Assembly: GCA_001780725.1 (NCBI GenBank)
Contig: MFIM01000028.1
Location: 10,368-74,367 of the forward strand
Reading direction: 5' to 3'
Length of the DNA stretch: 64,000 nucleotides
From: Candidatus Giovannonibacteria bacterium RIFCSPLOWO2_02_FULL_45_28
Lineage (GTDB): Bacteria > Patescibacteriota > Minisyncoccia > UBA11713 > 2-01-FULL-45-33
Part shown: positions 1 through 64,000 of the stretch, piece by piece
Numbering within the stretch: position 1 is the stretch's first letter
Layout of the letters: each line of letters begins with the position of its first letter
Position numbers and translations under genes: made by a program
The notes under the pieces: generated by a model
What the model was told of the DNA's origin: nothing
Database searches by the model: none
What the model saw: the letters and a program-made list of their open reading frames with translations, nothing else

Positions 1-300
1 ATTGATTTGTTTTGGCAACGGCAATTGTACTACAATTCCGGTGTTTTCTTTAATATGCACAATCTCTGCTAATTTCTTTCGTAATTCGTTGGTTGAAATA
101 TCAATGAGCAACCCGTAAACTCGAACATCAATCCCCACCGCGCTGCCAAATTTCTTTTTCTGCTCCAAAAATTTTTCAGCAACTTTGTCCTCGCCAACTT
201 TTATTACAGCTAGCCGTATTTTTTTATTTAATCTTAAAACCTCCGCTTTTAATTCGGCCTTAATTTCATCCGCCAATTTTTTCCCATCAATGATTGGCAT
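1..300 (-). CDS. folD: Bifunctional methylene-THF dehydrogenase/cyclohydrolase FolD, N-terminal part. The gene continues beyond the window start.
   Basis: The minus-strand translation from ATG at 298-300 reads MPIIDGKKLADEIKAELKAE..., the typical FolD N-terminus. It lies downstream of glyA on the same strand. Confidence 0.6.
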   Translation of the reverse strand, partial: MPIIDGKKLADEIKAELKAEVLRLNKKIRLAVIKVGEDKVAEKFLEQKKKFGSAVGIDVRVYGLLIDISTNELRKKLAEIVHIKENTGIVVQLPLPKQIN

Positions 301-1456
301 GCTTTTTTAAAATTTTATCTATTTTTATGGCAATTTTAATAATATCTTTTTCTTTCATTCCACTTGTCGTCACGGCTGCGGTGCCAATGCGTATGCCGGA
401 GGGATCAAACGGAGAGCGGGTGTCATAAGGAATGGTATTTTTATTTACAATAATTTTTTCTGCTTCCAAAAGCTCTTGCGCTGTCTTGCCAGAGAGTCCG
501 CGACCCCAAGTATCCACCAAAAACAAATGCGAATCTGTGCCGCCGGAAATAATCCGCCAGCCTCTTTTTTGAAGCTCTCGCGCCAAAACTCGCGCGTTTT
601 TTACTACTTGTCTCGCATGCTTTTTGAAATTCGGGCTCATGGCTTCTTTGAGACATACTGCAACCGCCGCAATCTGATTTATATGCGGCCCGCCCTGAAG
701 ACCAGGAAAAACCGATTTATTGACGGCTTCTGAAAACTCTTTTCTTAAAAAAATCATCGCAGCTCTCGGCCCTCTCAAGGTTTTGTGGGTTGTCGTTGTA
801 ACAATATCAGCGCATGGAAATGGGGGCGGATACGCGCCGCCCGCAACCAGCCCGGCGAAATGCGACATATCTATCATCAAAATCGCTTTTATTTCATCGC
901 AAATTTTCCGCAATTTTTTAAAATCAATAACTCGCGAATAAGCGGTAAATCCGGCCACTATCATTTTTGGTTTCTCGCGGCGGGCAATTTTGCGAATTTC
1001 ATCATAATCCAAAAGTTCCGTTTTTTTGCTTACTCCGAAGTGAATCCAGTTCCAAAGTTTTCCAGTCGTGCTCACCTTATGCCCATGCGTCAGGTGTCCG
1101 CCCGTTGAAAGCGACATCCCCACTATTTTTGCGCCGAGCGGTACAAGTGCCAGATAAACCGCGAGATTTGCGGGGGAGCCGGAATAAGGTTGGACGTTAA
1201 CTACCCATTTTTTATTTGGTAATTTAAAAAGTTTTAACGCGCGTTCTTTGGCCAGATTTTCAACTTTGTCAACAATCTCATTCCCGCCATAGTAGCGCTT
1301 GCCGGGATACCCTTCGGCGTATTTATTTGTAAAAACAGAACCCAAAGCCCGCAGAACATCTTTTGAAACATAATTTTCAGACGCGATTAAATTGATAGCG
1401 CCTCTCTGACGTTTTTCTTCCAACTTTATTAATCGCTCAATTTCTTTGTCTTTCAT
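287..1456 (-). CDS. glyA: Serine hydroxymethyltransferase
   Basis: The 389 aa ORF shows SHMT-like N-terminal motifs (LIASENYVS..., NKYAEGYPGKRYYGG) and a PLP-lysine region (TTTTHKTLRGPR). Confidence 0.9.
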   Translation of the reverse strand: MKDKEIERLIKLEEKRQRGAINLIASENYVSKDVLRALGSVFTNKYAEGYPGKRYYGGNEIVDKVENLAKERALKLFKLPNKKWVVNVQPYSGSPANLAVYLALVPLGAKIVGMSLSTGGHLTHGHKVSTTGKLWNWIHFGVSKKTELLDYDEIRKIARREKPKMIVAGFTAYSRVIDFKKLRKICDEIKAILMIDMSHFAGLVAGGAYPPPFPCADIVTTTTHKTLRGPRAAMIFLRKEFSEAVNKSVFPGLQGGPHINQIAAVAVCLKEAMSPNFKKHARQVVKNARVLARELQKRGWRIISGGTDSHLFLVDTWGRGLSGKTAQELLEAEKIIVNKNTIPYDTRSPFDPSGIRIGTAAVTTSGMKEKDIIKIAIKIDKILKKHANH

Positions 1457-1719
1457 TTAATTTTTTCTTTCTCGTTTAAGAACATCGTGCGTGCCAGCGC
1501 GGCGTAAAATTATCAAATTACCAGCGTGCTGAAAAGTAAAACGGTAATCGTGTGTAATTCTGGCGTACCAAATTTCCGTTCCGGGCAATTTTCTAGTTTG
1601 GAGTGATGGGTGCCGCAGTTACTTACCAAAAGTTTCAATGCTTTATCCAGAGCTTGCTGAATTTTGGCAGACAATTCGCCGTAGTCCCTTTTAAATGGCT
1701 CGGTAAAAAGCAAGCTCAC
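1457..1719 (-). pseudogene. RelE/ParE-family (YafQ/RelE-like) toxin interrupted by a -1 frameshift
   Basis: The N-terminal frame (1719 to ~1615) reads MSLLFTEPFKRDYGELSAKIQQALDKALKLLVSN. The C-terminal frame, shifted by one base, reads HPSLQTRKLPGTEIWYARITHDYRFTFQHAGNLIILRRAGTHDVLKRERKN and ends with TAA at 1457-1459, directly abutting the glyA ATG. Together the two halves rebuild a full-length RelE-like toxin. Confidence 0.6.
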
Positions 1720-1733
1720 AAAATTTAGATCAA

Positions 1734-1991
1734 TTATCGTTTTTTCTTAAGAAACAAAAGGAGTTTTTTAGAATCAGAAAACGGCCCACTTAATTTTCCG
1801 GCGCGAATAGCCGTATCGGCTTCTAATTCTTTCTTTTGCCATTCAGGGGTCCAAAACCACTCCTCACCCTTTCTAATCTGAATGGCCTTTTTTAAAACAT
1901 TAAATTCTTCGTATTCTTTCTTCGGAATTAAAACCAGCTCCCTTTCTTTCTCAAGAGACTTAGGGTTGGGAATTGTTACAACTTGATTCAT
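1734..1991 (-). CDS. Putative antitoxin of the adjacent RelE/ParE-type toxin
   Basis: This 85 aa ORF lies immediately upstream of the toxin on the same strand. It shares an N-terminal motif (V.IPKKEYEEF) with the antitoxin at 11365..11589. Confidence 0.45.
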   Translation of the reverse strand: MNQVVTIPNPKSLEKERELVLIPKKEYEEFNVLKKAIQIRKGEEWFWTPEWQKKELEADTAIRAGKLSGPFSDSKKLLLFLKKKR

Positions 1992-2033
1992 AAATTAAAT
2001 ATATCACACCCCACAAAAAAAGAAAGCCCTCAC

Positions 2034-3002
2034 TCACAAAAGCCGCGTCAATACCTTGGCGAGTTTTTGGCGCGGATTGTGGCGGATGAGGGGGCCGTCA
2101 TCCAAAAGGTCGGCTAGAATGTATTGGGGGTTTATTTTGTCAAACATTGGATGTTTGACAACTGGCGGCTCAACAAACTCCGCTCCTTCTTTTTTGTATC
2201 TTGCCAAAACCGCCTGCGGCGGTTTTTTGTTGTTAAAAATCACGAAATCCAAAACGCCGCGGCTTAAATATTTTTCCAACTCCGCCACAAAGTCTTCGGC
2301 CAGAAATCCCTGCGTTTCGCCGAATTTTGTCATAAGGTTGCAGACAAAAACTTTTTTGGCTTTGGATTTTTTGACTGCTTCCGGTATGCCGCCGACAATC
2401 AAATTAGGAATTAGGCTTGTATAAAGATCTCCTGGCCCGATAACAATAAGATCCGCCGCCAAAATCGCGCTTTTTGCCTCTGGGTTGATTCGCGCTTTGG
2501 GTTCCAGCCAAATTTTTTTGATCTTCGCGCGTATTTTCGTGCGCGGAATGTCTATATTCGCCTCTCCTTTTAAAATTTTTCCGTCAGCTAATTTTGCATA
2601 AAGCCTCACATTGTCTAAAGTAACCGGTAGCACGCCGCCCTTGATGTTTAAAATTTTGGACGCTTCGCTCACGGCGGAAGCAAAATTTCCGGTCAGCTTT
2701 TCCAGGGCGCTTAAAAAAATATTTCCGAAGCTGTGACCATCCAAATCGCCTCCGCCGAATCTGTAATTAAAAAGTTCTCTTAAGATTTCGCTAGACTCCG
2801 AAAGAGCAACCAGCGCCCTCCTTACGTCTCCCGGGGGCAGCACCCCATACTGATCGCGCAGTGTTCCGGTTGATCCGCCGTCATCAGCCATTGAAACAAT
2901 CGCGGTTAAATCAAGCCGGTATTCTTTAAGAGCAGAAAGCACCATAAATGTCCCGGTGCCGCCGCCGATTACCGCCACCTTGCATATTTTTTTATTAGGC
3001 AT
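2034..3002 (-). CDS. YvcK/CofD-family protein (UPF0052, gluconeogenesis factor-like)
   Basis: The 322 aa ORF has an N-terminal VAVIGGGTGT, then DDGGSTG...R, a pattern typical of the YvcK/CofD family. Confidence 0.7.
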   Translation of the reverse strand: MPNKKICKVAVIGGGTGTFMVLSALKEYRLDLTAIVSMADDGGSTGTLRDQYGVLPPGDVRRALVALSESSEILRELFNYRFGGGDLDGHSFGNIFLSALEKLTGNFASAVSEASKILNIKGGVLPVTLDNVRLYAKLADGKILKGEANIDIPRTKIRAKIKKIWLEPKARINPEAKSAILAADLIVIGPGDLYTSLIPNLIVGGIPEAVKKSKAKKVFVCNLMTKFGETQGFLAEDFVAELEKYLSRGVLDFVIFNNKKPPQAVLARYKKEGAEFVEPPVVKHPMFDKINPQYILADLLDDGPLIRHNPRQKLAKVLTRLL

Positions 3003-3040
3003 ATAACTATATTAGAACAAAATCAAAAAAGGAGAGTAAC

Positions 3041-3826
3041 ATGAGGCTGCGCCACGGACAACACAATGACTTAATTTCTTGGGAAAGCGAAATTTTGGGA
3101 AATGGCGTTTTACCTGTTGATGGGGCAAACGCGGAAAACTGCTATATTGAGGACACGATAAAGATAGGAGCTGGAACAAAAATATATCCGAATGTCATTA
3201 TTGTCGGCGAAGGATACATCGGAGAAGGAAGCGTTATCGGTCCCGGCAACCGTATTGAAAACCCCCGAATCGGCAAAGAGGTAAGAATGAAGCATTCTTG
3301 CGGCATAAGCCACGCCACAATAGATAATTTCACCAATGTAAGTGAATTCGTAACCATCGCCGACTTTGACGGAGTAGAAAAAAAAAGGACGTTCATTGGC
3401 TCAAAATGCATGATAGGAGTTCAAGTGAGAATTATGGGCGGCTCGCAAATAGAAGAAGAGTGTTTCGTCGCCGACGGAGCGCGCGTATCCGGATTTCTTT
3501 CTCCGCGAACCTATTTCAACTCCGAGAAAGCCTTAAAAGATCCTCAATACAGCGCGTATCACACGAATTGCGCATGGTACCTGGCTGGTTATTATCTCGC
3601 TATGCAATCTGCGGTCTTTCCTGACGAGCGCGCAGAATTCATCGAGAAAATCATGAAGCGGTGCGGGGGCGACGAAGAAATTTTTAAAAAGTGGCTCAAA
3701 ACCCCAATCATGCACATGGGCGGGCAAACGCCGCTGAAAAGCCTGAAAAAAGAAGGCGGGAAGGCAATCAAATGTCTCCTCGGAGAATGCATGCACGGCG
3801 TGCCGGAAAAAAGCGCTCAAACTTGA
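3041..3826 (+). CDS. Left-handed beta-helix (hexapeptide-repeat) acyltransferase-like protein with an unassigned ~90 aa C-terminal domain
   Basis: Hexapeptide repeats [LIV]G across residues ~40-170 resemble the GlmU C-terminal acetyltransferase. The C-terminal segment (YHTNCAWYLAGYYLA... CLLGECMHG) is Cys/His-containing and not recognised. Confidence 0.55.
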   Translation: MRLRHGQHNDLISWESEILGNGVLPVDGANAENCYIEDTIKIGAGTKIYPNVIIVGEGYIGEGSVIGPGNRIENPRIGKEVRMKHSCGISHATIDNFTNVSEFVTIADFDGVEKKRTFIGSKCMIGVQVRIMGGSQIEEECFVADGARVSGFLSPRTYFNSEKALKDPQYSAYHTNCAWYLAGYYLAMQSAVFPDERAEFIEKIMKRCGGDEEIFKKWLKTPIMHMGGQTPLKSLKKEGGKAIKCLLGECMHGVPEKSAQT

Positions 3827-3835
3827 GCGCTTTTT
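3807..3835. terminator. Bidirectional intrinsic terminator between convergent genes
   Basis: The sequence aaaaaaGCGCTCAAacTTGAGCGCttttt forms a GC stem flanked by an A-tract and a T-tract. Confidence 0.5.
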
Positions 3836-3841
3836 AAATTT

Positions 3842-4558
3842 TTATAATCCCGCGCCCCATGACACCTCTGGTATTTCTTCCCTACGGCGCAGAATTTCTT
3901 CGGCCTTTTTTAAATCTTCCGGATAGCCGATGGGGAGCCAAAAATCGGCCCTGACGGCAATAACCGCATGATCTTTGGCGAGTCTAGCCAAAGAGTCGGT
4001 AATATAATATTCGCCGTTTTCGTGTTTCCTTGCTGGATAATTAAAAATCCGGCCGTCTAAAACCTTAACTCCGGTGGATGCGAGTTTAGAAATCGGAAAT
4101 TCTGGTTTTTCCACCAAATCCAAAACTCTCCCTTTCTCGTCCGCAATGATGACTCCGAATCTTCGTGGATCCTCTACCTCTTTAACCATTATTGAAAGCG
4201 GATGCGCCAAACATTTCTTTATATCTTCTTTGGATTGCAAATCGTCTGCGTAAAGCATTAAAAATCTCTCTTCTCCCAAAAGATCCTTACAAAGCCAAAG
4301 GCCGTGGGCAGTGCCCAATTTTTCTGCCTGATGGACATAATTAATTTTAAAACGCCCGAAACGACAGCCGAAATAATTTTTTATCTGATCGCCCTTATAT
4401 CCGACAACTAAAATAATTTCGTTTATCTCCTCTGGCATTGAATCTAAAATGTGATGCAGCAGAGGCTTACCTAAAACTTCAATCATGGGTTTCGGCCGAC
4501 TCTCCGTCAACGGCCTCATCCTAATTCCCTCTCCCGCGGCTAAAATAACGGCTTTCAT
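3842..4558 (-). CDS. Sugar-1-phosphate nucleotidyltransferase (GlmU N-domain / RmlA-like)
   Basis: The N-terminus MKAVILAAGEGIRMRPLT...KPM is the NTP-transferase signature G-x-G-t-R-l-x-P-lt. Confidence 0.75.
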   Translation of the reverse strand: MKAVILAAGEGIRMRPLTESRPKPMIEVLGKPLLHHILDSMPEEINEIILVVGYKGDQIKNYFGCRFGRFKINYVHQAEKLGTAHGLWLCKDLLGEERFLMLYADDLQSKEDIKKCLAHPLSIMVKEVEDPRRFGVIIADEKGRVLDLVEKPEFPISKLASTGVKVLDGRIFNYPARKHENGEYYITDSLARLAKDHAVIAVRADFWLPIGYPEDLKKAEEILRRREEIPEVSWGAGL

Positions 4559-4840
4559 GTGCTAAATAATACTTTTTTCAACTCACATGTGTTTCCTTGC
4601 CGCACCAACCCAAGATACGAATTGGTCATCGCTGGATTTGTTTTTTCGGCCACGTTTTTAATCATCTTTTAAATTTTCGCACAAAAACTCTCTGATGGGT
4701 TTGATTTGCCTTTCGAGCCATATGTGGTCAATGCTGGCAAAAAATTTCCTGATGTCACATTTCAAAATCAAGCAGGTTTTGGTGTTGTTTTTGCTGACTT
4801 TGTATCCAAACTCCCCAAACCTGTTTATGGCTTTATGTGA

Positions 4841-5635
4841 TTATTCACCAGACTCACCTTTTATCAAAAGGTGCTGGGTCAACCCCGACCAGTCCTCTAA
4901 AGAAAGCTCCTCGGGGCGTCTATTGAATCTTGAATCATGAAGCATGAAGCTCGAATCACGCGTTTCATGTTTAATGTTACATGTTACATGTTTTAGGGAG
5001 TGGCGGAGCATTTTGCGCTTTTGCTGGAAGGCGATTTTGGCCAGCGCGAGGATTTGCTCCGACTTAGACGTCGGACGTCTAAGTGAAATTTTAATTATCG
5101 CCGAATCAACTTTTGGCGGAGGTGAAAATTGGCCTTTTGACACTTTGCGGATTATTTCAGGTTTTGCATAAAGTTGGACGGAAAGAGCCAAAAGATTCAT
5201 TTTCGGAGGTTTTGCGCAAATACGTTCCGCAACTTCTTTTTGGACCATCAGAACCATCAGTTTTGACCCAAACTCGGTTTGGGACAAAAATAGGCGTAAA
5301 AAACGGGAGGTGATGTAGTAGGGAAGGTTGGCGACCACTTTAAAATTTCCAATTTTCACTTTCCAATTTTCAATTTTTAAAATATCACCCTGAATTATCT
5401 CAACATTTTTATAATTTCGGAACCGCTCTCGCAAAATGGGAATTAATTCGCGGTCTTTTTCCACGGCAATAACCTTTTTGGCGCGCGCGGCCAAAATTTC
5501 CGTGAGTGATCCCAAACCCGGCCCCACTTCCAAAACAATATCGTTTTTGGAAATCTCCGCGGCGCGCGCCATTTCCTCCAAAATTTTTTTATTATTTAAA
5601 AAATGCTGGCCAAGGTGTTTTTTTCTATTCAACAT
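4841..5635 (-). CDS. rsmA: 16S rRNA (adenine1518/1519-N6) dimethyltransferase
   Basis: HLGQHFL, VLEVGPGLGSLTE and NLPYYI are KsgA/RsmA motifs. Confidence 0.85.
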   Translation of the reverse strand: MLNRKKHLGQHFLNNKKILEEMARAAEISKNDIVLEVGPGLGSLTEILAARAKKVIAVEKDRELIPILRERFRNYKNVEIIQGDILKIENWKVKIGNFKVVANLPYYITSRFLRLFLSQTEFGSKLMVLMVQKEVAERICAKPPKMNLLALSVQLYAKPEIIRKVSKGQFSPPPKVDSAIIKISLRRPTSKSEQILALAKIAFQQKRKMLRHSLKHVTCNIKHETRDSSFMLHDSRFNRRPEELSLEDWSGLTQHLLIKGESGE

Positions 5636-7493
5636 ATATATCTTCTTCTATTTCTTCGGGTTTATTTATATAAACCAGCAAGTGCTCCGGAATTTCAGCC
5701 AAAAACCGGGAAGGCTTGTTTGATGCTCTCTCACCGAAAATAATGCGCTGCGACGCGCAAGTAAGGTAAAGACGGTTTTTCGCGCGAGTCATCGCAACAT
5801 AGCACAGCCTCCTCTCTTCTTCTATATTCGCCGGTTCAAATGATAATATGTGCGGGAAAAGGCCTTCTTCCAAACCGACCACAAACACGGCTTCAAATTC
5901 CAAACCTTTCGCCGCGTGCATGGTCATTAAGTTGACTCTGCCGGTTTGGGAATCGTATCTATCATCAATCGCAAAAAGAGAAACGTGTTCTAAAAATTTA
6001 TCAACATCTTCCATTTGTTGCGCGAGGCCCAGCAATTCTTCTATGTTTTGCCACCTTTCCACTCCTTTTTCTGTGCCATCGTTAACATATTCGCGGTAGC
6101 CGATTTTGTGAATTATTTTTTTTAAAAATTCGTGCGGTTTCGTTCCGGCGCTCTCCGCGCGCAAACTTTCTATTAATTCGTCAAAATTTATCTTTTTTTT
6201 CTTGCGCGGAGGGACATTGGCGATTCTTTTATAGCTTATTTCATCGGCCGGATTTTGGATAAGCCGCAGATAAGCGACTAAATCTTTTATTTCTCGCCTT
6301 TCGTAAAAACGCACGCCGCCGATTATTTTATAAGGAATATTGCTGGCCAGAAAAACTTCTTCCAGCGCCCGCGATTGCGCGTTGGTCCGATAAAGAATAG
6401 CTATTTCCCCGGAGGGGATTTTGTCTTTCTGCATGGACGAAATTTCCGATGCCACCAGCTCTGCCTCGCGTTTTCCATTTTCCGCGAAAATCACGCGGAT
6501 TTGGCGCGAGCCCTGCCGCTTGGTCCAAAGATTTTTTGGCAGCCGCATTTTATTACGGACAATAACGGCGTTGGCCGCTTCCAAAATTATGTCCGTTGAA
6601 CGGTAATTTTCTTCCAAAGTAATTATTTTGGTTTCGGGATAATCTTTTTGGAAATTAAGGATATTTCTGAAATCCGCCCCGCGCCATGAATATATTGCCT
6701 GATCAACGTCGCCCACAACCAAAATGTTGCGGTGCCCGCCAGCCAAAAGCTTGGAGAGAACATATTGGACTTCGTTCGTGTCCTGATACTCGTCAATGTG
6801 TATGTAGCGCCAGCGCTCTTGGTATTTTTTTGATAAATCTGCGTCGCGCATAAGCAGCCGTGTCGGACGGAGCAGTAGATCGTCAAAATCCAGCAGGTTT
6901 TGTTTTTTGGTTTTTTCTTCATAGAGCAGCCAAACTTTTCCCAGCTGTCTTTCAAAAAAACTGCCCGCCTCGCCGTCGGGCGGGTTTTCTACAAATTCTC
7001 CCACCGATATTAGCTGGTTTTTAAGTCGCGAAATTTTATTTTTAATTCTTGAAGGATCAAATTCTTTCGGGTCAATTTTAAGTTCCAGCAAACATTCTTT
7101 TATTAATTTCAGCGAATCATCCTCGTCTAAAATGGTGAAATTTTTTCTAACCCCGATTTTTTCCAAATTCTCCCGTATTATCAAAAGTCCGAGCGCGTGA
7201 AATGTTCCTATGAATGGTTTGGAAATTGGAAATTGTAAATTGGAAATTGCGCGAATTGGCTCAATTCGCGTTCTCATTTCCCCAGCCGCCTTATTGGTGA
7301 AAGTAACGGCTAAAATTTTTTCCGGTCTCGCGCCTTTTGCTATCAGATATTTAATTCGTTCGGTGATAACCTTGGTTTTTCCGGCGCCGGCTCCTGCAAT
7401 CACCAAAACCGGCCCTTCGGTCGCTTCCACCGCCTCTTTTTGTTTGGAATTTAGCTTGTCTGCCGAAGAGGCGGGAGTTTCTTTGTCGGCCAT
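5625..7493 (-). CDS. pcrA: UvrD/PcrA/Rep-family ATP-dependent DNA helicase
   Basis: It carries Walker A AGAGAGKTKV, a TFTNKAA motif, a DEYQDTN (DExx) box, and helicase motifs V-VI (VGDVDQAIYSWRGA, MTMHAAKGLEF). Confidence 0.85.
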   Translation of the reverse strand: MADKETPASSADKLNSKQKEAVEATEGPVLVIAGAGAGKTKVITERIKYLIAKGARPEKILAVTFTNKAAGEMRTRIEPIRAISNLQFPISKPFIGTFHALGLLIIRENLEKIGVRKNFTILDEDDSLKLIKECLLELKIDPKEFDPSRIKNKISRLKNQLISVGEFVENPPDGEAGSFFERQLGKVWLLYEEKTKKQNLLDFDDLLLRPTRLLMRDADLSKKYQERWRYIHIDEYQDTNEVQYVLSKLLAGGHRNILVVGDVDQAIYSWRGADFRNILNFQKDYPETKIITLEENYRSTDIILEAANAVIVRNKMRLPKNLWTKRQGSRQIRVIFAENGKREAELVASEISSMQKDKIPSGEIAILYRTNAQSRALEEVFLASNIPYKIIGGVRFYERREIKDLVAYLRLIQNPADEISYKRIANVPPRKKKKINFDELIESLRAESAGTKPHEFLKKIIHKIGYREYVNDGTEKGVERWQNIEELLGLAQQMEDVDKFLEHVSLFAIDDRYDSQTGRVNLMTMHAAKGLEFEAVFVVGLEEGLFPHILSFEPANIEEERRLCYVAMTRAKNRLYLTCASQRIIFGERASNKPSRFLAEIPEHLLVYINKPEEIEEDIYVE

Positions 7494-7542
7494 GGGAGTA
7501 TGATAGCAATTTTGGCGGCTGTGGACATCTTTTTGTACAAGG

Positions 7543-7571
7543 TTGATTTGGGGGTGTGGAGGTGCTAGTAT
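7543..7571 (+). promoter_or_regulatory. Sigma70-like promoter for the LysM/M23 gene
   Basis: TTGATT (7543-7548), a 17 nt spacer, then TAGTAT (7566-7571), about 115 nt upstream of the start codon. Confidence 0.35.
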
Positions 7572-7686
7572 GTAATTACTGGTCGAGCCAGAAGCGATTG
7601 GCTAAAAACTGTTGCAGGATAAGGGTTTTTCCATTATTTAGACTTTAAGTTTTCATAACATTTTAAATAGAACGCATCTTAAAAGG

Positions 7687-8679
7687 GTGTTTTTGCCCGT
7701 TTTGGGCGTTTTTTTGCTTGCCGTGATTTGGGGATCTTTTACATTAACCGCTCACGCAAGCTTTTTATCATTTTTGAGCAAACTTTTGGCTGGCACTGAA
7801 GACAGCCAATCTTCTTATAATTCCCAGAATGTTCCCCTTCTAAGAGCTCCCAATGCGCTTGACCCCAAGGCTGCGACTGGAGGTGCGGTTATAAATCTGG
7901 TGGAAAATTCCTCTATTTTGCCTGTTATGGGCCCGATGGGAAGTATTGCTGACGCAGAAATGTATAAATTGGATCAGATTACTACTTATACGGTCAGGGG
8001 CGGCGACACGCTTTCCAAAATAGCAGACATGTTTGATATCAGCGTAGCTACAATTTATTGGGCCAACGATCTTAAACGCGGCGATTTGATAAAAACGGGG
8101 GATGTTTTGGTTATTTTGCCCATAACCGGATTGCAATATACGGTCAAAAAGGGAGATACAATTAAAACCGTCGCGGCCAAATACAAAAGCGACGCTCAGG
8201 AAATCATTGCTTATAATGATCTGCCCGCAGACGGTTCATTGGAAGAGGGTACGACAATTATTATTCCTGACGCGGAGCTTGCGGCTCCGCCGCAGCAGAC
8301 GGCTAGGCTGCGCGGATCTGGCGGTCCGGCGATATCCGGATACTTTATACGGCCGATTACCGGCGGGAGGAAATCGCAGGGACTCCACGGATTTAACGGA
8401 GTTGATTTGGCTGATAGTTGCGGAACGCCGATTTATGCTTCCGCTGGCGGCACCGTTTTGGTTGCGCGCACGCAGGGGTGGAACGGAGGATACGGCAGAT
8501 ATGTTGTTATTGCGCATCCCAACGGCACACAGACTGTCTATGCGCACTTGTCAGGCGTTTTTGCTTCTGTCGGGCAAAGCGTTGGCCAAGGCTTGATGAT
8601 AGGAACCATAGGTTCCACAGGTAACTCAACCGGCTGCCATGTACACTTTGAAGTCCGAGGCGCCCGACAGCCGTTTTAA
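7687..8679 (+). CDS. Secreted LysM-domain M23 family metallo-endopeptidase
   Basis: A signal/TM N-terminus, two LysM repeats (YTVRGGDTLSKIA, YTVKKGDTIKTVA), and an M23 core (GLHGFNGVDLA ... HVHFEV). Confidence 0.85.
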   Translation: MFLPVLGVFLLAVIWGSFTLTAHASFLSFLSKLLAGTEDSQSSYNSQNVPLLRAPNALDPKAATGGAVINLVENSSILPVMGPMGSIADAEMYKLDQITTYTVRGGDTLSKIADMFDISVATIYWANDLKRGDLIKTGDVLVILPITGLQYTVKKGDTIKTVAAKYKSDAQEIIAYNDLPADGSLEEGTTIIIPDAELAAPPQQTARLRGSGGPAISGYFIRPITGGRKSQGLHGFNGVDLADSCGTPIYASAGGTVLVARTQGWNGGYGRYVVIAHPNGTQTVYAHLSGVFASVGQSVGQGLMIGTIGSTGNSTGCHVHFEVRGARQPF

Positions 8680-8735
8680 TGGTTGCCGAATCGGGTTTTG
8701 GTTGCTAAGATGGCGGCAGACTGAAAGGTGCGGCG

Positions 8736-9662
8736 GTGAAAATTAAGATTGGCAGGTTTGAGATTTATTCTCTGATGGACGGCTATTTTTGGCTGGATGG
8801 CGGAAGAATGTTCGCGGATCTGCCAAAGCTTAAATGGCAGACGATTTGCGTGCCGGATGATAACAACAGAATTCGGCTGGCCGCGAGATGCTATTTGATT
8901 AAGGGGCGCACGCTTACTCTTTTTGATACGGGCATGGGAAATCCGCCAGATCCAAAGTTCCCAAAATTTATGGGCGCTTCCTATTTGGATTTTTTTGGAA
9001 TTAATCAGAACGACGGCAACCTAATAATTAATCTAGAAAAAGCCGGTTTTGCCAAAGAAGACTTAAGATTTGTCACGCAAAGCCATTTACATCTTGATCA
9101 TTCTGGCTGGAACACATACACAAACGAAGAGAAAAAAATTGTGCCAGTTTTCCCAAACGCTGTTTATCTTATGGAGGATTGGGAGTGGCGGGCGGGAATG
9201 AACCCCCATCCTCGCCAGAAAGACAGTTATTTGAAAGAAAATTTTGTTCCGCTGGAAACCGCCGATTTGGACAACAAACTTAGATATTTGTGGAGGGTGA
9301 AGCACGATATAGACAAATGGGGGCGAACAAAAAACAAATTTCAACTGGAACCCGGCCTTACTTTTATAAGAACAGGCGGACACACCGATGGACATTGGGT
9401 GGCCCTAATTGAATCCGAAAACAAAAAAGCTTTTTTGGCCGGAGATTTGATTCCTACGCATAAGCATATAGTCCCGGGAAATTTAATGAGCTACGATTCA
9501 GATTTGAATAAAGTGTTTGGCGAAAAAATTAAATTTCTGACGAAGGCATGCCGCGAGAAGTGGCTGATTCTTTTTGACCACGACCCTGATTTTACAGGAG
9601 GTTATGTGGCCAAAAACCAAAAGGGACATTTTGAGTTTCACCCCTTTGAAGGAGGTGCGTAA
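8736..9662 (+). CDS. MBL-fold metallo-hydrolase
   Basis: An HxHxDH motif (SHLHLDHSGW) followed by downstream His/Asp ligands. Confidence 0.7.
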   Translation: MKIKIGRFEIYSLMDGYFWLDGGRMFADLPKLKWQTICVPDDNNRIRLAARCYLIKGRTLTLFDTGMGNPPDPKFPKFMGASYLDFFGINQNDGNLIINLEKAGFAKEDLRFVTQSHLHLDHSGWNTYTNEEKKIVPVFPNAVYLMEDWEWRAGMNPHPRQKDSYLKENFVPLETADLDNKLRYLWRVKHDIDKWGRTKNKFQLEPGLTFIRTGGHTDGHWVALIESENKKAFLAGDLIPTHKHIVPGNLMSYDSDLNKVFGEKIKFLTKACREKWLILFDHDPDFTGGYVAKNQKGHFEFHPFEGGA

Positions 9663-9844
9663 TGTTTTGGAGCAAATTGGCAAGTTTTTTGATGACCGTT
9701 GTTTGCTCAATGTCCTTTATGTATTTCCATGTTTTTTCGGTAGCGCGAAATTTTAGCCGCTGGTGGGAAATTGTTTTTCTCGGATTGGCGGTGGCTTCGG
9801 GTTTAGTTTTTCTTTGGATCCTTCAAGGAAAATTTGGGAACTAA
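9662..9844 (+). CDS. Small hydrophobic (two-TM) protein, translationally coupled
   Basis: A TAATG overlap with the upstream stop codon. The 60 aa product is hydrophobic. A terminator follows directly. Confidence 0.3.
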   Translation: MFWSKLASFLMTVVCSMSFMYFHVFSVARNFSRWWEIVFLGLAVASGLVFLWILQGKFGN

Positions 9845-9863
9845 GTTCCCAAGCGACGATCAT

Positions 9864-9892
9864 CGCCCCGATTGACTTTCGGGGCGTTTTTT
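9864..9892 (+). terminator. Rho-independent terminator
   Basis: CGCCCCG - attgacttt - CGGGGCG followed by TTTTTT. Confidence 0.6.
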
Positions 9893-9919
9893 CGCTAGGA
9901 TGCGGATAGAAAAGGAGAT

Positions 9920-11101
9920 GTGATGCAGTACAAAAAGGGGCTAAGGGGCTATATCGCCGGGCAGACGAGCATTTGCGAATTAAACGAGAAGACAAAACGG
10001 ATTACCTACAGAGGGCGTGATATTGAGACTCTTGCCGGAAAAGTTCCGTTTGAAGAGGTTGCCTACTTGCTATTGGGCTCCCGGCATGCGTCTTGGTTTG
10101 AACTTAATGAATTTAAAATTCGGGTGTGCACCTCTTTTTGTAGTTTCGGTTTGGGGAAGTGGGAGAAAGTTGCGGAAACACTCGCGGCTTTGCCGCCCGA
10201 AGCGCATTCCATGGAGCTTTTGAGGCATATAATTAACGCTTTCGCGATGTATGACGACAGGCGTAAGCCGCAAGATGAGGCGCATGACCGCGAGATTGCA
10301 ATAGATCTAGTAGGCCTTATGATTTATTTTGTCGCTTTGGTTCAAAGGCATAAAGAAGGCCTAAGCCCGTTGCTGATTATACCTTCCGACAAAGGATCGC
10401 TGGCGGCAAACATTTTTTATCTGCTTGGGAAAAAGCCTTCGCCGTTAGAAGTTGAGGTGATGGATGTGCTTTTTACACTGTACGCCGAGCACGAATTTAA
10501 CGGGAGCACCTTCGGTGGCGTGAGAATGGCGGCGACTTTGGATACGGATATTTATTCCGGAATGATTAATGGGGTCGGGAATCTCAAGGGTCTGCGCCAT
10601 GGAGGCGCGAATGAAGCCACATGGGGACTAATACAAAGCTTTGCGGATGTTGTGGACGTTGAAGACTATCTTTTAAAAAAAATCGGCGAGACTCTTGAGC
10701 AAAAAGCCGGTTGGAAAATGCCCGGATTCGGGCACGCGGTTTATAAAACCGGCGATGCCAGAGTGCCGATTATTAAAGATTACATATACAGGCTGTCTCG
10801 CGAAAAGAAAAATATGATCTACTTTGATATATGCTGTAAGATTGAACAAGCGATGCTGAAAGCTCACAGACTTTATCCGCTCAAAAAGTACCCGTCGTTT
10901 AGGTGGTGGTTTCCGAATATAGATTTTTGGGCGGCGCCGGTTTATTACTTGATGGGCATTCCTCATTATCTGAACACCCCGCTTTTTGCGGCATCGCGCA
11001 TCGCCGGATGGGCTGCCCATTGGATTGAGTGTAAATACGAACTCAAAGAAAAACTCATCCGCCCAAGAGCGAAGTATATAGGCCCAAAACCACAAACTTA
11101 G
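9920..11101 (+). CDS. prpC: Citrate synthase family protein, likely 2-methylcitrate synthase given its neighbours
   Basis: The citrate synthase signature GFGHAVYKTGDARVPIIKDY is present, plus the AEHEFNGSTF motif. It is followed by prpD and prpB homologues. An SD AAAGGAG precedes it; the start may be ATG 9923. Confidence 0.8.
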   Translation: MMQYKKGLRGYIAGQTSICELNEKTKRITYRGRDIETLAGKVPFEEVAYLLLGSRHASWFELNEFKIRVCTSFCSFGLGKWEKVAETLAALPPEAHSMELLRHIINAFAMYDDRRKPQDEAHDREIAIDLVGLMIYFVALVQRHKEGLSPLLIIPSDKGSLAANIFYLLGKKPSPLEVEVMDVLFTLYAEHEFNGSTFGGVRMAATLDTDIYSGMINGVGNLKGLRHGGANEATWGLIQSFADVVDVEDYLLKKIGETLEQKAGWKMPGFGHAVYKTGDARVPIIKDYIYRLSREKKNMIYFDICCKIEQAMLKAHRLYPLKKYPSFRWWFPNIDFWAAPVYYLMGIPHYLNTPLFAASRIAGWAAHWIECKYELKEKLIRPRAKYIGPKPQT

Positions 11102-11112
11102 TTTGGGGTTTT

Positions 11113-11361
11113 TTATTTATAGTGATTGTTAACGTCAATGATTTCTATTGTGTCTTTTTCTCGAAAAATAAAAATCGTCCGGTATTTGCGGTCAATTCGG
11201 AAACTCCAAATTCTAAGCGTCCGCGGTTCAAGAAGTTCTGTTTCCAAACTCGGATGAAACGGGTTGGATTCAAAAAATTGCTTTTGTTTTTCAAATTTAT
11301 TTTCAAGCTGTCGTTTACGCAAATATTCAACAAGGTCATAATGAAGCGGTAAAATTTTCAT
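11113..11361 (-). CDS. RelE/ParE-family type II toxin
   Basis: NPFHPSLETELLEPRTLRIWSFRIDRKYRTIFIFREKDTIEIIDVNNHY is a RelE/ParE core. Confidence 0.75.
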   Translation of the reverse strand: MKILPLHYDLVEYLRKRQLENKFEKQKQFFESNPFHPSLETELLEPRTLRIWSFRIDRKYRTIFIFREKDTIEIIDVNNHYK

Positions 11362-11364
11362 GAA

Positions 11365-11589
11365 CTAAGTTCTGAAATAGCTTGATCGCTTAAACCCTCT
11401 TTTTAAGCTTGCTAAAAATTTCTTGTTATATTTTTTTGTTGCTTCAAGGGAAAACATTATCTCTTTTATATTTTTTGTTGGCGGCGCGGCAAAAATGTTC
11501 TGCTCCATCAATTGGCGCAGATAATCATACCGAAGTCTTTTATCCACCAACTCTTCATATTCTTTTTTGGGTATGGTCACGGTTACCAT
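11365..11589 (-). CDS. Putative antitoxin
   Basis: A 74 aa ORF 3 nt upstream of the toxin. It shares the VTIPKKEYEE motif with the 1734..1991 ORF. Confidence 0.5.
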   Translation of the reverse strand: MVTVTIPKKEYEELVDKRLRYDYLRQLMEQNIFAAPPTKNIKEIMFSLEATKKYNKKFLASLKRGFKRSSYFRT

Positions 11590-11628
11590 AGTTAAATAAT
11601 AAGTTTATAAGGTCAATTTGTCACTATT

Positions 11629-11690
11629 GACAAGGATTTGAGGGTGTGACAAGCTTGAATCAGAAAAAGGGGGTAAATAACAATGTTTTG
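11629..11690. promoter_or_regulatory. Conserved TA-associated intergenic element, copy A
   Basis: Contains TGTCACTATTGACAAG, GGGTGTG, CTTGAATCAGAAAA and AAGGGGG. It aligns with 23859..23935. Confidence 0.5.
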
Positions 11691-11739
11691 TTTTGTGGTT
11701 TTTCTCGAATACGCCCGACGCACTTTTAGGAGAACTTAA
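11683..11739 (+). CDS. Tiny ORF (18 aa, MFCFVVFLEYARRTFRRT) behind a strong SD; speculative
   Basis: AAGGGGG, then 9 nt, then ATG. The peptide has a hydrophobic N-terminus and a basic tail. A terminator lies 70 nt downstream. Confidence 0.2.
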   Translation: MFCFVVFLEYARRTFRRT

Positions 11740-11808
11740 TTGCGGGGTGACAAAAACCCAAATTAAAGTAGAGAAAACCTATCTTATCACTGACTAGTTT
11801 GCACCAAA

Positions 11809-11838
11809 GCCGTCCGGAAATCCTGGCGGCGTTTTTTT
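11809..11838 (+). terminator. Rho-independent terminator ending a short plus-strand transcription unit
   Basis: GCCGTCCGG - aaat - CCTGGCGGC followed by GTTTTTTTA. Confidence 0.5.
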
Positions 11839-11893
11839 ATTTATTTGCCTTTCCTTCCGGTTTAGGTTAAAACGGACTTAGATTTGGAACGAT

Positions 11894-13276
11894 GTGATGG
11901 AATTAAATACAGCCAATTTGCTGGATTATCTGGCTGAATTTGCCTGCAATTTGAAATACGAAGATTTGCCGGAAGAGGTTGTGCGCGAAGCTAAAAGAAG
12001 AATTTTTGATTCTTTGGGGTGTTTGATTATGGGCGCGCGGCACGATGAAGCGGTGAAATTGGTGCGCCATGGGATGGCCGGAAAAGAGTGGCAGACGCAA
12101 CTTGTGAACGGCTTTGCCATCAGCATGGACGGCTCTTACTCTTTAGAAAACGCAGCTTATTTAAACACTCATAGTATCCGCGCCCTAGACTGGAATGACA
12201 CTTATTTGTCGCTGGAGCCCGCGCATCCGTCTGACAACATCGGCGCTATTTTGGCTTTGGCAGGAGTCTGTAGCGGGAAAGAATTGATCACGGCTTCGGT
12301 TTTGGCATACGATATTCAATGCAGATTTTGCGATGCGTTTTCTTTGCGGAAAGAAGGCTGGGATCATGTCGGATATCTTGAGATCTCTTCTGCTTTGGCG
12401 ACCGGGAAAATTATGAGGCTTGATTTCAAAAAAATGCGCCATGCCGCCTCGCTCGCATTGCGATTTTCGTTTTTGCGGCAGATAAGAGCCGGCAATTCGC
12501 TCTCCAACGCCAAAGGGCTTTCCGCCGCGGAGGCGGTTATGTTGGGCGTTCATTCTGTTTTGGAAGCAAGCTGGGGCGTGACAGGACCGGAAGAAATTTT
12601 AGAAGGCGAGTGCGGTTTTATAAAACAATGCGCCGGAGAACAAAAATTTGAAGTCGGCGCGTTTGAAAATTTGGGGTCTGATTTTAAACTTTTTACCACG
12701 CACATCAAATTTTTTCCGGTTGAATACCACGCGCAATCCGCCGTCTGGTCTGCGCTGGGACTCCGTGAAATGTTGGGAGGTGGCGCGGACACCGAAAAAA
12801 TAAAAGAGATTAAAATCATATCATCGGAAGCCGCAAAAAATATTATTGGCGGCGAGCAAAAAAAGGAAGTTAAAACGAAGGAGTCCGCCGATCATTCCAT
12901 TTTTTACATTACGGCTGTGGTTTTGGCGGACGGCGAGCTGACTTTAAAACAATACGATCCAATCCGGTTTTCTGATCCGAAAATCATTTCGCTGATGGAT
13001 TTGATGACGATTCAGGAGTCGCCGAATTATTCGCGAGCGTATTGTTTTAAAATGGCGCCCGAATTCGGCGTTACTCTGGTTTGCAGAATGAGGAACGGAG
13101 AGTTGTGCGTGTCCGGAGAGCATGTATATCCCAAGGGCCACTTCGCCAACCCCTTGAGCGATAAAAAGCTTAAAAACAAATTTGGAGAGCCGATGGACTG
13201 GTTGGACTTTGTCTGGAGCCTGGAAAAATTAAATGCAAAAGATCTCTATTGGATTTTGCGGGATCTAAAAGTATGA
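11894..13276 (+). CDS. prpD: MmgE/PrpD-family 2-methylcitrate dehydratase
   Basis: A 460 aa MmgE/PrpD-like protein sitting between the citrate-synthase-like and PrpB-like genes. Confidence 0.8.
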   Translation: MMELNTANLLDYLAEFACNLKYEDLPEEVVREAKRRIFDSLGCLIMGARHDEAVKLVRHGMAGKEWQTQLVNGFAISMDGSYSLENAAYLNTHSIRALDWNDTYLSLEPAHPSDNIGAILALAGVCSGKELITASVLAYDIQCRFCDAFSLRKEGWDHVGYLEISSALATGKIMRLDFKKMRHAASLALRFSFLRQIRAGNSLSNAKGLSAAEAVMLGVHSVLEASWGVTGPEEILEGECGFIKQCAGEQKFEVGAFENLGSDFKLFTTHIKFFPVEYHAQSAVWSALGLREMLGGGADTEKIKEIKIISSEAAKNIIGGEQKKEVKTKESADHSIFYITAVVLADGELTLKQYDPIRFSDPKIISLMDLMTIQESPNYSRAYCFKMAPEFGVTLVCRMRNGELCVSGEHVYPKGHFANPLSDKKLKNKFGEPMDWLDFVWSLEKLNAKDLYWILRDLKV

Positions 13277-14163
13277 ACCTTAAAGAATTAATTGGCGCAA
13301 AAAAGCACCTGGTTCTCGTGGGCGTTACAGAGCCGATAGAAGCTCTCATAGTGAAAGCCGCAGGATTCAAAGCGGCTTACATTTCCGGTGCGGCTCTTTC
13401 AACCAAATTGGGTTTTTTGGACGAGGGGCTGATCAGTTTGGAAAAAATGGTTCAGGTGGTGAGCGATATCATAAAAGCGTCCGATTTGCCTCTTTTGGTT
13501 GATTGCGATACCGGACTTTGGTCTTCCGATTCGGAGGACTTTCAAAAAAAAGAAAGCCCGGAGGCGCAGAAAGAAATGGCGCACGCCATGATGCATCTTC
13601 TTGCTGACGCCGGAGCGGACGCTGTTCAGATAGAAGATCAGGCTCCCGCAAAAAAGAGATGCGGGCATCTTTCGGGAAAAGAGCTGGTTTCAATGAACGA
13701 TATGTTTTGGAAAATCAAAATGCTGGCTTATTGGAGAAAAAACAGAGATCAAGTAATAGTTGCGCGCACAGACGCGCGGGCGGTGGAGGGATTGGACGGC
13801 GCAATTTTCCGTGCTCACCGCTACATAAACGCCGGAGCGGATGCTATTTTTCCGGAAGCGCTGGAATCTTTGGAAGAATTTAAAGAATTCCGCCGCCAAG
13901 TCCCGAAAGTCCCGCTTGTTGCAAACTCGGCCGAATGCGGCAGAACTCCTCCATTTAATGCCGATCAGCTTTTCAGCGCTGGCTACCGGATTGTTTTAAT
14001 CCCGGCGACGCCTTTTCGGATGATGCTCCGCACTTTTAGAGACGCTTTGCAAGAAATAAAAACTTTTGGCTCCCTGAATTTCGCTGTTGAAAACGACGAA
14101 TTGATTTCAAGAACCGAACTGAATAAATTTATAAAAAAACATTCAAAAGTTTATAAAAAATGA
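13273..14163 (+). CDS. prpB: PEP mutase/isocitrate lyase superfamily protein, likely 2-methylisocitrate lyase
   Basis: The start overlaps the prpD stop (ATGA). It carries the ICL/PEPM family catalytic motif (KRCGH, ...EDQ..KKRCGHL...). Confidence 0.8.
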   Translation: MNLKELIGAKKHLVLVGVTEPIEALIVKAAGFKAAYISGAALSTKLGFLDEGLISLEKMVQVVSDIIKASDLPLLVDCDTGLWSSDSEDFQKKESPEAQKEMAHAMMHLLADAGADAVQIEDQAPAKKRCGHLSGKELVSMNDMFWKIKMLAYWRKNRDQVIVARTDARAVEGLDGAIFRAHRYINAGADAIFPEALESLEEFKEFRRQVPKVPLVANSAECGRTPPFNADQLFSAGYRIVLIPATPFRMMLRTFRDALQEIKTFGSLNFAVENDELISRTELNKFIKKHSKVYKK

Positions 14164-14195
14164 CCCCCTTGCTATTTAAGCTAAGGGGGTTTTAT
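14164..14195 (+). terminator. Intrinsic terminator after prpB
   Basis: CCCCCTT - loop - AAGGGGG followed by TTTTATT. Confidence 0.45.
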
Positions 14196-14218
14196 TATGG
14201 GGTCAGAACGCTTGAGAA

Positions 14219-16279
14219 TTGCATATGCCTAAATCCTCGGATTTTACACCGACCCGCAAGATCTTTGTCCCGACAAAAGAAGAACACATCCGGATGTACA
14301 AGCTTTTACTCCTAACTTCTGTTTTGGGCAGGGAGCTTGACAGAAGAAAAGATGAATTTGAACCCATTAAAATTTTCACTGGCATCGGCCAAGAAGCTAT
14401 TTATGTAGGTTCGGTTTCAGCCGCGGAGAAATACGATTGGTTCGCGCCGGACCATCGCGCCATGGGCGTGCTTTTGGGCAGGGGACTTACGCCCAAAGAG
14501 ATCATCTGCCAGGACGGCGCTTTTGCGGAGTCAATATATAGCGGATATAATTTCGGCATTCACATAGGAAGCCCGGAGCACCACTTGATTCGCTTTGAGT
14601 CTGATATGGCGCTGAATGTCGCTGTGGGCACGGGACTTATTGACGCTGTTTACTACACCCGCGATATTATTGAAAAAAAATCTTCCGACGAAAATCCGGT
14701 ATTGCTCGCTTATTTGGGAGACGGCGCGTCCGCGCACGGCAACGCGCATTCCGCTTTTCTTTTTGCTTCAACTAGAAAGCTTCCCGCACTATTTTTTATA
14801 AATAACAACGGTTATGCCATAAAAACGCCGGTGGAATACCAGCGGGCGCTGGCACGATTGGGCAGAATCGCGGAAGGTTACGGTATGAAGTTTTTGGTTG
14901 TTGACGGAAACAATGTTTGGAATGTGTGGAACGCAACTAAAATGGCGCTTGATGATATCAGAAACGACGGCGGACCGTGGATAATAGAATGCTGCACTTT
15001 TCGGGTATCAGGGCATAATGCCCACGAAACTTCTGAGATGTCCAGTTATGTTCCAAGAGATCTTCGTCTGGAATGGTTAGGCGAAGATCCGCTTGAGCAC
15101 TATAGCTTGAAGCTCAAGCTAATGAGATTTTTGGATGATGAGAGCGAAAAAATTTTTAGGATAGAGGCGGAAGAAAAAATCGCAGAAGCTTTCAGTGCCA
15201 TGAAAGCCTTTTCTCCTCCTTCAAAACTTCATCCTGTTTTCGCCCCCAGAAACACTGCCATTTTAACCACGCCAAAGACCTCCGAGAGAATACTAACTTA
15301 TAGCGCAGCAATCAACGAAGCCTTACGGCAGGCAATGGAAATGGATCTCGCAGTAAGGATTTTTGGGGAAGATGTTGAAAATGGCGGAGTGCACGGTGTC
15401 ACCAAAAAGCTTAATAAGCAATTCGGCAAAGAAAGGATTTTTCATACTTCTCTGGATGAGAATGGAATTTTTACTTATGCGATTGGCATGGCGCTGGCCG
15501 GGCTCAAGCCTTCGCCGGAAGTTCAGTTTCTCCCGTTTTTAAAGTATGCTTTCGGACCAGTGTCGAATTATCTTGCGACGCATCACGCAGTTACCGGTCA
15601 GGGATTGTCGGTAGTTATGCGAGCTCCGGCAGGCGGCGGATTTATTTCAAACAACTGCCACCAAGAAATGATTGAAGCAATGCTGGCGCACGGCGGAGGC
15701 ATTAAGATTGTTTGCCCATCAACGCCTTATGCTGCAAAAGGTTTACTCATGGCATCGTTTCGTGATGGCAACCCGGTGCTTTTTGTAGAACAAATTTCTC
15801 ACTACGGCAAAAAGGGCGAAGTGCCAGAGGAGCCGTATGAAATACCGATTGGCGAAGCAAAAACATTGTTGGAAGGCAGAGACATTTCAATTATTACTTA
15901 CGGAGCGATGATGGTTGAGCGGACATTGAAAGCGGCGGAGGCGCTGGCCAAGGAAGGTATTTCTGCGGAAATTATTGACTTGCAGACGATCGTACCAATG
16001 GACAGAGAAGCTGTTTTGTGTTCCGTGACCAAAACCGAAAGAGCGCTTATAGTCCACGAAGCCAAAACCAAATTCGGAGTTGGCGCGGAAATCGCAAGCA
16101 TGATCGGCGCTTATGTCAGCGAAGTGAGGCGGGATATAAAAGAAATGTCCGATTTCTTTGTTGCAACAAAAGTTCTTGGCGCGAAAGACGGGCCGGTTAC
16201 GGCGCATCCAGCGTTGGAGGTCTTGCGCTTGCCGCAAGTCGAAGATATAGTAGCGGCAGCAAAGGAGATGGCGCGATGA
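14219..16279 (+). CDS. 2-oxoacid dehydrogenase E1 component, fused alpha-beta
   Basis: The N-terminal half carries the TPP motif (YLGDGASAHGNAHSAFLFAS...NNNGYAI). The C-terminal half is transketolase-like beta (FGEDV..GGVHGVT...). Confidence 0.85.
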   Translation: MHMPKSSDFTPTRKIFVPTKEEHIRMYKLLLLTSVLGRELDRRKDEFEPIKIFTGIGQEAIYVGSVSAAEKYDWFAPDHRAMGVLLGRGLTPKEIICQDGAFAESIYSGYNFGIHIGSPEHHLIRFESDMALNVAVGTGLIDAVYYTRDIIEKKSSDENPVLLAYLGDGASAHGNAHSAFLFASTRKLPALFFINNNGYAIKTPVEYQRALARLGRIAEGYGMKFLVVDGNNVWNVWNATKMALDDIRNDGGPWIIECCTFRVSGHNAHETSEMSSYVPRDLRLEWLGEDPLEHYSLKLKLMRFLDDESEKIFRIEAEEKIAEAFSAMKAFSPPSKLHPVFAPRNTAILTTPKTSERILTYSAAINEALRQAMEMDLAVRIFGEDVENGGVHGVTKKLNKQFGKERIFHTSLDENGIFTYAIGMALAGLKPSPEVQFLPFLKYAFGPVSNYLATHHAVTGQGLSVVMRAPAGGGFISNNCHQEMIEAMLAHGGGIKIVCPSTPYAAKGLLMASFRDGNPVLFVEQISHYGKKGEVPEEPYEIPIGEAKTLLEGRDISIITYGAMMVERTLKAAEALAKEGISAEIIDLQTIVPMDREAVLCSVTKTERALIVHEAKTKFGVGAEIASMIGAYVSEVRRDIKEMSDFFVATKVLGAKDGPVTAHPALEVLRLPQVEDIVAAAKEMAR

Positions 16280-16539
16280 GTCTCGTTGAAATTCATGTCA
16301 CCTTTCAGACCTTTGAAGAGGAGAAAACTGAAGCCAAATTCAAGGTTCTGGATATATTGGTTAGCGTTGGACAGTTTGTCAGAAAAGAAGATGGATTGGT
16401 TACGATTGAGACGGAAAAAGCTACGTTTGACTTTGAATCGCCGGTTGAAGGCTCAATAAAAGAAATCTTTTTAAAAGAAGATCCGGCGCAGGAATATTCC
16501 CACGGTACGTTGTTTTGCACAATCGAGGCTTCGCCATGA
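16276..16539 (+). CDS. Free-standing lipoyl-domain protein
   Basis: ATGA overlap with the E1 stop. It carries the lipoyl-lysine motif TIETEKATFDFESPVEGSIKEI. Confidence 0.7.
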   Translation: MSLVEIHVTFQTFEEEKTEAKFKVLDILVSVGQFVRKEDGLVTIETEKATFDFESPVEGSIKEIFLKEDPAQEYSHGTLFCTIEASP

Positions 16540-17204
16540 AAACGCAAAAGCCATCCTTGCTTAGGCAGGCTACGGCGAAATATTTGACGAAATCGCAGAG
16601 TATTCCTTTTACTCCGATTTGGACGAGCGCCGATGTATCCAAACTGCTTGAAATCCGCGCAGTTTCGCGCCACAAGTTCAGTGCGATGCTTCTTTATTTA
16701 CTTGCAGAATCTTTGCTTCGGATGCCGGAGATGAATATCGGTTGGGAAGAAAAAGAATCACAAATTATTTTGTACGACACTTTGAATCTCGGCATTTCGT
16801 TAAACACAAAAGACGACGATGTCGTGGTGGCACGGATTGCGGAATCGAATCGCAAAAACATCAGCCAACTCAATAGCGCAATCTCGGAACTAGAGGAAAA
16901 AGCGAAGACTACTGGCAAAATACTGGAAAAAGATATTTTCCCGTTACCAAACATTGTTCTTAATAACGCTGGAATGATGGACATAGAAGGAGGCGTGCCG
17001 ATACCGCTTCCGTGGAACGCGCTTATGGTGACAACGTTTACAGTTAAGCGGATGCCGGTTGCTGATCCACATAAGCCTTGGGCCATTGGCGTTCTGCCAA
17101 TGATGAACGTTGTTTTAACTTTCGATCACCGTCTTTTTGACGGCGCGAAAGCGGCGAAATTTCTCGCACTATTTAAACAAAGACTAGAAAACCCCCGTTT
17201 TTAA
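16536..17204 (+). CDS. 2-oxoacid dehydrogenase E2 acyltransferase catalytic domain only
   Basis: ATGA overlap with the lipoyl gene. The C-terminus reads LTFDHRLFDGAKAAKF (the DHRxxDG catalytic motif). Confidence 0.75.
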   Translation: MKTQKPSLLRQATAKYLTKSQSIPFTPIWTSADVSKLLEIRAVSRHKFSAMLLYLLAESLLRMPEMNIGWEEKESQIILYDTLNLGISLNTKDDDVVVARIAESNRKNISQLNSAISELEEKAKTTGKILEKDIFPLPNIVLNNAGMMDIEGGVPIPLPWNALMVTTFTVKRMPVADPHKPWAIGVLPMMNVVLTFDHRLFDGAKAAKFLALFKQRLENPRF

Positions 17205-17593
17205 CGAGGGTTTTTAATTTGGTTGAGTTCCGGGCTGTAAAAAAGGCTGCCGGACGGTTTGCCGCAATAAGGGCACGGCCATTTAACTTCGTACTGAAAA
17301 ACATGCTTTCCGGATAAGCTGCTTTGCAGCCACTTGATGTTATATTCCTCGTCAGGCAACATGGGCCCCAAAATGCGCACAACTTTTCCTTTAGGAAAAT
17401 AATTTTTATTATAGCGGTCGCAGTGATATTGTTCTCGCCATTTTATCAAATCGCCCAGGCGAAAACCCTTTTCTTCTACAGGCTTCGCCTCGCATTTCAA
17501 CGCGCTTCTTTTGTTTCTGTATCTCGTCTTGCATTTTTTGCACACATAAGTAAATCGCACTCTTCTTGGCAAAACTTCTCTGATAGTTTTCAC
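17201..17593 (-). CDS. Hypothetical zinc-ribbon protein
   Basis: Two CxxC pairs (CKKCK ... CPYCGK). There is no recognisable family match. Confidence 0.4.
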   Translation of the reverse strand: MKTIREVLPRRVRFTYVCKKCKTRYRNKRSALKCEAKPVEEKGFRLGDLIKWREQYHCDRYNKNYFPKGKVVRILGPMLPDEEYNIKWLQSSLSGKHVFQYEVKWPCPYCGKPSGSLFYSPELNQIKNPR

Positions 17594-18309
17594 AAAGGCA
17601 TCCTTTCGCTTCTGGGTTTATGGTATCGCGAAATCAGTTCTGTGGCAAGCTTGATTTTTATCTCGTCTTTTTCTGATTCGGAAAAACTTTTTACGTTTAA
17701 TTCTTCGGCCATAGAAGTTATGCGCACGTCCTTAAGACCGCAGGGAATCAGCGGCTCTAAATACTTTTCTTCCGGATCTAAAGAAACCGTCATGCCGTAT
17801 CTTGTAACGCCGCGCGAGATTTGGAGACCAACAGAGGCAATCTTTTTTTCTTTGCCGATATAAAGGCCGGGGTTATCTTTTCTGCGCCGAGTTTCTACGC
17901 CGTAAGTTTTCAAACATGCGGCGGCGGAATCTAAAAGCGCGTTCTCAAAGTTTGATATAGACATGTTTTTTATTTCAAAAATACAATAAACCGAAAGAAT
18001 GCCGGGGCCCTGATAGGTTACAAGTCCGCCGCGCCCGATTATTTCAATGGGCGCCGGAAGTTCCCAAATTTCTTTTTTAAAACAGCGCTGAATACCGGCT
18101 AGGTTTTTTGCCAGCGAAGCGCCAGCAGTGTAAACCGGCTCATGTTCAACAAAAATTAGCTGGTCATTTTCCTTGTTTTTGAAAACCTTTTCTGCCCAAT
18201 ATTCATCTTGTATTGCCACAGCTTTTTTAATTGGGAAATTTACGCCCCAGTCTTCAATTTGAAAATACATATGTAAAACGCGTCTCTTTTTTGAGCTTAA
18301 TCCCGCCAT
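17590..18309 (-). CDS. lipB: Lipoyl(octanoyl) transferase
   Basis: HEPVYTAG, RGGLVTYQGPG and KIASVG are LipB motifs. Confidence 0.8.
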   Translation of the reverse strand: MAGLSSKKRRVLHMYFQIEDWGVNFPIKKAVAIQDEYWAEKVFKNKENDQLIFVEHEPVYTAGASLAKNLAGIQRCFKKEIWELPAPIEIIGRGGLVTYQGPGILSVYCIFEIKNMSISNFENALLDSAAACLKTYGVETRRRKDNPGLYIGKEKKIASVGLQISRGVTRYGMTVSLDPEEKYLEPLIPCGLKDVRITSMAEELNVKSFSESEKDEIKIKLATELISRYHKPRSERMPL

Positions 18310-18363
18310 TGAATTTTTGCAATCACGGCGCTATAGTTTTGGCAGATTGAAAGGCTGGAAAAT

Positions 18364-20034
18364 ATGTCCAAGGAAAGAAAGGCGCGTTTTAGGACGCTTT
18401 CGGACATTGAACTGAAATCCGTATACGGGCCGGAGGATTTGCCGTATTTTAACGAGCTTTCGGAAGCGGCTAAAAGAGAAATTTTAGAAGCGCATGAAAA
18501 ACATTTCGGCGCCCCCGGAAAGCCCCCCTTTTTAAGGGGAATCTATGAATTGGGTTACCGCGCGCAGCTTCCTACAATACGACAATTTTGCGGCCGCGGC
18601 ACGGCGGAAGACACAAACGAGCTTCTGCATTATCTTATTAGTTTGGGCGAAACCGGCGTTTCAATTGCTTATGACGCGCCGACTCTTTATGCGCGCGATT
18701 CCGACAACGAAGATTGGTCTTTCGGGTATGTCGGTAAAGACGGGGTGGCTGTGGACACCTTCGCCGATTATAAGGATTTATTTCGCGGTATTCAAAGAGA
18801 AAAATTTGCCGTTTCGCAAACGATAAATTTGCCAGCCATTGTTTTTTTCTGTATGGATCTCCTGCTTGCCAAAGAGCAGAAAATAAACCTCAAAAAACTG
18901 CGTGGCACGATCCAGTCTGATATGCGCAAGGAGGCTATCGGCCAGAAAGCATACAGATTTTCTTTGACGCATGGCATGAGGCTTGAGGGGGATATGATGG
19001 AATTCGCGATTCGCAATCTGGATTTCGGATTTTATCCCGTCAATTCTTCCGGATACCACATGTCAGAGCAGGGCGCGTCTTCGGCGCAAGAGCTGACTTT
19101 TACTTTTGAAAACGCCTTTGTTTTGTTGGAATATTGTTTGAGCCGCGGCATGAACATTGATGACGTTGCCGGGCGGATGTCCTGCTTTTTTAACTGCAAG
19201 GGATTTTGGGAAGAAATTGCCAAATTCCGCGCGGCGCGGAAGATTTGGTACGAAACTATTAAAAGTGAATACGGAGCCAAAAATCCAAGATCACTCGCCC
19301 TTAAATTTCACGTCCAAAACTCCGGCGCGAGCTTCAAGCGGCAAGAGCCGCGTAACAATGTCATACGCGGCTCGCTGCACTACCTGGCGGCTTTTTTGGG
19401 GGGAGCGCAGTCAATCCACCTGAATTCGTGGGATGAGGAGATGGCTTTGCCGAGCGTGGAAGCAGTCAAAGAAGCTATCCGAACACAGCAAATTGTCGGA
19501 GAAGAAATGAACATCGCCGACGTGGTGGATGCGGTTGGCGGAAGTTATTATTTGGAATGGCACACCCGCGAGATAGAGCGGCGCGTAAAAGAATATTTTG
19601 GCATCATAGACAAACTTGGCGGAATGCAACGCGCAATAGAGCTTGGTTATCCGCAGCTTGAAATCAAAAAAACTTCCTTGGCGGAGGCGGAGCGGACGAA
19701 TCAAGGCTCGCCGGAAATTGTTATCGTCGGCGTCAACAAGCATTTTGATCTGGCATCGGCCGAACGCGAAGAAAAAGAAATCTTTGACAAAATGATCCGC
19801 GTCCCGACGCTGGAAACACATCAAAAGCAAAAAGAGCGCTTGGCTAAAGTAAAGAGGGGGCGCGACGAAAGGGTGGTTGAAAAATGCCTTAAGCGCCTTG
19901 CTGACGAAGCGCGCGGAGGTGGCAATTTGGTGGAGCCAGTCACGGAAGCGGTGGGATCTTACGCAACGGTGGAGGAAACTATGATAAAAACCCTGGAACC
20001 TGTTTTCGGCCGCTGGCGCGGTCCGGGAGATTAG
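18364..20034 (+). CDS. Methylmalonyl/isobutyryl-CoA mutase family large catalytic subunit (no B12 domain)
   Basis: A 556 aa mutase TIM-barrel domain (FLRGIYELGYRAQLPTIRQFCGRGT...). It ends before any B12-binding domain. Confidence 0.85.
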   Translation: MSKERKARFRTLSDIELKSVYGPEDLPYFNELSEAAKREILEAHEKHFGAPGKPPFLRGIYELGYRAQLPTIRQFCGRGTAEDTNELLHYLISLGETGVSIAYDAPTLYARDSDNEDWSFGYVGKDGVAVDTFADYKDLFRGIQREKFAVSQTINLPAIVFFCMDLLLAKEQKINLKKLRGTIQSDMRKEAIGQKAYRFSLTHGMRLEGDMMEFAIRNLDFGFYPVNSSGYHMSEQGASSAQELTFTFENAFVLLEYCLSRGMNIDDVAGRMSCFFNCKGFWEEIAKFRAARKIWYETIKSEYGAKNPRSLALKFHVQNSGASFKRQEPRNNVIRGSLHYLAAFLGGAQSIHLNSWDEEMALPSVEAVKEAIRTQQIVGEEMNIADVVDAVGGSYYLEWHTREIERRVKEYFGIIDKLGGMQRAIELGYPQLEIKKTSLAEAERTNQGSPEIVIVGVNKHFDLASAEREEKEIFDKMIRVPTLETHQKQKERLAKVKRGRDERVVEKCLKRLADEARGGGNLVEPVTEAVGSYATVEETMIKTLEPVFGRWRGPGD

Positions 20035-20067
20035 CTTCGTGGCAAACTCTAGACAAGGAGGTAAAAA

Positions 20068-21174
20068 ATGAAGTACCCGAAAATTCTTTTGATAAAGCCG
20101 CCCCTAGACGGGCACGACAGGCCAATTCACGATCTGATAGTTCTTTTAAGAAAATATAATATTGACTCTGTCTGGCCTGGATTGCAGCAGTCTTGGCCGC
20201 AGATTGTAAAGACCGCTGTTGAAGAAGATCCGGACGCGATAGGAATTTCTGTTCACACGGGCGACCCGGTCGCGCTTCTCGGGCATCTTAAAACAAAGTT
20301 TGATGAAGCGGGGCTGGGAGAAAAAATTTTGGTTGCCGGAGGCAGCGGAGAAATAACATTTCCCGACGTGAGAGAAAAGTTAAGCGCAATGGGATTTAAA
20401 GTGTTTCTTTCCGCAACTTCGCACGAAGAAATAGCGAAGTACATTTTGGAAAGGTTTAAAGAAAAAGAAAGAAAGCGGCAAAGCGAGTTTGTGGTGCAGA
20501 GCGCAATTTCGCGAAATATTTTGGCTTCGGCAATCACTCACCAAGAGCGCGGCGCCTTGATTTTACAAATTCCGATTGAAAACAATTCAAAAACCGTAGT
20601 ACTGGGCGGTCCGACTGGCGCCGGAAAAAGCAGTATCTTGAATGCTGTTTTGGAGCGCTTCGGAAGGCACGGAACGAAAATTGCTGTTTTTTTGTGCGAT
20701 CCGCGCGGACCTAAAATAAAAGGCGCTTTTTTGGGTGACCGGATTGTGTTACAGGACCATACTTTAAACGAAAACATTTTCATCCGTAGCGTTTCGCAGT
20801 TCGGAAATTACAGCAAGAAACGTATTGCGTTCCTTAAAAAACTTGCGGACCTAGCAAAACATTGGGGAGCAAAGGTCATTTTTTTTGAAACGATTGGGTT
20901 GGGGCAAGAGGCATCTCTTGCGATAAAAACAATGGCAGATCTTTTTTTGTGGGTTGCTTTGCCGAACGAAACAGACGATGTGCGGCTTATGAAAGGCGGC
21001 GCGCACGAAATGGCTGATGCGATTTTGCTGAATAAAATTGATCAAGAGCCGGCTTTCCGCGCAGAACTCGCGCTTAAAGAACGCTTTCAAAAACCGTATT
21101 TTCCGGTATCGGCAACAACTGGCGTCGGCATAGATGACTTTTGTAAATTCTTGGAAGAAAAAATGAAAGCCTAG
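20068..21174 (+). CDS. Fusion protein: cobalamin-binding domain plus MeaB/ArgK-like GTPase
   Basis: The N-terminus has DGHDRPI, AVEEDPDAIGIS and VAGG (B12-binding). The C-terminus has P-loop GGPTGAGKSS, FLGDR, ETIGLGQ and NKID (MeaB). Confidence 0.8.
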   Translation: MKYPKILLIKPPLDGHDRPIHDLIVLLRKYNIDSVWPGLQQSWPQIVKTAVEEDPDAIGISVHTGDPVALLGHLKTKFDEAGLGEKILVAGGSGEITFPDVREKLSAMGFKVFLSATSHEEIAKYILERFKEKERKRQSEFVVQSAISRNILASAITHQERGALILQIPIENNSKTVVLGGPTGAGKSSILNAVLERFGRHGTKIAVFLCDPRGPKIKGAFLGDRIVLQDHTLNENIFIRSVSQFGNYSKKRIAFLKKLADLAKHWGAKVIFFETIGLGQEASLAIKTMADLFLWVALPNETDDVRLMKGGAHEMADAILLNKIDQEPAFRAELALKERFQKPYFPVSATTGVGIDDFCKFLEEKMKA

Positions 21175-21220
21175 GCTTTCATCCCGCAGTATGCGGGATC
21201 ATTGCCAAAGCAATGAAAAA

Positions 21221-21247
21221 GTCGCCTTGATGGGCGGCTTTTTTGTT
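21221..21247. terminator. Bidirectional terminator between the mutase operon and the pilin gene
   Basis: AAAAAGTCGCC - ttgat - GGGCGGCTTTTTT. It is preceded by two further hairpins at 21165-21199. Confidence 0.5.
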
Positions 21248-21266
21248 GCACTAATCCAATTTAATT

Positions 21267-21668
21267 TTACTTGGTAGGCAAAACTTCCACAATTTCGTAA
21301 CCGCTTTCTCCTAGAAAGAAAGACATTATTAACCACTGTCTGTATTTGAGGCGAACCCTTGTTCCTTTTTGTGCTGCATTTTCAAGCTTTTGCAACACAT
21401 CTGTCCGGTCTTTTGAGACGCTGAAGTTAAATGGCTCTTGCAGAGCGCTTTGCGACCCCTGTCCGGGCTGCAATTGGCCTTCGTGCGTTTTAAAAGTTAA
21501 GCCTTTATAAGACAGCTTTGTAACATAACCAACCCGTTCTCCGTTGGAATAATTTGGCATCAAGCCAATTGGCGATGCTAATCGCACAATTACGGAAACG
21601 AACACAGCAATAATCACCACCACAACAATCAGCTCAATTAACGTAAAACCATTGTTTTTTGGCTTCAT
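21267..21668 (-). CDS. Type IV pilin-like protein (prepilin N-terminal methylation motif)
   Basis: GFTLIELIVVVVIIA at the N-terminus. Confidence 0.7.
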   Translation of the reverse strand: MKPKNNGFTLIELIVVVVIIAVFVSVIVRLASPIGLMPNYSNGERVGYVTKLSYKGLTFKTHEGQLQPGQGSQSALQEPFNFSVSKDRTDVLQKLENAAQKGTRVRLKYRQWLIMSFFLGESGYEIVEVLPTK

Positions 21669-21783
21669 TCTTTGTTTCTCCTTCTGCCAAGAAAGATAAC
21701 ATAGTAGTCAATACTTTGTCAATAGTGCGTTGTAAATTACAAATGCTATATTGTTTGCAGAAATTAAGGAGGACGAATTGACG

Positions 21784-23316
21784 ATGAGACTTTTGGAAGA
21801 GCATTTTCAGATAAGAGATTTGGTAAGAATGAGAATGGCTGATTTAGATCCTGCTGGAAAAAAAATTCAGGACGAGACAAAGAATATTTCCGAAATGATC
21901 AAAAAATACGAGCGGCATAACGCGCCGTTTGCGTGGCCGTTTGTCAGAGAAATGGCGGGGCTCGGGCTTTGCGGCATAAATATTCCCGACGAATACGGCG
22001 GCGCCGGAATGGACAATCTTTCCGGAGCAATCGCGATGGTTGAAATGTGCAGAGTTTGGCCCGGCGGAGCATTGATTTTGGGAGTCGGCAATTCATTGGT
22101 TGGCGATCCCCTATTCAGGCTCGGGAATGAAGCGCAAAAAAAGAAATGGCTACCGAAACTGGCCGTTGGAAAAATTTTGGGATCGTTTGGTCTTACCGAA
22201 CCAAATCATGGATCAGACGCCGCGCATATTGAAACTTACGCCGAGCTGGTTAGCGGAGGGTTTTTAATATCCGGAGAGAAATGTTTTATCACAAACGCTC
22301 CTGTCGCGAAATTTCTGATTGTTTTTGCGAGAACCGATCGCTCTATCAAAGACCACCGCGGCGTTTCCGCGTTTTTGATTCCGGTAATGCGCGTGGACAA
22401 GAAAAGCGGAGCGCTTAAAATCGGAAAACCAGAACAGAAATTGGGGCTTCACGCTGCTCATATGGGTTCGGTCGTGTTTACCAACTTGTTTGTGCCGGAA
22501 AGCTGCCTTTTGGGCCAACTCGGGAATGGTTTTGGCAAAGGGGCTATGGCAACTCTTAACCATGGCCGTAACTGGATTGCCGCGCAAGGAACTGGAATTT
22601 TGGACGCTGTTGCACAGCTTTCTTTAAAACACGCGCAGAACCGCACGGCCTTCGGCGGGCCGATCATTGTTCGTTCCGGAGTCGGCGACCCAATTGTCAA
22701 AATGGCCATGGCAGCAGACATTTCCAGAATTTTGCTTTTTTATTCCGCTTGGCTGGAAGACCAAGGCGCCGAATTTTCTCATTACGCTTCGCTTGCAAAG
22801 CTGTTTTCATCGGAAAAGGCGTGGGGGATGGCGCACGAAGCCCAGCGAATTTTCGGCGGATCAGGATATCTTGCGGAGATGGAAGTTGCAAGATTCGTTC
22901 TTGATTCTTTGCCGTTGGATATTTACGAAGGCGCGTCAAATGTCCAGAGAAGCAATATCGTGCGTGCTTGGGTGGATGGAAAAATTTCTTTTAACACCCC
23001 GCCGTTTTATAAGCAGGAAATTGACAACCAGAAAGAGCGTGTTGTAAAACAGTTGGGAGAAAAAAGCGCGTTGTTGCTGGAAGACCAGCGTTTGCCCTTT
23101 GAAACTGCGGATATTCTGCCGTGGTTGGTTGCCAAAGACTTGATTCAGACAGAATTTAGCGAAAGCTGGCCGAAAGAATTTATGTGGTTCAAAAACCCGT
23201 CTTTGCTCGTAGCACTTATTCACGAACAAATCAAAAAGGATTTGCATGGCGCCGTTGAGCGAAATGGCAGTCTTTGGACTGAAGCGAAAGAACACGTTAA
23301 AACGGCCGCCTTTTGA
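21784..23316 (+). CDS. Acyl-CoA dehydrogenase with a ~130 aa C-terminal extension
   Basis: ACAD fold motifs (GSFGLTEPNHGSDA, QIFGGSGY). SD AAGGAGG lies before ATG 21784; the ORF caller started it at 21751. Confidence 0.8.
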   Translation: MRLLEEHFQIRDLVRMRMADLDPAGKKIQDETKNISEMIKKYERHNAPFAWPFVREMAGLGLCGINIPDEYGGAGMDNLSGAIAMVEMCRVWPGGALILGVGNSLVGDPLFRLGNEAQKKKWLPKLAVGKILGSFGLTEPNHGSDAAHIETYAELVSGGFLISGEKCFITNAPVAKFLIVFARTDRSIKDHRGVSAFLIPVMRVDKKSGALKIGKPEQKLGLHAAHMGSVVFTNLFVPESCLLGQLGNGFGKGAMATLNHGRNWIAAQGTGILDAVAQLSLKHAQNRTAFGGPIIVRSGVGDPIVKMAMAADISRILLFYSAWLEDQGAEFSHYASLAKLFSSEKAWGMAHEAQRIFGGSGYLAEMEVARFVLDSLPLDIYEGASNVQRSNIVRAWVDGKISFNTPPFYKQEIDNQKERVVKQLGEKSALLLEDQRLPFETADILPWLVAKDLIQTEFSESWPKEFMWFKNPSLLVALIHEQIKKDLHGAVERNGSLWTEAKEHVKTAAF

Positions 23317-23331
23317 CAAGGCGGCTATTTT

Positions 23332-23598
23332 TTATTTACGATAAATATCTTTTCTGTGCCGGACTTCCAGCAATAAAATTATTTCGTTATCAATGATTCT
23401 GAAGATACACCTATAATCGCGGCCGATCCTAAAAGCCAAAAAGCCCTCCAATGAGCCAGTGAGATATTTAGTATGAAGCAGTGGATGATAAAAGTTTTCT
23501 TCCAATAATTTTAAGAGCTTGGCCAAATGTTCAAGCTCTCTATTTTCGAGTTTGTTGGCAGATTTTTGAAAGGCGGAGCCGTAAATAAGCGCTGGCAC
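23332..23598 (-). CDS. RelE/ParE-family type II toxin
   Basis: YHPLLHTKYLTGSLEGFLAFRIGRDYRCIFRIIDNEIILLLEVRHRKDIY. Confidence 0.7.
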   Translation of the reverse strand: MPALIYGSAFQKSANKLENRELEHLAKLLKLLEENFYHPLLHTKYLTGSLEGFLAFRIGRDYRCIFRIIDNEIILLLEVRHRKDIYRK

Positions 23599-23601
23599 AA
23601 T

Positions 23602-23826
23602 TTACTTTATTGATCGGACGTGCTTAATAAAATTTTCTGGCGCTGTAAATCTATATAGTTTTTTGGGCCTTTCTGCGGCCAGCCTTAAAATTCTGCGTAC
23701 AAAAGACGGTTTATACTCTCCTTCGGGATCGCGGAGCACTAAAAGAACCGCGCTTTTTAAAAACTCTGTTTCTTTGCGCAATTCTTTTACCTCGTGATAA
23801 ATTTTTTCCGCGGTTTGGATAGTCAT
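23602..23826 (-). CDS. Putative antitoxin
   Basis: A 74 aa ORF 3 nt upstream of the toxin on the same strand. Confidence 0.45.
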   Translation of the reverse strand: MTIQTAEKIYHEVKELRKETEFLKSAVLLVLRDPEGEYKPSFVRRILRLAAERPKKLYRFTAPENFIKHVRSIK

Positions 23827-23858
23827 ATGCCTTTTATACTATCTTACTCGCCCCAAAC

Positions 23859-23935
23859 TGTCACTATTGACAAGATTAGCGGTTGGGTGTATACTTGAAA
23901 CAGAAAATTTGATAGAAAAGGGGGAGGATAATATG
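23859..23935. promoter_or_regulatory. Conserved TA-associated intergenic element, copy B, with a consensus plus-strand promoter
   Basis: The same 16-mer TGTCACTATTGACAAG opens the element. TTGACA (23867-72), a 17 nt spacer and TATACT (23890-95) form the promoter. CTTGAAACAGAAAA and AAGGGGGAGG are followed by ATG. Confidence 0.5.
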
Positions 23936-23980
23936 ACAAACACGCGCTATGGTATGGCTTGTTTGATCGGCACGTTATAA
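23933..23980 (+). CDS. Tiny ORF (15 aa, MTNTRYGMACLIGTL) behind a strong SD; speculative
   Basis: GGGGGAGG, then 6 nt, then ATG. It sits downstream of a near-consensus promoter. Confidence 0.2.
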   Translation: MTNTRYGMACLIGTL

Positions 23981-24162
23981 ATAATGCTCTCAGTTATTTT
24001 TAAGGGGGTGTTAATTTGTAGATTTTTTCTAAATATTTAGTTCGTTAAGAATCATATATTCTTTGCTCTTTGAATTTCTTATTGTTATAAATATATTTCA
24101 TATTATTCCCCCCTTAAGGTAAGGGGGTTAGGGGGGTTATGAAATGTAAGAGGGGGGCGTTA

Positions 24163-24669
24163 TTACTTTTTAATAATGTATTTCCCCGGCTCTTCGCCCA
24201 AATCCACGAATTCGTCCACGGCTTCTTTGAGTTTGCCGGAAGAAGATCTGCCGAAAGCAATGACTTCCACGCGCCTGCCCTGATTTTTCAGATATTCAAC
24301 AAGAGGAATAAAATCACCGTCGCCGGAAGCGATGACTATCGTGTCTACAATCTCTGCTGTGCGGATAGCATCAACCGCGAGCCCCACATCCCAGTCCGCT
24401 TTTTTTGCTCCGCCAAAAAACTCCTGCAGCTCTTTTTCCCTGGTTTCAATTCCGAGCTTGATTAGCGCTTCAAAAAACGGCTTTTCCTCGCCGGTTTTGG
24501 TGCTGATTACGTATCCGAAAGCGCGGATAAGCTGCCTCCCGCCTACCGCCGTCGCCAAAAGATTTTTAAAATTTACTCTCCCCCCAAAAAGGCTCCGCGC
24601 GGAGTGGTAAAGATTCTGCGCGTCAATGAATACGGCTACGCGCTGATTTTTATGTTTGATATCTGGCAT
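24163..24669 (-). CDS. NYN-domain (LabA-like) protein
   Basis: VAVFIDAQNLY ... IVIASGDGDF are NYN/PIN-like acidic motifs. Confidence 0.7.
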   Translation of the reverse strand: MPDIKHKNQRVAVFIDAQNLYHSARSLFGGRVNFKNLLATAVGGRQLIRAFGYVISTKTGEEKPFFEALIKLGIETREKELQEFFGGAKKADWDVGLAVDAIRTAEIVDTIVIASGDGDFIPLVEYLKNQGRRVEVIAFGRSSSGKLKEAVDEFVDLGEEPGKYIIKK

Positions 24670-24670
24670 T

Positions 24671-24937
24671 TTATTTTCTAAGTCCTAGTTTTTTAATCAA
24701 TTTTTCGTAACTCGCTTTATTTTTTTTCTGAAGATACTCCAAAAATTTTTTTCTTTTGGAAACCATCATCAAAAGCCCCTTTCTGGAGTGGTTGTCTTTT
24801 GGGTGTTTTTTGAGGTGGCCGGTTAGCTCATCAATTCTTTTGGTCAGCAAAGCCACCTGCACCTCCGCGGAGCCGGTGTCTTTGTCGTGGACCCTGTGCG
24901 CCTCCACTATTTTCTTTTTGTCTTTGGTTTTAAGCAT
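24671..24937 (-). CDS. rpsO: 30S ribosomal protein S15
   Basis: [29 protein letters not shown] is the S15 signature. Confidence 0.9.
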
Positions 24938-25002
24938 ACACTACTAATTACCAATTTATACTAATATACGGATAATATCACAAGATGTGATAATATCAAA
25001 AT

Positions 25003-25860
25003 GTGGAAAATGTCGCAAAATTAAAAAAAGAGTTTCTGGAGTATCTAGAGATAGAAAAGGGAAGATCGGTTAAAACCGTTGAAAATTATGACCATTATCT
25101 AAAGAGGTTTTTTGAGTTCGCGAAAATCGGTTCTCCCGAAAGTATTACCGAAGATTTGGTGCGCAAATACAGGCTTTATCTGAACCGCGCCGATTTGGAT
25201 AAGCCCACCCAGAATTACCATGTTATTGCGCTCCGGATGTTTCTTAAGTATCTGTCTAAAAGAAATATTGAGTCGCTGGACGCCGAAAAAATTGAGCTCG
25301 CCAAATTGCCCCAGAGAGAGCTGGACTTGTTAAGTTCGGAGGATTTGGAAAGATTGCTTGCATCTCCGACTGGCAACTCGCCAAAAGCTTTGCGCGACAA
25401 GGCAATTCTTGAGATGTTTTTTTCAACCGGACTTCGGATTTCGGAGCTTTGCGGATTAGCTGTTGACGACATCAATCTCAAGCGCGGTGAGTTTTCGGTG
25501 CGCGGGAAGGGCGGGAAAATCAGGGTGGTTTTTTTGTCGGATCGCGCTAAGAGCGCATTGGCTAATTATTCAGAAAAGGGGGGCGTGGTTGATGATGAGC
25601 GATTATTCAGCATGACTCCGCGTTCAATTCAAAGAATGATAAAAAAATACGCCGTTGCGGCCGGTATCACCAAAAAGGTCACACCGCACGTTCTGCGCCA
25701 CGCATTTGCCACCGATTTACTCCAAAATGGCGCGGATTTGCGCTCCGTCCAAGCCATGCTCGGCCACGCCAACATTTCCACTACGCAAATCTACACACAT
25801 TTTACGGATAGACAGTTAAAAGAAGTGCACAGGGCGTTTCATGGGAGGAGGAGAAAATAA
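25003..25860 (+). CDS. xerC: Tyrosine recombinase XerC/XerD family
   Basis: RHAFATDLL, LGHANISTTQIYTH and an RxxR/HxxR/Y catalytic set. GTG start. Confidence 0.85.
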   Translation: MENVAKLKKEFLEYLEIEKGRSVKTVENYDHYLKRFFEFAKIGSPESITEDLVRKYRLYLNRADLDKPTQNYHVIALRMFLKYLSKRNIESLDAEKIELAKLPQRELDLLSSEDLERLLASPTGNSPKALRDKAILEMFFSTGLRISELCGLAVDDINLKRGEFSVRGKGGKIRVVFLSDRAKSALANYSEKGGVVDDERLFSMTPRSIQRMIKKYAVAAGITKKVTPHVLRHAFATDLLQNGADLRSVQAMLGHANISTTQIYTHFTDRQLKEVHRAFHGRRRK

Positions 25861-25955
25861 AAAGAAAACCCCGTTCGCGACATTGTTGTCGGAACAGGGC
25901 GACCCGATGGGCCTTTGCAGATTTTTGAGGCCGTCTCGGCGGGAGATTTGGCGGG

Positions 25956-26519
25956 TTAGGCGGCTTTCTTGCGTATCGCAACTTGCTTCCTAAGATAAGC
26001 TATTTCGGCGGTTTTTTCTTCTTTGACCTCTTTAGCTGTTTTCTGCGGCTTAGTGAGATCCGGCAAATTGGTCGCCGCAATCACTTTTAGAAAAATCTCG
26101 AAAGCTCCGTGATCGGCGTTGGCCAACTTGCTAAGCCGCGGAAATCTTTTAGACCACCGCCAATGATCATTTTCGTCCGGCGGGTTAAGATCTATCCGCA
26201 GGTCAAATGAGTCCACCAGAAACGCCTTGCAAACTATCTCGGAAGTTTTGGTTCTGGGCAATTTCAGAAACATCACCATTCTTAGCGTTGCCGTGTCGAT
26301 GAACTCTCGCGCCTCCTTCTCGCTTTCCAACGAGTAGGCTTTGGCGAGGAGAGTGTCGAACACCGACTGCTCATCCGGATCTGTGTGCACACGGCCGCGG
26401 CGATCAACATGGCTGTATGCGCCGTGCCGCACGGAGCTTTTCAGATCCGGATTAGTCAGCGGTCCCTCATCCTCTCTGCTCTCATATCCTTCTTCCTGAA
26501 AATCAATCTCTGGAATCAT
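25956..26519 (-). CDS. Hypothetical protein
   Basis: 187 aa. No recognisable motifs. It forms an operon with the acidic 74 aa ORF upstream. Confidence 0.4.
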   Translation of the reverse strand: MIPEIDFQEEGYESREDEGPLTNPDLKSSVRHGAYSHVDRRGRVHTDPDEQSVFDTLLAKAYSLESEKEAREFIDTATLRMVMFLKLPRTKTSEIVCKAFLVDSFDLRIDLNPPDENDHWRWSKRFPRLSKLANADHGAFEIFLKVIAATNLPDLTKPQKTAKEVKEEKTAEIAYLRKQVAIRKKAA

Positions 26520-26549
26520 TGTATTCTCCTTCTCCCGCCGAAGCGGGAA

Positions 26550-26774
26550 TTAGTGGGTTGCACTGGAGATGATGGGTATATCATCGAGGTCGTCAATTAT
26601 TTCTAGCAGGTCAATATTTATCGGTGCAATGAATTTTCCGAAACGAACCATTGCGTCTCCGGTCTCGTCTGCCCCGACGATCTCCCCTTCGGTGTCGGCC
26701 GCAATTTGCAAAAAACGCACATTCTGTGAGCCCGAAAGCTCGCAGGTTAACATCACCTTCGTTCGTGCTAACAT
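26550..26774 (-). CDS. Hypothetical small acidic protein
   Basis: 74 aa with a very acidic C-terminal half. SD AAAGGAG is present. Confidence 0.4.
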   Translation of the reverse strand: MLARTKVMLTCELSGSQNVRFLQIAADTEGEIVGADETGDAMVRFGKFIAPINIDLLEIIDDLDDIPIISSATH

Positions 26775-26952
26775 AGCTTTCTCCTTTTTATTTCAAATTT
26801 TTACTGCCCCCTCAAGGGCCGCGAGCGGCCGATTTGTGAGTGCTATGTCTTTATTATTTATAAAATGACATTTGATGCACCTCGGCACTCGCAGTCCTTG
26901 AAGAGGCAGTATTTAGCTTATTCTGCCTCAATTATACTCCTTTTTTAGACAC

Positions 26953-26981
26953 TTGTCAAGTGCCGTTGACAATGCTATAAT
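26953..26981 (+). promoter_or_regulatory. Sigma70-like promoter of the cca operon
   Basis: TTGTCA, a 17 nt spacer, then TATAAT. Two small GC hairpins lie in the ~100 nt leader. Confidence 0.45.
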
Positions 26982-27001
26982 AGGCCTAAATGTAAGCCCT
27001 C

Positions 27002-28648
27002 GTGGTGAAACGGATATCACGCATGGCTTCGGACCATGTGTTCCCCGTTCAAATCGGGGCGAGGGCGCAAATACAAATGGAAAATATTATGGCCAAAGAA
27101 AATAACGAGAAAAAATTTACTATCCCCAAAGAAGTTCGCGCGGCGGTGGCGATTTTGGAAAGCGCCGGTTTTGAGGCGTATCTTATCGGCGGGTGCGTCC
27201 GGGACCTTTTAATTGAGAGGACGCCTCAAGATTGGGACATAACCACCAATGCTAGGCCGGAGAAAATCCAAGAGCTTTTTCCAAAAAGTTTTTATGAAAA
27301 CAAATTTGGAACGGTAAGCGTGGTTACAGATTCGGAAAATCCGAGGCTCCGCACTATAGAAATCACTCCTTACCGGCTTGAAGGAAAATATTCCGACAAG
27401 CGCCATCCGGATGAAGTGAAATTCGCTGATAAACTAGAAGACGACTTGGCAAGAAGGGATTTTACGATAAACGCAATGGCGATGAAGCTCGCGCTCTCCT
27501 CGAAGTCGCTCGGGAAGAAGTCCGACTTCTTTGGGATCTCGAAGTCGGACTTCGGGGAGAGCGACTTCTTCCCGGGCTCGAGCTTGATCGATCCTTTCAA
27601 CGGCCAAAAAGACTTAGAGCAAAAACTCATTCGCGCCGTCGGCGATCCCAACGAGCGTTTTGAAGAAGACGCGCTCCGGATTATGCGCGCAGTACGGCTG
27701 TCGGCAGAACTAGGATTTACAATTGAGGAAAAAACCCAAAAAGCGTTAAAAGACCGTGCTCATCTGCTCCGTGTTATTGCAAAAGAGAGAATCCGCGACG
27801 AATTTTCCAAAACACTGATGGCCGCCACACCTTCACTAGGACTTGAAACCATGCGGAAGCTGGGTGTTTTAAAACTATTTTTGCCGGAACTGGAAGAGGG
27901 GTGGGGTGTCGGACAAAATAAACACCATGTCTATACCGTCTGGGAGCACAATGTCAGATCTTTGGATTGCGCCGCAAAAGAAAAATGGCCGCTCGTAGTT
28001 CGCCTCGCCGCGCTTTTTCACGATATTGGGAAACCCCGAAGCAAACGCGGCGACGGGCCAGACTCCACTTTTTACGGGCATGAAATAATCGGCGCAAAGA
28101 TGTCCGCGCAAGCTCTTTCACGCCTTCGCTTCTCCGCAGAGTTTACGGAGAAAGCAGCCAAACTGGTCCGCTACCACCTTTTTTATTACAATGTAGATGA
28201 AGTGTCGGAATCTTCCGTGCGCCGTCTTATCTCGCGCGTCGGGCCGGAAGATATGGAAGATTTAATCCGCGTCCGCATCTGCGATCGCATCGGTTCCGGA
28301 GTTCCAAAAGCGGAGCCGTACAAACTCCGCCATTTTAGATTTTTGGTTGAAAAATTGCAAAGAGATCCGGTTTCGGTTAAAATGCTTAAAATAAACGGCG
28401 ATAAAATAAAGGAGCTCACCGGGCTTCCGCAAAGCATAAAAATCGGGTTGATTATTCATGCTTTGATGGACGAAGTTTTGGACGATCCGGAAAAAAATAC
28501 ACCGGAATATTTAGAAAAACGCGCCACGGAACTGAACGCTTTGCCGGATGCAGAGCTCAAAAAACTCGCCGACGCCGGCCGCAGCAAAAAATTAGGCCTT
28601 GAAGAAGAAGAGATTTCAAAAATTAAGAAAAAACACTGGGTAAAATAA
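27002..28648 (+). CDS. cca: CCA-adding tRNA nucleotidyltransferase with an HD domain; carries an in-frame repeat insertion
   Basis: The GGCVRDLL head-domain motif and an HD domain (LFHDIGK). The true start is probably ATG 27088 (MAKENNEKK). Confidence 0.8.
   Translation: MVKRISRMASDHVFPVQIGARAQIQMENIMAKENNEKKFTIPKEVRAAVAILESAGFEAYLIGGCVRDLLIERTPQDWDITTNARPEKIQELFPKSFYENKFGTVSVVTDSENPRLRTIEITPYRLEGKYSDKRHPDEVKFADKLEDDLARRDFTINAMAMKLALSSKSLGKKSDFFGISKSDFGESDFFPGSSLIDPFNGQKDLEQKLIRAVGDPNERFEEDALRIMRAVRLSAELGFTIEEKTQKALKDRAHLLRVIAKERIRDEFSKTLMAATPSLGLETMRKLGVLKLFLPELEEGWGVGQNKHHVYTVWEHNVRSLDCAAKEKWPLVVRLAALFHDIGKPRSKRGDGPDSTFYGHEIIGAKMSAQALSRLRFSAEFTEKAAKLVRYHLFYYNVDEVSESSVRRLISRVGPEDMEDLIRVRICDRIGSGVPKAEPYKLRHFRFLVEKLQRDPVSVKMLKINGDKIKELTGLPQSIKIGLIIHALMDEVLDDPEKNTPEYLEKRATELNALPDAELKKLADAGRSKKLGLEEEEISKIKKKHWVK
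27497..27592. repeat. Palindromic repeat element inserted in frame in cca
   Basis: Nested inverted repeats (GAAGTCCGACTTC / GAAGTCGGACTTC; CGGGAAGAAGTC / GACTTCTTCCCG). The 13-mer GACTTCTTCCCGG is shared with the RluA gene. Confidence 0.5.
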
Positions 28649-28649
28649 T

Positions 28650-29555
28650 ATGAAAGAGTCAAGCGCAGATAGAATATTTGGGAAATTCGAAGCCGGTAAA
28701 GAATCGGCCCGCCATCTTTTGGCTAAGGAATTCAAAGAACAAGAATATAAATATGAAACGGAGCGCCAAAAAACAAAAGAAGAGCTTGAAATAATCGCTT
28801 TTGTGAATGAGTTTACAAACACCGTAGCAACAAATTTCGGGGGCCAGTCGCTGGATGTGCAACAAAAAAATGTTCATGTGTTAGATCAATCAGAAATTGA
28901 ACAATTGGACAAGATATTTTCACAAAAAGAAACAACCCATCCATCTTCAATATTTATAGCTTCTTTGCAGGCAATAGTAATGAGCGATAAAAAGGGCGAC
29001 TTACTTGCTTTTACTAGAGAACTGGTGCACGAAATGTGTCATTTCAAAGCCTTCCAGTCTCTTGAGGTAAGATTGGATCCTGATAGAAAAATGTGGGTTG
29101 GAAAAAACAGAAGGGGCGGTTTGGCTATAGAGATCAAGCGAGACAAACAAAAAGAAGCAGCTTTCGTTGACTTAAATGAAGCTATAATAGAACAGCTGAC
29201 TGGGGTTATTTTGGAGAATCTTACGAAGTCAAATGATTTGCCTGACGCATTAAAAAAACAAATTGAAAAAGTGCCAAACGAGCAAAGAGAAGAAAAAATT
29301 TTTGGGGCAGTGTACGTTCCAGAACAGTTGCGCCTCATTGATATAGCGGAAAAAATTTACGGCAAAAATCGTGACCGATTCAAGAATGCTGGTGAAGTGC
29401 TAAGATTATTTTACAAATCAATGTTTTCCGGAGAATTACTTCAAGTTGCGCGGCTTATTGAAAAAACCTTCGGAAAAGGAAGTTTTAAAAAAATCGGCGA
29501 AGAAGGTTTGCCGATATCGCAAATTGAAAAAGAGGTTGCTGAAGAAGAAAAATAA
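28650..29555 (+). CDS. Hypothetical protein with an HExxH motif (possible zincin-like metallopeptidase)
   Basis: LVHEMCHF motif. The start is 2 nt after the cca stop. Confidence 0.45.
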   Translation: MKESSADRIFGKFEAGKESARHLLAKEFKEQEYKYETERQKTKEELEIIAFVNEFTNTVATNFGGQSLDVQQKNVHVLDQSEIEQLDKIFSQKETTHPSSIFIASLQAIVMSDKKGDLLAFTRELVHEMCHFKAFQSLEVRLDPDRKMWVGKNRRGGLAIEIKRDKQKEAAFVDLNEAIIEQLTGVILENLTKSNDLPDALKKQIEKVPNEQREEKIFGAVYVPEQLRLIDIAEKIYGKNRDRFKNAGEVLRLFYKSMFSGELLQVARLIEKTFGKGSFKKIGEEGLPISQIEKEVAEEEK

Positions 29556-29559
29556 ATAA

Positions 29560-29633
29560 CGGGGTGTAGTATACCGGTAGTACGTGCGCTTCGGGTGCGC
29601 AAAGACGGAGTTCAATTCTCCGCACCCCGACCA
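29560..29633 (+). tRNA. tRNA-Pro (anticodon CGG) with genomically encoded CCA
   Basis: Manual cloverleaf: acceptor CGGGGTG/CACCCCG, anticodon stem TGCGC/GCGCA with loop TTCGGGT, T-arm CGGAG-TTCAATT-CTCCG, then ACCA. Confidence 0.7.
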
Positions 29634-29650
29634 GTTGAAACAAATCAAAA

Positions 29651-31087
29651 CTATAGGCCGGTCCTAATAAGTTCCGTAGGGTTCTTGACGACCAAAACCG
29701 CGGACCTTGGCTCAAGCGTGATTGGCAAAGTCATTGGATTGCCGGCAACGTCATAAAACGGCCCTCCGTCCAGACGTTCGAAATCATGCGCATTTTCGTT
29801 GTCGGTGTTTACCACCACAATCGCATTTTCAAACATTCTTACAAAAAGGTTATTTATTTCTTTCGCATCGCCCAAAGAATCGCCGAGATTTAAATCAAAT
29901 TCCTTAAACCAATAGTGCGGTATGTCGGACACCCCCTCTTTATAAGTCCAATACGCCTCGCGGTCGCGGTCGGCAAAAAGCAGGAAAGAATAGTAAGCAA
30001 AAAGAGTTTTATCCACGTTGCCCGCCCAACCCGGGGATGGTTTTGAATTTACGTGAATACGCACATTTTTTGGAATCTTCTTAATTTCCTCAAGAATCCG
30101 CCGAAAATCCTCGATTGGGTATTCCTCGGGATACGTTTCCATCTCAATCCCCCCGGCTGCAATGGCGAGCCTTGAAAAGAAATCTGGCGTAAGTGTGACC
30201 GAAACCCCATCAAGGTTTGCCACAAAAGGAAAAGGAATCTTTTTCCTGACATTGGTGAAAAATTCTATCCATGCGTTCTGGTAGGCTGCATCCGTTTGGT
30301 AATTCGCCCACGGCGCAGTGTTAGTAAACCCCGTTTGCGCTTCCTGGGTTCCGAAAAAATCATCAATGAGTATCGCGTCCCATCTGCCGCCCAGCTCTAA
30401 AAGGAGTTTATTAAGTTTCTTCGCAAAAAACTCCTGCCATTGGACGTTTCCGGGGTCCGGCCAATAGGTGCCGGCGTTAGAGAGTTCGCCTCCGCTTCCT
30501 GTCACTATGGGGTTACCCTCCGCGTCTTTCAAGAGCCACTCCGGATGGTTCTTTGCGATCCAAAAAGTGCCTTCTTCATCAATGCTTCCGATGTCTGCTT
30601 GGCTTTTCCATTCCGCGAATTTCAGATTTAGCCCGGCGTCAATGTAAAGTAGTGATTTTATCGCGGGGTTATATTTTCTGAAGATCGGAAGCAGATGTTT
30701 TTTGTTGGCGACGAGAAGAGTATTATCATAATTTATCGCGACCCTGGCGACTTGCTCCTCGGTCGGCTCAAAAGAGCCGAAAATTCCCGTCGCGTCAAAT
30801 TTGGCCGTGCGGTAGGAACTGGATGATTTAGTAGGATAAGTAGTAAGTTTATGGTCAACTATTCCGCGGACAAGGTCGTCCTGCTTTTCTTTATTACTAA
30901 AAACGGTCGTCCAGGGCAGGCCCGGAAAATCCGGCAGTTCGGTGATGGTGGTCGCGTTTGACCTCGGACGAATTGTATCAAACGCAGAATTGTTTATGTA
31001 TTTAAACCAGACAAATAGGGCCGCTATAACAACTAATAACGGGATAATTACGTATTTTAAAAGTTTTTTATAAAAGCGAATGCAGAT
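29651..31087 (-). CDS. Putative secreted/anchored glycoside-hydrolase-like protein; start codon non-canonical or lost
   Basis: A continuous minus-strand ORF of ~470 codons. Its N-terminal signal anchor (LLKYVIIPLLVVIAALFVWFKY) is paralogous at nucleotide level to the pectate lyase N-terminus. The first in-frame ATG falls at codon ~185. Confidence 0.45.
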   Translation of the reverse strand: MCIRFYKKLLKYVIIPLLVVIAALFVWFKYINNSAFDTIRPRSNATTITELPDFPGLPWTTVFSNKEKQDDLVRGIVDHKLTTYPTKSSSSYRTAKFDATGIFGSFEPTEEQVARVAINYDNTLLVANKKHLLPIFRKYNPAIKSLLYIDAGLNLKFAEWKSQADIGSIDEEGTFWIAKNHPEWLLKDAEGNPIVTGSGGELSNAGTYWPDPGNVQWQEFFAKKLNKLLLELGGRWDAILIDDFFGTQEAQTGFTNTAPWANYQTDAAYQNAWIEFFTNVRKKIPFPFVANLDGVSVTLTPDFFSRLAIAAGGIEMETYPEEYPIEDFRRILEEIKKIPKNVRIHVNSKPSPGWAGNVDKTLFAYYSFLLFADRDREAYWTYKEGVSDIPHYWFKEFDLNLGDSLGDAKEINNLFVRMFENAIVVVNTDNENAHDFERLDGGPFYDVAGNPMTLPITLEPRSAVLVVKNPTELIRTGL

Positions 31088-32531
31088 ATTCTTCTATATT
31101 TGTATACCCGTCACCATCTTTATCTTTGTTGCCGTCGGAGGCGTCGCTTGGATTTAATCCTATTGAGTTCTCCCAGATATCCGGCATGCCGTCGTGGTCT
31201 GAATCTGCAGGCGCGGTTCCTCCAGAGAATTTTGGATATCCTCCCACCTGCGACGGCGAATCAATTATTTTGCCGGTGCGGGTCCTAACGTCGTTTATAA
31301 TGCGGCTGTCAACCGCGTCCCGCTTAGGCTTCGAGGCCCCTGCGTCGGCAAGCACTTTTTCGTAAGCCTCTTGGGAACTTTGGGTAGTAACCTTTGGAGT
31401 TTCAAACGGCTTACTAACCAAATATGTTCGCTTGGCCCATTCTATTTTTTCGTGGAGAGTGCTCCCCTGAATAAATGATGGGTCGGGATCTATTGCAATA
31501 AACTTGACGATTCCTTCATCCGTGTCCATATCGCCGCGGCCGGAATTTCCATCAATAAAAAACTTGGGAAGTCCTTGCGAAGGTTTATCGTTTGCGTCCC
31601 GGACTTGCACAAATACCGCCTTTGAATCAGGATTTGTGGAAAGACCGGCGATAAACATATTTCCAACTATATTGGCGAAAGTATTAGAGAAAACATCATA
31701 GAAAAATAGCGCGTCAAGGCCCCAGTCATAAATAACATTATTGCGAATATCGTGTGTGCCTCCGTTTTTAATCAATGGGTTTCTCTGCTCATTGTGAGCA
31801 AATATATTATGGTGGACAGAGACTTTGTCGGTTCTATCTCCTATCAAAAGGCCGGTGCTGTGCCCACCCTCTTGATGGCGGCTTTTATTCAAACCCTCGC
31901 TTATGATTGACCAGGATACGGTTATATTTAGCGGGCCTTCGTAAATGCTTATATTTTCATCCTCGGCCCAGCTTGCTGATATATGGTCAAGCACTACATT
32001 GTAAGAATCTCCCGCGAACTTAGGTCCAAGAATACCAATTGAGTCATTGTTCGCACCCACACTTTTTCCTTCTGCTCCGGGCCTTACCCGCAAATTCTGT
32101 AGCAAGACATCGTGCGTCAAAATTGTAATGCCTCCGTTTTTTATGGTAATGCCGTCCCCAGGGGCAGTTTGCCCGGCTACGGTTACAAACGGATATCTGA
32201 TATAAAGAGGCTCGTCAATCTCAATCAGCCCTCCCACCCGAAAGACAATGATGCGCGGATCTGGATCTTCCAGGGCTTCGCGCAAAGTTCCCGGGCCGCT
32301 ATCGGCGAGTGTAGTTACTTCAATAACTTTGCCGCCTCTTCCGGCACGTGTCTTACTGCCAAATCCTTCAGCACCGGGGAAGACCGGGAGATTTGTCTCA
32401 ACTATAGGTGTATTACTAGGTATATTACTTACGTCAGGCTCGCCAGGCAAATTGCTTAAATACTTAAACCAAATAAAAACCGTCCCTACTATAATAATTA
32501 GCGCGAACACATATTTTAAAAGTCTTCTCAT
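31068..32531 (-). CDS. Pectate lyase family protein with an N-terminal signal anchor and a C-terminal Ca-binding/dockerin-like tail
   Basis: Pectate lyase motifs (GKVIEVTTLADSGPGTLREA, a parallel beta-helix with NNVIYDW) and a DSDHDGMPD...DKDGDGYTN tail. Confidence 0.7.
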   Translation of the reverse strand: MRRLLKYVFALIIIVGTVFIWFKYLSNLPGEPDVSNIPSNTPIVETNLPVFPGAEGFGSKTRAGRGGKVIEVTTLADSGPGTLREALEDPDPRIIVFRVGGLIEIDEPLYIRYPFVTVAGQTAPGDGITIKNGGITILTHDVLLQNLRVRPGAEGKSVGANNDSIGILGPKFAGDSYNVVLDHISASWAEDENISIYEGPLNITVSWSIISEGLNKSRHQEGGHSTGLLIGDRTDKVSVHHNIFAHNEQRNPLIKNGGTHDIRNNVIYDWGLDALFFYDVFSNTFANIVGNMFIAGLSTNPDSKAVFVQVRDANDKPSQGLPKFFIDGNSGRGDMDTDEGIVKFIAIDPDPSFIQGSTLHEKIEWAKRTYLVSKPFETPKVTTQSSQEAYEKVLADAGASKPKRDAVDSRIINDVRTRTGKIIDSPSQVGGYPKFSGGTAPADSDHDGMPDIWENSIGLNPSDASDGNKDKDGDGYTNIEEYLHSLL

Positions 32532-32538
32532 TAGATTA

Positions 32539-32745
32539 TTATTCTACTTTTTCTTTTTCTTTAGCAACCGGACCTAAATCTTTTAGGTGCTCGGCGCCCG
32601 GAATTAATGTCTCTCTGCTTGAGCCGTCCTCCAAAATTTCTACCAGATAATCTGCTTCAAATATGGTTTTTGTTTCAACGATTCTTTGGCGTTCCTCGGG
32701 GTTTTTCATATATTTTATAGTGGCCGCTTTTCCTGCTTTTGTCAA
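32539..32745 (-). CDS. Small hypothetical protein
   Basis: A 68 aa ORF with protein-like composition, co-directional with the lyase. Confidence 0.3.
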   Translation of the reverse strand: MTKAGKAATIKYMKNPEERQRIVETKTIFEADYLVEILEDGSSRETLIPGAEHLKDLGPVAKEKEKVE

Positions 32746-32756
32746 TCTGGCCTATT

Positions 32757-32784
32757 TTGACATTTGATTCCGAAGGGCTACGAT
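32757..32784 (+). promoter_or_regulatory. Sigma70-like promoter
   Basis: TTGACA, a 16 nt spacer, then TACGAT. SD AAGGAG precedes GTG 32816. Confidence 0.45.
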
Positions 32785-32815
32785 GGTGGTAGATTTGATA
32801 TAAAGGAGTGGCTTT

Positions 32816-34021
32816 GTGCCGCATCCCGACTTTGGCCGTGTAGGCATTTTGCATGGCGGGGGCGGCTTTGCGCAAGGTTTACCCGGCGCAATCCATCACC
32901 GTGCCATAAGAAAAGTTTTGCGAAAGCGCTTTGGTATAGAACAGCCATTTTGTTCCATAGGTGTTTCTGTTGGTATTTTTAATTCTTGGGACGAAAACTC
33001 CGCTGATATATTTACGAAATATTTTGACAACACTACTTCTGTTTACAAATGGTCATCGGTTGTTGAAGAACCGATTGAGCGAATTTTGAAGTCAATTCCA
33101 TCGCCGCTTTTTAGGCACCACGAATCTGCGCGCGAATGGTGGCGCGATTGGTCTAATTACCGCAAAACAAGGTACAAAAACCGGAAAGAGTTTTTTGCCG
33201 ACATGAGGAAACTTGCAAGTTATCTGTGGCATATCGTTGCAGGAATTTCATTGCCCTTGCCGTTGGATCGTTCTCCTTCGCCGGGAGAACTTGCATCGGC
33301 GGTGGAATTGTTAATTTCCGAACTGAAAAGTTACGGGCTTGATATAAGTAAAATACAAGGGCCGTTTGATCTTGCGCCATTGATGTCTTCTCTCGAAAAA
33401 ATAATAGATGCGGATGCCATTTTAAAAAACCAGACCTCCACGACACTTATGCTGACGAGGTCAGGCAAGCACGAGCACGTTTTTGCATATGGCGCAACTT
33501 TGCCGGTTGAAACTTTGGCAAAACTTGAAAAGCGTTGCCAGATTCATTGGGTACAAACGGCGTCGGAGTTTTTTTTAGCAGGCAAAGCCTGCGTTTCTTT
33601 GCCCCCAGCCTTCCCTCCGGTTAAAATAAACGGCGGTATATATTGGGATGTCGGAGATAAAAATCCGTTTCCGGCGGAATATCTTATGGACGCCGGGTGC
33701 GATACAATTTTTTGTTTTGTAAAAGATTACTGGAATGCCTGCTCTGCTTATAATCCGGAAACGGATGATTTTACGCAACGACAGTTAGAAACTGCGGAGA
33801 TGTCCATAAGCACGATTTTTATGGATCGCTACGAGCGGGTTACGGAACGCGCGGAGCGTGAAGGAAAAAAGGTCTATGTGATAACTTCAAAGCTGCCGCC
33901 TCCGGATACGCAAATCCTAAAAACCACACCGGAAGCTACAAAATACACATTCCGGGTTGAAACGGAAGCAATCAATAAATGGATAAAAGACAACCTTAAT
34001 ATTGACCCCGCGGACGATTAG
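32816..34021 (+). CDS. Hypothetical protein
   Basis: 401 aa with a GTG start, its own promoter and an SD. No confident family assignment. Confidence 0.5.
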   Translation: MPHPDFGRVGILHGGGGFAQGLPGAIHHRAIRKVLRKRFGIEQPFCSIGVSVGIFNSWDENSADIFTKYFDNTTSVYKWSSVVEEPIERILKSIPSPLFRHHESAREWWRDWSNYRKTRYKNRKEFFADMRKLASYLWHIVAGISLPLPLDRSPSPGELASAVELLISELKSYGLDISKIQGPFDLAPLMSSLEKIIDADAILKNQTSTTLMLTRSGKHEHVFAYGATLPVETLAKLEKRCQIHWVQTASEFFLAGKACVSLPPAFPPVKINGGIYWDVGDKNPFPAEYLMDAGCDTIFCFVKDYWNACSAYNPETDDFTQRQLETAEMSISTIFMDRYERVTERAEREGKKVYVITSKLPPPDTQILKTTPEATKYTFRVETEAINKWIKDNLNIDPADD

Positions 34022-34063
34022 TCTCGCGGGGCTTTTATTTTTTTCGGAAATGCGCTATAAAGC

Positions 34064-35731
34064 ATGCAGATTGAAAAATCATTTCGGAGGTGGCGGATGA
34101 AAGGAACCCTGCTTGAATTACTTGAGCCGAGAGGGTTTTGGAAAGACCGGAAAACCGCGTTTGTTTTTTGGGATGGGGAAAAGTGGCCATGGTATCTAGG
34201 CAAACTTTCGTATCGACAGCTGCGCAAAAAGGCAAAATGTTTTGCCACAGCGCTGTTGAACGAATTGGATCTCGTCCCCGGCGAGCGTTTGGCGATTATG
34301 CTCCCCAACACGCTACAATTCCCAACTGTTTATTTCGGAGCCATGATGGCTGGGGTAGTGGTTGTTCCAATAAATCCGAGGTACACAGAAACGCCGAACG
34401 AAATTTTAAAAATTCTAAAAGACTCTGGAGCGAAAACGGTCGTGATTCTGGACAGATTTTTGCCCGCGCTTGAGGCTATAAAAAACGAAATAAAACTTCG
34501 GCATATCGTTGTAACGACGCAGGCCGATTCTCTCCCGCTTTTAAAAAAAATTGTTTATTGCGTTAAAACGCGGCGAAACAAAAACAAGTATTTACGCTAC
34601 GCGTGGCTCGTTTCTGCGCGGAGGTTTAAAGCGGTGCGCTTGCCTAATATCCGACCGACCGATGTTGCTTTAATTCTTTACACTTCCGGCACAACCGGAG
34701 CGCCAAAAGGCGTTATAATGACCCACAAGGCTCTTCTTGAAAACGCCAAAGCTTGCCGCGAATATCTCTTGAGAATGGGGCTGCGGGACAATGAGGAGAT
34801 TTTTTTAGCTACTGTTCCATACTTCCATATTTTAGGACTTTCGGCACTACTTCATACGGCGTTTCTGGTTCGCGCAAGAATTGTGCTTGTTCCTGATCCA
34901 AGAAAAATCCCACAAATCATGAAAGCCATTAGATTTACCAAGGCCACGGCTTTTGCTGGCACACCGGGACATTACGAAGCAACAGCTAAAATTTTAGCCG
35001 TGAGTACCGAGAAATACGACCTTTCCTCGGTCAAGCTTTGGATAAACGGCGGAGCGAAACTTCACAGGATTCATCGGGAAAAATTTGAAAGGCTTGTCGG
35101 CAAAAAAATCAGAAATGGTTACGGGATGTCGGAACTTGGCATTGTAAGTTGCCAGCTTTTGGACGACGAAGAAGAAGACAGCATCGGCGAGCCGTTTGAG
35201 AAAGTTGAAACAGTCATTTTTAATCCGGATAAAAATGGCACCGGAGAGCTTTGGGTAAGAAGCCCCGGCGCGATGAAGGGATATTGGAAACAGCCAGAAA
35301 CAACTTCTGAAACCATTAATCCCGACGGTTGGCTTTGTACTGGAGATTTTGCCCAGTATTCAGAAAAAGCCGGCGTTCTAAGAATTCTCTTGAAAGGCAG
35401 GAAAAAATATCTTATTAAAACGCGTACCGGAGAAAATATTGATCCGTTGGAAATAGAGAAGGTTTTAATGGCGCATTCCGATATAATCGAAGCTGCGGTT
35501 GTTGGTGTCTCGGATGAAAAACATGGGGAGCGAGTGCGCGCTTGCGTGGTACTGCGAGATCCGAAAACTTCTTGCGCCGGCGTATTTAAGAAAAAAATTT
35601 TTGAGCATTGTAGAAACCATCTTGCAAACTTCAAAATCCCGCAGGAAATAATCTGTGTGAAAGAAATTGAAAAAAACGCAGTTGGAAAAATCTTGTATGA
35701 AAAATTAAAAGAGCTAAAGGCGTCCGCTTGA
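34064..35731 (+). CDS. AMP-dependent acyl-CoA synthetase/ligase
   Basis: LYTSGTTGAPKGV (AMP-binding motif I), GYGMSE and the adenylation core. Confidence 0.85.
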   Translation: MQIEKSFRRWRMKGTLLELLEPRGFWKDRKTAFVFWDGEKWPWYLGKLSYRQLRKKAKCFATALLNELDLVPGERLAIMLPNTLQFPTVYFGAMMAGVVVVPINPRYTETPNEILKILKDSGAKTVVILDRFLPALEAIKNEIKLRHIVVTTQADSLPLLKKIVYCVKTRRNKNKYLRYAWLVSARRFKAVRLPNIRPTDVALILYTSGTTGAPKGVIMTHKALLENAKACREYLLRMGLRDNEEIFLATVPYFHILGLSALLHTAFLVRARIVLVPDPRKIPQIMKAIRFTKATAFAGTPGHYEATAKILAVSTEKYDLSSVKLWINGGAKLHRIHREKFERLVGKKIRNGYGMSELGIVSCQLLDDEEEDSIGEPFEKVETVIFNPDKNGTGELWVRSPGAMKGYWKQPETTSETINPDGWLCTGDFAQYSEKAGVLRILLKGRKKYLIKTRTGENIDPLEIEKVLMAHSDIIEAAVVGVSDEKHGERVRACVVLRDPKTSCAGVFKKKIFEHCRNHLANFKIPQEIICVKEIEKNAVGKILYEKLKELKASA

Positions 35732-35778
35732 CGCCTTTTTTTTCAGCGCTATGATTGTGGCAGATTTGATAAAATTCT

Positions 35779-37095
35779 ATGGATTTTGAGCTTACTGAAG
35801 AGCAAAAAGAGTTTAAGGCGCTAGCGCGTGGAATTTTGGAAAAAGAGCTTAAACCTTTGGTATTGAGGTTGGATGAAAAAAGCGTTTACCATGCAGGGTT
35901 TATAAAAGAGATTTTGGAAAAAGAGATTGGGCTTTTGGCGGTTAAGCTGGCTGAAGAAGGTGTCTATGCCGCAAAATTTATAGCGGCTTTGGAAGAAAAG
36001 TTAAAACTTTTGGCGCGCGCCCTGCCGGAAGAGAGTGCTTATCCGTTGGACTTCATAAAAAAAATGGGGAACCTCGGCTTTATGGGCATTTTCATTCCGG
36101 AAGAATACGGAGGATTGGGGAAGAGTCTTTTTGAATTCGCGCTGGTGGCAGAGGAGATCGCCAGAGTTTGTTTGAGTGCGGCAACTGCTTACGGTGTAAT
36201 TGCTCTGGGAACCTTGCCGATTTTGCTTTCTGGCACGGAAGAACAAAAGAAAAAATACCTGACCAAAATCGCTTCTGGAGAGATGCTGGTCGCTTTTGCC
36301 ATTACGGAAGCTGATGCCGGATCAGATGTTATGGCAATGAAAATGCGCGCGGCGCGCGATGGAGATTTTTACGTTTTAAACGGAATGAAACAATTTATTA
36401 CTAGCGCTGGACCGTCAGACATTTATTCTGTTTTTGCCAAAACTAATCCAGAAAAAGGCGAGAGGGGGGTTTCCGGATTTATCGTGGAAAAAGAAACTCC
36501 GGGACTGGAATTTGGCGAAAAAGAAAAAAAGCTGGGCATCCGTGCATCAGAAACCAGAAGCCTTATTTTAACCGATTGCAAAGTCCCGGCAGAAAATTTA
36601 ATCGGCGGGAGAGAAAATTTAGGCGCAATTCATATTTTAAATACCCTTAATCGCTCGCGGATCGTGGTTGGCGCATTGGGAGTCGGATGCGCAGAAGGCG
36701 CGCTGAAACAAGCCATTTCTTACGCAAAAGAGAGAAAACAATTTGGCCAGAGCATTGCGAGCTTTCAGATAATCCAACACAAACTTGCAGAGATGGCCGT
36801 ACGCGTTGAGACAGCGAAGCTTTTGGTTTATAAAGCCGCTTGGCTTGCAGGCCAGAAAGATACCGGAAAAAGCGTTTTGGCTAAATTCGGCGCGATGGCA
36901 AAATATTTTGCGGCTCAAGCGGCTTGCAATAACGCTGATGATAATATTCAGATTTGCGGCGGCATGGGTTTTATGGAGGAATTTGGAGCAGCAAAACGTT
37001 GGCGTGACTCCAGAATTCTGCGTATCTACGAGGGCACCGACGAAATCCAGAAAAACGAAATCGCCAGGATTTTGATAAAAGAAAGCGCAAATTAA
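35779..37095 (+). CDS. Acyl-CoA dehydrogenase with a triplicated N-terminal motif
   Basis: An ACAD fold (TEADAGSDV, ICGGMGFMEE). Residues ~30-100 hold three diverged tandem copies of a ~23 aa segment. Confidence 0.85.
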   Translation: MDFELTEEQKEFKALARGILEKELKPLVLRLDEKSVYHAGFIKEILEKEIGLLAVKLAEEGVYAAKFIAALEEKLKLLARALPEESAYPLDFIKKMGNLGFMGIFIPEEYGGLGKSLFEFALVAEEIARVCLSAATAYGVIALGTLPILLSGTEEQKKKYLTKIASGEMLVAFAITEADAGSDVMAMKMRAARDGDFYVLNGMKQFITSAGPSDIYSVFAKTNPEKGERGVSGFIVEKETPGLEFGEKEKKLGIRASETRSLILTDCKVPAENLIGGRENLGAIHILNTLNRSRIVVGALGVGCAEGALKQAISYAKERKQFGQSIASFQIIQHKLAEMAVRVETAKLLVYKAAWLAGQKDTGKSVLAKFGAMAKYFAAQAACNNADDNIQICGGMGFMEEFGAAKRWRDSRILRIYEGTDEIQKNEIARILIKESAN

Positions 37096-37096
37096 C

Positions 37097-37543
37097 GTGA
37101 ATGTAAGCCAAACTGAAACTTATATCAGAAAATTGTTAGAGAGTGCCACCGCGCACAAGCGCGAAAAAATGGAACTTGCCGTGATAAATCTCAAAGAAAG
37201 GTCTTTGACAATCAAGGTCGGCGCCGATAAAAGTCGTGGGGTTCCTTATCAAAAAGTTAATCAGCTGCAGGGCGGCTATGCGGCCGTGTTTACCGATTCT
37301 CCGATGTGGATTGTTCTAATGTTTGATAAATCTTTGCGAAATAAGGTAATTCGCACTTCTAAAATTGAAACGCATTGGTTTAAACCGGCGCGCGCGAACG
37401 AAGGACTCGTTGTTCACGCGCGCTATAGGCGGCAGGAAACTAAAAACGGCAAAACTCGATTTTTCAGCTCTGCCATAATCAAAAACCGCAAAGGCGAAAC
37501 GGTCGCCGTAGTAAAAGCAGTAAACCAACTTATAGAAAAATAG
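37097..37543 (+). CDS. Hotdog-fold thioesterase (PaaI/4HBT-like)
   Basis: A 148 aa ORF whose pattern and length fit hotdog thioesterases. Confidence 0.5.
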   Translation: MNVSQTETYIRKLLESATAHKREKMELAVINLKERSLTIKVGADKSRGVPYQKVNQLQGGYAAVFTDSPMWIVLMFDKSLRNKVIRTSKIETHWFKPARANEGLVVHARYRRQETKNGKTRFFSSAIIKNRKGETVAVVKAVNQLIEK

Positions 37544-37621
37544 GGCGTCAATTTTTGACGCCTCTTTTAATTTTCTTCGGCTGGTGCTATACAGAAAACA
37601 GATTTACCCCGTCAAAAGGGG

Positions 37622-38920
37622 TTGAGAGGTTTTATGTGGTTTGCGCGCGAAAATGAAGTTTATGTAGTGGGGGTCGCTGGAATTCCTTTTGTAGCGATTG
37701 ATGTCGGTGTTTTGCCAAGCAAACTTAAGGAAACTGCAAAAAGGGTAATAGAGGTAGACATTCCGCGGCTGGAAGCCGAATCGGGACTTAAAATAAAAGC
37801 TGAATACCCGTTTAATAAAAGCTCTTATTCCGGTATCGCTGCGCGAGATTTGGCGCTGGTTGCGCTGGAAGCGCTTTTTAAAAACGTGCCGGCAATAGCT
37901 CCAGAACGCGTTGATGTATTCAGGATCGGCTCTGTGATTTGTCATAAAACAGAAGAGATAAATATGCACGCATTTGCAAAAGTTGTCGCGCTTCGTGCAG
38001 GAATGAAACGCGCGGACAGCGAAACAAAAGACAAAGCGTGCTCCTCCGCTTTGGCCGCAGCTGGGGAAGCATATCGCATGATAAAAAACGGCGATGCGGA
38101 TTTTGCTGTTGCTGGCGGCATTGAAAAAATGTGCGATGTGTCCGACCGGCTTGTGCGTCTTGGTCTTACAAATCCTTTTGATGGACGATTGATGGCTGCG
38201 CTTGCAAACGAGGTTGCTGGAGAATTTAATCTTACCAGAGAAGAGCTTGACGACTACGCGTACGGATCATGCCGGCGCGCGAAAGAATGGCAAGGAAAAC
38301 ATAGATTTATAGCGCCAGTCCAAACGCTGAACGGAACTATTATTCAATTTGATGAAAGAGTAGAAAGACGGGCTGTGGACCGAAAGGTGTTTGCCAAAGC
38401 GCAACGTTATCCGCAATATGCCGACAAGGAAGATTCGCCAAAATGCGACGTTGTAACATGGCTAAATTCCGCACAATACGCAGGTGGTGGCGGATTTGTA
38501 TTTTTAGCCTCCGGCAAAATGGTAAAAAAACACAATCTTTCCAAACTCGCTAGAATCTTGGCGTTTTCTGTAGCAAGCGGCGGAGAGCCAAAAAATTTTA
38601 TTTTGAAACCAGAAGAAGCGATTCAAAAATGTTTGGATGCGACCGGCCTCCATTGGAACGACATTGGACATATTGAAGATAATGAGGCTTTTTCGGTTGG
38701 TCCGGTACTTTTAATGCTGTTGCACCATATTGAAAGGGAGAGAATGAACCGCGGTGGCGGCGCAATTTCCCACGGACACGCCATTGGTGGGACAACCGGA
38801 AGGCTTCTTGTTAAAGACATAGACATTATGGAGCGCGACAAAGAAAAATATACCGTTGTCACTGCATGCAACGCGGTAGACGAAGCCCCCGCGATGTTTT
38901 TAGTAAATCCGTACGTTTAG
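37622..38920 (+). CDS. Thiolase-family protein
   Basis: KACSSALAAAGEAYRMIKNGDADFAVAGGIEKM is the thiolase active-site Cys region, and a C-terminal GGG...H.G motif follows. Confidence 0.7.
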   Translation: MRGFMWFARENEVYVVGVAGIPFVAIDVGVLPSKLKETAKRVIEVDIPRLEAESGLKIKAEYPFNKSSYSGIAARDLALVALEALFKNVPAIAPERVDVFRIGSVICHKTEEINMHAFAKVVALRAGMKRADSETKDKACSSALAAAGEAYRMIKNGDADFAVAGGIEKMCDVSDRLVRLGLTNPFDGRLMAALANEVAGEFNLTREELDDYAYGSCRRAKEWQGKHRFIAPVQTLNGTIIQFDERVERRAVDRKVFAKAQRYPQYADKEDSPKCDVVTWLNSAQYAGGGGFVFLASGKMVKKHNLSKLARILAFSVASGGEPKNFILKPEEAIQKCLDATGLHWNDIGHIEDNEAFSVGPVLLMLLHHIERERMNRGGGAISHGHAIGGTTGRLLVKDIDIMERDKEKYTVVTACNAVDEAPAMFLVNPYV

Positions 38921-38935
38921 TATGGATTTTTTTCT

Positions 38936-40123
38936 TTGTTGTGCTATACCCAAACTAGATCAGGTTTAAAAATGGCCAAACGCAGAGAAGCTTACATTGT
39001 AGCGATGATGCGGTCGCCCATCGCGAAAGTTGAAAAAATTAAAGGAACAGAAACGTACAAAAGCGCGATTTCTTCGCTAACACCACAAGAGCTTACGCGG
39101 CAGGTTTTGCGCGGGCTTTTTATCTTGAACGGCCTTGCACCAAACTGTGTTGACTTTTTTGCGATGGGGTCCGCCGTTTCTTTGAAAACCGCCGATCAAG
39201 CGCCCGTTAAAGAAATCGCCTTGCTTTCAGAAATGGAGCATGCCGACTGCGAGCTTGTTGAAAAAGCGTGCTCTTCCGGACTTGTTGCAGCGTATCGCGC
39301 CGCGCAAAGTATTTGGCACGAAGGTGCGGATTTCGCGATCGGCGGTGGGATAGATATGATGAGCCAAGATGCCGCAAGGACCAACGCCGCGCTTTGGGAT
39401 TCTCTCGCCGGAAAGTTTATGTACCAGTTGGCGGATGAAAAAGCCGTTGAGTTGGGTATCTCGCGCGAGGAACACGACAAATACGCTTCTGAAAGCTACG
39501 AACGCGCCAAAAAGTTCCTCTACAACACCGGCTCATACGTTACTGCGATTGTTATCCCCGGCCAGGAGCAATTTCTTCTGACTTTTGATGAAATTCCGAC
39601 CATGCGCGATATGACTTTGGAAAAAATCCAGAGAGTGCGCGTTTTTGAAGAATGCCAAATTCTTACTCCGGCAAGCTCTTCCAAGTGGGGCGACGGAGTC
39701 GCGGTTGCAGCGTTTGCCTCGCCGCGATTTGTAAGAACTCATAAACTGCGCCCACTGGCTCGCTTCGTTGCTTTTACTAGGGCAAGCGGCAATGAGCCAA
39801 AAAATTTTGTTACCGAACCCGCTAAGGCGGTGAGAAAACTGCTTAAAAAAACGAAAACAGAAATAGAAAAAGTAGATGTCGCTCTTGTCAACGAAGCATT
39901 TGCCACGTCCCCGCTTGATTTTATGCGAACAACTGGAATGCCGCACGAAAAAGTAAACCCGAGAGGCGGGGCGATTGCTCTAGGACATCCATTGGGCATG
40001 TCGGGAATGCGGATTATGAGCGAGGCGGTGCACATTTTAAACCAAGAAAATAAAAACATCGCGATTGTTTCCGTTTGCAACGCAAAAGACGAAGCAACCG
40101 CCGCGGAGATTCACAGAACATAA
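38936..40123 (+). CDS. Thiolase-family protein (acetyl-CoA C-acyltransferase-like)
   Basis: KACSSGLVAAYRAAQSIWHEGADFAIGGGIDMMS and a C-terminal NPRGGAIALGHPLGMSG. Confidence 0.7.
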   Translation: MLCYTQTRSGLKMAKRREAYIVAMMRSPIAKVEKIKGTETYKSAISSLTPQELTRQVLRGLFILNGLAPNCVDFFAMGSAVSLKTADQAPVKEIALLSEMEHADCELVEKACSSGLVAAYRAAQSIWHEGADFAIGGGIDMMSQDAARTNAALWDSLAGKFMYQLADEKAVELGISREEHDKYASESYERAKKFLYNTGSYVTAIVIPGQEQFLLTFDEIPTMRDMTLEKIQRVRVFEECQILTPASSSKWGDGVAVAAFASPRFVRTHKLRPLARFVAFTRASGNEPKNFVTEPAKAVRKLLKKTKTEIEKVDVALVNEAFATSPLDFMRTTGMPHEKVNPRGGAIALGHPLGMSGMRIMSEAVHILNQENKNIAIVSVCNAKDEATAAEIHRT

Positions 40124-40146
40124 AAAGGCCGACTAGTCGGCCTTTT

Positions 40147-42099
40147 TTACTCATCTTCTCCGCCCCTTTTTAACTTTTTGAATCTTTCTTCTAAAAACTC
40201 AATAATCATTCTAAGCGCATCGTCTGTTTGGAAAGCAGCAACGACGGCGTTGAATTCATAATTACCAATTCCTAAAAGAATACTATTTTCGTTTCCTTTC
40301 CAAATTGCTTGCCTCGCCAGCCGGAAAGATTCCGGCGGTTTTCCTTTCCAAAACTTCCACGCGCCCCACGATTCCGTGAACTCGCTTATCCAATCCCAAA
40401 GAGTGTAGTGAATCGGCTCCCGCTTTTTTTTGCCAATTTTGTCGGCATTTGCCACGAGTTCCATCAAGCGCTCTTCTGTTATTTTATCAACCGCTTCATC
40501 AACCCAAGGCATTCCGACTTCTTCGCCAAGTTCATATAAAGTGGCGCCTCGCAAAATCATCCGTAGCGCTTTTTGCAAACCGGCCCTTCGCGGAAGAGTC
40601 TGCGTCCCTCCGCCTCCGGGCTTAATTCCGCGCTTAAGTTCAACAAGACCTATTTTGGCGCTTTTTTCCGCAATAATATAATCGCATGCAAGCGCCCATT
40701 CGTAAGCGCCCCCAAACGCCGAACCTTTTATCGCAGCGATTACTGTTCCCGGATAGTCCATAGCCTCATGGATTGCCGAGTGCCATGTCTTTATCGCGTA
40801 CCTTGCCGCTTCTTCGCTCAACATGGCCGCCAAAAATTCGTCTATGTCAGCGCCCCTTGCTCTGTTGATTTCCAAAATGACGCACATTGCGCCCACTTGC
40901 TTTGCAAGGCAGAATTTTTCCTTTAATTCTTTTACAAGGTGAAGCGGCAAGGTTTTTCCGCTCCATCCTATGCGCGCGCAAGATTTATCCGGCGCAAATT
41001 CAAATTTTACACTTTTCCTGTCTTGGTAAAATCCTCCAAGTGGAGATTTTTTGCCGAGTTTCCCTTCGGTGGTCATTTTTTCCAGTATTTCTGGAACTTC
41101 CCAGCGGTCAGATTCCTGAAGCTTGAGCATTCTGCAGCAATCCGCCGCAACGTCAACGCCAACATGGTCAATCAATTTGTAAGGGCCCATTTCAAACCTA
41201 ACCTCCGGATCTTTGCCGCTGTCAACAAGTTCAATCATTTCATAAGGGCCTTTCGGCATTGCCGTCCCCAGTTTCATAAGCGCATCAACGTTTTCTTTAA
41301 ACTTTTCTTCGGACATACCGAGAAGTTCGTGGCCTTTGTCTTTCACAATTAAATCCCGCGCGGCCGCTAAAAACTCATCAACTATCAGCCGGGCGACTGG
41401 GTCCGAAAACCAAGCACCGGTTCCGAACGCTTTATCAATTTTTCGGAAATCAGCAGTGGCTCCCAGTTTTGCAGACGCCTGAACCATTCTAACCAGCAAA
41501 CGGTTCACAATGAAGCCGGGCAGATCCGGAGCCCAAAAAAGCTTTTTACCCAAAAGACGCGCAACGTCGATCGCAGCCTTTTCAATATCCAAAGAATTGT
41601 CCCGCAAATTACCCTTATGCAAAATTGCCTCAACCGGAGGCATGGCGGACACCGGATTAAAAAAATGCAAACCCATAAATCTTTCTGGGTGTTTTAGGCC
41701 AGCTGCCAACCGGGCAATCTGAAACGTAGAGGTATTGGTAAACATCGGCGCCTCTGGCGGAAGAAATCTTTCCAATTCCTGATAGAGCGCAATTTTAAGG
41801 TTCGCGTTTTCTTTAATCGCTTCAATAACTGCGTCCGCGGAAGCCACGTTTTTAACATTTTCCGGAGTTGTCTTGTAAAACTTTATTCTTTCAAAAACTT
41901 CCGTGACAGCCTCTCTGGAGCGATAAACAAATTTGTAGTTTTTAACCGTTTGAAAAATTGCAGCCGGAAGGGTTTCTTTGGCTTTCGCTAGTGCTCCCGG
42001 AAAACTGTCAAAAAGCATAACACCCACCTTCGCTTTAGCCAGCTCTGCTGCAACGCCGGACCCCATAACTCCAGCGCCAAAAACAGCAACTCTTTTCAT
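40147..42099 (-). CDS. Fused 3-hydroxyacyl-CoA dehydrogenase (N-terminal) / enoyl-CoA hydratase (C-terminal)
   Basis: An N-terminal NAD-binding VAVFGAGVMGSGVA and a C-terminal crotonase motif ALACDYIIAEKSAKIGLVELKRGIKPGGGGTQ. Confidence 0.85.
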   Translation of the reverse strand: MKRVAVFGAGVMGSGVAAELAKAKVGVMLFDSFPGALAKAKETLPAAIFQTVKNYKFVYRSREAVTEVFERIKFYKTTPENVKNVASADAVIEAIKENANLKIALYQELERFLPPEAPMFTNTSTFQIARLAAGLKHPERFMGLHFFNPVSAMPPVEAILHKGNLRDNSLDIEKAAIDVARLLGKKLFWAPDLPGFIVNRLLVRMVQASAKLGATADFRKIDKAFGTGAWFSDPVARLIVDEFLAAARDLIVKDKGHELLGMSEEKFKENVDALMKLGTAMPKGPYEMIELVDSGKDPEVRFEMGPYKLIDHVGVDVAADCCRMLKLQESDRWEVPEILEKMTTEGKLGKKSPLGGFYQDRKSVKFEFAPDKSCARIGWSGKTLPLHLVKELKEKFCLAKQVGAMCVILEINRARGADIDEFLAAMLSEEAARYAIKTWHSAIHEAMDYPGTVIAAIKGSAFGGAYEWALACDYIIAEKSAKIGLVELKRGIKPGGGGTQTLPRRAGLQKALRMILRGATLYELGEEVGMPWVDEAVDKITEERLMELVANADKIGKKKREPIHYTLWDWISEFTESWGAWKFWKGKPPESFRLARQAIWKGNENSILLGIGNYEFNAVVAAFQTDDALRMIIEFLEERFKKLKRGGEDE

Positions 42100-42119
42100 G
42101 TCGTCATCTCCCTTCGAAA

Positions 42120-42350
42120 TCAGCTATGAAGATCGACTATCTGACCTTCATCGACAGCTTTCAACAAGCATTTGCCGCAAGCGCAGAGTTTTCCGTGATT
42201 CCCGGAGTTTTCAAAGCACTCCGTGACAATAGCTTCGGCCAATGCTTCCGGCAGGGCGCGCAAAATCTCTTGGGTATTTCTCAAGTAGCTGTCTATATCC
42301 AATCTCCGCTCCATTTCTCTCTCAATAACCTTTTTAATCAGATCTTTCAT
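42120..42350 (-). CDS. Small hypothetical Cys-containing protein
   Basis: A 76 aa ORF with a CACGKC motif, co-directional with and upstream of the fusion gene. Confidence 0.35.
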   Translation of the reverse strand: MKDLIKKVIEREMERRLDIDSYLRNTQEILRALPEALAEAIVTECFENSGNHGKLCACGKCLLKAVDEGQIVDLHS

Positions 42351-42402
42351 AGAACCTCCTTCCCCAAAAATCTGGCTTTAACATAGCGCCCTTTGTGTTA
42401 TA

Positions 42403-43572
42403 ATGTCAACCATGCGATATTTTTTAACATCCGAATCAGTAACCGAGGGACATCCGGACAAATTGGCCGATCAGATTTCTGACGGTGTTTTAGACGAAAT
42501 TTTGCGCCAAGACCCTTATGCGCGGGTCGCGGTAGAATCCTTGCTTACAACCGGCCAGGTTGTTGTGGCCGGAGAAGTTACCACCAAAGCATATATTGAT
42601 GTGCAAAATATTGTGCGCGGAGTTTTGAAAGAGGCGGGGTACGTAAAAAGCGAATATGGGATTGACGGAGACAGCTGCGGAGTTTTGGTGTCGCTCCATG
42701 AACAGTCTCCGGATATCGCGCTTGGGGTCAGCGGATACCGAAAAGAAAGACCGGAGGCGGTTGGCGCGGGAGATCAGGGAATGATGTTTGGGTACGCGTC
42801 TGACGAGACGCCGGAACTTATGCCCGCGCCGATTGCTTTTGCGCATCGCGTTACGCGCAGGCTCGCGCAAGCAAGAAAATCTGGAGAGATTAAATATTTG
42901 CGGCCGGACGGCAAATCTCAAGTGACGGTTGAATATGAAAATGGTTCAGTAAAAAGAATTCACACCGTGCTTGTGTCAGCCCAGCATGCGCCGGGAGTTT
43001 CAATAGCCAAAATGAAGCGCGATATTGTAAAAAAAATAATAAAAAAAGTTTTGCCGAAAAAATTGATTGACAGCAAGACCAAATTTTTGGTAAATCCAAC
43101 CGGAAGGTTCGTCATCGGCGGACCCGCCGGAGACACGGGGCTTACGGGGAGAAAAATTATAGTGGATACCTATGGCGGCGCTGGCGCGCACGGCGGAGGA
43201 GCATTTTCAGGGAAAGACCCGACAAAAGTTGACCGTTCAGCTTCCTACTACGCAAGATATGTAGCAAAAAACATCGTTGCGGCCGGTTTGGCTAAAAAGG
43301 TTGAGGTGAAAGTCGCTTATGCAATCGGCGTTCCGGAGCCGCTGATGGTTGATGTTGATGACTTTGGCACATCTGACGTGGGGCGTGAGAAATTAGTAAG
43401 AATAGTTAAAAAAATTTTTGACTTCCGCCCGGGGATGATTATAAAAGAATTGCGGCTGCGACGCCCAATCTACAAACAAACCGCCGCCTACGGGCATTTT
43501 GGCCGCACCGACCTAGATTTGCCTTGGGAGCGCATTAATAAAGCGGCTGCGTTGAGAAGATACGTGTCCTAA
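42403..43572 (+). CDS. metK: S-adenosylmethionine synthetase
   Basis: [13 protein letters not shown] and [16 protein letters not shown] are MetK signatures. Confidence 0.9.
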
Positions 43573-43590
43573 ACTCGGTTTCGGACAGAT

Positions 43591-43661
43591 GGGCCGTTAG
43601 TAAAGTGGCATTACGCGGCATTCGCATTGCCGAGTCGCGAGTTCGATTCTCGCACGGTCCA
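43591..43661 (+). tRNA. tRNA-Ala (anticodon CGC)
   Basis: A cloverleaf with a G3:U70 acceptor pair and anticodon loop TTCGCAT. No CCA is encoded. Confidence 0.8.
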
Positions 43662-43854
43662 AAAATTTGGCGAAGAAAGAAAATCCTGAATTATTTCCGG
43701 GGGCTGTGAATTGCGCACGGTGGCGCTTGGGTTATAATTAACGTATATGAACAAAATAAATTCAGCCAAGCTTGTTTGTGGCTTATTTTGGCAGTTTTAA
43801 TCGTAGCTGGGGCATATTACTTATGGTCCGGCGGCGCGCTTTGAACTAAATCAG

Positions 43855-43883
43855 CAAAAAAATCCCCCGAGTTATTTCGGGGG
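43855..43883 (-). terminator. Intrinsic terminator for the HAD gene; overlaps its stop codon
   Basis: CCCCCGA - gttat - TTCGGGGG with a T-tract on the minus strand. Confidence 0.45.
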
Positions 43884-44504
43884 AAAATGTTTGTTTAAAA
43901 ATTTTTCAAATTGTCTCTGGTTTTTTTGATCGTCCAATTTGTACAAAAAACACGCACTCGCGCAAAACCCGGCTTTCTTGGCAGATTCGATATTGATCGG
44001 CAAATCGTCAACAAAAACAGCTTCCTTCGGAGAAAATCCGAGGTCGCTAAAAGCCCGGTGAAATAAGGTGACGTCGCGCTTGAGGGATTTTTTCTCCCAA
44101 GAAACTATCCAATTTTCTTTCTCGTTGTCTCTGAAAAGCTCAAACACTTGTGGAAATTTTAATACGGTCATTTCAAAACAAAACGGATTGTTGTCGGTGA
44201 TCATTTTAAGTTCCCCGCGCCCGCGCTCTTTAAATCGCAAAATCTCATAAAACATTGGCTGGTTGATTTCGCGAATACTTTGCGCAAGCACAGCAATAAA
44301 ATCCGTCCTCGGGACGTGATGAGAAAAGTATTGTTCGTTTGCCTCCCGTAGCATCTCTGTCAAATTTATATTACCGCGATCAAATTGCAAGCAACACGAC
44401 AAAAAATCTTCAAGCACCCCATCTTTAAGAAGCGATTTGGTCGAGGTTGCGTCAAATCTGATAAGAACGTTCCCAAGATCAACGCAGAGCGTTGTCTTTT
44501 TCAT
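43872..44504 (-). CDS. HAD-superfamily hydrolase
   Basis: An N-terminal DxG motif (CVDLGNVLI) and FVDD near the C-terminus. Confidence 0.6.
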   Translation of the reverse strand: MKKTTLCVDLGNVLIRFDATSTKSLLKDGVLEDFLSCCLQFDRGNINLTEMLREANEQYFSHHVPRTDFIAVLAQSIREINQPMFYEILRFKERGRGELKMITDNNPFCFEMTVLKFPQVFELFRDNEKENWIVSWEKKSLKRDVTLFHRAFSDLGFSPKEAVFVDDLPINIESAKKAGFCASACFLYKLDDQKNQRQFEKFLNKHFPPK

Positions 44505-44534
44505 TCATTGCCCCTCGTCTCCAAAAAGCCTAAC

Positions 44535-45239
44535 ATGAAAGCTGTGGAAACACAAAATATTGTTTACGAAGACGAAAACCTGATCGCGCTCAATAAACCG
44601 CCGGGCGTAAATTTTGATTGGGTTTTGGAAACAAGAAAAGATCTTATTTCTGTCCACCGTTTGGACAAAGACACCTCCGGCATTATTTTATTCGCCAAAA
44701 ATCAAAGCGCCGCCGATTACTTAAAATCGCTTTTCCAAAATCACAAAATCCGAAAAACGTATCTAGCGCTGGTTGTCGGCAATGTGAAAAATAATCGCGG
44801 AGTTATTGATTTGCCGATAGGCCGCAGCAAAAAAACTCCGTTAAAAAGAGTCGCCGTCGGCGAGCGGCGCGGGAAAATGCGGGAGGCGGTTACGGAATTT
44901 AAAGTTTTAAAAAGATTTCCGCCAGCCCCCTCAAAGTCCGACTTTGAATCTGCAAAAAAGTCAGACTTCTTCCCGGCCGGAGGATTTACTTTAATAGAAG
45001 TTTATCCTGAAACTGGCCGCACTCATCAAATCCGCTCTCATTTTGCAGCGATTGGCCATCCGGTGGCATGCGATAAGCTCTATGGTGGAAAAAATCCCAA
45101 GTGCCCAGCAGAGCTCACGCGCCAATTTTTACATGCCTCGGTAGTTGATTTTACGCTTCCGTCAGGCGGCCGATTAAGGATAGAAGCCGACTTGCCGGAG
45201 GATTTAGAAAATGCTAAAGTCCTCCTATGCCGTCATTAA
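44535..45239 (+). CDS. RluA-family pseudouridine synthase with an in-frame repeat insertion
   Basis: HRLDKDTSG (the catalytic Asp motif) and [11 protein letters not shown]. The ORF-track start at 44385 overlaps the HAD gene; ATG 44535 is more likely. Confidence 0.8.
44941..44990. repeat. Palindromic repeat element inserted in frame in the RluA gene
   Basis: TCAAAGTCCGACTTTGA is a perfect 17 nt palindrome. AAAAGTCAGACTTCTTCCCGG shares the 13-mer GACTTCTTCCCGG with the cca insertion. Confidence 0.5.
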
Positions 45240-45640
45240 ATTTAATTATTTCGCCGGTTGACATTGAGGCGAGAAAAAAGCTGGATTTTCGCGCAGGGGA
45301 CACGGTGCGCGTAACCCAAAAAGTGAAAGAGGGCGACAAAACCCGCCTCCAGGCTTTTGAGGGCTTGGTGCTGGCGCGAAAACACGGCGGAGAGCCAGGG
45401 GCGACTTTTATGGTTCGGAAGGTCATAAGCGGCGTTGGCGTAGAAAGAATTTTTCCGCTTTATTCTCCGGAAATTGATAAAATAGAAGTAAGGTCGCGGG
45501 CGTCAAAATTCAGGCGCGCGAAGCTCTATTATATCCGCGACCGCGTAGCAAAAGAGATAAGAAGAAAGATGAAAAGCATCAGAGCAGAAGCAAAAGCTCA
45601 ACCAAAAATAGAAGCGCCGAACACAGAAACAGCGGCTTAA
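45227..45640 (+). CDS. rplS: 50S ribosomal protein L19
   Basis: FRAGDTVRV...RLQ.FEG.V.A....G...TF.VRK is the L19 signature. Confidence 0.9.
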
Positions 45641-45644
45641 CAGC

Positions 45645-45728
45645 GCGCGGGTGGCGAAATTGGCAGACGCACTACCTTGAGGTGGTAGCGGGGGCAACCC
45701 CATGGAGGTTCAAATCCTCTCCCGCGCA
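45645..45728 (+). tRNA. tRNA-Leu (anticodon GAG)
   Basis: Acceptor GCGCGGG/CCCGCGC, anticodon loop TTGAGGT, a long variable arm and T-arm GGAGG-TTCAAAT-CCTCT. Confidence 0.75.
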
Positions 45729-45752
45729 AAAACATCGTGATATAATGCACTT

Positions 45753-47165
45753 ATGAAGAAATTATTCTTGGCGGTTGTTTTGGCGGCGGCGGTTTTTTCT
45801 CCGCTGATTTCTCTGGCTGTAAATCCGGCAGTTACGTCATTTACCGTCTCCCCCGCCTACGGCCCGTCCGGTTATTTTTTCGCATTTTTGTGGTCGCTTG
45901 AAAACGCGTTCGGCTCCTCTTTTTTAATTCCGTGCATTCAGGGTATTAAATTAAAAAATTTAAGCGGCAGCGCTATCACTTGCGGCTCGCGAATTGCCTC
46001 GCAAGCCGCGGAAAATGACGGCTTGGGCGTCAAAATAATTAACATAAGCGGCAACCAAGTCAGTATTTCGGCGCGCGTGGTTCCAAAAGATTCTTCAAGC
46101 AAAGACTACGATGCGGGCGGGCAAACTCTTTATGTTTCGGTAAGCCCAAACCAGCAACCAATAGAAAAATTCACAACTTCAACCACTACTACAGTCTCCG
46201 GTAGCCCGATTACGATTTCGTGGAGCTCAACTGATTTGGATAACGTAAATTTATCCGTTGAATGCAAACCGGAAATAAAAGTATCTTCACCGACATATAC
46301 CGCTGGGCTTTATCTGCCTTGCGGCAAACCGGTTTTTCAACCCGATTTGGCAAAATCCGGCTCGCTTACGCTAAGTTTCAGCAATTCTTCGGTGGACGCT
46401 CTGCCACATACTCTCACACTTCTTCCGTCAATGGCGCCGGGCGTTTATAACGCTGTTTATTCGGCAACTATTACCATAACTGTCGCGTCTGATGTAGTGC
46501 CGGATCCTGTTGTTAATTATTTTACAACTTCTGCGCCTTCTACAGTTTACTCCGGCCAAATCATGCCGATTTCCTGGTCAACAGCAAACGCAAAAGGCGT
46601 GAATTTGAAAATTCTCTGCGCAAAAGACATAACGGCAACTTCTTCTAAAAATCCGTCGTCAATTTTGTCTTGCGATGCTTACGCTTTTGCGGACAATGAT
46701 CTTTTGCCTTCGGTCGGAAGCCTCAACCTTTCTTTTCAAAACAACGGAAGTTCGCTAAGCTCCATTAATATAAATCTGATTCCGGCGTTTAAAGCAAAAG
46801 TCGGATACGATGCCACAAAAAGCAAAACTTTGAGCGTGGAAATCCGGCCGAAAAGCTCAACTGGTGTGATAACTGCGCCGATTGTCCCATCTCCTACAAA
46901 ACCAGTGCCTGCGCCAACGGCACCGATCTTCCCAAGCGCCATAAGGCCAGTAGTGGCACCGCCCCCACCTTCGCAGAACCAATCAGCGCAGCCGCAGACC
47001 GCGCCTGCGCTTGGGCCAAAAATCTACGCGCCCGGTTCTTATGTTCCTCCGACAACAGCAGAGACCACAACAAAAAAAGATTATCAAATTACAAAATCCG
47101 TTCGTTCAAGATTTCTTTCCTGGATTCGTGAAGTATCCTTGATGGCCCTGTCTTGGTTTTATTAA
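45753..47165 (+). CDS. Secreted surface protein with three Cys-pair repeat domains, a Pro-rich linker and a C-terminal hydrophobic anchor
   Basis: A signal peptide and three ~100 aa repeats beginning F[TS]..SP/T and ending in paired Cys. The C-terminus has PxPxP-rich sequence and a hydrophobic tail. Confidence 0.55.
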   Translation: MKKLFLAVVLAAAVFSPLISLAVNPAVTSFTVSPAYGPSGYFFAFLWSLENAFGSSFLIPCIQGIKLKNLSGSAITCGSRIASQAAENDGLGVKIINISGNQVSISARVVPKDSSSKDYDAGGQTLYVSVSPNQQPIEKFTTSTTTTVSGSPITISWSSTDLDNVNLSVECKPEIKVSSPTYTAGLYLPCGKPVFQPDLAKSGSLTLSFSNSSVDALPHTLTLLPSMAPGVYNAVYSATITITVASDVVPDPVVNYFTTSAPSTVYSGQIMPISWSTANAKGVNLKILCAKDITATSSKNPSSILSCDAYAFADNDLLPSVGSLNLSFQNNGSSLSSININLIPAFKAKVGYDATKSKTLSVEIRPKSSTGVITAPIVPSPTKPVPAPTAPIFPSAIRPVVAPPPPSQNQSAQPQTAPALGPKIYAPGSYVPPTTAETTTKKDYQITKSVRSRFLSWIREVSLMALSWFY

Positions 47166-47171
47166 GTAAAT

Positions 47172-47690
47172 ATGGACTGGCCGCATCTCAAAGCTAAAAT
47201 TCGGGAAATACAGGATTTCCCGATGCCCGGAGTGAATTTTAAGGACATCACGCCGCTTTTGGAGGACAAAAACGCTTTTCAGGAAGCCATTGACGGCTTG
47301 GTTGGGTTTTTTCGTGACGAAAAAGTTGATAAGGTTGTCGGCATTGATGCGCGCGGATTTCTTTTGGCTTCCGCCGTTGCTTATCTTCTTGGCGCTGGCA
47401 TGGTGATTGTCAGAAAAAAAGGCAAACTGCCGTACGAAAAAATCCTGCGTGAACACGATTTGGAATATGGCCGCGGGTCACTGGAAATGCATACAGACTC
47501 AATTAAAAAGGGAGAAAGAATTTTAATAGTTGACGATGTGCTTGCGACCGGAGGAACAGTTGAAGCAGCAGTAAAACTGACCGAAGAACTCGGCGGCAAA
47601 ATCATCGGCCTCGGATTTCTTCTGGAAATCCCGTTGGGCGGCAGAGAGAAGTTGAAAAATTATAATATAAAGTCTTTAATTAAATATTAA
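47172..47690 (+). CDS. apt: Adenine phosphoribosyltransferase
   Basis: The PRPP-binding motif ILIVDDVLATGGT. Confidence 0.9.
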   Translation: MDWPHLKAKIREIQDFPMPGVNFKDITPLLEDKNAFQEAIDGLVGFFRDEKVDKVVGIDARGFLLASAVAYLLGAGMVIVRKKGKLPYEKILREHDLEYGRGSLEMHTDSIKKGERILIVDDVLATGGTVEAAVKLTEELGGKIIGLGFLLEIPLGGREKLKNYNIKSLIKY

Positions 47691-47762
47691 GGGCGCATAG
47701 CTCAACGGCAGAGCGACCGCCTTACACGCGGTAGGTTCTAGGTTCAAATCCTAGTGCGCCCA
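47691..47762 (+). tRNA. tRNA-Val (anticodon TAC)
   Basis: Acceptor GGGCGCA/TGCGCCC, anticodon loop CTTACAC and T-arm CTAGG-TTCAAAT-CCTAG. Confidence 0.8.
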
Positions 47763-49343
47763 TTATCTGATCTTCGGCAATAAATCAACGCCGGTCATGT
47801 CGGCGGGTTTTTTGAGCCCCATTATGCCTAAAAGCGTGGGTGCGACGTCGGTAAGCACGCCTTTTGTTTCTGTGTAGCGCGAAAAAATTTCAACATCGGG
47901 GCGCGGCTTTTTATTTTTTAAATCCTCTGCAATCACAAAAAGCGGCACAGGGTTGGCGGTGTGTTTTGTGCGCTTCTCGCCGGATGCCGAATAAGCCTTT
48001 TCTTCCGCATTTCCGTGGTCAGCGGTAATTATCAACGCTCCGCCGACTTCCAATATTTTGCTTGCCAATCTGCCAATTGAAAAATCCACTGTTTCAATTG
48101 CTTTGACGGTCGCCTCAAAATTTCCCGTATGCCCAACCATATCGCCGTTGGCAAAATTTACCAAAACAAAATCATATTTAAGAATATTTTCCAGAATTGT
48201 GTCGGTAATTTTTGCCGCAGACATCTCCGGAGTCTGGTCAAAATGCGCAGACCTTGGAGACGGCACCAAAATTCTTTCTTCGCCGGAATAAGGAGTTTCT
48301 TTGCCGCCGTTAAAAAAATAAGTAATGTGGGCATATTTTTCCGTCTCGGCGATGTGAAGCTGCAAAAGCCCAGCCTCAGAGATAACTCTGGTAACAGGCC
48401 ACGAAACATCAAGCGGCGGAAAAGCAACGGTGACCGGGAAGCGCTTGTCATACTCCGTCATCGTCACAAAAAAAAGATTATTTATTTTTTCCCGCGGAAA
48501 TCCGGAAAAATCATCCGAAACAAACGCGGAGGTAAGCTCGCGCACCGAATCTTCCCTGTAGTTATAGAAAATCACCGCGTCTCCAGCTTCTATTCGCCCG
48601 TCTTTTTTGTCCGAAGCGGCCGGCGGGATTAGTTCGTCAGTTATTTCTTCAGCATAAGATGATTCGGCGTACTCGGCCGCGTCTTTAAATTTCAGGCAAT
48701 CGCCAGCCGTTAGGCACTTGTAAACTTTTTCAATCCGATCCCAATTTTCATCTCTGTCCATGGCAAAATTGCGGCCGGACAGGGTCGCAATTTTGGCAAA
48801 AGGATATCGCACGCCGATTCTTTCTTCCAGTTGCCGCACAAATGCCGCAGCTTCTTTGGTCGGCGCGTCTTTGCCGTCGGTGAATAAATGCAAATAAACG
48901 CGCTCCAGTTTTTGGCGGCTGCAAAAATCCAAAAGAGCATAAAGGTGATCCGGGTATGCATGCACCGAGCCCGAAGAAAACAAACCCATAAGATGAAGCT
49001 TGCCTGTCTCGTCGTTGCCCCTTTTCACAAAATTAACAGCATCTAAAAATGCCTGATTTTGGAAAAAAGATCCGTTGTGAATTGATGTAATGATTCGCGG
49101 GAGATGGTGATAGAGGGGTTTACCGGCACCAATAGTAAGGTGTCCGACTTCGGAGTTTCCCTCTTCTCCCCACGGCAGACCTACCGAAATTCCGGAGGCC
49201 TGCAAGGTCGTAAAAGGATACAGTTTTTCTAATTCGCGAAAAGTCGGCATTTTGGCATATTTCCAAGTTGATTCCGGATTTGAAATATTCACCCCGAATC
49301 CGTCCAAAACCGCAAGAACGACCGGTTTATATTTTTTCGCCAT
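47763..49343 (-). CDS. gpmI: 2,3-bisphosphoglycerate-independent phosphoglycerate mutase
   Basis: An N-terminal VLAVLDGFG and a C-terminal ITADHGNAE. Confidence 0.9.
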   Translation of the reverse strand: MAKKYKPVVLAVLDGFGVNISNPESTWKYAKMPTFRELEKLYPFTTLQASGISVGLPWGEEGNSEVGHLTIGAGKPLYHHLPRIITSIHNGSFFQNQAFLDAVNFVKRGNDETGKLHLMGLFSSGSVHAYPDHLYALLDFCSRQKLERVYLHLFTDGKDAPTKEAAAFVRQLEERIGVRYPFAKIATLSGRNFAMDRDENWDRIEKVYKCLTAGDCLKFKDAAEYAESSYAEEITDELIPPAASDKKDGRIEAGDAVIFYNYREDSVRELTSAFVSDDFSGFPREKINNLFFVTMTEYDKRFPVTVAFPPLDVSWPVTRVISEAGLLQLHIAETEKYAHITYFFNGGKETPYSGEERILVPSPRSAHFDQTPEMSAAKITDTILENILKYDFVLVNFANGDMVGHTGNFEATVKAIETVDFSIGRLASKILEVGGALIITADHGNAEEKAYSASGEKRTKHTANPVPLFVIAEDLKNKKPRPDVEIFSRYTETKGVLTDVAPTLLGIMGLKKPADMTGVDLLPKIR

Positions 49344-49465
49344 AGATTGGCTTCATTGTAGCACGCCGTACGCGGTTGACTCCAGAAACAGGATTTGCTA
49401 GAATCTGGTTATAAAGATGTCAAACATGTTATTAATCTTAAAAAAGATAGAAATAAACAAAATTT

Positions 49466-50992
49466 ATGACTATACTTACGCTTGTAAAAGCGGCTATTGT
49501 GCTTGTAGCAGGCACGGCCGCAGGTTACTTTCTGCGCAAACTAATCGCCCAGCAGCGAAAGGATACTTTAGAGCTTAAAGCTAAGCAAATATTACTGGAT
49601 GCCAAGGAAAACGCCCAAAAAGCTTTGGACGAGGCCAAAGCGCGCGCCGATAAAATCTTGGCGGAGGCCAAAGAGGAAGAAAAAAACCGCGAAAGAGAAC
49701 TTCGGCGTACTGAAGAGCGCCTTGCGCACAAAGACGAAATTTTGGAAAAAAAATCCGCAGAACTGGACAAAGAATCCGAAAACCTGCAAGAAAAATTTGA
49801 AAAGGTGAGAGCGATGAAAGAGCAGCTGGAAAAAATAGAGGTTGAGAAAAAAGAAGAGCTCGCCAGAGTGGCAAAACTTACGGAAGAAGAAGCCAGGACT
49901 AAACTGATTGAAGATGTGGAGAAGAAATACGAAAAAGACATTTTAGCCAAAGTCCAAAAAATAGAACAATTCGGTCTGGAAACATTAGAAAAAAAGGCTC
50001 GTGATATTTTAGCTTCCATTATCCAGCGTGTTGCCTCTTCCACGGCCTCGGAAGTCACCGTGACTTCCGTCGCAATACCGTCTGATGATCTGAAAGGTAA
50101 AATTATCGGCAAAGAAGGCCGCAATATCCGCGCGTTTGAACGCGCCGCCGGAGTAGAACTCATTGTTGACGATACGCCGGGGGTAATTTTAATTTCAAGT
50201 TTTGACCCGGTGCGCAGGCAAATCGCGCGAGTAGCGTTGGAAAATTTGATTTTGGATGGGAGAGTCCAGCCGGCGAGGATTGAGGAGATGGTGGAAAAAG
50301 CCAGAGTTGAAATTGAAAAAATAATAAAAGAAGCTGGAGAAAAATCAGCTTACGAAGTGGGGGCGCTGGATGTTGACCCGAGGCTCCTCATGCTTTTGGG
50401 GCGGCTTAAATTCAGGACTTCCTACGGGCAGAATGTTCTTCAGCATTCAATTGAAATGGCGCACATTGCCGGGATGCTGGCTTCGGAGCTTAAAGCGGAC
50501 GTAGCTATCGCAAAAAAGGGAGCGCTTTTGCACGACATCGGCAAGGCTGTTGACCATGAAATTCAGGGAACGCACGTTGAGATTGGCCGGAGAATCTTGC
50601 AGAAATTCAACGTTGACCAGCGCATTATCCAAGCGATGCAATCGCACCACGAAGAATATCCTTATGAAACATTGGAATCAATTATTGTGCAGACGGCGGA
50701 CGCGATTTCGGCTTCGCGCCCCGGAGCACGGCGTGATTCTGTTGAGAATTATTTAAAGAGACTGGAAGACTTGGAGGGTATTGCGAATTCGTTTGCCGGA
50801 GTTGAAAAGTCTTATGCGATTCAGGCGGGGCGCGAGATAAGAGTTTTCATAACTCCGGAAAAAATTACCGATTTGGAAGCCAAAAAAATGGCGAGGGACA
50901 TTGCCGACCGTATTGAATCCGAATTAAAATACCCCGGAGAAATCAAAGTGAATGTGATAAGAGAACTCCGCGCAATTGAATACGCGAGGTAG
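49466..50992 (+). CDS. rny: Ribonuclease Y
   Basis: An N-terminal TM segment, a coiled coil, a KH domain (GKIIGKEGRNIRAFE) and an HD domain (ALLHDIGKA). Confidence 0.9.
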   Translation: MTILTLVKAAIVLVAGTAAGYFLRKLIAQQRKDTLELKAKQILLDAKENAQKALDEAKARADKILAEAKEEEKNRERELRRTEERLAHKDEILEKKSAELDKESENLQEKFEKVRAMKEQLEKIEVEKKEELARVAKLTEEEARTKLIEDVEKKYEKDILAKVQKIEQFGLETLEKKARDILASIIQRVASSTASEVTVTSVAIPSDDLKGKIIGKEGRNIRAFERAAGVELIVDDTPGVILISSFDPVRRQIARVALENLILDGRVQPARIEEMVEKARVEIEKIIKEAGEKSAYEVGALDVDPRLLMLLGRLKFRTSYGQNVLQHSIEMAHIAGMLASELKADVAIAKKGALLHDIGKAVDHEIQGTHVEIGRRILQKFNVDQRIIQAMQSHHEEYPYETLESIIVQTADAISASRPGARRDSVENYLKRLEDLEGIANSFAGVEKSYAIQAGREIRVFITPEKITDLEAKKMARDIADRIESELKYPGEIKVNVIRELRAIEYAR

Positions 50993-51011
50993 AAATTAAA
51001 AAGCCGGAAGA

Positions 51012-51419
51012 TCAATCTTCCAGCTTGATTTTTAACCACCAAGCTCCTTCCACCCACTTCTCGCTAACCAGTGCTGTGTATTGGCCAGCTTTGATGTAAA
51101 AGCATTTTTCGCCGATTTTTTCAGAAAGATCAGCAAGCATTTTTAAGAGCTTGGGAATTTTTTCTTTTCCTAGAAAAGATACTTCGTATTCCGTCAAATC
51201 ATCTATCTGACCCTTCCAATGGCCGCGGATTCCGGAATGCCTCACAGTGAAGGCCTCGAAATTTTTTTTAAGAAACTTTTCGAGATATTTCTCAACGGTC
51301 GCTTTTCCAACTTTAACCTGTAGCTTGCCTATTGGCACAAGAAACACCGCTGGCCTTCCCAAATCAATAATTTCATAATCATCCGATTTTTGAAAAGCTC
51401 GCCATTTGCTTTGTTTCAT
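51012..51419 (-). CDS. Hypothetical protein
   Basis: A 135 aa ORF with no family assignment. Confidence 0.4.
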   Translation of the reverse strand: MKQSKWRAFQKSDDYEIIDLGRPAVFLVPIGKLQVKVGKATVEKYLEKFLKKNFEAFTVRHSGIRGHWKGQIDDLTEYEVSFLGKEKIPKLLKMLADLSEKIGEKCFYIKAGQYTALVSEKWVEGAWWLKIKLED

Positions 51420-51557
51420 ATTACCAAAGCCCCTCTCTATAAAAAGATAACATATAATCTATAGCATTGTCAACAGCGCGTACAGTTAACCTTATGAGGT
51501 GACAATCTTGCGCGATTGGGGTGACAAAGGTTAACCATCCCGCAGGCAGGTAAAATG

Positions 51558-51642
51558 TGCCCGAGGTGGGAGTCGAACCCACACGACCTTGCGGTCACAC
51601 GATTTTGAGTCGTGCGCGTAAACCAATTCCGCCACTCGGGCT
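51558..51642 (-). tRNA. tRNA-Leu (anticodon CAA)
   Basis: On the minus strand: acceptor GCCCGAG/CTCGGGC, anticodon stem CACGA/TCGTG with loop CTCAAAA, a long variable arm and T-arm GTGGG-TTCGACT-CCCAC. Confidence 0.75.
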
Positions 51643-51683
51643 TATGTATTTACAAATTTCTTTGTTTTGTTATTTTAAACATA

Positions 51684-52535
51684 ATGGACGAAAAAATCAA
51701 TAAAGTTAAGGAATCCGTTTTTTGGATAGAGCTTGAGAAAATAAAGCCTAATCCTTTTCAGCCGCGCCGCGAATTTGACGAAGCGACTTTAAAAGAGCTT
51801 GCAGAGTCTATCCGCGAATACGGCGTTTTGCAGCCGATTGTTGTGACAAGAAAAGAGGTGGTCAGTCCCGATGTGGTATCAGGATCCGTGCTTGCTGTTG
51901 AGTACGAACTGCTCGCCGGAGAGCGGAGGTTAAGAGCCGCCAAAATGGCTGGCATTCATCATATCCCGTCGGTAATTAGGGAAGAGACGACCGACAAAGC
52001 CAAATTGGAAATTGCGCTTATTGAAAACCTTCAGCGCGAAGATTTAAATCCAATTGATAGAGCTTTGGCGTTCAAAAAATTGGTTGATGAGTTCGGAATG
52101 CTGCAAAGAGAAGTTGCCGGGAGGGTTGGAAAAAGCAGGGAAGTCGTTGCAAATACATTAAGGCTCTTGACGCTGCCGGAGGATATGCGGCAAGGGGTTG
52201 CAGTTGGAGCAATAACCGAGGGGCATACGCGGCCACTTCTTATGCTTGCTGGGCATCCGGAAGACCAGAAAAATCTTTATACGAAAATCGTGGCAGACAA
52301 ACTTTCTGTCAGAGATGCCGAGTTGGCAGCTAGAAATATCGCAAAAGATCGCGCCAGAGCTGCGCTTGATCCGGAAACGCGCATGCTTCAGGAGAAGTTG
52401 GAAAACGCGCTTGGCACACGGGTCAACATCTCGCGCAACGGCCCAAAAGGCAAAATCTCAATAGAATTTTTTTCTGAAGAAGAACTCAAATCCATTTCCG
52501 AACGCATCGTCCCGCCAGCGGCTATGATGGCTTAA
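51684..52535 (+). CDS. parB: ParB/Spo0J chromosome partitioning protein
   Basis: The ParB box LLAGERRLRAAKMAG and an HTH region. The ORF-track start at 51612 overlaps the tRNA; ATG 51684 is used instead. Confidence 0.85.
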   Translation: MDEKINKVKESVFWIELEKIKPNPFQPRREFDEATLKELAESIREYGVLQPIVVTRKEVVSPDVVSGSVLAVEYELLAGERRLRAAKMAGIHHIPSVIREETTDKAKLEIALIENLQREDLNPIDRALAFKKLVDEFGMLQREVAGRVGKSREVVANTLRLLTLPEDMRQGVAVGAITEGHTRPLLMLAGHPEDQKNLYTKIVADKLSVRDAELAARNIAKDRARAALDPETRMLQEKLENALGTRVNISRNGPKGKISIEFFSEEELKSISERIVPPAAMMA

Positions 52536-54240
52536 GCTTTTCTTTTATAGCAACGCTTTCCACGTTTTTAATTTGGAGTAAAGCCATGAGGATTTTAGAG
52601 TCCGGCATGGTCTTTTTCGGATGAAAACCGATAACGATGCGATGGTGGTCACGGGAAAGCGCCCCAGATTTTGTCTCGGTGATATTAATTTTTAAATTGG
52701 AAAACGCCGAGGAGATATCCCGCAAAAGCCCGACACGGTCTTTCACTGTGATTATTGCTTCAAAAATCTCCTTTTTCTTCGGCGGTGTGCCTTCTTTCAG
52801 CCCAAGCTTGCGCAAAAACGATCTTATGCGGTTTTTGGCCAGAGATGTTTTGGCAAAATCTAGCCAATCAGCTGTCGGCCTTTTGTTTTTTTGCGTAAGA
52901 ATTTCTACTGTATTGCCGGATTTCAACTGATGCGAAAATGGTACCATTTTGCCATCCACTTTCGCTCCGGACATATGGTCCCCGATCTCGGAGTGCACGT
53001 GGTAAGCAAAATCAACCGGCGTGGCGCTCTCCGGCAGATCTACCACCTCGCCTTTCGGAGTCAAAACAAAAATTCTATCCTTAAAAAAATCAATTTTGAG
53101 CGCGGAGAGTGTTTCAGAAGATGATTCGCCGGCATGCTCGCGCTGCCATTCCTGGAGCTGGCGCACCCAAGTAAATCTTTTATCATCTATTTTTTTTGCT
53201 TGTTTGCCAGAGGAATCGTAAAACCAATGGGCGGCAATACCGCTTTCTGCTTCCTGATCCATCGCCTCCGTTCGCATTTGAAAGTCTATTTTCTTTTTTT
53301 CCGGACCGAAGACTGTAGTGTGCAGCGATCTGTATCCATTGGGTTTCGGCAGTGCTATATAATCTTTTATCCTGCCTGGCATTGGCCGCCAAAGTTTGTG
53401 GATAACTCCGAGCGCGCGGTAGCAATCTTCATTATTTTTTAAAATAATTCTCATAGCCACCAGATCAAGAATCCTGTCAAAATTCATTTCGTACTTAACC
53501 AGTTTTTTCCAGATGCTGTAAAGATGTTTTGCGCGATATATTATTTTGATCGGTTCAACACTTTCTTTTTTAAGCTCCATCTCAACGATTGGTTTTAATC
53601 TTTCCAGATATTTTTCTCCTTCTTCGCGGCGATGCTTAGTTTGGCTGGCTACCCATTTGTATTCTTCGGGATAAATATACGGAAATGCCAAATCTTCCAA
53701 TTTGGCTTTTGTTTCCCACATTCCGAGCCTGTCCGCAAGCGGGGCGTACAGCTCCAGCGTTTCTAAGGCGATCCTTTTTTGTTTTTCTTGCGGAAGATAA
53801 GACAGGGTTTCCATGTTGTGCATCCTGTCCATTAGTTTTATGATGACAACCCTGATGTCTTCGGCGAGAGCCAAAAACATTTTCCGCAAAGATTCCACGG
53901 CGCGTTCAACGCCTTTGTATTGAACGCGCTCAACTTTAGTTAAAGCCTCAACCAAAAAAGCAATTTCTTCGCCGAATTTGTTTTTTATTTCTTCTATTTT
54001 TATTCCTTGATTTTCCATCACGTCATGCAAAAGCGCGGCGGCAACAGCATTTGCGTCAAGCCGCAAAAGAGCGGCGTTTAAAGAAACTGCAATCGGGTGA
54101 GTTATATAAGGTTCGCCTGACTCCCTTTTTTCTCCGGCGTGCGCTTCGGACGCGAATTCAAACGCCGATTTTATAGTAGCGATTGCGCCATTTTTATATC
54201 CAAGCTCACGCAATTTTTTTTCATATTCCTCCCAAGACAT
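52522..54240 (-). CDS. relA: RelA/SpoT-family (p)ppGpp synthetase/hydrolase
   Basis: An HD hydrolase domain (HPIAVS...LLHDVMEN) and a synthetase domain (YRSLHTTV), with a C-terminal regulatory region. Confidence 0.85.
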   Translation of the reverse strand: MSWEEYEKKLRELGYKNGAIATIKSAFEFASEAHAGEKRESGEPYITHPIAVSLNAALLRLDANAVAAALLHDVMENQGIKIEEIKNKFGEEIAFLVEALTKVERVQYKGVERAVESLRKMFLALAEDIRVVIIKLMDRMHNMETLSYLPQEKQKRIALETLELYAPLADRLGMWETKAKLEDLAFPYIYPEEYKWVASQTKHRREEGEKYLERLKPIVEMELKKESVEPIKIIYRAKHLYSIWKKLVKYEMNFDRILDLVAMRIILKNNEDCYRALGVIHKLWRPMPGRIKDYIALPKPNGYRSLHTTVFGPEKKKIDFQMRTEAMDQEAESGIAAHWFYDSSGKQAKKIDDKRFTWVRQLQEWQREHAGESSSETLSALKIDFFKDRIFVLTPKGEVVDLPESATPVDFAYHVHSEIGDHMSGAKVDGKMVPFSHQLKSGNTVEILTQKNKRPTADWLDFAKTSLAKNRIRSFLRKLGLKEGTPPKKKEIFEAIITVKDRVGLLRDISSAFSNLKINITETKSGALSRDHHRIVIGFHPKKTMPDSKILMALLQIKNVESVAIKEKLKPS

Positions 54241-54299
54241 GTATTTACACTCTAGCGCGCGGTTTTGAGATTGACAACTTTACTGTATTAGCTAGAGTA

Positions 54300-55364
54300 A
54301 TGGAAGATTTTGGAAGGATTATGAAATTCACCGACCCATTGCCACATGAAGCCGAGATCATTAAGAATTACGAATATCTCGAAAAGTATCTACCCAAGCT
54401 TTTGGGAGAGCGAGTTAGAATTGACGAGAGAGCTTTGGGGAATTATGCATTTTCGCTCGGACTTAGAAAGAAAGTTGTTGAGCATTGGACAATACCAGGA
54501 ATGTATCCGTTAGATGACATGGCTTTTGCCAGGTTTATATTTTGGACGGGACTAGTCAACTTCGCGTATTGGCTTGACGGCAATCCGGAAGGAAGAAAAA
54601 AGTTTGAATTTGAAAATCCAAATGGGAAACCTTTTAGTGGCGCATTCGCACTGGATAAATGCTTTTATCGGGCTTTCGGAGAGCGCGCAATAACCTCGGA
54701 TATGATTGAGCCGCATTTTGAGTCCATGGAAAAAGCCCGCATTTTTTTCAAAGGCCTTTGCGACATTCCGTTTCTGGAGTGGAGATATTGGAATATGCGC
54801 GAGGCTCTGGATGTTTTAAAAAAACATTTTAACAAAGATCCGATTAATATTTACGAGGAGGCACGGTGGGATGTGAAAAAACTTGTTGCCTTGCTTGTTT
54901 TGCGGTTTCCTTTGGCTTTCGGCGGGGATGTTACTACTCTTAATTTATACAATACTTCCCCTAAAGCTTCCGGACACAAAATTCTTAGCTTCCCGTTTTA
55001 TAAATTAGCGAAACTTTTGCCGGTTTTGTATCAAGGTAGGGCGCTAAGACCCGGCAGTTCTTTGAGCAAACTCGTCAACACCGAAACCATCGTTGCAATA
55101 TGTGATTATGAGGTTCCGAAAGCCCTGCGGCATGCCGGCGTTTTGGTTTACGGAGAAGAATTGGCACAAAAAGTTGATACTGAAAAAGTTATCCATAGGC
55201 ACAGCTTGGATGAACTGGCAATCAGGGCCGCCAACACCGTAGCTAACTACGAAATTCTGAAGCGCCTTGAAAACTGGGACATTGTTGCGTTGGATTTCGC
55301 CCAATGGTCTTCCGGTAAGGCATCCGCAAAACCGCATCATCGCACCCCAACACCGGCTTATTGA
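54300..55364 (+). CDS. Hypothetical protein
   Basis: 355 aa. TTGACA then 16 nt then TAGAGT lies immediately upstream, so the mRNA may be leaderless. Confidence 0.45.
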   Translation: MEDFGRIMKFTDPLPHEAEIIKNYEYLEKYLPKLLGERVRIDERALGNYAFSLGLRKKVVEHWTIPGMYPLDDMAFARFIFWTGLVNFAYWLDGNPEGRKKFEFENPNGKPFSGAFALDKCFYRAFGERAITSDMIEPHFESMEKARIFFKGLCDIPFLEWRYWNMREALDVLKKHFNKDPINIYEEARWDVKKLVALLVLRFPLAFGGDVTTLNLYNTSPKASGHKILSFPFYKLAKLLPVLYQGRALRPGSSLSKLVNTETIVAICDYEVPKALRHAGVLVYGEELAQKVDTEKVIHRHSLDELAIRAANTVANYEILKRLENWDIVALDFAQWSSGKASAKPHHRTPTPAY

Positions 55365-55443
55365 TCCCGCACCTTTTATCAAAGGTGCTGGATTGACAGC
55401 CGGTTTTTTGTCCGCTAGCTTTGAGGAAGAGAGGAGAATTGAG

Positions 55444-55752
55444 ATGGAAAAATGGTGCGGGAAGCATGTTCCTGATTTGACTGGGTGCTGCGCAGTACAC
55501 TACACTGGGCTACGAGAACTTCATGACCATGAGCTGAAGGCAACTTTCTTTATTGGGGCCGTGTTTTATTGTCCCGAAATCGGCTGTGATTTTTTTGATT
55601 TGGATGTTGATGATGATGTGGTTGTAAAAGATGTGTTTGGTTTGAATAAATTTGGTTTGAATAAAGCGTACGGCCGCGCCATTTTAGACAATGTGGTGCG
55701 CATCAAAATTCTTTTTCACAAGCTTGGCCAGCGCGAAGGAGACGGAAAATAA
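55444..55752 (+). CDS. Small Cys-rich hypothetical protein
   Basis: A strong SD GAGGAGAA, then ATG. 102 aa with six Cys. Confidence 0.35.
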   Translation: MEKWCGKHVPDLTGCCAVHYTGLRELHDHELKATFFIGAVFYCPEIGCDFFDLDVDDDVVVKDVFGLNKFGLNKAYGRAILDNVVRIKILFHKLGQREGDGK

Positions 55753-55762
55753 TAAAATGATT

Positions 55763-57982
55763 TTAAACCTCTTTGGGGGTTTTTTCTTTCGCCACCACCC
55801 TTTTATTTTTCGGAGGTTTTAATTTCCATTGCGCGAGCGCTTCGTCCAATTCAGCTTGGCTTTCCGGTTTTTTGCCCATCAGAAAAGTGCAATCGGGAAA
55901 GCGGGAGCATGCGTAAAAAACCTTGCCCCGTCCGCGGGATTTTTTTTCAACGACGTCGCCAGTGCCGCAGTTGGGGCATTTAAAGCCGGTTTTATTGTGA
56001 ATTTTCATAACTCCTTTGCATTTTGGATAATCAACGCAACCGAGGAAATATCCAAACCGGCCGCGTTTTACCTCTAAAGGTTTTCCGCAAATGGGGCATA
56101 ATTCTCCCGCGGTTTTTTCCTGGAGCTGCTTAATTTTGGCGGCTTCCTCCGGCAAGGGAAGCGTGACTTTGCTCTCTGGATCCGGACAGGCCAGAAACTT
56201 GCCCAGCCGGCCGAATTTGATAAGCATCATTTTTCCGCAATGGGGGCATGGCGTGTCGGATGTTTCCGTCAGTTGCTCCACGCTCGCCATTTTTTCTTTA
56301 AGATTTTTGCTGAACGGCGCGTAAAATTCCTGAATTACCGGCACCCAGCCTATTTTGCCTTCGGCGATTTGGTCAAACTCTTCTTCAATGTGGGAAGTAA
56401 AATTAATATCAATAACTTCCGGAAAATTTTCAACCAGCATGTCGTTGACGGAAAAGCCGATTTCGGTAGGCTTGTATTTTTTGTTCTCCTTTTCCACATA
56501 GCCGCGGTCTTGAATGGTAGCTAATGTCGGAGCGTACGTGGACGGTCGGCCGATTCCGTAGCTTTCTAGCGTTTTAATTAGCGACGCGTCGGTGTAGCGC
56601 GGAGGCGGCTCCGTGAAGTGCTGGCCCTTGATTAAATTAACGAAGTCCAGCGCTTCTTCGGCGGATAGTTCCGGGAGCCGACCCTCCTCGTAATCGCTGT
56701 CGTCGTCTTTTTCGCCCTCCTCTTTTGTTTCGGTGTAAACCTTAATGAACCCGTCAAACTTAATGACTTGGCCGTTGGCGCGGAACGCATATTTATTTCC
56801 GGCAGATATTTCTATGGCGGTTTGGTCTAAAATCGCGGCTTGCATTTGGCATGCGAGCGTGCGTTTCCAAATTAAGTCGTAAAGTTTCAGCTGGCCGGCG
56901 TCTAACGCACCTAAGCTTTCAGGCAGGCGCGATAAATCGGTTGGACGGACGGCCTCATGTGCTTCCTGCGCTCCCTTTGATTTATTTTGGTAAAATCGCG
57001 GCTGATCCAAACAGTATTCTTTTCCAAAATTATTTTTGATAACTTCCTGTGCTTGCGCCAAAGCAACTTGCGCGATATTTAAACTATCCGTGCGCATGTA
57101 GGTGATGATGCCTGTTTCGTAGAGCCGCTGGGCGAGAATCATTGTCTGCTTGGCCGAAAATCCCAGCTTTTTCGCGGATTCTTGCTGGAGTGTAGAGGTG
57201 GTAAACGGTGGAGCCGGCGCGCGGCGGACTTCTTTTTTGGAGACTTCAACGACTTTGTATTCAGCTCCAGCCAGCCCATCGGTTATTTGTTTCGCTTCCT
57301 CCGCGTTTTTTATAGCCAATCGGTCAATCGCCTCACCGCCGATTTTAACTAACCTGGCTTTGAATTTTTTATCCTCACTTTTTTTCGCCAGCTCCGCTTC
57401 AACTGACCAATATTCTTGGGCGACGAATTTTTGGATTTCTCTCTCGCGCTCAACAACCAGGCGCACGGCAACGGATTGCACGCGCCCCGCAGAAAGGCCG
57501 GAGCGTATTTTTTTCCATAAAAACGGGGAAAGCTTGTAGCCCACGAGGCGGTCCAAAATTCTACGCGCCTGCTGGGCGTCCACCAAGTGCATATCCAAGT
57601 CCCTCGGATTTTTTAGGGCTTCTTTTATGGCGCGCTCTGTAATTTCGTGAAAAACAATTCTTTCAATATTGTCTTCGGGTCTGTCTTCCAATCCTAAGGC
57701 GGAAAGCAGATGCCAGGCGATGGCTTCACCTTCACGGTCTTCATCCGTCGCCAGAATTATTTTTTCGGCTTCGGCGGCTTTTCGCTTTAAGGCGCTTACG
57801 TTTTTCCGGGCTTTTAAGGGGATGATGTATTTTGGCGTAAAATTATTTTCTACGTCTACTCCAAGCTGGGACTTTGGCAGGTCGCGCACATGGCCGAAAC
57901 TGGATTCAATAACAAAATCTTTCCCGAGAAATCGGGAAATCGTTTTCGCTTTTGTCGGAGATTCTACTATTACAAGCTTCAT
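55763..57982 (-). CDS. topA: DNA topoisomerase I
   Basis: A Toprim domain, the catalytic Tyr region and three C-terminal C4 zinc ribbons. Confidence 0.9.
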   Translation of the reverse strand: MKLVIVESPTKAKTISRFLGKDFVIESSFGHVRDLPKSQLGVDVENNFTPKYIIPLKARKNVSALKRKAAEAEKIILATDEDREGEAIAWHLLSALGLEDRPEDNIERIVFHEITERAIKEALKNPRDLDMHLVDAQQARRILDRLVGYKLSPFLWKKIRSGLSAGRVQSVAVRLVVEREREIQKFVAQEYWSVEAELAKKSEDKKFKARLVKIGGEAIDRLAIKNAEEAKQITDGLAGAEYKVVEVSKKEVRRAPAPPFTTSTLQQESAKKLGFSAKQTMILAQRLYETGIITYMRTDSLNIAQVALAQAQEVIKNNFGKEYCLDQPRFYQNKSKGAQEAHEAVRPTDLSRLPESLGALDAGQLKLYDLIWKRTLACQMQAAILDQTAIEISAGNKYAFRANGQVIKFDGFIKVYTETKEEGEKDDDSDYEEGRLPELSAEEALDFVNLIKGQHFTEPPPRYTDASLIKTLESYGIGRPSTYAPTLATIQDRGYVEKENKKYKPTEIGFSVNDMLVENFPEVIDINFTSHIEEEFDQIAEGKIGWVPVIQEFYAPFSKNLKEKMASVEQLTETSDTPCPHCGKMMLIKFGRLGKFLACPDPESKVTLPLPEEAAKIKQLQEKTAGELCPICGKPLEVKRGRFGYFLGCVDYPKCKGVMKIHNKTGFKCPNCGTGDVVEKKSRGRGKVFYACSRFPDCTFLMGKKPESQAELDEALAQWKLKPPKNKRVVAKEKTPKEV

Positions 57983-58725
57983 TTTGAATCAATAAAGTTT
58001 TTAAATTTTTTGTAAAATTGCGGTTTTTGAAGCAAAGATAGGGACAGATGGCCGCCTCGCTTTAACAATAATAACTGCGAATTTGTTTCTCTTGTAAATT
58101 TTTTAACAGGTTTATAGTTCACCACCCAGTCGTCCTTTGCATGAATAATAAAGATTTTCTTCCCGTTAACTTTTTTTACAACAGAAACCGGATTATAAAA
58201 TTTCCCATTTTTTAATTTATTCCAATCTGCCATTGAAAACCGAAAGGCCCCGCCAAATGCTTGTTTTACAAATTTGCACAACCAATCAACGGGTTCAGAT
58301 TTGCTTTTCACTCTCCAATCAACCACCGGCGAAACTGCCACAACTTTGGTGACGCGATTGTTTACAGATGTCAAAAGTGCTGCGGCGCCGCCGAAACTAC
58401 TACCTAATAAGTATATTTTACTTGGCTGAATTTTGTAGGTTTTGCCACTCCATAAATCTTTAAATCCTCTCGGTAATTGAGAAATAATCTCCAGTATGTC
58501 TTTGTGCGGCGAAACTTTTAAAAAACGCCCGCCGCTCTCCCACGTGCCGCGGTATCTTGGATAAAATACCCAATAATTCTTTTTTGCGAAAAACTCCATC
58601 AAATCAGTTTTTGCCGGTACGGAAGGCATGCCAGAGCATAAAATTATAACTTTATCTGATTTCTTTTTTGGCGGAAGAAATTCTGCGACGATTCCATTTT
58701 TAAATCTTGTGCGTAATGCGTACAT
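57979..58725 (-). CDS. Alpha/beta hydrolase
   Basis: The GxSxG nucleophile elbow LLGSSFGG. Confidence 0.6.
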   Translation of the reverse strand: MYALRTRFKNGIVAEFLPPKKKSDKVIILCSGMPSVPAKTDLMEFFAKKNYWVFYPRYRGTWESGGRFLKVSPHKDILEIISQLPRGFKDLWSGKTYKIQPSKIYLLGSSFGGAAALLTSVNNRVTKVVAVSPVVDWRVKSKSEPVDWLCKFVKQAFGGAFRFSMADWNKLKNGKFYNPVSVVKKVNGKKIFIIHAKDDWVVNYKPVKKFTRETNSQLLLLKRGGHLSLSLLQKPQFYKKFKNFIDSK

Positions 58726-59598
58726 TCAAATATTTTTTACGTATTCATTTCCGATCTTTTTAATAATACCACGGATTTCTAGAAGGCCGATAACTGATTG
58801 AGCGGTTTGGGTTGGTATTTTGCTTTTTCTAATGAGCGAATCAACGTCCATCGGTTCAACAAGCGCTTCTAAAATTTGTTTTTCTTCCGGAGATAAATCA
58901 AGGGTGTCGGATACCCCACTTGGGTGTCCGACACCCAAGTGGATTCCGTAAGCACGCAAAACATCCTCCGCAGATTCCACAAGCGCCGCGCCTTGTTTAA
59001 TGAGTCTGTTTGTGCCTGCAGAGTTTTGAGAAAACGCCGAGCCAGGAATGGCAAGGACGTCGCGGTTTTGATCAAGCGCGAATTTCGCAGTAATCAAGGC
59101 GCCACTTTTCTCCGGCGCTTCCACGACAAGTGTGGCTTGGGAAAGGCCGGAGATGATGCGGTTTCTTTGCGGAAAACTCCAAAGCGTCGCTTTCATGTTG
59201 TGATCGTACTCGGAAATTATGGCGCCGCCGGCTTCCGTAACGCGCTCGGCAAGCGCCCAGTTTTTCGGCGGATAAAACGCTTCACGCGCAAGGCCTGATC
59301 CCAAAACCGCGATTGTCGGCATTTTGTTTTCCAAACTAGCCTTAGCGACAACAGTGTCAATTCCTGTTGCCATGCCGCTAACAGTCGCAAAGCCGTAAGG
59401 CGCGAGACCCGCTATAATTTTTCTTAAAATCTCCTCTCCGTAAGCGGAATTTCTGCGCGTTCCTACTATTGATAGATAATACTTAGCTTTCGGCCAATCC
59501 CCCCACACAGACAGCTTTTTTGGTGGAAACGGGATTTCCCGCAAGATCTCCGGAAAGTCTTTGTCTTTGAGTTTTATTTCGCGGATATTCTGGGTCAT
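58726..59598 (-). CDS. dprA: DNA processing protein DprA
   Basis: SIVGTRRNSAYGEEI...SGMATGID is the DprA Rossmann motif. ATG 59598 is chosen because the longer ORF-track N-terminus covers a strong opposite-strand promoter and low-complexity sequence. Confidence 0.7.
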   Translation of the reverse strand: MTQNIREIKLKDKDFPEILREIPFPPKKLSVWGDWPKAKYYLSIVGTRRNSAYGEEILRKIIAGLAPYGFATVSGMATGIDTVVAKASLENKMPTIAVLGSGLAREAFYPPKNWALAERVTEAGGAIISEYDHNMKATLWSFPQRNRIISGLSQATLVVEAPEKSGALITAKFALDQNRDVLAIPGSAFSQNSAGTNRLIKQGAALVESAEDVLRAYGIHLGVGHPSGVSDTLDLSPEEKQILEALVEPMDVDSLIRKSKIPTQTAQSVIGLLEIRGIIKKIGNEYVKNI

Positions 59599-59627
59599 GG
59601 GATTTATATAAGCACAAAACCCCAGAC

Positions 59628-59655
59628 TTGACAAGTTTTTATAAAGGAGTATAAT
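59628..59655 (+). promoter_or_regulatory. Consensus sigma70-like promoter
   Basis: TTGACA (59628-33), a 16 nt spacer, then TATAAT (59650-55). Confidence 0.5.
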
Positions 59656-59703
59656 ATAGCTAGAGTCCGTTAAATCTATTCTAGCGGATGTTAGCGAGAA
59701 GAA

Positions 59704-60183
59704 ATGGGAGGATTTATGAACGGCATAGGCGGTTCTTTGCATGGAAAAGAGCGCGAGGAGCGTAGTGAGAAAATGCTTGCTTTGCGCGGTACCATTCAGG
59801 GGGTTCGGTATTTTTATGCCCAGACTACTGGGGACGGCGATGTGGAAATCGGAGGAAAAGGCCATATCCACGACGAGGGCTGTGATTTCCCGAGGGATTG
59901 CAATTATCGCAAGCATTTGCTTGCGACTATCACGTGGATTCCTCTGGCATTTTCCGGCATCAAGGCGCCATATAACGGGCACCTTGTTGAGGTGTTGGCA
60001 TACACACCCAAAAAGGACGGCAGGCTTCCGACAGTGAAAGAAGTTGTGAAAGAAGTAGTGGCTACGCCTAGGAGCAAGCCGAGTCCGCTGGTTGACGGTG
60101 ACGAGGACGAAAAAGACGGCGTGCGAAGTAGACGAGGCTATCAGGAAAAATCAATCCCGGGCAATGTAAGGAACGGCCGGTAA
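59704..60183 (+). CDS. Hypothetical protein
   Basis: 159 aa, placed after the promoter above, with SD GGGAGG. Confidence 0.4.
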   Translation: MGGFMNGIGGSLHGKEREERSEKMLALRGTIQGVRYFYAQTTGDGDVEIGGKGHIHDEGCDFPRDCNYRKHLLATITWIPLAFSGIKAPYNGHLVEVLAYTPKKDGRLPTVKEVVKEVVATPRSKPSPLVDGDEDEKDGVRSRRGYQEKSIPGNVRNGR

Positions 60184-60221
60184 AAAATAACGGACAAAAA
60201 AACCAAAAAGGAGGAGGGACA

Positions 60222-60509
60222 ATGGAAAATCAGAAGCGGGCGTTTGATCCGGAGAGTACCTCGGTGGCGAGGCTGAAAAAGCGGCGAGATTATTTGCGTG
60301 AGCGCGGAGAAAAGAGCGGGGTGGTCGGCAAGCTTTCCAGATTGATCAATAAAATGGAGCGTGGGTGGTCCGGGGCGGTTGTTTCTGAACAGTGGAGCCC
60401 AAAGCCGGACGAGATGCCGGCCAGCATAGTTAAGAAGATTAGGCAACCTAAGGAAAAACCGACCGGCAAGTTCAAGGCCAGCCAGCGCGCGCAGATGAGG
60501 CCGCGTTAA
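60222..60509 (+). CDS. Small basic hypothetical protein
   Basis: SD AAGGAGG, followed by a terminator. Confidence 0.4.
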   Translation: MENQKRAFDPESTSVARLKKRRDYLRERGEKSGVVGKLSRLINKMERGWSGAVVSEQWSPKPDEMPASIVKKIRQPKEKPTGKFKASQRAQMRPR

Positions 60510-60584
60510 GTTGGGAATTTAAAAAAGAGTGCTTGGGCTTTTTCAAGAAAAATAGGCAAATCTGCCAATCGGCGGAGGCCAAAA

Positions 60585-60615
60585 GGGGGTGCGACAACGC
60601 GCCCCTTTTTGTTTT
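60585..60615 (+). terminator. Rho-independent terminator
   Basis: GGGGTGCG - acaa - CGCGCCCC followed by TTTTTGTTTT. Confidence 0.5.
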
Positions 60616-60706
60616 ATTGCCGGCAAACGGCATGCTTTTGGTTTGTGCCGCGTTGATTTTTGTGCTACTATTTAACTATTCAACAATTTAACCATTAAAC
60701 AAATTA

Positions 60707-62686
60707 ATGCCTAAAAAAGTCGTTAAAAATAAGCCTCAAAAAGCGGGGGGTGAGGGGGGCGGATATACCGCCAAGGACATTTTTGTATTGGAAGGTTTGG
60801 AGCCGGTGCGGAAGCGCCCGGGGATGTATATTGGGTCAACCGGCGTGGACGGGCTGCACCATTTAATTTGGGAGGTGGTTGATAACTCAATTGACGAAGC
60901 CATGGCTGGTTACGCAAAAAATATTGCGGTAACGCTGCTTCCGGATCACCGCGTGCACGTGGTTGACGACGGCCGCGGTATTCCGGTTGAAACACACAAA
61001 CAGACGAAAAAATCCGCGCTTGAAACAGTGATGACAATGCTCCATGCCGGCGGAAAGTTCGGAGGAACCGGATATAAAGTTTCCGGAGGGCTTCACGGAG
61101 TTGGCGTGTCCGTAGTCAATGCTTTGTCTTGCTGGCTGCGTGTGGAAGTTTGCCGAGATGGCGAGCAATGGGCGCAGGAATATCAAAAAGGAAAACCAAA
61201 AACCAAGGTGCAGAAAGTTGGAAAATGTAGAAGCTCCGGAACGGCCGTGACTTTTGAGCCGGATCCGGAAATTTTTATGCCTGTAAATCCGCCGGCTGGC
61301 GGAGGTAAAATTCCGGAATTTGACTGGAAAAAAATCTTAGAAAGGCTGCGCCAGCAGGCCTATCTTACGAAGGGCATAAAAATTTCCGTTGCCGACGAGA
61401 GGCGCAAAGAAAAAGCCGAGCACAAATCGTACGCCTTTTATTTTGAGGGCGGAGTGGCTTCTTATGTTAAATATTTAAATGAGGGGCTTCAGCCAAAACA
61501 CGAAACAATTTTTTATACACAAAAAGAATCCGAAGGGATTATGGTGGAGACCGCGCTTCAATATGTTGATGATCTGCAGGCAAGAGAACTGGCTTTTGCA
61601 AATAATATTTTAAATCCCGACGGCGGGATGCATTCAACGGGTTTTAGAACCGCGCTAACCCGTTCGCTCAATTCTTACGCGAGGAAAAACAGTTATCTTA
61701 AAGAATCCGAAGAAAATCTTACCGGAGAAGACGTGCGCGAGGGGCTTACCGCGATAATTTCAGTGAAATTAAAAAATCCGCAGTTTGAGGGGCAAACGAA
61801 AGCGAAACTCGGCAACCCGGAAGCGCGAACGGCCGTTGAAGACGTTTTTGGAAAATCTTTTGACGCATTTTTGGAAGAGCGTCCCCAAGACGCGCGCGCG
61901 GTTTTGGAAAAGGTCATTTTGGCTCTCAAAGCCCGCAAGGCCGCCAAAGCCGCGAAAGACACAATTTTGCGAAAAGGCGCGCTGGATGGCCTTGCACTTC
62001 CCGGGAAGCTGGCGGATTGCCAATCACGAAACGCGGCGGAGGCGGAAATTTTCATTGTTGAGGGAGATTCTGCCGGAGGTTCGGCCAAGCAGGCCAGAGA
62101 CAGGCGTTTTCAGGCCATACTTCCGCTCCGCGGGAAAATTTTAAATGTTGAAAAAGCCAGGCTGGACAAAATGCTGGCCTCGCAAGAGATAAAAGTTTTG
62201 GTTATCGCCTTGGGCGCGGCAATCGCTGAAAGTTTTGACATAACGAAGCTACGTTATCACCGCGTCGTAATTATGACGGATGCCGATGTTGACGGCGCGC
62301 ATATCAGGACGCTCCTTTTAACGCTTTTTTACAGATACTATTTGTCTCTAATTCAGGCGGGCTACATTTATATTGCCCAACCGCCGCTTTACAAAATTCA
62401 AAAAGGCAAAGAAATAAAATACGCTTACTCCGAAGAAGAAAAAAACAAATTTACCAGGGGCGTTGAAGGCCAAAATATACAGCGATATAAGGGTTTGGGC
62501 GAGATGAATCCGGAGCAGCTTTGGGAAACAACCATGGATCCGGCCAGGCGGATGTTTAGGCAAGTTACCATAGACGACGCCAAAGAAGCCGATAAAATTT
62601 TTGACATACTGATGGGCGACGAAGTTGCACCCCGCAAACTTTTCATCCAAACCCACGCCAAAGCGGTAAAGAATTTGGATATTTAA
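60707..62686 (+). CDS. gyrB: DNA gyrase subunit B
   Basis: A GHKL ATPase domain (GLHHLIWEVVDNSIDE), a Toprim domain (EGDSAGGSAKQ) and a C-terminal tail. Confidence 0.95.
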   Translation: MPKKVVKNKPQKAGGEGGGYTAKDIFVLEGLEPVRKRPGMYIGSTGVDGLHHLIWEVVDNSIDEAMAGYAKNIAVTLLPDHRVHVVDDGRGIPVETHKQTKKSALETVMTMLHAGGKFGGTGYKVSGGLHGVGVSVVNALSCWLRVEVCRDGEQWAQEYQKGKPKTKVQKVGKCRSSGTAVTFEPDPEIFMPVNPPAGGGKIPEFDWKKILERLRQQAYLTKGIKISVADERRKEKAEHKSYAFYFEGGVASYVKYLNEGLQPKHETIFYTQKESEGIMVETALQYVDDLQARELAFANNILNPDGGMHSTGFRTALTRSLNSYARKNSYLKESEENLTGEDVREGLTAIISVKLKNPQFEGQTKAKLGNPEARTAVEDVFGKSFDAFLEERPQDARAVLEKVILALKARKAAKAAKDTILRKGALDGLALPGKLADCQSRNAAEAEIFIVEGDSAGGSAKQARDRRFQAILPLRGKILNVEKARLDKMLASQEIKVLVIALGAAIAESFDITKLRYHRVVIMTDADVDGAHIRTLLLTLFYRYYLSLIQAGYIYIAQPPLYKIQKGKEIKYAYSEEEKNKFTRGVEGQNIQRYKGLGEMNPEQLWETTMDPARRMFRQVTIDDAKEADKIFDILMGDEVAPRKLFIQTHAKAVKNLDI

Positions 62687-62750
62687 ATTGACAAAAATTG
62701 AGTAATTTGCTACCTTAAAAATAGAAAAATCTTACAAAAGGGAGGCCATA

Positions 62751-63356
62751 ATGACAAGTGCGTTGAAAGCAAGGGTTGATAGCCTTGAGAAATCGATTCT
62801 TGCGGAGTTGGAGCTTCTTAAACCAGCCTGCCCGGAGCAGATCAGGAGCGTTTTTGAGAAAAGCTTTGACCGAGTTATTTCAGAACTGATGAAAACGGAG
62901 CTTTTGGGCAATGTCCCGGCCGTGCCAATGATTACTATGCCATATCTCGGCATATATGGTCTTGCTCAGATGGTGAAGCACAATGGCAATGTGTGCCAAG
63001 TTCGTTTAGCTCCGGAAACAATCACTGATACCAGAGAATCCAAAATGCCACTTGACTTATCCTGGGCTCTTGATGTTGAGGACGGAACGAAAACTCTGGG
63101 AAAACATTTTGACCTTGCTGGAAATGAAATACTTCAATCCAATCGACTGCCTCTCACCGTCACTGGAATACTCAATCTTGGCAGAGGCGGAGTTTTGTCC
63201 CGGCACAATGTTGTTGCCACCGGCTCTCGCCTCGGCGACGACGGAGTCGCGCTTTTGTGGCTCAGCGGGGGCGAGCCGAAGCTCTACTGGAGCTGGGCGA
63301 GCTTCTCGGATGCGGAGTGGGGCTCGGCCTCTTGCGGTAGGTATCTGGAACTTTGA
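62751..63356 (+). CDS. Hypothetical protein
   Basis: 201 aa with SD AAGGGAGG. Confidence 0.4.
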   Translation: MTSALKARVDSLEKSILAELELLKPACPEQIRSVFEKSFDRVISELMKTELLGNVPAVPMITMPYLGIYGLAQMVKHNGNVCQVRLAPETITDTRESKMPLDLSWALDVEDGTKTLGKHFDLAGNEILQSNRLPLTVTGILNLGRGGVLSRHNVVATGSRLGDDGVALLWLSGGEPKLYWSWASFSDAEWGSASCGRYLEL

Positions 63357-63471
63357 TCTTTGTGAACTCGGAACTTTTCTTTTCTTGTGTTTTGATTCTC
63401 GTTTTTTTTGAGCGGCCATCTAGGCCGCTTTTTTGTTTTTAATTCAAACCCACGCCATAAAAAAAACGAGC

Positions 63472-64000
63472 TTATTGGCTCGGTTTAAATCCTTGTCCAG
63501 TTTTTTGATAGTAAAAATCGTGCCAGGCTTTTTTGTAAAGTTCATCCAGTACGATACTAACGCGCCCTCGCGGGCACATAATAATTTTTGTTTCTGCGCA
63601 CAACTTTTCTGACGGATGGCCTTGATCCAGAAGATGTCCGAGTTCGTGGAGCAAAAGAGACACGTCTCCATCCGATGCGGGCGTTCCTAATCCGATTTGC
63701 AAAGCCATTTGCTGGCCGAAATATAAGTTCCCGTAAGCTACGCCGGCCGCTCCTTTCATTCGTCCCTCTTTGCTATCAAAATAAGCCAAAGCCGGCCTAA
63801 AAAGCGTTATATACACATCAGCTTCTGCCGGACGTTCCAGTTCATCTACCAACGGCCATATTTTAGCTACGTCAACGGCGTGCGGAATGTTTATATCTTT
63901 ATAAATCGGCGGATTTTTGATGTTCCATTGTTTTGTAAAAGCCAGTTTAAATTTTATCGCGCTCTTATTGTCAAAAATTTCTTTATTGATTATCGCTTCG
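63472..64000 (-). CDS. Archaemetzincin-like zinc metallopeptidase; the N-terminus lies beyond the window
   Basis: HELGHLLDQGH followed by C-x7-MC (HExxH...GH...C...MC). The ORF stays open to the window edge upstream of the TTG the ORF caller chose. Confidence 0.45.
   Translation of the reverse strand, partial: EAIINKEIFDNKSAIKFKLAFTKQWNIKNPPIYKDINIPHAVDVAKIWPLVDELERPAEADVYITLFRPALAYFDSKEGRMKGAAGVAYGNLYFGQQMALQIGLGTPASDGDVSLLLHELGHLLDQGHPSEKLCAETKIIMCPRGRVSIVLDELYKKAWHDFYYQKTGQGFKPSQ

What the first reader, a model, noticed from the sequence alone, without database searches (positions are those of the whole stretch)
11629..11690. Conserved palindrome-containing element present twice, each divergently upstream of a toxin-antitoxin operon
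Two intergenic regions, 11629-11690 and 23859-23935, share four blocks:
- an identical 16-mer TGTCACTATTGACAAG;
- GGGTGTG / GGGTGTA;
- CTTGAA(T/A)CAGAAAA;
- AAGGGGG followed by ATG.

The 16-mer holds a perfect inverted repeat, TGTCA-N4-TGACA, overlapping a consensus -35 hexamer TTGACA. In copy B this -35 is followed, after a 17 nt spacer, by TATACT, a near-consensus promoter firing away from the TA genes. On the other side, 33-40 nt from the 16-mer, sits the start codon of the antitoxin gene of a RelE/ParE TA pair. The two antitoxins belong to different families. The element is therefore unlikely to be a simple autoregulatory operator. It looks like a shared divergent promoter/operator unit or the boundary of a duplicated cassette.

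A partial third copy of the core, CACTATTGACAA, lies at 21717-21728 upstream of the pilin gene.
Basis: seen in the sequence. Interest (0 to 1): 0.7.

Follow-up and report, generated by a model that had tools for sequence, protein, structure and literature searches.

The report
Duplicated two-way promoter beside toxin-antitoxin genes
The repeated "palindrome element" is a two-way promoter plus the dead 5' end of a small membrane-protein gene. It is present twice in this Candidatus Giovannonibacteria (candidate phyla radiation, CPR) genome, and in relatives the same promoter core sits in front of at least four unrelated toxin-antitoxin pairs or the pnp gene, so it is an ordinary kind of feature with a modestly interesting history.

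Summary
The 16-mer TGTCACTATTGACAAG occurs exactly twice (11619-11634, 23859-23874). Both copies continue with collinear blocks: GGGTGT, CTTGAAWCAGAAAA at the same 19-nt offset, a Shine-Dalgarno (SD) sequence and an ATG.

The palindrome is two -35 hexamers placed back to back, 2 bp apart.
- **P(-)**: GTGACA-17 nt-TATTAT/TAGTAT, ending 6-9 nt before the antitoxin ATG.
- **P(+)**: TTGACA-17 nt-CAAGCT/TATACT.

Homologous copies in other Candidatus Giovannonibacteria genomes identify both sides.
- In L038 the core lies between pnp and an intact 154-aa membrane-protein gene ("ORF154").
- In L049 it lies between pnp and a different 81-aa gene.
- In L022 and L036 the P(-) side drives HicAB and DUF4258/DUF2283 pairs.

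Window copy B is the copy at the rpsO-NYN locus that is syntenic with those relatives. Its 15-codon ORF is the decayed N-terminus of ORF154. Copy A arrived with its toxin-antitoxin (TA) pair as a roughly 0.7-kb insertion between prpC and the prpC terminator; a relative (L053) keeps the empty site.

The element is therefore not a TA-specific operator, not an RNA family and not a widespread repeat. The "third copy" is only the -35 region of a different promoter family. I rate it a new member of a known kind, of moderate interest.

The parts
11619..11634 (.). Copy A core 16-mer TGTCACTATTGACAAG. It holds the two back-to-back -35 hexamers: minus GTGACA 11624->11619 and plus TTGACA 11627-11632.
11596..11624 (-). 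P(-)A: GTGACA-17 nt-TATTAT. The -10 box ends 6 nt before the antitoxin A ATG (11589), so the TA-A mRNA is inferred to be leaderless or nearly so.
11627..11655 (+). P(+)A: TTGACA-17 nt-CAAGCT with TG at -15/-14. It is homologous to the ORF154 promoter of L038 (TTGACA-17-TAAGCT).
   Evidence: (76.6% over 47 nt, E = 3e-5)
11656..11739 (+). Copy A 5' UTR (the CTTGAATCAGAAAA block spans 11654-11667, overlapping the last 2 nt of the -10 box), SD GGGGG at 11669-11673, ATG at 11683 and an 18-codon ORF with no homolog. It is read as the relic start of the plus-side gene.
   Evidence: no significant similarity downstream of the ATG
11365..11589 (-). Antitoxin A (74 aa, no Pfam family).
11113..11361 (-). 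Toxin A (82 aa). Weak, sub-threshold matches to HigB, YoeB and ParE, all RelE/ParE superfamily.
11807..11845 (+). Hairpin terminator GCCGTCCGGAAATCCTGGCGGC followed by T7ATTT. It is the resident prpC terminator and marks the outer limit of the right end of the inserted module A.
23859..23874 (.). Copy B core 16-mer, with minus -35 GTGACA 23864->23859 and plus -35 TTGACA 23867-23872.
23836..23864 (-). P(-)B: GTGACA-17 nt-TAGTAT. The spacer gtttggggcgagtaaga is homologous to the pnp promoter spacer of L038 and L049. The -10 box ends 9 nt before the antitoxin B ATG (23826).
23867..23895 (+). P(+)B: TTGACA-17 nt-TATACT.
   Evidence: 11 of 12 consensus positions
23896..24001 (+). Copy B 5' UTR (the CTTGAAACAGAAAA block spans 23894-23907, overlapping the last 2 nt of the -10 box), SD GGGGGAGG, ATG at 23933 and the decayed N-terminal remnant of ORF154 (MTNTRYGMACL-IGTL*...). 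The first 30 nt are 23/30 identical, in frame, to intact L038 ORF154. A 24-nt deletion and a stop codon follow.
23602..23826 (-). Antitoxin B (74 aa, no significant Pfam family).
23332..23598 (-). Toxin B (88 aa, ParE_toxin PF05016, 29.7 bits against a cutoff of 23).
21716..21727 (-). The 'third partial copy' CACTATTGACAA. It is the -35 region of the pilin gene promoter and belongs to another promoter family that also includes 51443-51481. It is not part of the element.
   Evidence: D8

Best explanation
The element is a compact bidirectional sigma-70-type promoter region. Two -35 hexamers sit back to back, 2 bp apart, on opposite strands, and that geometry is what makes the TGTCA-N4-TGACA palindrome.

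**Minus side, P(-).** The promoter is [G/C]TGACA-17 nt-TAnnAT. In L038 and L049 this promoter drives pnp (polynucleotide phosphorylase) in the rpsO-NYN-pnp region of Candidatus Giovannonibacteria (Parcubacteria, CPR); whether that is the ancestral arrangement is inferred. In this genome it drives two different TA operons. Their start codons lie 6-9 nt after the -10 box, so the transcripts are inferred to be leaderless.

**Plus side, P(+).** The promoter is TTGACA-17 nt-TAnnCT. It is followed by a short A/G-rich 5' UTR, an SD sequence and an ATG. Together these are the expression signals of a small membrane-protein gene ('ORF154', with GLxxGL repeats). That gene is intact in one relative and has decayed to a 5' stump in copy B. 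In copy A nothing recognisable remains beyond the ATG.

**The two window copies are paralogs.** Copy B sits at the rpsO-NYN locus that is syntenic with the relatives. Copy A was inserted together with TA pair A, as a roughly 0.7-kb piece, between prpC and the prpC terminator. There its outward P(+) promoter faces prpD.

**Shown.** Sequence homology of the copies, promoter geometry, the identity of genes on both sides in relatives, the pseudogene remnant and the empty site.

**Inferred.** Promoter activity, leaderless translation, the direction of the event (insertion rather than deletion), and why P(+) stays intact after its gene died.
For: **Promoter geometry.** Consensus scans find both promoters in both copies. 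Ten P(-)-type promoters from six genomes all have exactly 17-nt spacers and A2/T6 in the -10 box.

**Genes on both sides in relatives.**
- L038: the core TGTCAGTATTGACAAG lies between pnp and an intact 154-aa ORF that ends at a hairpin terminator.
- L049: the same core lies between pnp and a different 81-aa gene.
- L022 and L030: the core precedes HicB/HicA.
- L036: the core precedes DUF4258/DUF2283.

**Synteny of copy B.** Window 23840-29633 is syntenic with L030. Coding DNA is 75-82% identical, while the element is 90% identical over 72 nt. Its core is near-identical in the alignment.

**Pseudogene.** tblastn of ORF154 hits window 23933-24001 and reads through a stop codon. The DNA alignment shows in-frame identity followed by a deletion.

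**Loci without the core.** NYN-pnp loci that carry neither a TA pair nor a plus-side gene lack the core: L032, L040 and L043-45.

**Copy A as an insertion.** L053 has prpC-85 nt-prpD. Its hairpin terminator and the sequence downstream are collinear with window 11807-11900.

**No RNA family or structure.** Rfam gave only sub-threshold hits, and fold z-scores were -1.05 and -1.24.
Against: - No transcript data exist, so promoter use and leaderless starts are inferred from consensus matches only.
- P(+), the SD sequence and the ATG stay intact in copies whose ORF is dead (B, L022, A). The core of B against L022 is far better conserved than the flanking coding DNA. A plain relic promoter does not explain that, so some extra constraint or recent exchange is implied.
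- The P(-) spacer of copy A and the roughly 125 nt downstream of its ATG match nothing. The origin of copy A is therefore inferred from only about 50-60 nt of homology.
- The source species is absent from genome contigs, and the metagenome pattern deliberately excluded A- and B-type left flanks. The rest of the source genome therefore went unsearched, and further copies cannot be excluded.
Confidence: 0.78

Rival explanations
1. The palindrome TGTCA-N4-TGACA is an operator for a host transcription factor, or for a shared feature of the TA complexes, that co-regulates both divergent units. The sequence is conserved because of protein binding rather than because of the two -35 boxes.
For: - Both 5-bp arms are invariant in all six copies, while the centre varies (CTAT or GTAT).
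- In the B-type copies, conservation extends through the P(+) spacer. The B and L022 cores are near-identical while coding DNA is 75-82% identical.
- P(+) is kept although its gene is dead.
Against: - Twelve of the 16 positions are already explained by two functional -35 hexamers with correct 17-nt spacing to -10 boxes.
- The same core serves pnp, four unrelated TA families and two different plus-side genes, so no cognate antitoxin can be the binder.
- The type-1 spacer P(-) promoter also occurs with only the left arm, as in the L038 hicBA promoter.
- No other copy of the palindrome occurs in the 64-kb window, so there is no sign of a regulon.
Confidence: 0.1
2. The core plus a TA pair is a small mobile cassette. 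The conserved core, or the conserved hairpin terminator, acts as the recombination or landing site where cassettes are exchanged, in an integron-like or site-specific way.
For: - At least four different TA modules occupy the same position, starting 6-13 nt after the P(-) -10 box.
- The plus-side cargo also varies: ORF154 or an 81-aa gene.
- Copy A with TA-A is an insertion relative to the L053 empty site.
- One 22-nt hairpin-terminator family recurs next to these modules and after unrelated genes.
- In L038 the P(+)-less hicBA promoter ends exactly at TGACA.
- A tyrosine recombinase gene lies about 1.1 kb away in the syntenic loci.
Against: - There are no attC-like sites, no clear terminal inverted repeats and no target-site duplication. 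Only weak, low-complexity matches were found.
- The recombinase looks like the conserved housekeeping XerC/D next to rpsO, and it is present in loci without the element.
- The element was not found in viral contigs. In the genome and metagenome pattern scans it was found in only one other organism.
- The hicBA block, from the hairpin terminator through its P(-) promoter, is 84.6% identical between L022 and L038 although its position relative to the P(+)-ORF154 segment differs. That fits duplication followed by differential loss as well as it fits mobility.
Confidence: 0.1
3. The plus-strand transcript is itself functional, as a small RNA or as a short peptide (15-18 aa), for example a third component acting on the neighbouring TA system.
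For: - P(+), the 5' UTR block CTTRAAWCAGAA, the SD sequence and the ATG are kept in all copies, including those with a dead ORF.
- Copy A ends at a strong terminator about 180 nt downstream.
Against: - There is no Rfam family, and no fold better than shuffled sequence.
- The short ORFs are not conserved. They are 18, 15 and 6 codons in A, B and L036, and in L022 the frame stays open past 90 codons.
- Sequence downstream of about +25 diverges to noise between B and L022.
- In L038 and L049 the same signals simply express ordinary protein genes.
Confidence: 0.05

Closest known systems
Back-to-back divergent (bidirectional) sigma-70 promoters in bacterial intergenic regions
   Same: There are two -35/-10 pairs on opposite strands, each with a 17-nt spacer. 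The upstream regions overlap, and genes start on both sides at sensible distances.
   Different: The two -35 hexamers are only 2 bp apart, which creates a perfect 5+5 palindrome. The core has been duplicated within the genome. It is retained across species while the genes on both sides are replaced.
Type II toxin-antitoxin autoregulatory operators (antitoxin-bound palindromes overlapping the TA promoter)
   Same: A palindrome overlaps the -35 box of the TA promoter, immediately upstream of an antitoxin-toxin operon.
   Different: The same palindrome precedes four unrelated TA families and also pnp. It therefore cannot be a cognate antitoxin operator. Any antitoxin-specific operator would have to lie in the non-conserved 29-32 nt between the palindrome and the ATG.
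Integron platform (the integron's cassette promoter, Pc, expressing exchangeable promoterless cassettes)
   Same: Functionally analogous: a fixed promoter with different small cassettes placed directly downstream. Most of these cassettes lack their own leader.
   Different: There are no attI or attC sites, no intI-type integrase specific to the locus and no cassette array. There is one cassette per promoter.
rpsO-pnp intergenic regulatory region of other bacteria (own knowledge: E. coli pnp has its own promoter and a structured, RNase III-processed leader)
   Same: In L038 and L049, P(-) is a dedicated pnp promoter downstream of rpsO(-NYN), with a 5' UTR of roughly 95-105 nt.
   Different: Here an NYN-domain gene sits between rpsO and pnp. 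The region is a hotspot for TA pairs and other small genes. In the window genome pnp is no longer at this locus.
Leaderless TA mRNAs (own knowledge: in Mycobacterium tuberculosis, leaderless transcripts are enriched for TA modules, Cortes et al. 2013)
   Same: All five TA operons seen here start 6-13 nt after the -10 box. Four have no SD sequence; TA-B has a weak AAAGG 3 nt before its ATG.
   Different: This is only inferred from promoter geometry. The lineage is CPR, and no transcription-start mapping exists.

Membership tests
Bidirectional sigma-70-type promoter | -35 and -10 hexamers with a 16-18 nt spacer on each strand | tested here: met
   - Copy A: GTGACA-17-TATTAT on the minus strand; TTGACA-17-CAAGCT on the plus strand, with an extended TG, read from the sequence.
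- Copy B: GTGACA-17-TAGTAT on the minus strand and TTGACA-17-TATACT on the plus strand.
- All ten P(-) promoters examined have 17-nt spacers.
Bidirectional sigma-70-type promoter | Real genes start at appropriate distances on both sides | tested here: met
   - TA genes start 6-13 nt after the -10 box, and pnp follows a 5' UTR of roughly 95-105 nt.
- On the plus side, intact ORF154 in L038 and the 81-aa gene in L049 each have an SD sequence and an ATG.
Bidirectional sigma-70-type promoter | Mapped transcription start sites or promoter activity | not testable with these tools
   No transcriptome data were available.
Type II TA autoregulatory operator | A palindrome that overlaps the TA promoter | tested here: met
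   TGTCA-N4-TGACA overlaps the P(-) -35 box.
Type II TA autoregulatory operator | An operator specific to, and co-varying with, its cognate antitoxin family | tested here: not met
   The same palindrome arms precede antitoxin A, antitoxin B, HicB, the DUF4258/DUF2283 pair and pnp; the central base differs in the two pnp copies.
Structured RNA family (riboswitch, sRNA or leader) | A match to a curated covariance model, or a fold better than shuffled sequence | tested here: not met
   - No Rfam hit reached the gathering score. The best sub-threshold hits had E values of 0.5-7.7.
- Fold z-scores were -1.05 and -1.24.
Integron / cassette platform | attC-type recombination sites flanking the cassettes, and an intI gene next to attI/Pc | tested here: not met
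   - No inverted-repeat sites flank the TA cassettes beyond weak low-complexity matches.
- The nearby tyrosine recombinase is also conserved next to rpsO in loci without the element.
Dispersed repeat / MITE | Many copies at unrelated positions, with terminal inverted repeats and target-site duplications | tested here: not met
   - There are two copies in the 64-kb window.
- The genome-contig scan gave 14 hits, 13 of them in unrelated phyla (about 23 expected by chance on my own estimate) and one real.
- There were no hits in viral contigs.
- The metagenome scan found only the L022 organism.
- No convincing terminal inverted repeats or target-site duplications were found.
- The rest of the source genome could not be scanned.
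RelE/ParE-superfamily type II TA pairs (the flanking genes) | A toxin matching a RelE/ParE-superfamily profile, preceded by a small antitoxin gene | tested here: inconclusive
   - Toxin B passes the ParE_toxin cutoff (29.7 bits against 23).
- Toxin A has only sub-threshold HigB, YoeB and ParE hits (E = 4.5e-4 to 6.5e-3), but it is 36% identical to toxin B.
- Neither antitoxin has a Pfam family.

The most novel reading that the evidence does not exclude
The back-to-back promoter core, possibly together with the recurrent GCCGTCCGGAAATCCCGGCGGC hairpin terminator, could be a portable expression platform or landing pad in streamlined CPR genomes. On this reading, small accessory cassettes (TA pairs of any family, small membrane proteins) are swapped in directly under a ready-made promoter by a site-directed mechanism acting at or next to the palindrome. 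The platform can then copy itself to new loci, as in the prpC-prpD insertion.
Probability: 0.1. Interest if true: 0.65.

Novelty: new member of a known kind. Interest (0 to 1): 0.35.

Why it matters
The result turns a puzzling conserved palindrome into an interpretable feature: a bidirectional promoter plus a gene relic. That guards against annotating it as a TA operator, an sRNA or a repeat family.

The side result is a small, well-delimited case of accessory-gene turnover in a CPR lineage. One promoter core is kept while pnp, four TA families and two small genes alternate around it. One copy has also moved with a TA pair into a propionate-metabolism operon, where its outward promoter may now feed prpD.

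This gives concrete, testable material for two questions. One is how TA modules acquire expression signals. The other is how reduced genomes reuse promoters. It does not reveal a new class of element.

Tried and rejected
- **Rfam and folding.** I ran Rfam on the whole window at gathering score and on both copies at E <= 10. Only weak hits far below threshold appeared. Single-sequence folds of both plus-strand transcripts were no better than shuffles.
- **Viral contigs.** Zero hits.
- **Genome-contig scan.** 13 of 14 hits were in unrelated phyla, in line with the roughly 23 I expected by chance. The source species is not in that collection.
- **Metagenome scan.** I used a pattern built to skip strain copies of A and B. 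It found only the L022 organism.
- **Strain variation.** Fifteen loci from the same population were 100% identical, so they carried no information.
- **Copy A downstream sequence as a relic.** I first thought the 34-aa ORF ending KTYLITD* and the 11807-11845 hairpin were the 3' end and terminator of ORF154. I then considered that 11740-11806 was a relic pnp promoter. Local alignments against all candidates scored no better than shuffles. L053 showed that the hairpin is the resident prpC terminator. Both ideas were dropped.
- **Precise-deletion model.** I considered that the pnp-proximal promoters of L022, L032 and L036 are exact deletions of P(+)-ORF154. Their spacer (ccgctaaatctaaagaa) is not homologous to the type-1 spacer, so the model stays unproven.
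- **Terminal inverted repeats around module A.** Only short, low-complexity matches were found.
- **ORF154 homologs elsewhere.** L047 and L048 have ordinary promoters without the palindrome, so the core does not travel with that gene family in general.
- **Literature.** A search on Patescibacteria and toxin-antitoxin, and one follow-up look inside the top-ranked paper from it, found nothing on this locus.

Full report
**1. Observation**

The 16-mer TGTCACTATTGACAAG is present exactly twice, at 11619-11634 and 23859-23874, both on the + strand.

Exactly 19 nt after each 16-mer lies CTTGAA(T/A)CAGAAAA (11654 and 23894). These are the only mismatch-free matches in the window. GGGTGT, AAAAGGGGG and an ATG (11683 and 23933) follow.

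A single repeated 16-mer in 64 kb is roughly what chance gives, by my estimate. The collinear blocks at identical spacing are not (blastn E = 9e-5). Homologs in other genomes remove any doubt.

The flanking minus-strand genes are two TA pairs.
- Toxin B passes the ParE_toxin cutoff. Toxin A has only weak HigB, YoeB and ParE hits.
- The toxins are 36% identical over 45 aa.
- The two 74-aa antitoxins show no similarity.

**2. Anatomy**

The palindrome TGTCA-N4-TGACA consists of two -35 hexamers on opposite strands, 2 bp apart.

| Promoter | Copy A | Copy B |
|---|---|---|
| P(-), minus strand | GTGACA-17-TATTAT | GTGACA-17-TAGTAT |
| P(+), plus strand | TTGACA-17-CAAGCT (TG at -15/-14) | TTGACA-17-TATACT |

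- The P(-) -10 boxes end 6 nt (A) and 9 nt (B) before the antitoxin ATG.
- P(+) is followed by a short A/G-rich leader, an SD sequence and an ATG.
- TTGACAA-type -35 boxes occur at many other intergenic sites in the window.
- No Rfam family matches, and neither plus-strand transcript folds better than shuffled sequence.

**3. Source and relatives**

Exact-protein look-ups place the window in Rifle aquifer metagenomes and in two NCBI MAGs. NYN-protein homologs name the lineage as Candidatus Giovannonibacteria.

A pattern scan of one genome per species gave 14 hits. Thirteen were in unrelated phyla, in line with the roughly 23 I expected by chance, and one was real: Parcubacteria bacterium GW2011_GWC1_45_13 (L022). 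The core of its copy is nearly identical to copy B. It sits at the same rpsO-NYN locus, but next to HicB/HicA rather than a ParE-type pair.

L030, a contig from the same organism as L022, is syntenic with window 23840-29633. Coding DNA is 75-82% identical, and the element is 90% identical over 72 nt. Synteny ends exactly at the TA pair.

Walking the NYN locus through other species gave these states.

| Locus | Minus side of the core | Plus side of the core |
|---|---|---|
| L036 | DUF4258/DUF2283 pair | near-intact ORF154 with an in-frame TGA at codon 7 |
| L038 | pnp | intact 154-aa membrane-protein gene (ORF154) ending at a hairpin terminator |
| L049 | pnp | a different 81-aa gene |
| L032, L040, L043-45 | no core; NYN is followed directly by pnp | no core |

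- L036 has the exact 16-mer. L038 and L049 have the variant TGTCAGTATTGACAAG.
- A table of ten P(-) promoters shows invariant 17-nt spacing.
- A shared 'type-1' spacer (tttttgg.cgggtaaga) links the pnp promoters of L038 and L049 to the TA promoters of window B, L022 and L036.
- TA start codons lie 6-13 nt after the -10 box, whereas pnp has a leader of roughly 95-105 nt.

**4. What the plus-side blocks are**

ORF154 of L038 begins MTNKRYGVACLRIGLL. Copy B's 15-codon ORF is MTNTRYGMACLIGTL*.

tblastn aligns window 23933-24001 to ORF154 residues 1-24 and reads through the stop codon. At the DNA level the first 30 nt are 23/30 identical and in frame. A 24-nt deletion and decay follow.

The AAGGGGG-ATG block is therefore the ribosome-binding site and start codon of a gene that has died here.

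ORF154 is a rare family, with seven homologs in 5.8 billion sequences. Members at other loci have ordinary promoters without the palindrome.

**5. Origin of copy A**

Copy A is more diverged from copy B than the copies in L022 and L036 are. In its -10 box (aAGCT) and short leader it resembles the L038 version.

Another Giovannonibacteria genome (L053; PrpD 60% identical) has the same lactamase-prpC-prpD-prpB-E1-E2 cluster, but only 85 nt lie between prpC and prpD. Those 85 nt consist of the hairpin GCCGTCCGGAAATCCCGGCGG followed by T7ATTT, then sequence collinear with window 11846-11900.

So the window's 11807-11845 hairpin is the resident prpC terminator. TA-A plus element A, from about 11095 to at most 11806, is extra DNA inserted between prpC's last codons and that terminator. 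The prpC C-terminus is altered at the left junction.

The 125 nt between the copy A ATG and the hairpin match nothing. For that reason I withdrew my earlier idea that they are an ORF154 3' relic.

**6. Mechanism**

Best explanation (confidence about 0.78): this is a bidirectional promoter whose minus arm expresses the adjacent TA operon as a leaderless or near-leaderless mRNA. Its plus arm once expressed ORF154.

Copy B now leads into a pseudogene stump that converges on the NYN gene. Copy A leads through the prpC terminator toward prpD.

- **Shown:** homology, geometry, gene identities, the pseudogene and the empty site.
- **Inferred:** promoter activity, leaderless starts and the direction of the insertion.

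One point is unexplained. P(+), its leader, the SD sequence and the ATG remain intact, and the B and L022 cores are far better conserved than the flanking coding DNA, although the ORF is dead. Three candidate reasons are:
- a contribution of the upstream half to P(-) activity;
- selection for divergent transcription itself;
- recent exchange between genomes.

**7. Rivals**

- **Operator for a host factor (about 0.1).** The arms are invariant, but they are already accounted for by the two -35 boxes. The type-1 spacer P(-) promoter also occurs with only one arm (L038 hicBA). No other copy of the palindrome occurs in 64 kb.
- **Mobile cassette or landing pad (about 0.1).** The varied cargo on both sides and the prpC-prpD insertion fit this rival. 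Against it, there are no att-like sites, terminal inverted repeats or target-site duplications, and no viral copies. The block from the hairpin terminator through hicA and hicB to the P(-) promoter is 84.6% identical between L022 and L038, although it sits on opposite sides of the P(+)-ORF154 segment in the two genomes. That fits an ancestral tandem duplication with reciprocal loss as well as it fits mobility.
- **Functional plus-strand sRNA or peptide (about 0.05).** The short ORFs are not conserved, and there is no structure signal.

**8. Comparison with known systems, and verdict**

The element works like any divergent sigma-70 promoter pair. It resembles a TA operator only in position, and it fails the cognate-specificity test. 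It resembles an integron Pc platform only by analogy.

It is a new member of a known kind. It is real and correctly spotted, and its most intriguing features (the palindrome and the shared blocks) have ordinary explanations. Residual interest lies in the TA turnover under one promoter in a CPR lineage and in the promoter-carrying insertion into the prp operon.

Noticed in passing
window 8736-23316; L053 1-11371: A Candidatus Giovannonibacteria (CPR) genome carries a large propionate/acyl-CoA cluster. It includes citrate/methylcitrate synthase, PrpD, a PrpB-like lyase, 2-oxoacid dehydrogenase E1/E2 with lipoate ligase, methylmalonyl-CoA mutase with MeaB, and an acyl-CoA dehydrogenase. Part of the cluster (metallo-beta-lactamase-fold gene, prpC, prpD, prpB, 2-oxoacid dehydrogenase E1/E2 and the lipoate ligase) is also in another Giovannonibacteria genome (PrpD 60% identical). 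This is unusual for such reduced genomes.
   Followed up: partly
window 11807-11845; L022 6805-6842; L032 ~4580-4616; L036 ~5002-5035 and ~6081-6119; L038 ~4490-4525; L053 4917-4950: One hairpin terminator sequence, GCCGTCCGGAAATCCCGGCGGC followed by T7ATTT, recurs at about 86-91% identity after unrelated genes and in different genomes. It follows prpC and ORF154, and it sits next to the pnp promoter. L049 has a more divergent version after its 81-aa gene. In three of the five TA loci (L022, L036, L038) the last TA gene ends AAATAA or GAATAA inside this hairpin's T-run. The two window toxins end the same way, but against other convergent terminators. Terminators are not normally conserved in sequence like this.
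   Followed up: partly
L038 4526-4990 (-); L036 ~5060-5472 (-); P0122-P0127: ORF154 is a rare family, with 7 homologs found. Members are small membrane proteins of about 150 aa with a conserved WSLFAPVPD motif and long GLxxGL repeat tracts. There is no Pfam family. The L036 copy has an in-frame TGA at codon 7 and a 12-codon N-terminal deletion, yet 127 further codons are intact.
   Followed up: partly
window 21692-21730 (-) and 51443-51481 (-): Two promoters share about 72% identity over 39 nt (ACGCRCTRTTGACAA...TATGTTATCTTT). One is upstream of the type IV pilin-like gene (21267-21668). The other is upstream of a 135-aa ORF (51012-51419). They form a second family of homologous promoters in the same window.
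   Followed up: no
window ~24098-24160; L036 (between the NYN stop codon and DUF559); L049 ~4730-4760: A C-run/G-run hairpin lies immediately downstream of the NYN stop codon, for example CCCCCCTTAAGGTAAGGGGGTTAGGGGGG. It is conserved in form across species, and its function is unknown.
   Followed up: no
L036 4555-4920; L049 4384-4743; L034 4574-5237; L038/L039 (hicBA directly after NYN): The rpsO-NYN-pnp interval is a general hotspot for small accessory genes in Giovannonibacteria. These include a DUF559 endonuclease-like gene and HicAB, ParE-type and DUF4258/DUF2283 pairs, in different combinations in each species. In the window genome pnp has left the locus altogether.
   Followed up: partly
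window 26950-26990: Another intergenic region has overlapping divergent -35 boxes (CTTGTCAAG...TTGACAA). It lies between tRNA-Arg (26996, + strand) and the 187-aa gene 25956-26519 (- strand). Each side has TATAAT at a 17-nt spacing.
   Followed up: no
window 11086-11113 vs 11692-11702 and 11752-11769: Short inverted matches lie near the ends of the inserted TA-A/element A module: 11 nt perfect, and 18 nt at 78%. Both are low in complexity and not significant on their own.
   Followed up: partly

Follow-up and report, generated by a model that had tools for sequence, protein, structure and literature searches.

The CCA-adding enzyme gene and an RluA-family gene of Candidatus Giovannonibacteria, an ultra-small CPR bacterium, each contain a copy of one dispersed family of nested palindromic DNA that resides in the chromosomes of Patescibacteria. 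Copies of this family sit inside essential genes, always keep the reading frame and contain no stop codon. On balance, the family is probably a selfish or neutral palindromic repeat that is tolerated in protein turns and whose palindromy is kept via template switching during replication. No prior account of such a hairpin family in CPR bacteria was found in the searchable literature, and we call it new in this sense only.

Two related nested palindromes in one genomic window

Both elements in the window (the whole 64-kb stretch of DNA analysed) are built around two copies of AAGTCNGACTT at a spacing of exactly 13 nt. This motif has four copies in the window against 0.04 expected, and none of 100 shuffled sequences got to four. 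The longest inverted repeat of the whole window joins the two genes, pairing 27511-27557 (CCA) with 44929-44975 (RluA) over 47 nt at 79% complementarity. The features are listed below, with E1 and E2 denoting the short and the long form of the element.

27089-28648, + strand: host gene 1, ORF of a class II CCA-adding enzyme (PolyA_pol head, RNA-binding domain, HD domain)
27480-27590, no strand: whole nested CCA hairpin with its outermost stem GATGAAGCTCG / CGAGCTTGATC; the 50-nt arms show 74% complementarity
27492-27577, no strand: long composite element E2, 86 nt, CTCTCCTCGAAGTCGC ... GCGACTTCTTCCCGGGC, matching a Mur ligase element over its full length
27508-27562, - strand: inner short element E1, oriented oppositely to the RluA copy and alignable with E1 copies as reverse complement
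27518-27528, no strand: 11-nt palindrome AAGTCCGACTT, read as K-S-D-F
27542-27552, no strand: 11-nt palindrome AAGTCGGACTT, complementary to the first copy at the central base
44535-45239, + strand: host gene 2, RluA-family pseudouridine synthase (PF00849)
44922-44980, + strand: short element E1, 59 nt, CCAGCCCCCTCAAAGTCCGACTTTGAATCTGCAAAAAAGTCAGACTTCTTCCCGGCCGG, encoding 21 residues, in the opposite orientation to the CCA element
44934-44944, no strand: 11-nt palindrome AAGTCCGACTT within a 17-nt perfect palindrome at 44931-44947
44958-44968, no strand: 11-nt palindrome AAGTCAGACTT

The true start of the CCA gene is placed at approximately 27089 because a tRNA-Arg occupies 26996-27068 upstream of it, and the start of the RluA gene was revised to approximately 44535. 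Homologues of the CCA protein (PF01743, PF12627, PF01966) are named Candidatus Giovannonibacteria, and its PDB matches are 6ibp and 1miv.

The first-pass annotation of this DNA had described in-frame palindromic segments in both genes, and every one of its sequence statements held on re-checking. For the CCA gene, the reported pair of GAAGTCCGACTTC (27517-27529) and its reverse complement GAAGTCGGACTTC (27541-27553) forms a perfect 13-bp stem with an 11-nt loop, the second pair, CGGGAAGAAGTC and GACTTCTTCCCG, lies inside the arms 27508-22 and 27563-77, and CTCGAAGTCG is indeed seen twice. For the RluA gene, the 17-nt perfect palindrome TCAAAGTCCGACTTTGA was located at 44931-44947, and the 13-mer GACTTCTTCCCGG said to be common to both genes is identical at 27563 and 44964. 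Both extra peptides are in frame in their ORFs. With regard to extent, the CCA segment had been placed at 27497-27592; its nested repeats are real, and the whole hairpin is somewhat larger, at 27480-27590.

The outermost CCA stem extends into the host codons MKL and SLID. Inside it, the outer stem of E2 (GAAGTCGC / GCGACTTC) surrounds the short element in reverse orientation, and the reverse complement of this inner element aligns with E1 of RluA, UvrA, MetAP and orthologous CCA genes. Folded as single-stranded DNA, the CCA segment forms a stable hairpin (-35 kcal/mol; z = -5.7 for the + strand and -6.0 for the - strand). Fold z-scores of the hairpins lie between -4 and -8, the RluA copy being weaker (z = -1.8 for the coding strand and -3.05 for the other).

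An assembly artefact was ruled out by the presence of the identical CCA protein in independent JGI and ENA assemblies. When the whole window was scanned with all Rfam families, only six tRNAs were returned and neither segment was matched. Walking 10 kb to either side of the window, we found no further copy of the element; with only two loci in the ~84 kb of this genome scanned (the 64-kb window and its 10-kb flanks), the family is therefore not abundant in this genome. A role as DNA-uptake sequence, a kind of motif that is typically single and has roughly one copy per kilobase, was ruled out on the same frequency and on the absence of single motifs from ~1 Mb of CPR DNA. The palindromes are centred on TCNGA, the site of Hpy188I; counts of TCNGA in the window (255 observed vs 227-293 expected) show neither avoidance nor enrichment and lend no support to a restriction-site reading.

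The inserts in comparison with orthologues and protein structure

At the insert, 31 residues of the window protein correspond to 3 in the solved CCA enzyme 6ibp, and minimal CCA orthologues have 9-10 residues between the RDFTINA and DPFGG motifs. The insert peptide is kept in the closest relatives (P0002 and P0004). For RluA, 97 of the 120 orthologues have a one-residue turn (KRF-N-GFTL) without E1, in agreement with the earlier proposal that the RluA peptide is an insertion relative to its homologues. The possibility that orthologues share the extra peptides without nucleotide palindromy was not borne out, most CCA and RluA orthologues being devoid of the peptide. At the same turn, the E1-free RluA orthologue L201 carries a small, plain hairpin whose left outer arm resembles that of E1 (CCGCCTGCC vs CCGCCAGCC).

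In the AlphaFold model of the CCA enzyme (mean pLDDT 86.8), residues 138-160 have pLDDT values <50 and lie between strands 131-133 and 165-167; the insert is thus modelled as a low-confidence loop between two beta-strands. Read in frame, the element adds an extra loop, probably disordered, at a tight turn between two such strands, a surface position compatible with the fold. The reading frame is kept in all 73 of the CCA loci that cover the insert site (out of 80 loci). Since frameshifts and in-insert stop codons are absent from all CCA orthologues covering the site, translational bypass or splicing of the insert was rejected as unneeded.

The outermost stem of the window copy (AAGCTCGCRCC / GGYGCGAGCTT) recurs in the CCA orthologues L118, L119, L198, L199 and L200, with differing apex contents. 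Sister lineages carry the element at this site in opposite orientations (L119 vs L200), and orthologous inserts retain the flanks and the spacer with a core changed on all arms, the cores being AAGTC-N-GACTT, AACRTC-N-GATGTT and AAACC-N-GGTTT. One element is found at the orthologous CCA site in forward, reverse, nested, core-swapped and deleted form, a natural series that could be used for testing how bacterial palindromes are kept and remodelled.

Distribution of the family in Patescibacteria

The family is not confined to the two genes in which it was first noticed, as further copies were identified in unrelated genes and genomes. The short form (E1, ~50-60 nt) consists of two odd palindromes on AAGTC-N-GACTT, 13 nt apart, inside a GC-rich outer stem, and its hosts are genes for CCA, RluA, UvrA, methionine aminopeptidase (MetAP), PNPase and XerC/D. 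The long form (E2, ~86-95 nt) is a reversed E1 inside a further stem and is hosted by CCA and Mur ligase genes. The E2 of the CCA gene aligns over its full length with the Mur ligase gene element of Giovannonibacteria MFHO01 (L113), with a local score of 57 against 8.8 +/- 1.8 for shuffles and with two 3-nt and two 1-nt indels as the only gaps; like the window, the MFHO01 genome contains E1 and E2 together. JBBUBU01 has at least six copies, five of them with an identical 13-nt spacer and a sixth (L093) with a 15-nt spacer variant. The PNPase of JBBUBU01 contains a 17-residue insert that is absent from 119 of 120 orthologues.

Among the matches listed, ~67 of the 117 species-representative matches carry CPR names. 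The 11-mer was observed in distant CPR classes (Saccharibacteria, Kaiser-, Vogel-, Nomura- and Giovannonibacteria) and, within ~1 Mb of CPR DNA, was always paired and never single. The spacing of the two sites is spread evenly over 10 to 16 nt, and the central bases of the paired 11-mers are complementary in 39 of 51 CPR copies. All palindromic units are odd, arms of 5-9 nt flanking a single central base. The core recurs in hairpins throughout Patescibacteria and is found in each of the three reading frames, being read as KSDF, EVRL/EVGL or GSPTS/RSRTS depending on the host. As the core appears in three frames and both orientations, conservation acts at the level of DNA and not of the peptide. 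In all, the family is dispersed over numerous genes in numerous CPR genomes.

Maintenance of pairing and nesting

In an alignment of nine hand-picked and mutually related copies, in which covariation may therefore partly reflect shared ancestry, 94.9% or 95.7% of cells are paired and 14 or 13 pairs have changes on both sides under two alternative structures, which fit equally, so that the counts do not tell which of them forms. None of 500 shuffles matched the pairing counts, and structures slid by 1-3 columns left 30-49% of cells paired. Compensatory changes were seen on all four palindrome arms.

Nesting is visible at the CCA and RluA sites as common outer stems with differing apex contents, a pattern that deletion or replacement of an apex could produce as well as an insertion there. 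For the PNPase copy, neither hairpin arm matches the conserved host EIGK of 119 orthologues. A simple inverted target duplication model, in which one arm is host sequence and the other its inverted copy, is not supported. In this copy, core and arms seem to have come in together, an outcome for which simple apex insertion has no explanation.

Origin and propagation of the elements

According to the account that we favour, the element would do nothing useful for the host protein and would represent selfish or neutral DNA. CPR genomes have hardly any non-coding space, and presumably copies persist only where they are in frame in a tolerant turn; the repeated filling of the same turns by different repeat families would follow from this. 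The DNA itself would preserve and reshape the palindromes, probably through template switching of the polymerase between the arms of inverted repeats, which would account for both the compensatory four-arm changes and the opposite orientations at one site; such switching between short inverted repeats homogenises arms and inverts the spacer (PMC8604942, PMC7202029; also PMC6649704). New copies seem to be made at the apex of a hairpin that is already present. Such copying is the weakest step of the scheme, and it would give nested layers, cores with copy-specific self-complementary flanks and no target-site duplication. That copying takes place at all is suggested by the resemblance of the copies to each other.

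One alternative is that the palindromes are not mobile and that each grew in place by template switching at a mutable loop, their likeness across genes being convergence on a favoured seed. Concerted compensatory arm changes and the inversion at the CCA site fit such growth, as do the lack of target-site duplication, the many unrelated hairpins carried by the same turns in other lineages, and the GTC-N-GAC centre of 12 of the 71 long odd palindromes in ~1 Mb of CPR DNA. However, convergence cannot yield matches of 47-86 nt with a non-palindromic spacer and asymmetric ends across unrelated genes, such as those between CCA and RluA, between CCA and the Mur ligase gene, and among the five JBBUBU01 copies with the same spacer; lone 11-mers are absent from ~1 Mb, hence no seeds are visible. 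We regard growth in place as unlikely. Quite unlikely, too, is an ordinary non-autonomous transposon, either a REP/BIME moved by a RAYT-type tyrosine transposase or a MITE of an insertion sequence encoded elsewhere. Such a transposon would agree with the presence of several copies per genome, with the dimer-of-palindromes design (REP dimers are known in uvrA, uvrB and other genes, where they add 20-30 residues) and with the CCTC start of the Giovannonibacteria copies, a variant of the CGTC tag (PMC3733652). Nevertheless, no conserved GTAG or CGTC tag is present over the CPR copies, and the one-base centre differs from a 4-5-nt loop. Direct flanking repeats of 67 copies measured 0 nt in 47, 1 nt in 15 and at least 2 nt in 5, and thus reveal no target-site duplication. 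No transposase was found among the annotated genes within 10 kb of five loci, no donor or nuclease was identified, and the double 11-mer matched none of 2.9 million viral contigs, which gives no sign of a phage vector.

It has also to be considered whether the cell keeps the hairpin as a functional nucleic-acid signal, either as two sites bound by a dimeric DNA-binding protein or as an mRNA hairpin serving to delay the ribosome at a domain boundary. The conservation of the 11-mer over distant CPR classes, always in pairs, could reflect recognition by a protein and hence a function; pairing is preserved by compensatory change, and the CCA copy sits between strands of the head. A signal of this kind would hardly be expected to differ in presence among close orthologues, to occur in either orientation at one site, to have its sites evenly spaced over 10 to 16 nt and to lie in unrelated genes at unrelated positions; copies with a changed core persist, and no Rfam family is matched. 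We consider a cellular signal very unlikely. The last reading, that a KSDF-repeat peptide was selected as a linker or interaction motif with palindromy as a by-product, is scarcely credible: it draws on the kept frame and the retention of the peptide in P0002 and P0004, but the frame data already contradict it, since other hosts read the same DNA in three frames and in either orientation, and the peptide has pLDDT <50 and is absent from most orthologues.

Coming back to a selfish or neutral repeat maintained by template switching, it is conceivable, if rather doubtful, that CPR bacteria harbour an undescribed mode of propagation in which the apices of pre-existing hairpins receive copies of small hairpin modules, with no transposase signature or target-site duplication, so that nested palindromes are built up within essential genes, and with arms that co-evolve via template switching. 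If this is true, apex copying would be the cause of the exceptionally high inverted-repeat density of CPR phyla and a steady source of new protein loops in reduced genomes. A 2026 survey reported that inverted-repeat densities are the highest of all phyla in CPR lineages (PMC13155455), for which the present family is a concrete candidate cause. That the family extends across Patescibacteria points to a general tendency of small, gene-dense genomes to drive selfish hairpins into the loops of proteins. In CPR proteins, additional peptides of low complexity ought not to be interpreted as functional motifs.

Comparison with known palindromic repeats

Membership of the Rickettsia palindromic element (RPE), REP or MITE families was rejected, as tags, loops, size and target-site duplication do not match; for MITEs, the expected duplication was not seen among the 67 copies, and the CPR element is palindromic throughout. 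A different kind of precedent comes from mitochondrial genes of Nematomorpha, which carry coding palindromes that have been proposed to be parasitic and to involve repeat conversion or template switching (Mikhailov et al., 2019; PMC6649704). Both cases involve inverted repeats in translated genes with arms that are apparently kept identical. In Nematomorpha, however, the arms encode conserved regions and reach 284 bp, whereas the CPR hairpins are extra loops, dispersed and with shared sequence. Template-switch mutagenesis predicts the homogenised arms and the inverted spacer alike, but it is a process and not an element, and matching copies in unrelated genes are not explained by it.

Intragenic REP dimers of the GTAG and CGTC super-families have been reported in DNA-repair and other genes, including uvrA, with 20-30 extra residues (Di Nocera et al., 2013; PMC3733652). 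They resemble the CPR family in that small palindromic units are paired in inverted orientation, as reflected here by the strictly paired 11-mers and their mostly complementary central bases, and in that the CGTC family also lacks a dedicated transposase. On the other hand, the 67 CPR copies have no common terminal tag, only the Giovannonibacteria subfamily starting with CCTC; their palindromes have a one-base centre instead of the 4-5-nt loop and 8-9 bp stem of REP; they are mostly intragenic where REP are extragenic; and CPR is not among the phyla listed for CGTC repeats.

RPE are described as in-frame palindromes in housekeeping genes of Rickettsia that are absent from orthologues (Ogata et al., 2000; PMC10969869, PMC6649704). 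The first-pass annotation had called the present inserts RPE-like and had noted that a comparable family would be new. The likeness stands for behaviour: a palindromic repeat lies in frame in unrelated housekeeping genes at surface turns compatible with the protein fold, has no transposase of its own and lives in a host-dependent bacterium with a small genome. Absence from orthologues was found for CCA, RluA and PNPase, the other hosts being UvrA, MetAP, Mur ligase and XerC/D. The likeness does not extend to membership, since the two are not related in sequence, size or host (Patescibacteria vs Alphaproteobacteria). The CPR elements measure ~50-95 nt (CCA 86 nt, or 110 nt with the outer stem; RluA 59 nt) against ~150 bp by description for RPE, and consist of two odd palindromes sharing one core, often nested. 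Their arms stay complementary via compensatory change, whereas RPE are described as losing repeat identity over time (PMC6649704). The claim of novelty holds to the extent that searchable literature returned no description from CPR, and intragenic REP dimers are an equally close precedent. In-frame palindromic insertions in essential genes, earlier regarded as an oddity of Rickettsia and some bacteria rich in REP, are here found in Patescibacteria as well.

Two related palindromic segments in the window

The first-pass annotation had described two repeat-built segments, and for the sequence at 27497-27592 and 44921-44990 this description was borne out when the window was re-read. The features concerned are:

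27089-28648 (+), gene for a class II CCA-adding enzyme
27480-27590, complete hairpin in the CCA gene
27492-27577, long composite element (E2) in the CCA gene
27492-27507 with 27548-27563, arm pair surrounding the 13-bp stem of the CCA segment
27508-27522 with 27563-27577, further arm pair surrounding the same stem
44535-45239 (+), gene for an RluA-family pseudouridine synthase, with the short palindromic element (E1, ~50-60 nt)

The CCA start was placed near 27089 (ATG) because a tRNA-Arg gene lies immediately upstream; the mechanical ORF begins at 27002, within tRNA-Arg(TCG) at 26996-27068. The RluA start lies near 44535. For both host proteins, the best-named homologues belong to Candidatus Giovannonibacteria (Parcubacteria, CPR). 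An assembly artefact in the CCA segment was ruled out by the identical protein found in independent JGI and ENA assemblies.

In the CCA segment, GAAGTCCGACTTC pairs with GAAGTCGGACTTC in a perfect 13-bp stem with a loop of 11 nt, and the DNA fold of the complete hairpin reaches -35 kcal/mol (z = -5.7 and -6.0). The core of both segments is an 11-nt odd palindrome, AAGTCNGACTT, which occurs 4 times in the window versus 0.04 expected, with two copies per gene spaced exactly 13 nt apart in each. The top inverted repeat of the whole window (47 nt, 79% complementary) links the two genes, which shows that their copies are related and oppositely oriented. The 11-mer equals its reverse complement and so encodes K-S-D-F whichever way it is turned.

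A dispersed family in CPR genomes

Further copies were found in unrelated genes of related genomes, where the E1 consensus is CCCTCCTCGAAGTCCGACTTCGAGATCCCAAAGAAGTCGGACTTCTTCCCGG.

Hosts of E1 in related genomes
UvrA, locus L060
Methionine aminopeptidase (MetAP), locus L061
PNPase, locus L120
XerC/D, locus L128 (genome-specific subfamily)
Orthologous CCA genes

The window CCA element represents the long form E2, a reverse E1 enclosed by the stem GAAGTCGC / GCGACTTC. This composite is also present in a Mur ligase gene of Giovannonibacteria MFHO01 (local score 57 versus 8.8 +/- 1.8 for shuffles), with gaps limited to two 3-nt and two 1-nt indels; MFHO01 carries E1 in MetAP as well, and both forms thus occur in one genome, as in the window. 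In the source genome, only the CCA and RluA loci were found across about 84 kb.

A scan for the double 11-mer with one genome per species yielded at least 117 loci. Among the matches listed, about 67 of the 117 bear CPR names (Saccharibacteria, Kaiser-, Vogel-, Nomura-, Sung- and Giovannonibacteria, Paceibacterota), several genomes have 3-6 matches each, and many matches from non-CPR phyla are direct tandem repeats that are apparently unrelated. Viral contigs gave no match to the double 11-mer, and no unpaired 11-mer turned up in about 1 Mb of CPR DNA.

Insertion into protein turns

Comparison with CCA and RluA orthologues agreed with the previous proposal that the segments are insertions. Across 120 CCA orthologues, the stretch between the flanking motifs RDFTINA and DPFGG runs to 38 residues in the window protein, against 9-10 in minimal forms; relative to the solved enzyme 6ibp, 31 residues stand in place of 3. 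In the AlphaFold model (mean pLDDT 86.8), residues 138-160 have pLDDT <50 and lie between strands 131-133 and 165-167. For RluA, the turn reads KRF-N-GFTL in 97 of 120 orthologues, and apart from the window protein only a single relative carries the KSDF insert. In each protein the site is a tight turn that links beta-strands; in other lineages these turns hold quite unlike inserts, which are strong hairpins (z -4 to -8) in some cases and AT-rich tandem repeats in others. No broken reading frame was observed among the orthologous CCA loci covering the site.

Elsewhere in CPR (P0010, P0016, P0026; L191; L120/L121), the CCA turn holds other widespread repeat peptides, namely PLNPP..KGG..LYKEGLGEV, CHPERSEGSRD and RASEPPKRGLSASETE, which are strong hairpins where the DNA was read (e.g. 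L191, z = -5.9).

Concerted change and origin of the copies

Conservation sits in the DNA. The core gives KSDF, EVRL/EVGL or GSPTS/RSRTS depending on the host, within ORFs hundreds of residues long. The central bases of the paired 11-mers are complementary in 39 of 51 CPR elements, so that each pair makes up the arms of a single hairpin. Three orthologous CCA inserts have constant flanks and spacer and different palindrome cores.

Palindrome cores of three orthologous CCA inserts
L119, AAGTC-N-GACTT
L198, AACGTC/AACATC-N-GATGTT
L199, AAACC-N-GGTTT

The two palindromes of an insert have changed in the same way, and their arms carry compensating changes. In a small, hand-picked sample of nine related copies, 'two small palindromes' and 'one long hairpin' fit equally well, with 94.9% and 95.7% of cells paired and 14 and 13 pairs changed on both sides, respectively; none of 500 shuffles reached the real values, and slid structures were 30-49% paired. 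It follows from this pairing that all four arms evolve in concert. At the CCA site, E1 is forward in L119 and reversed in L200, with the same outer stem around both. Template switching between inverted-repeat arms is known to make the arms alike and to flip the spacer between them (PMC8604942, PMC7202029), and it has been proposed for coding palindromes of hairworm mitochondria (PMC6649704); such switching would explain both the concerted arm changes and the in-place inversion at the CCA site.

We read new copies as the result of copying into hairpin apices (nesting), because no target-site duplication was found around the copies, flanks are copy-specific, outer stems are shared, the RluA site can carry a plain hairpin and E2 is layered. 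In Patescibacteria JBBUBU01, the self-complementary flanks vary from copy to copy although the 35-nt core is nearly identical. A set of CCA orthologues has in common the outer stem AAGCTCGCRCC / GGYGCGAGCTT and differs in apex contents, which may be E1 in either orientation, E2, a three-layer structure (L199) or no more than a short remnant (L118). One RluA orthologue that lacks E1 shows a plain hairpin whose left outer arm is similar, and E2 is itself an E1 inside an E1-like hairpin. Loss or replacement of the apex, rather than copying into it, fits the same data.

The PNPase of JBBUBU01 (L003 / P0241) has a 17-residue insert absent from 119 of 120 orthologues, which in addition replaced the conserved EIGK. 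Simple inverted duplication of the target was not supported here, as neither arm of the hairpin matches EIGK. Because EIGK was overwritten, the inserted unit seems to bring its own copy-specific arms. None of the models considered, nesting included, accounts for a constant core with differing self-complementary arms.

Other in-frame repeats

Several other repeats were noted.

4841-5635 (-), KsgA/RsmA-like gene
5062-5084, in KsgA, perfect 23-nt odd palindrome ACTTAGACGTCgGACGTCTAAGT, in-frame SLRRPTSKS, z = -4.7
5344-5373, in KsgA, AT-rich tandem repeat of TTGGAAAT type, in-frame KIENWKVKIGNFKV
about 4936-4976, in the KsgA 3' part, imperfect hairpin rich in CATGAAGC/CATGTT motifs, encoding ...NIKHETRDSSFMLHDS..., z = -1.5
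7219-7248, in a UvrD/PcrA-like helicase gene, AT-rich tandem repeat of the same type, in-frame ISNLQFPISK
58902-58942 (-), in DprA, nested palindromes GGGTGTCGGAtaccCCACTTGGGTGTCcGACACCCAAGTGG, in-frame GIHLGVGHPSGVSDT, z = -5.4

Peptides akin to SLRRPTSKS (GRPTS..TSDVQ) occupy the RluA turn in other Giovannonibacteria, and TWVSDTQV, known at this turn of other genomes from protein alone, could be encoded by a DprA-type palindrome. The two AT-rich repeats are 90% complementary to one another and are not hairpins; other CPR genomes have the type in their CCA loop (L143, L144, L179; KIENSLKIEN...), and it seems to be a second class of in-frame insert, one that is not palindromic. 'KHETR/HDSGF' peptides, similar to that of the KsgA 3' hairpin, also occur in this loop (P0038, P0067, L142).

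Perfect odd palindromes with arms of at least 8 nt were surveyed in about 1 Mb of CPR DNA, made up of the window plus loci L118-L201. A GTC-N-GAC centre was present in 12 of the 71 distinct palindromes (about 1 expected), including ones unrelated to the KSDF element (L124, L148, L169, L177), and in five of the seven window odd palindromes with arms of at least 7 nt. In the window, the central TCNGA is in itself neither over- nor under-represented; CTNAG (49 versus 92-142 expected) and GGNCC (96 versus 130-196) are clearly under-represented, the pattern expected of restriction avoidance.

Comparison with known palindromic repeats

The finding is real. An Rfam search gave no match to the element, and an uptake sequence was rejected since the frequency is far too low. 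As the first-pass annotation had anticipated for such a family, no earlier description came up in full-text literature searches that combined palindromes, hairpins or in-frame insertions with CPR, Patescibacteria, Parcubacteria or Saccharibacteria. Candidatus Campbelliibacteriota and Kaiseribacteria have been reported to have the top inverted-repeat densities of all phyla, with no cause given (PMC13155455).

The suggested likeness to Rickettsia palindromic elements is supported in behaviour, whereas size and host are different. Intragenic REP dimers (PMC3733652), known from uvrA, uvrB and further genes, where they encode 20-30 residues, also behave alike; however, the CPR element lacks both the GTAG or CGTC tag and the 4-5-nt loop of such REPs, and it has no target-site duplication. 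Taken with these systems, the element probably belongs with palindromic repeats, selfish or neutral, that protein loops tolerate in frame, and it is unusual in three traits: odd palindromes with one common core, nesting and the concerted change of four arms.
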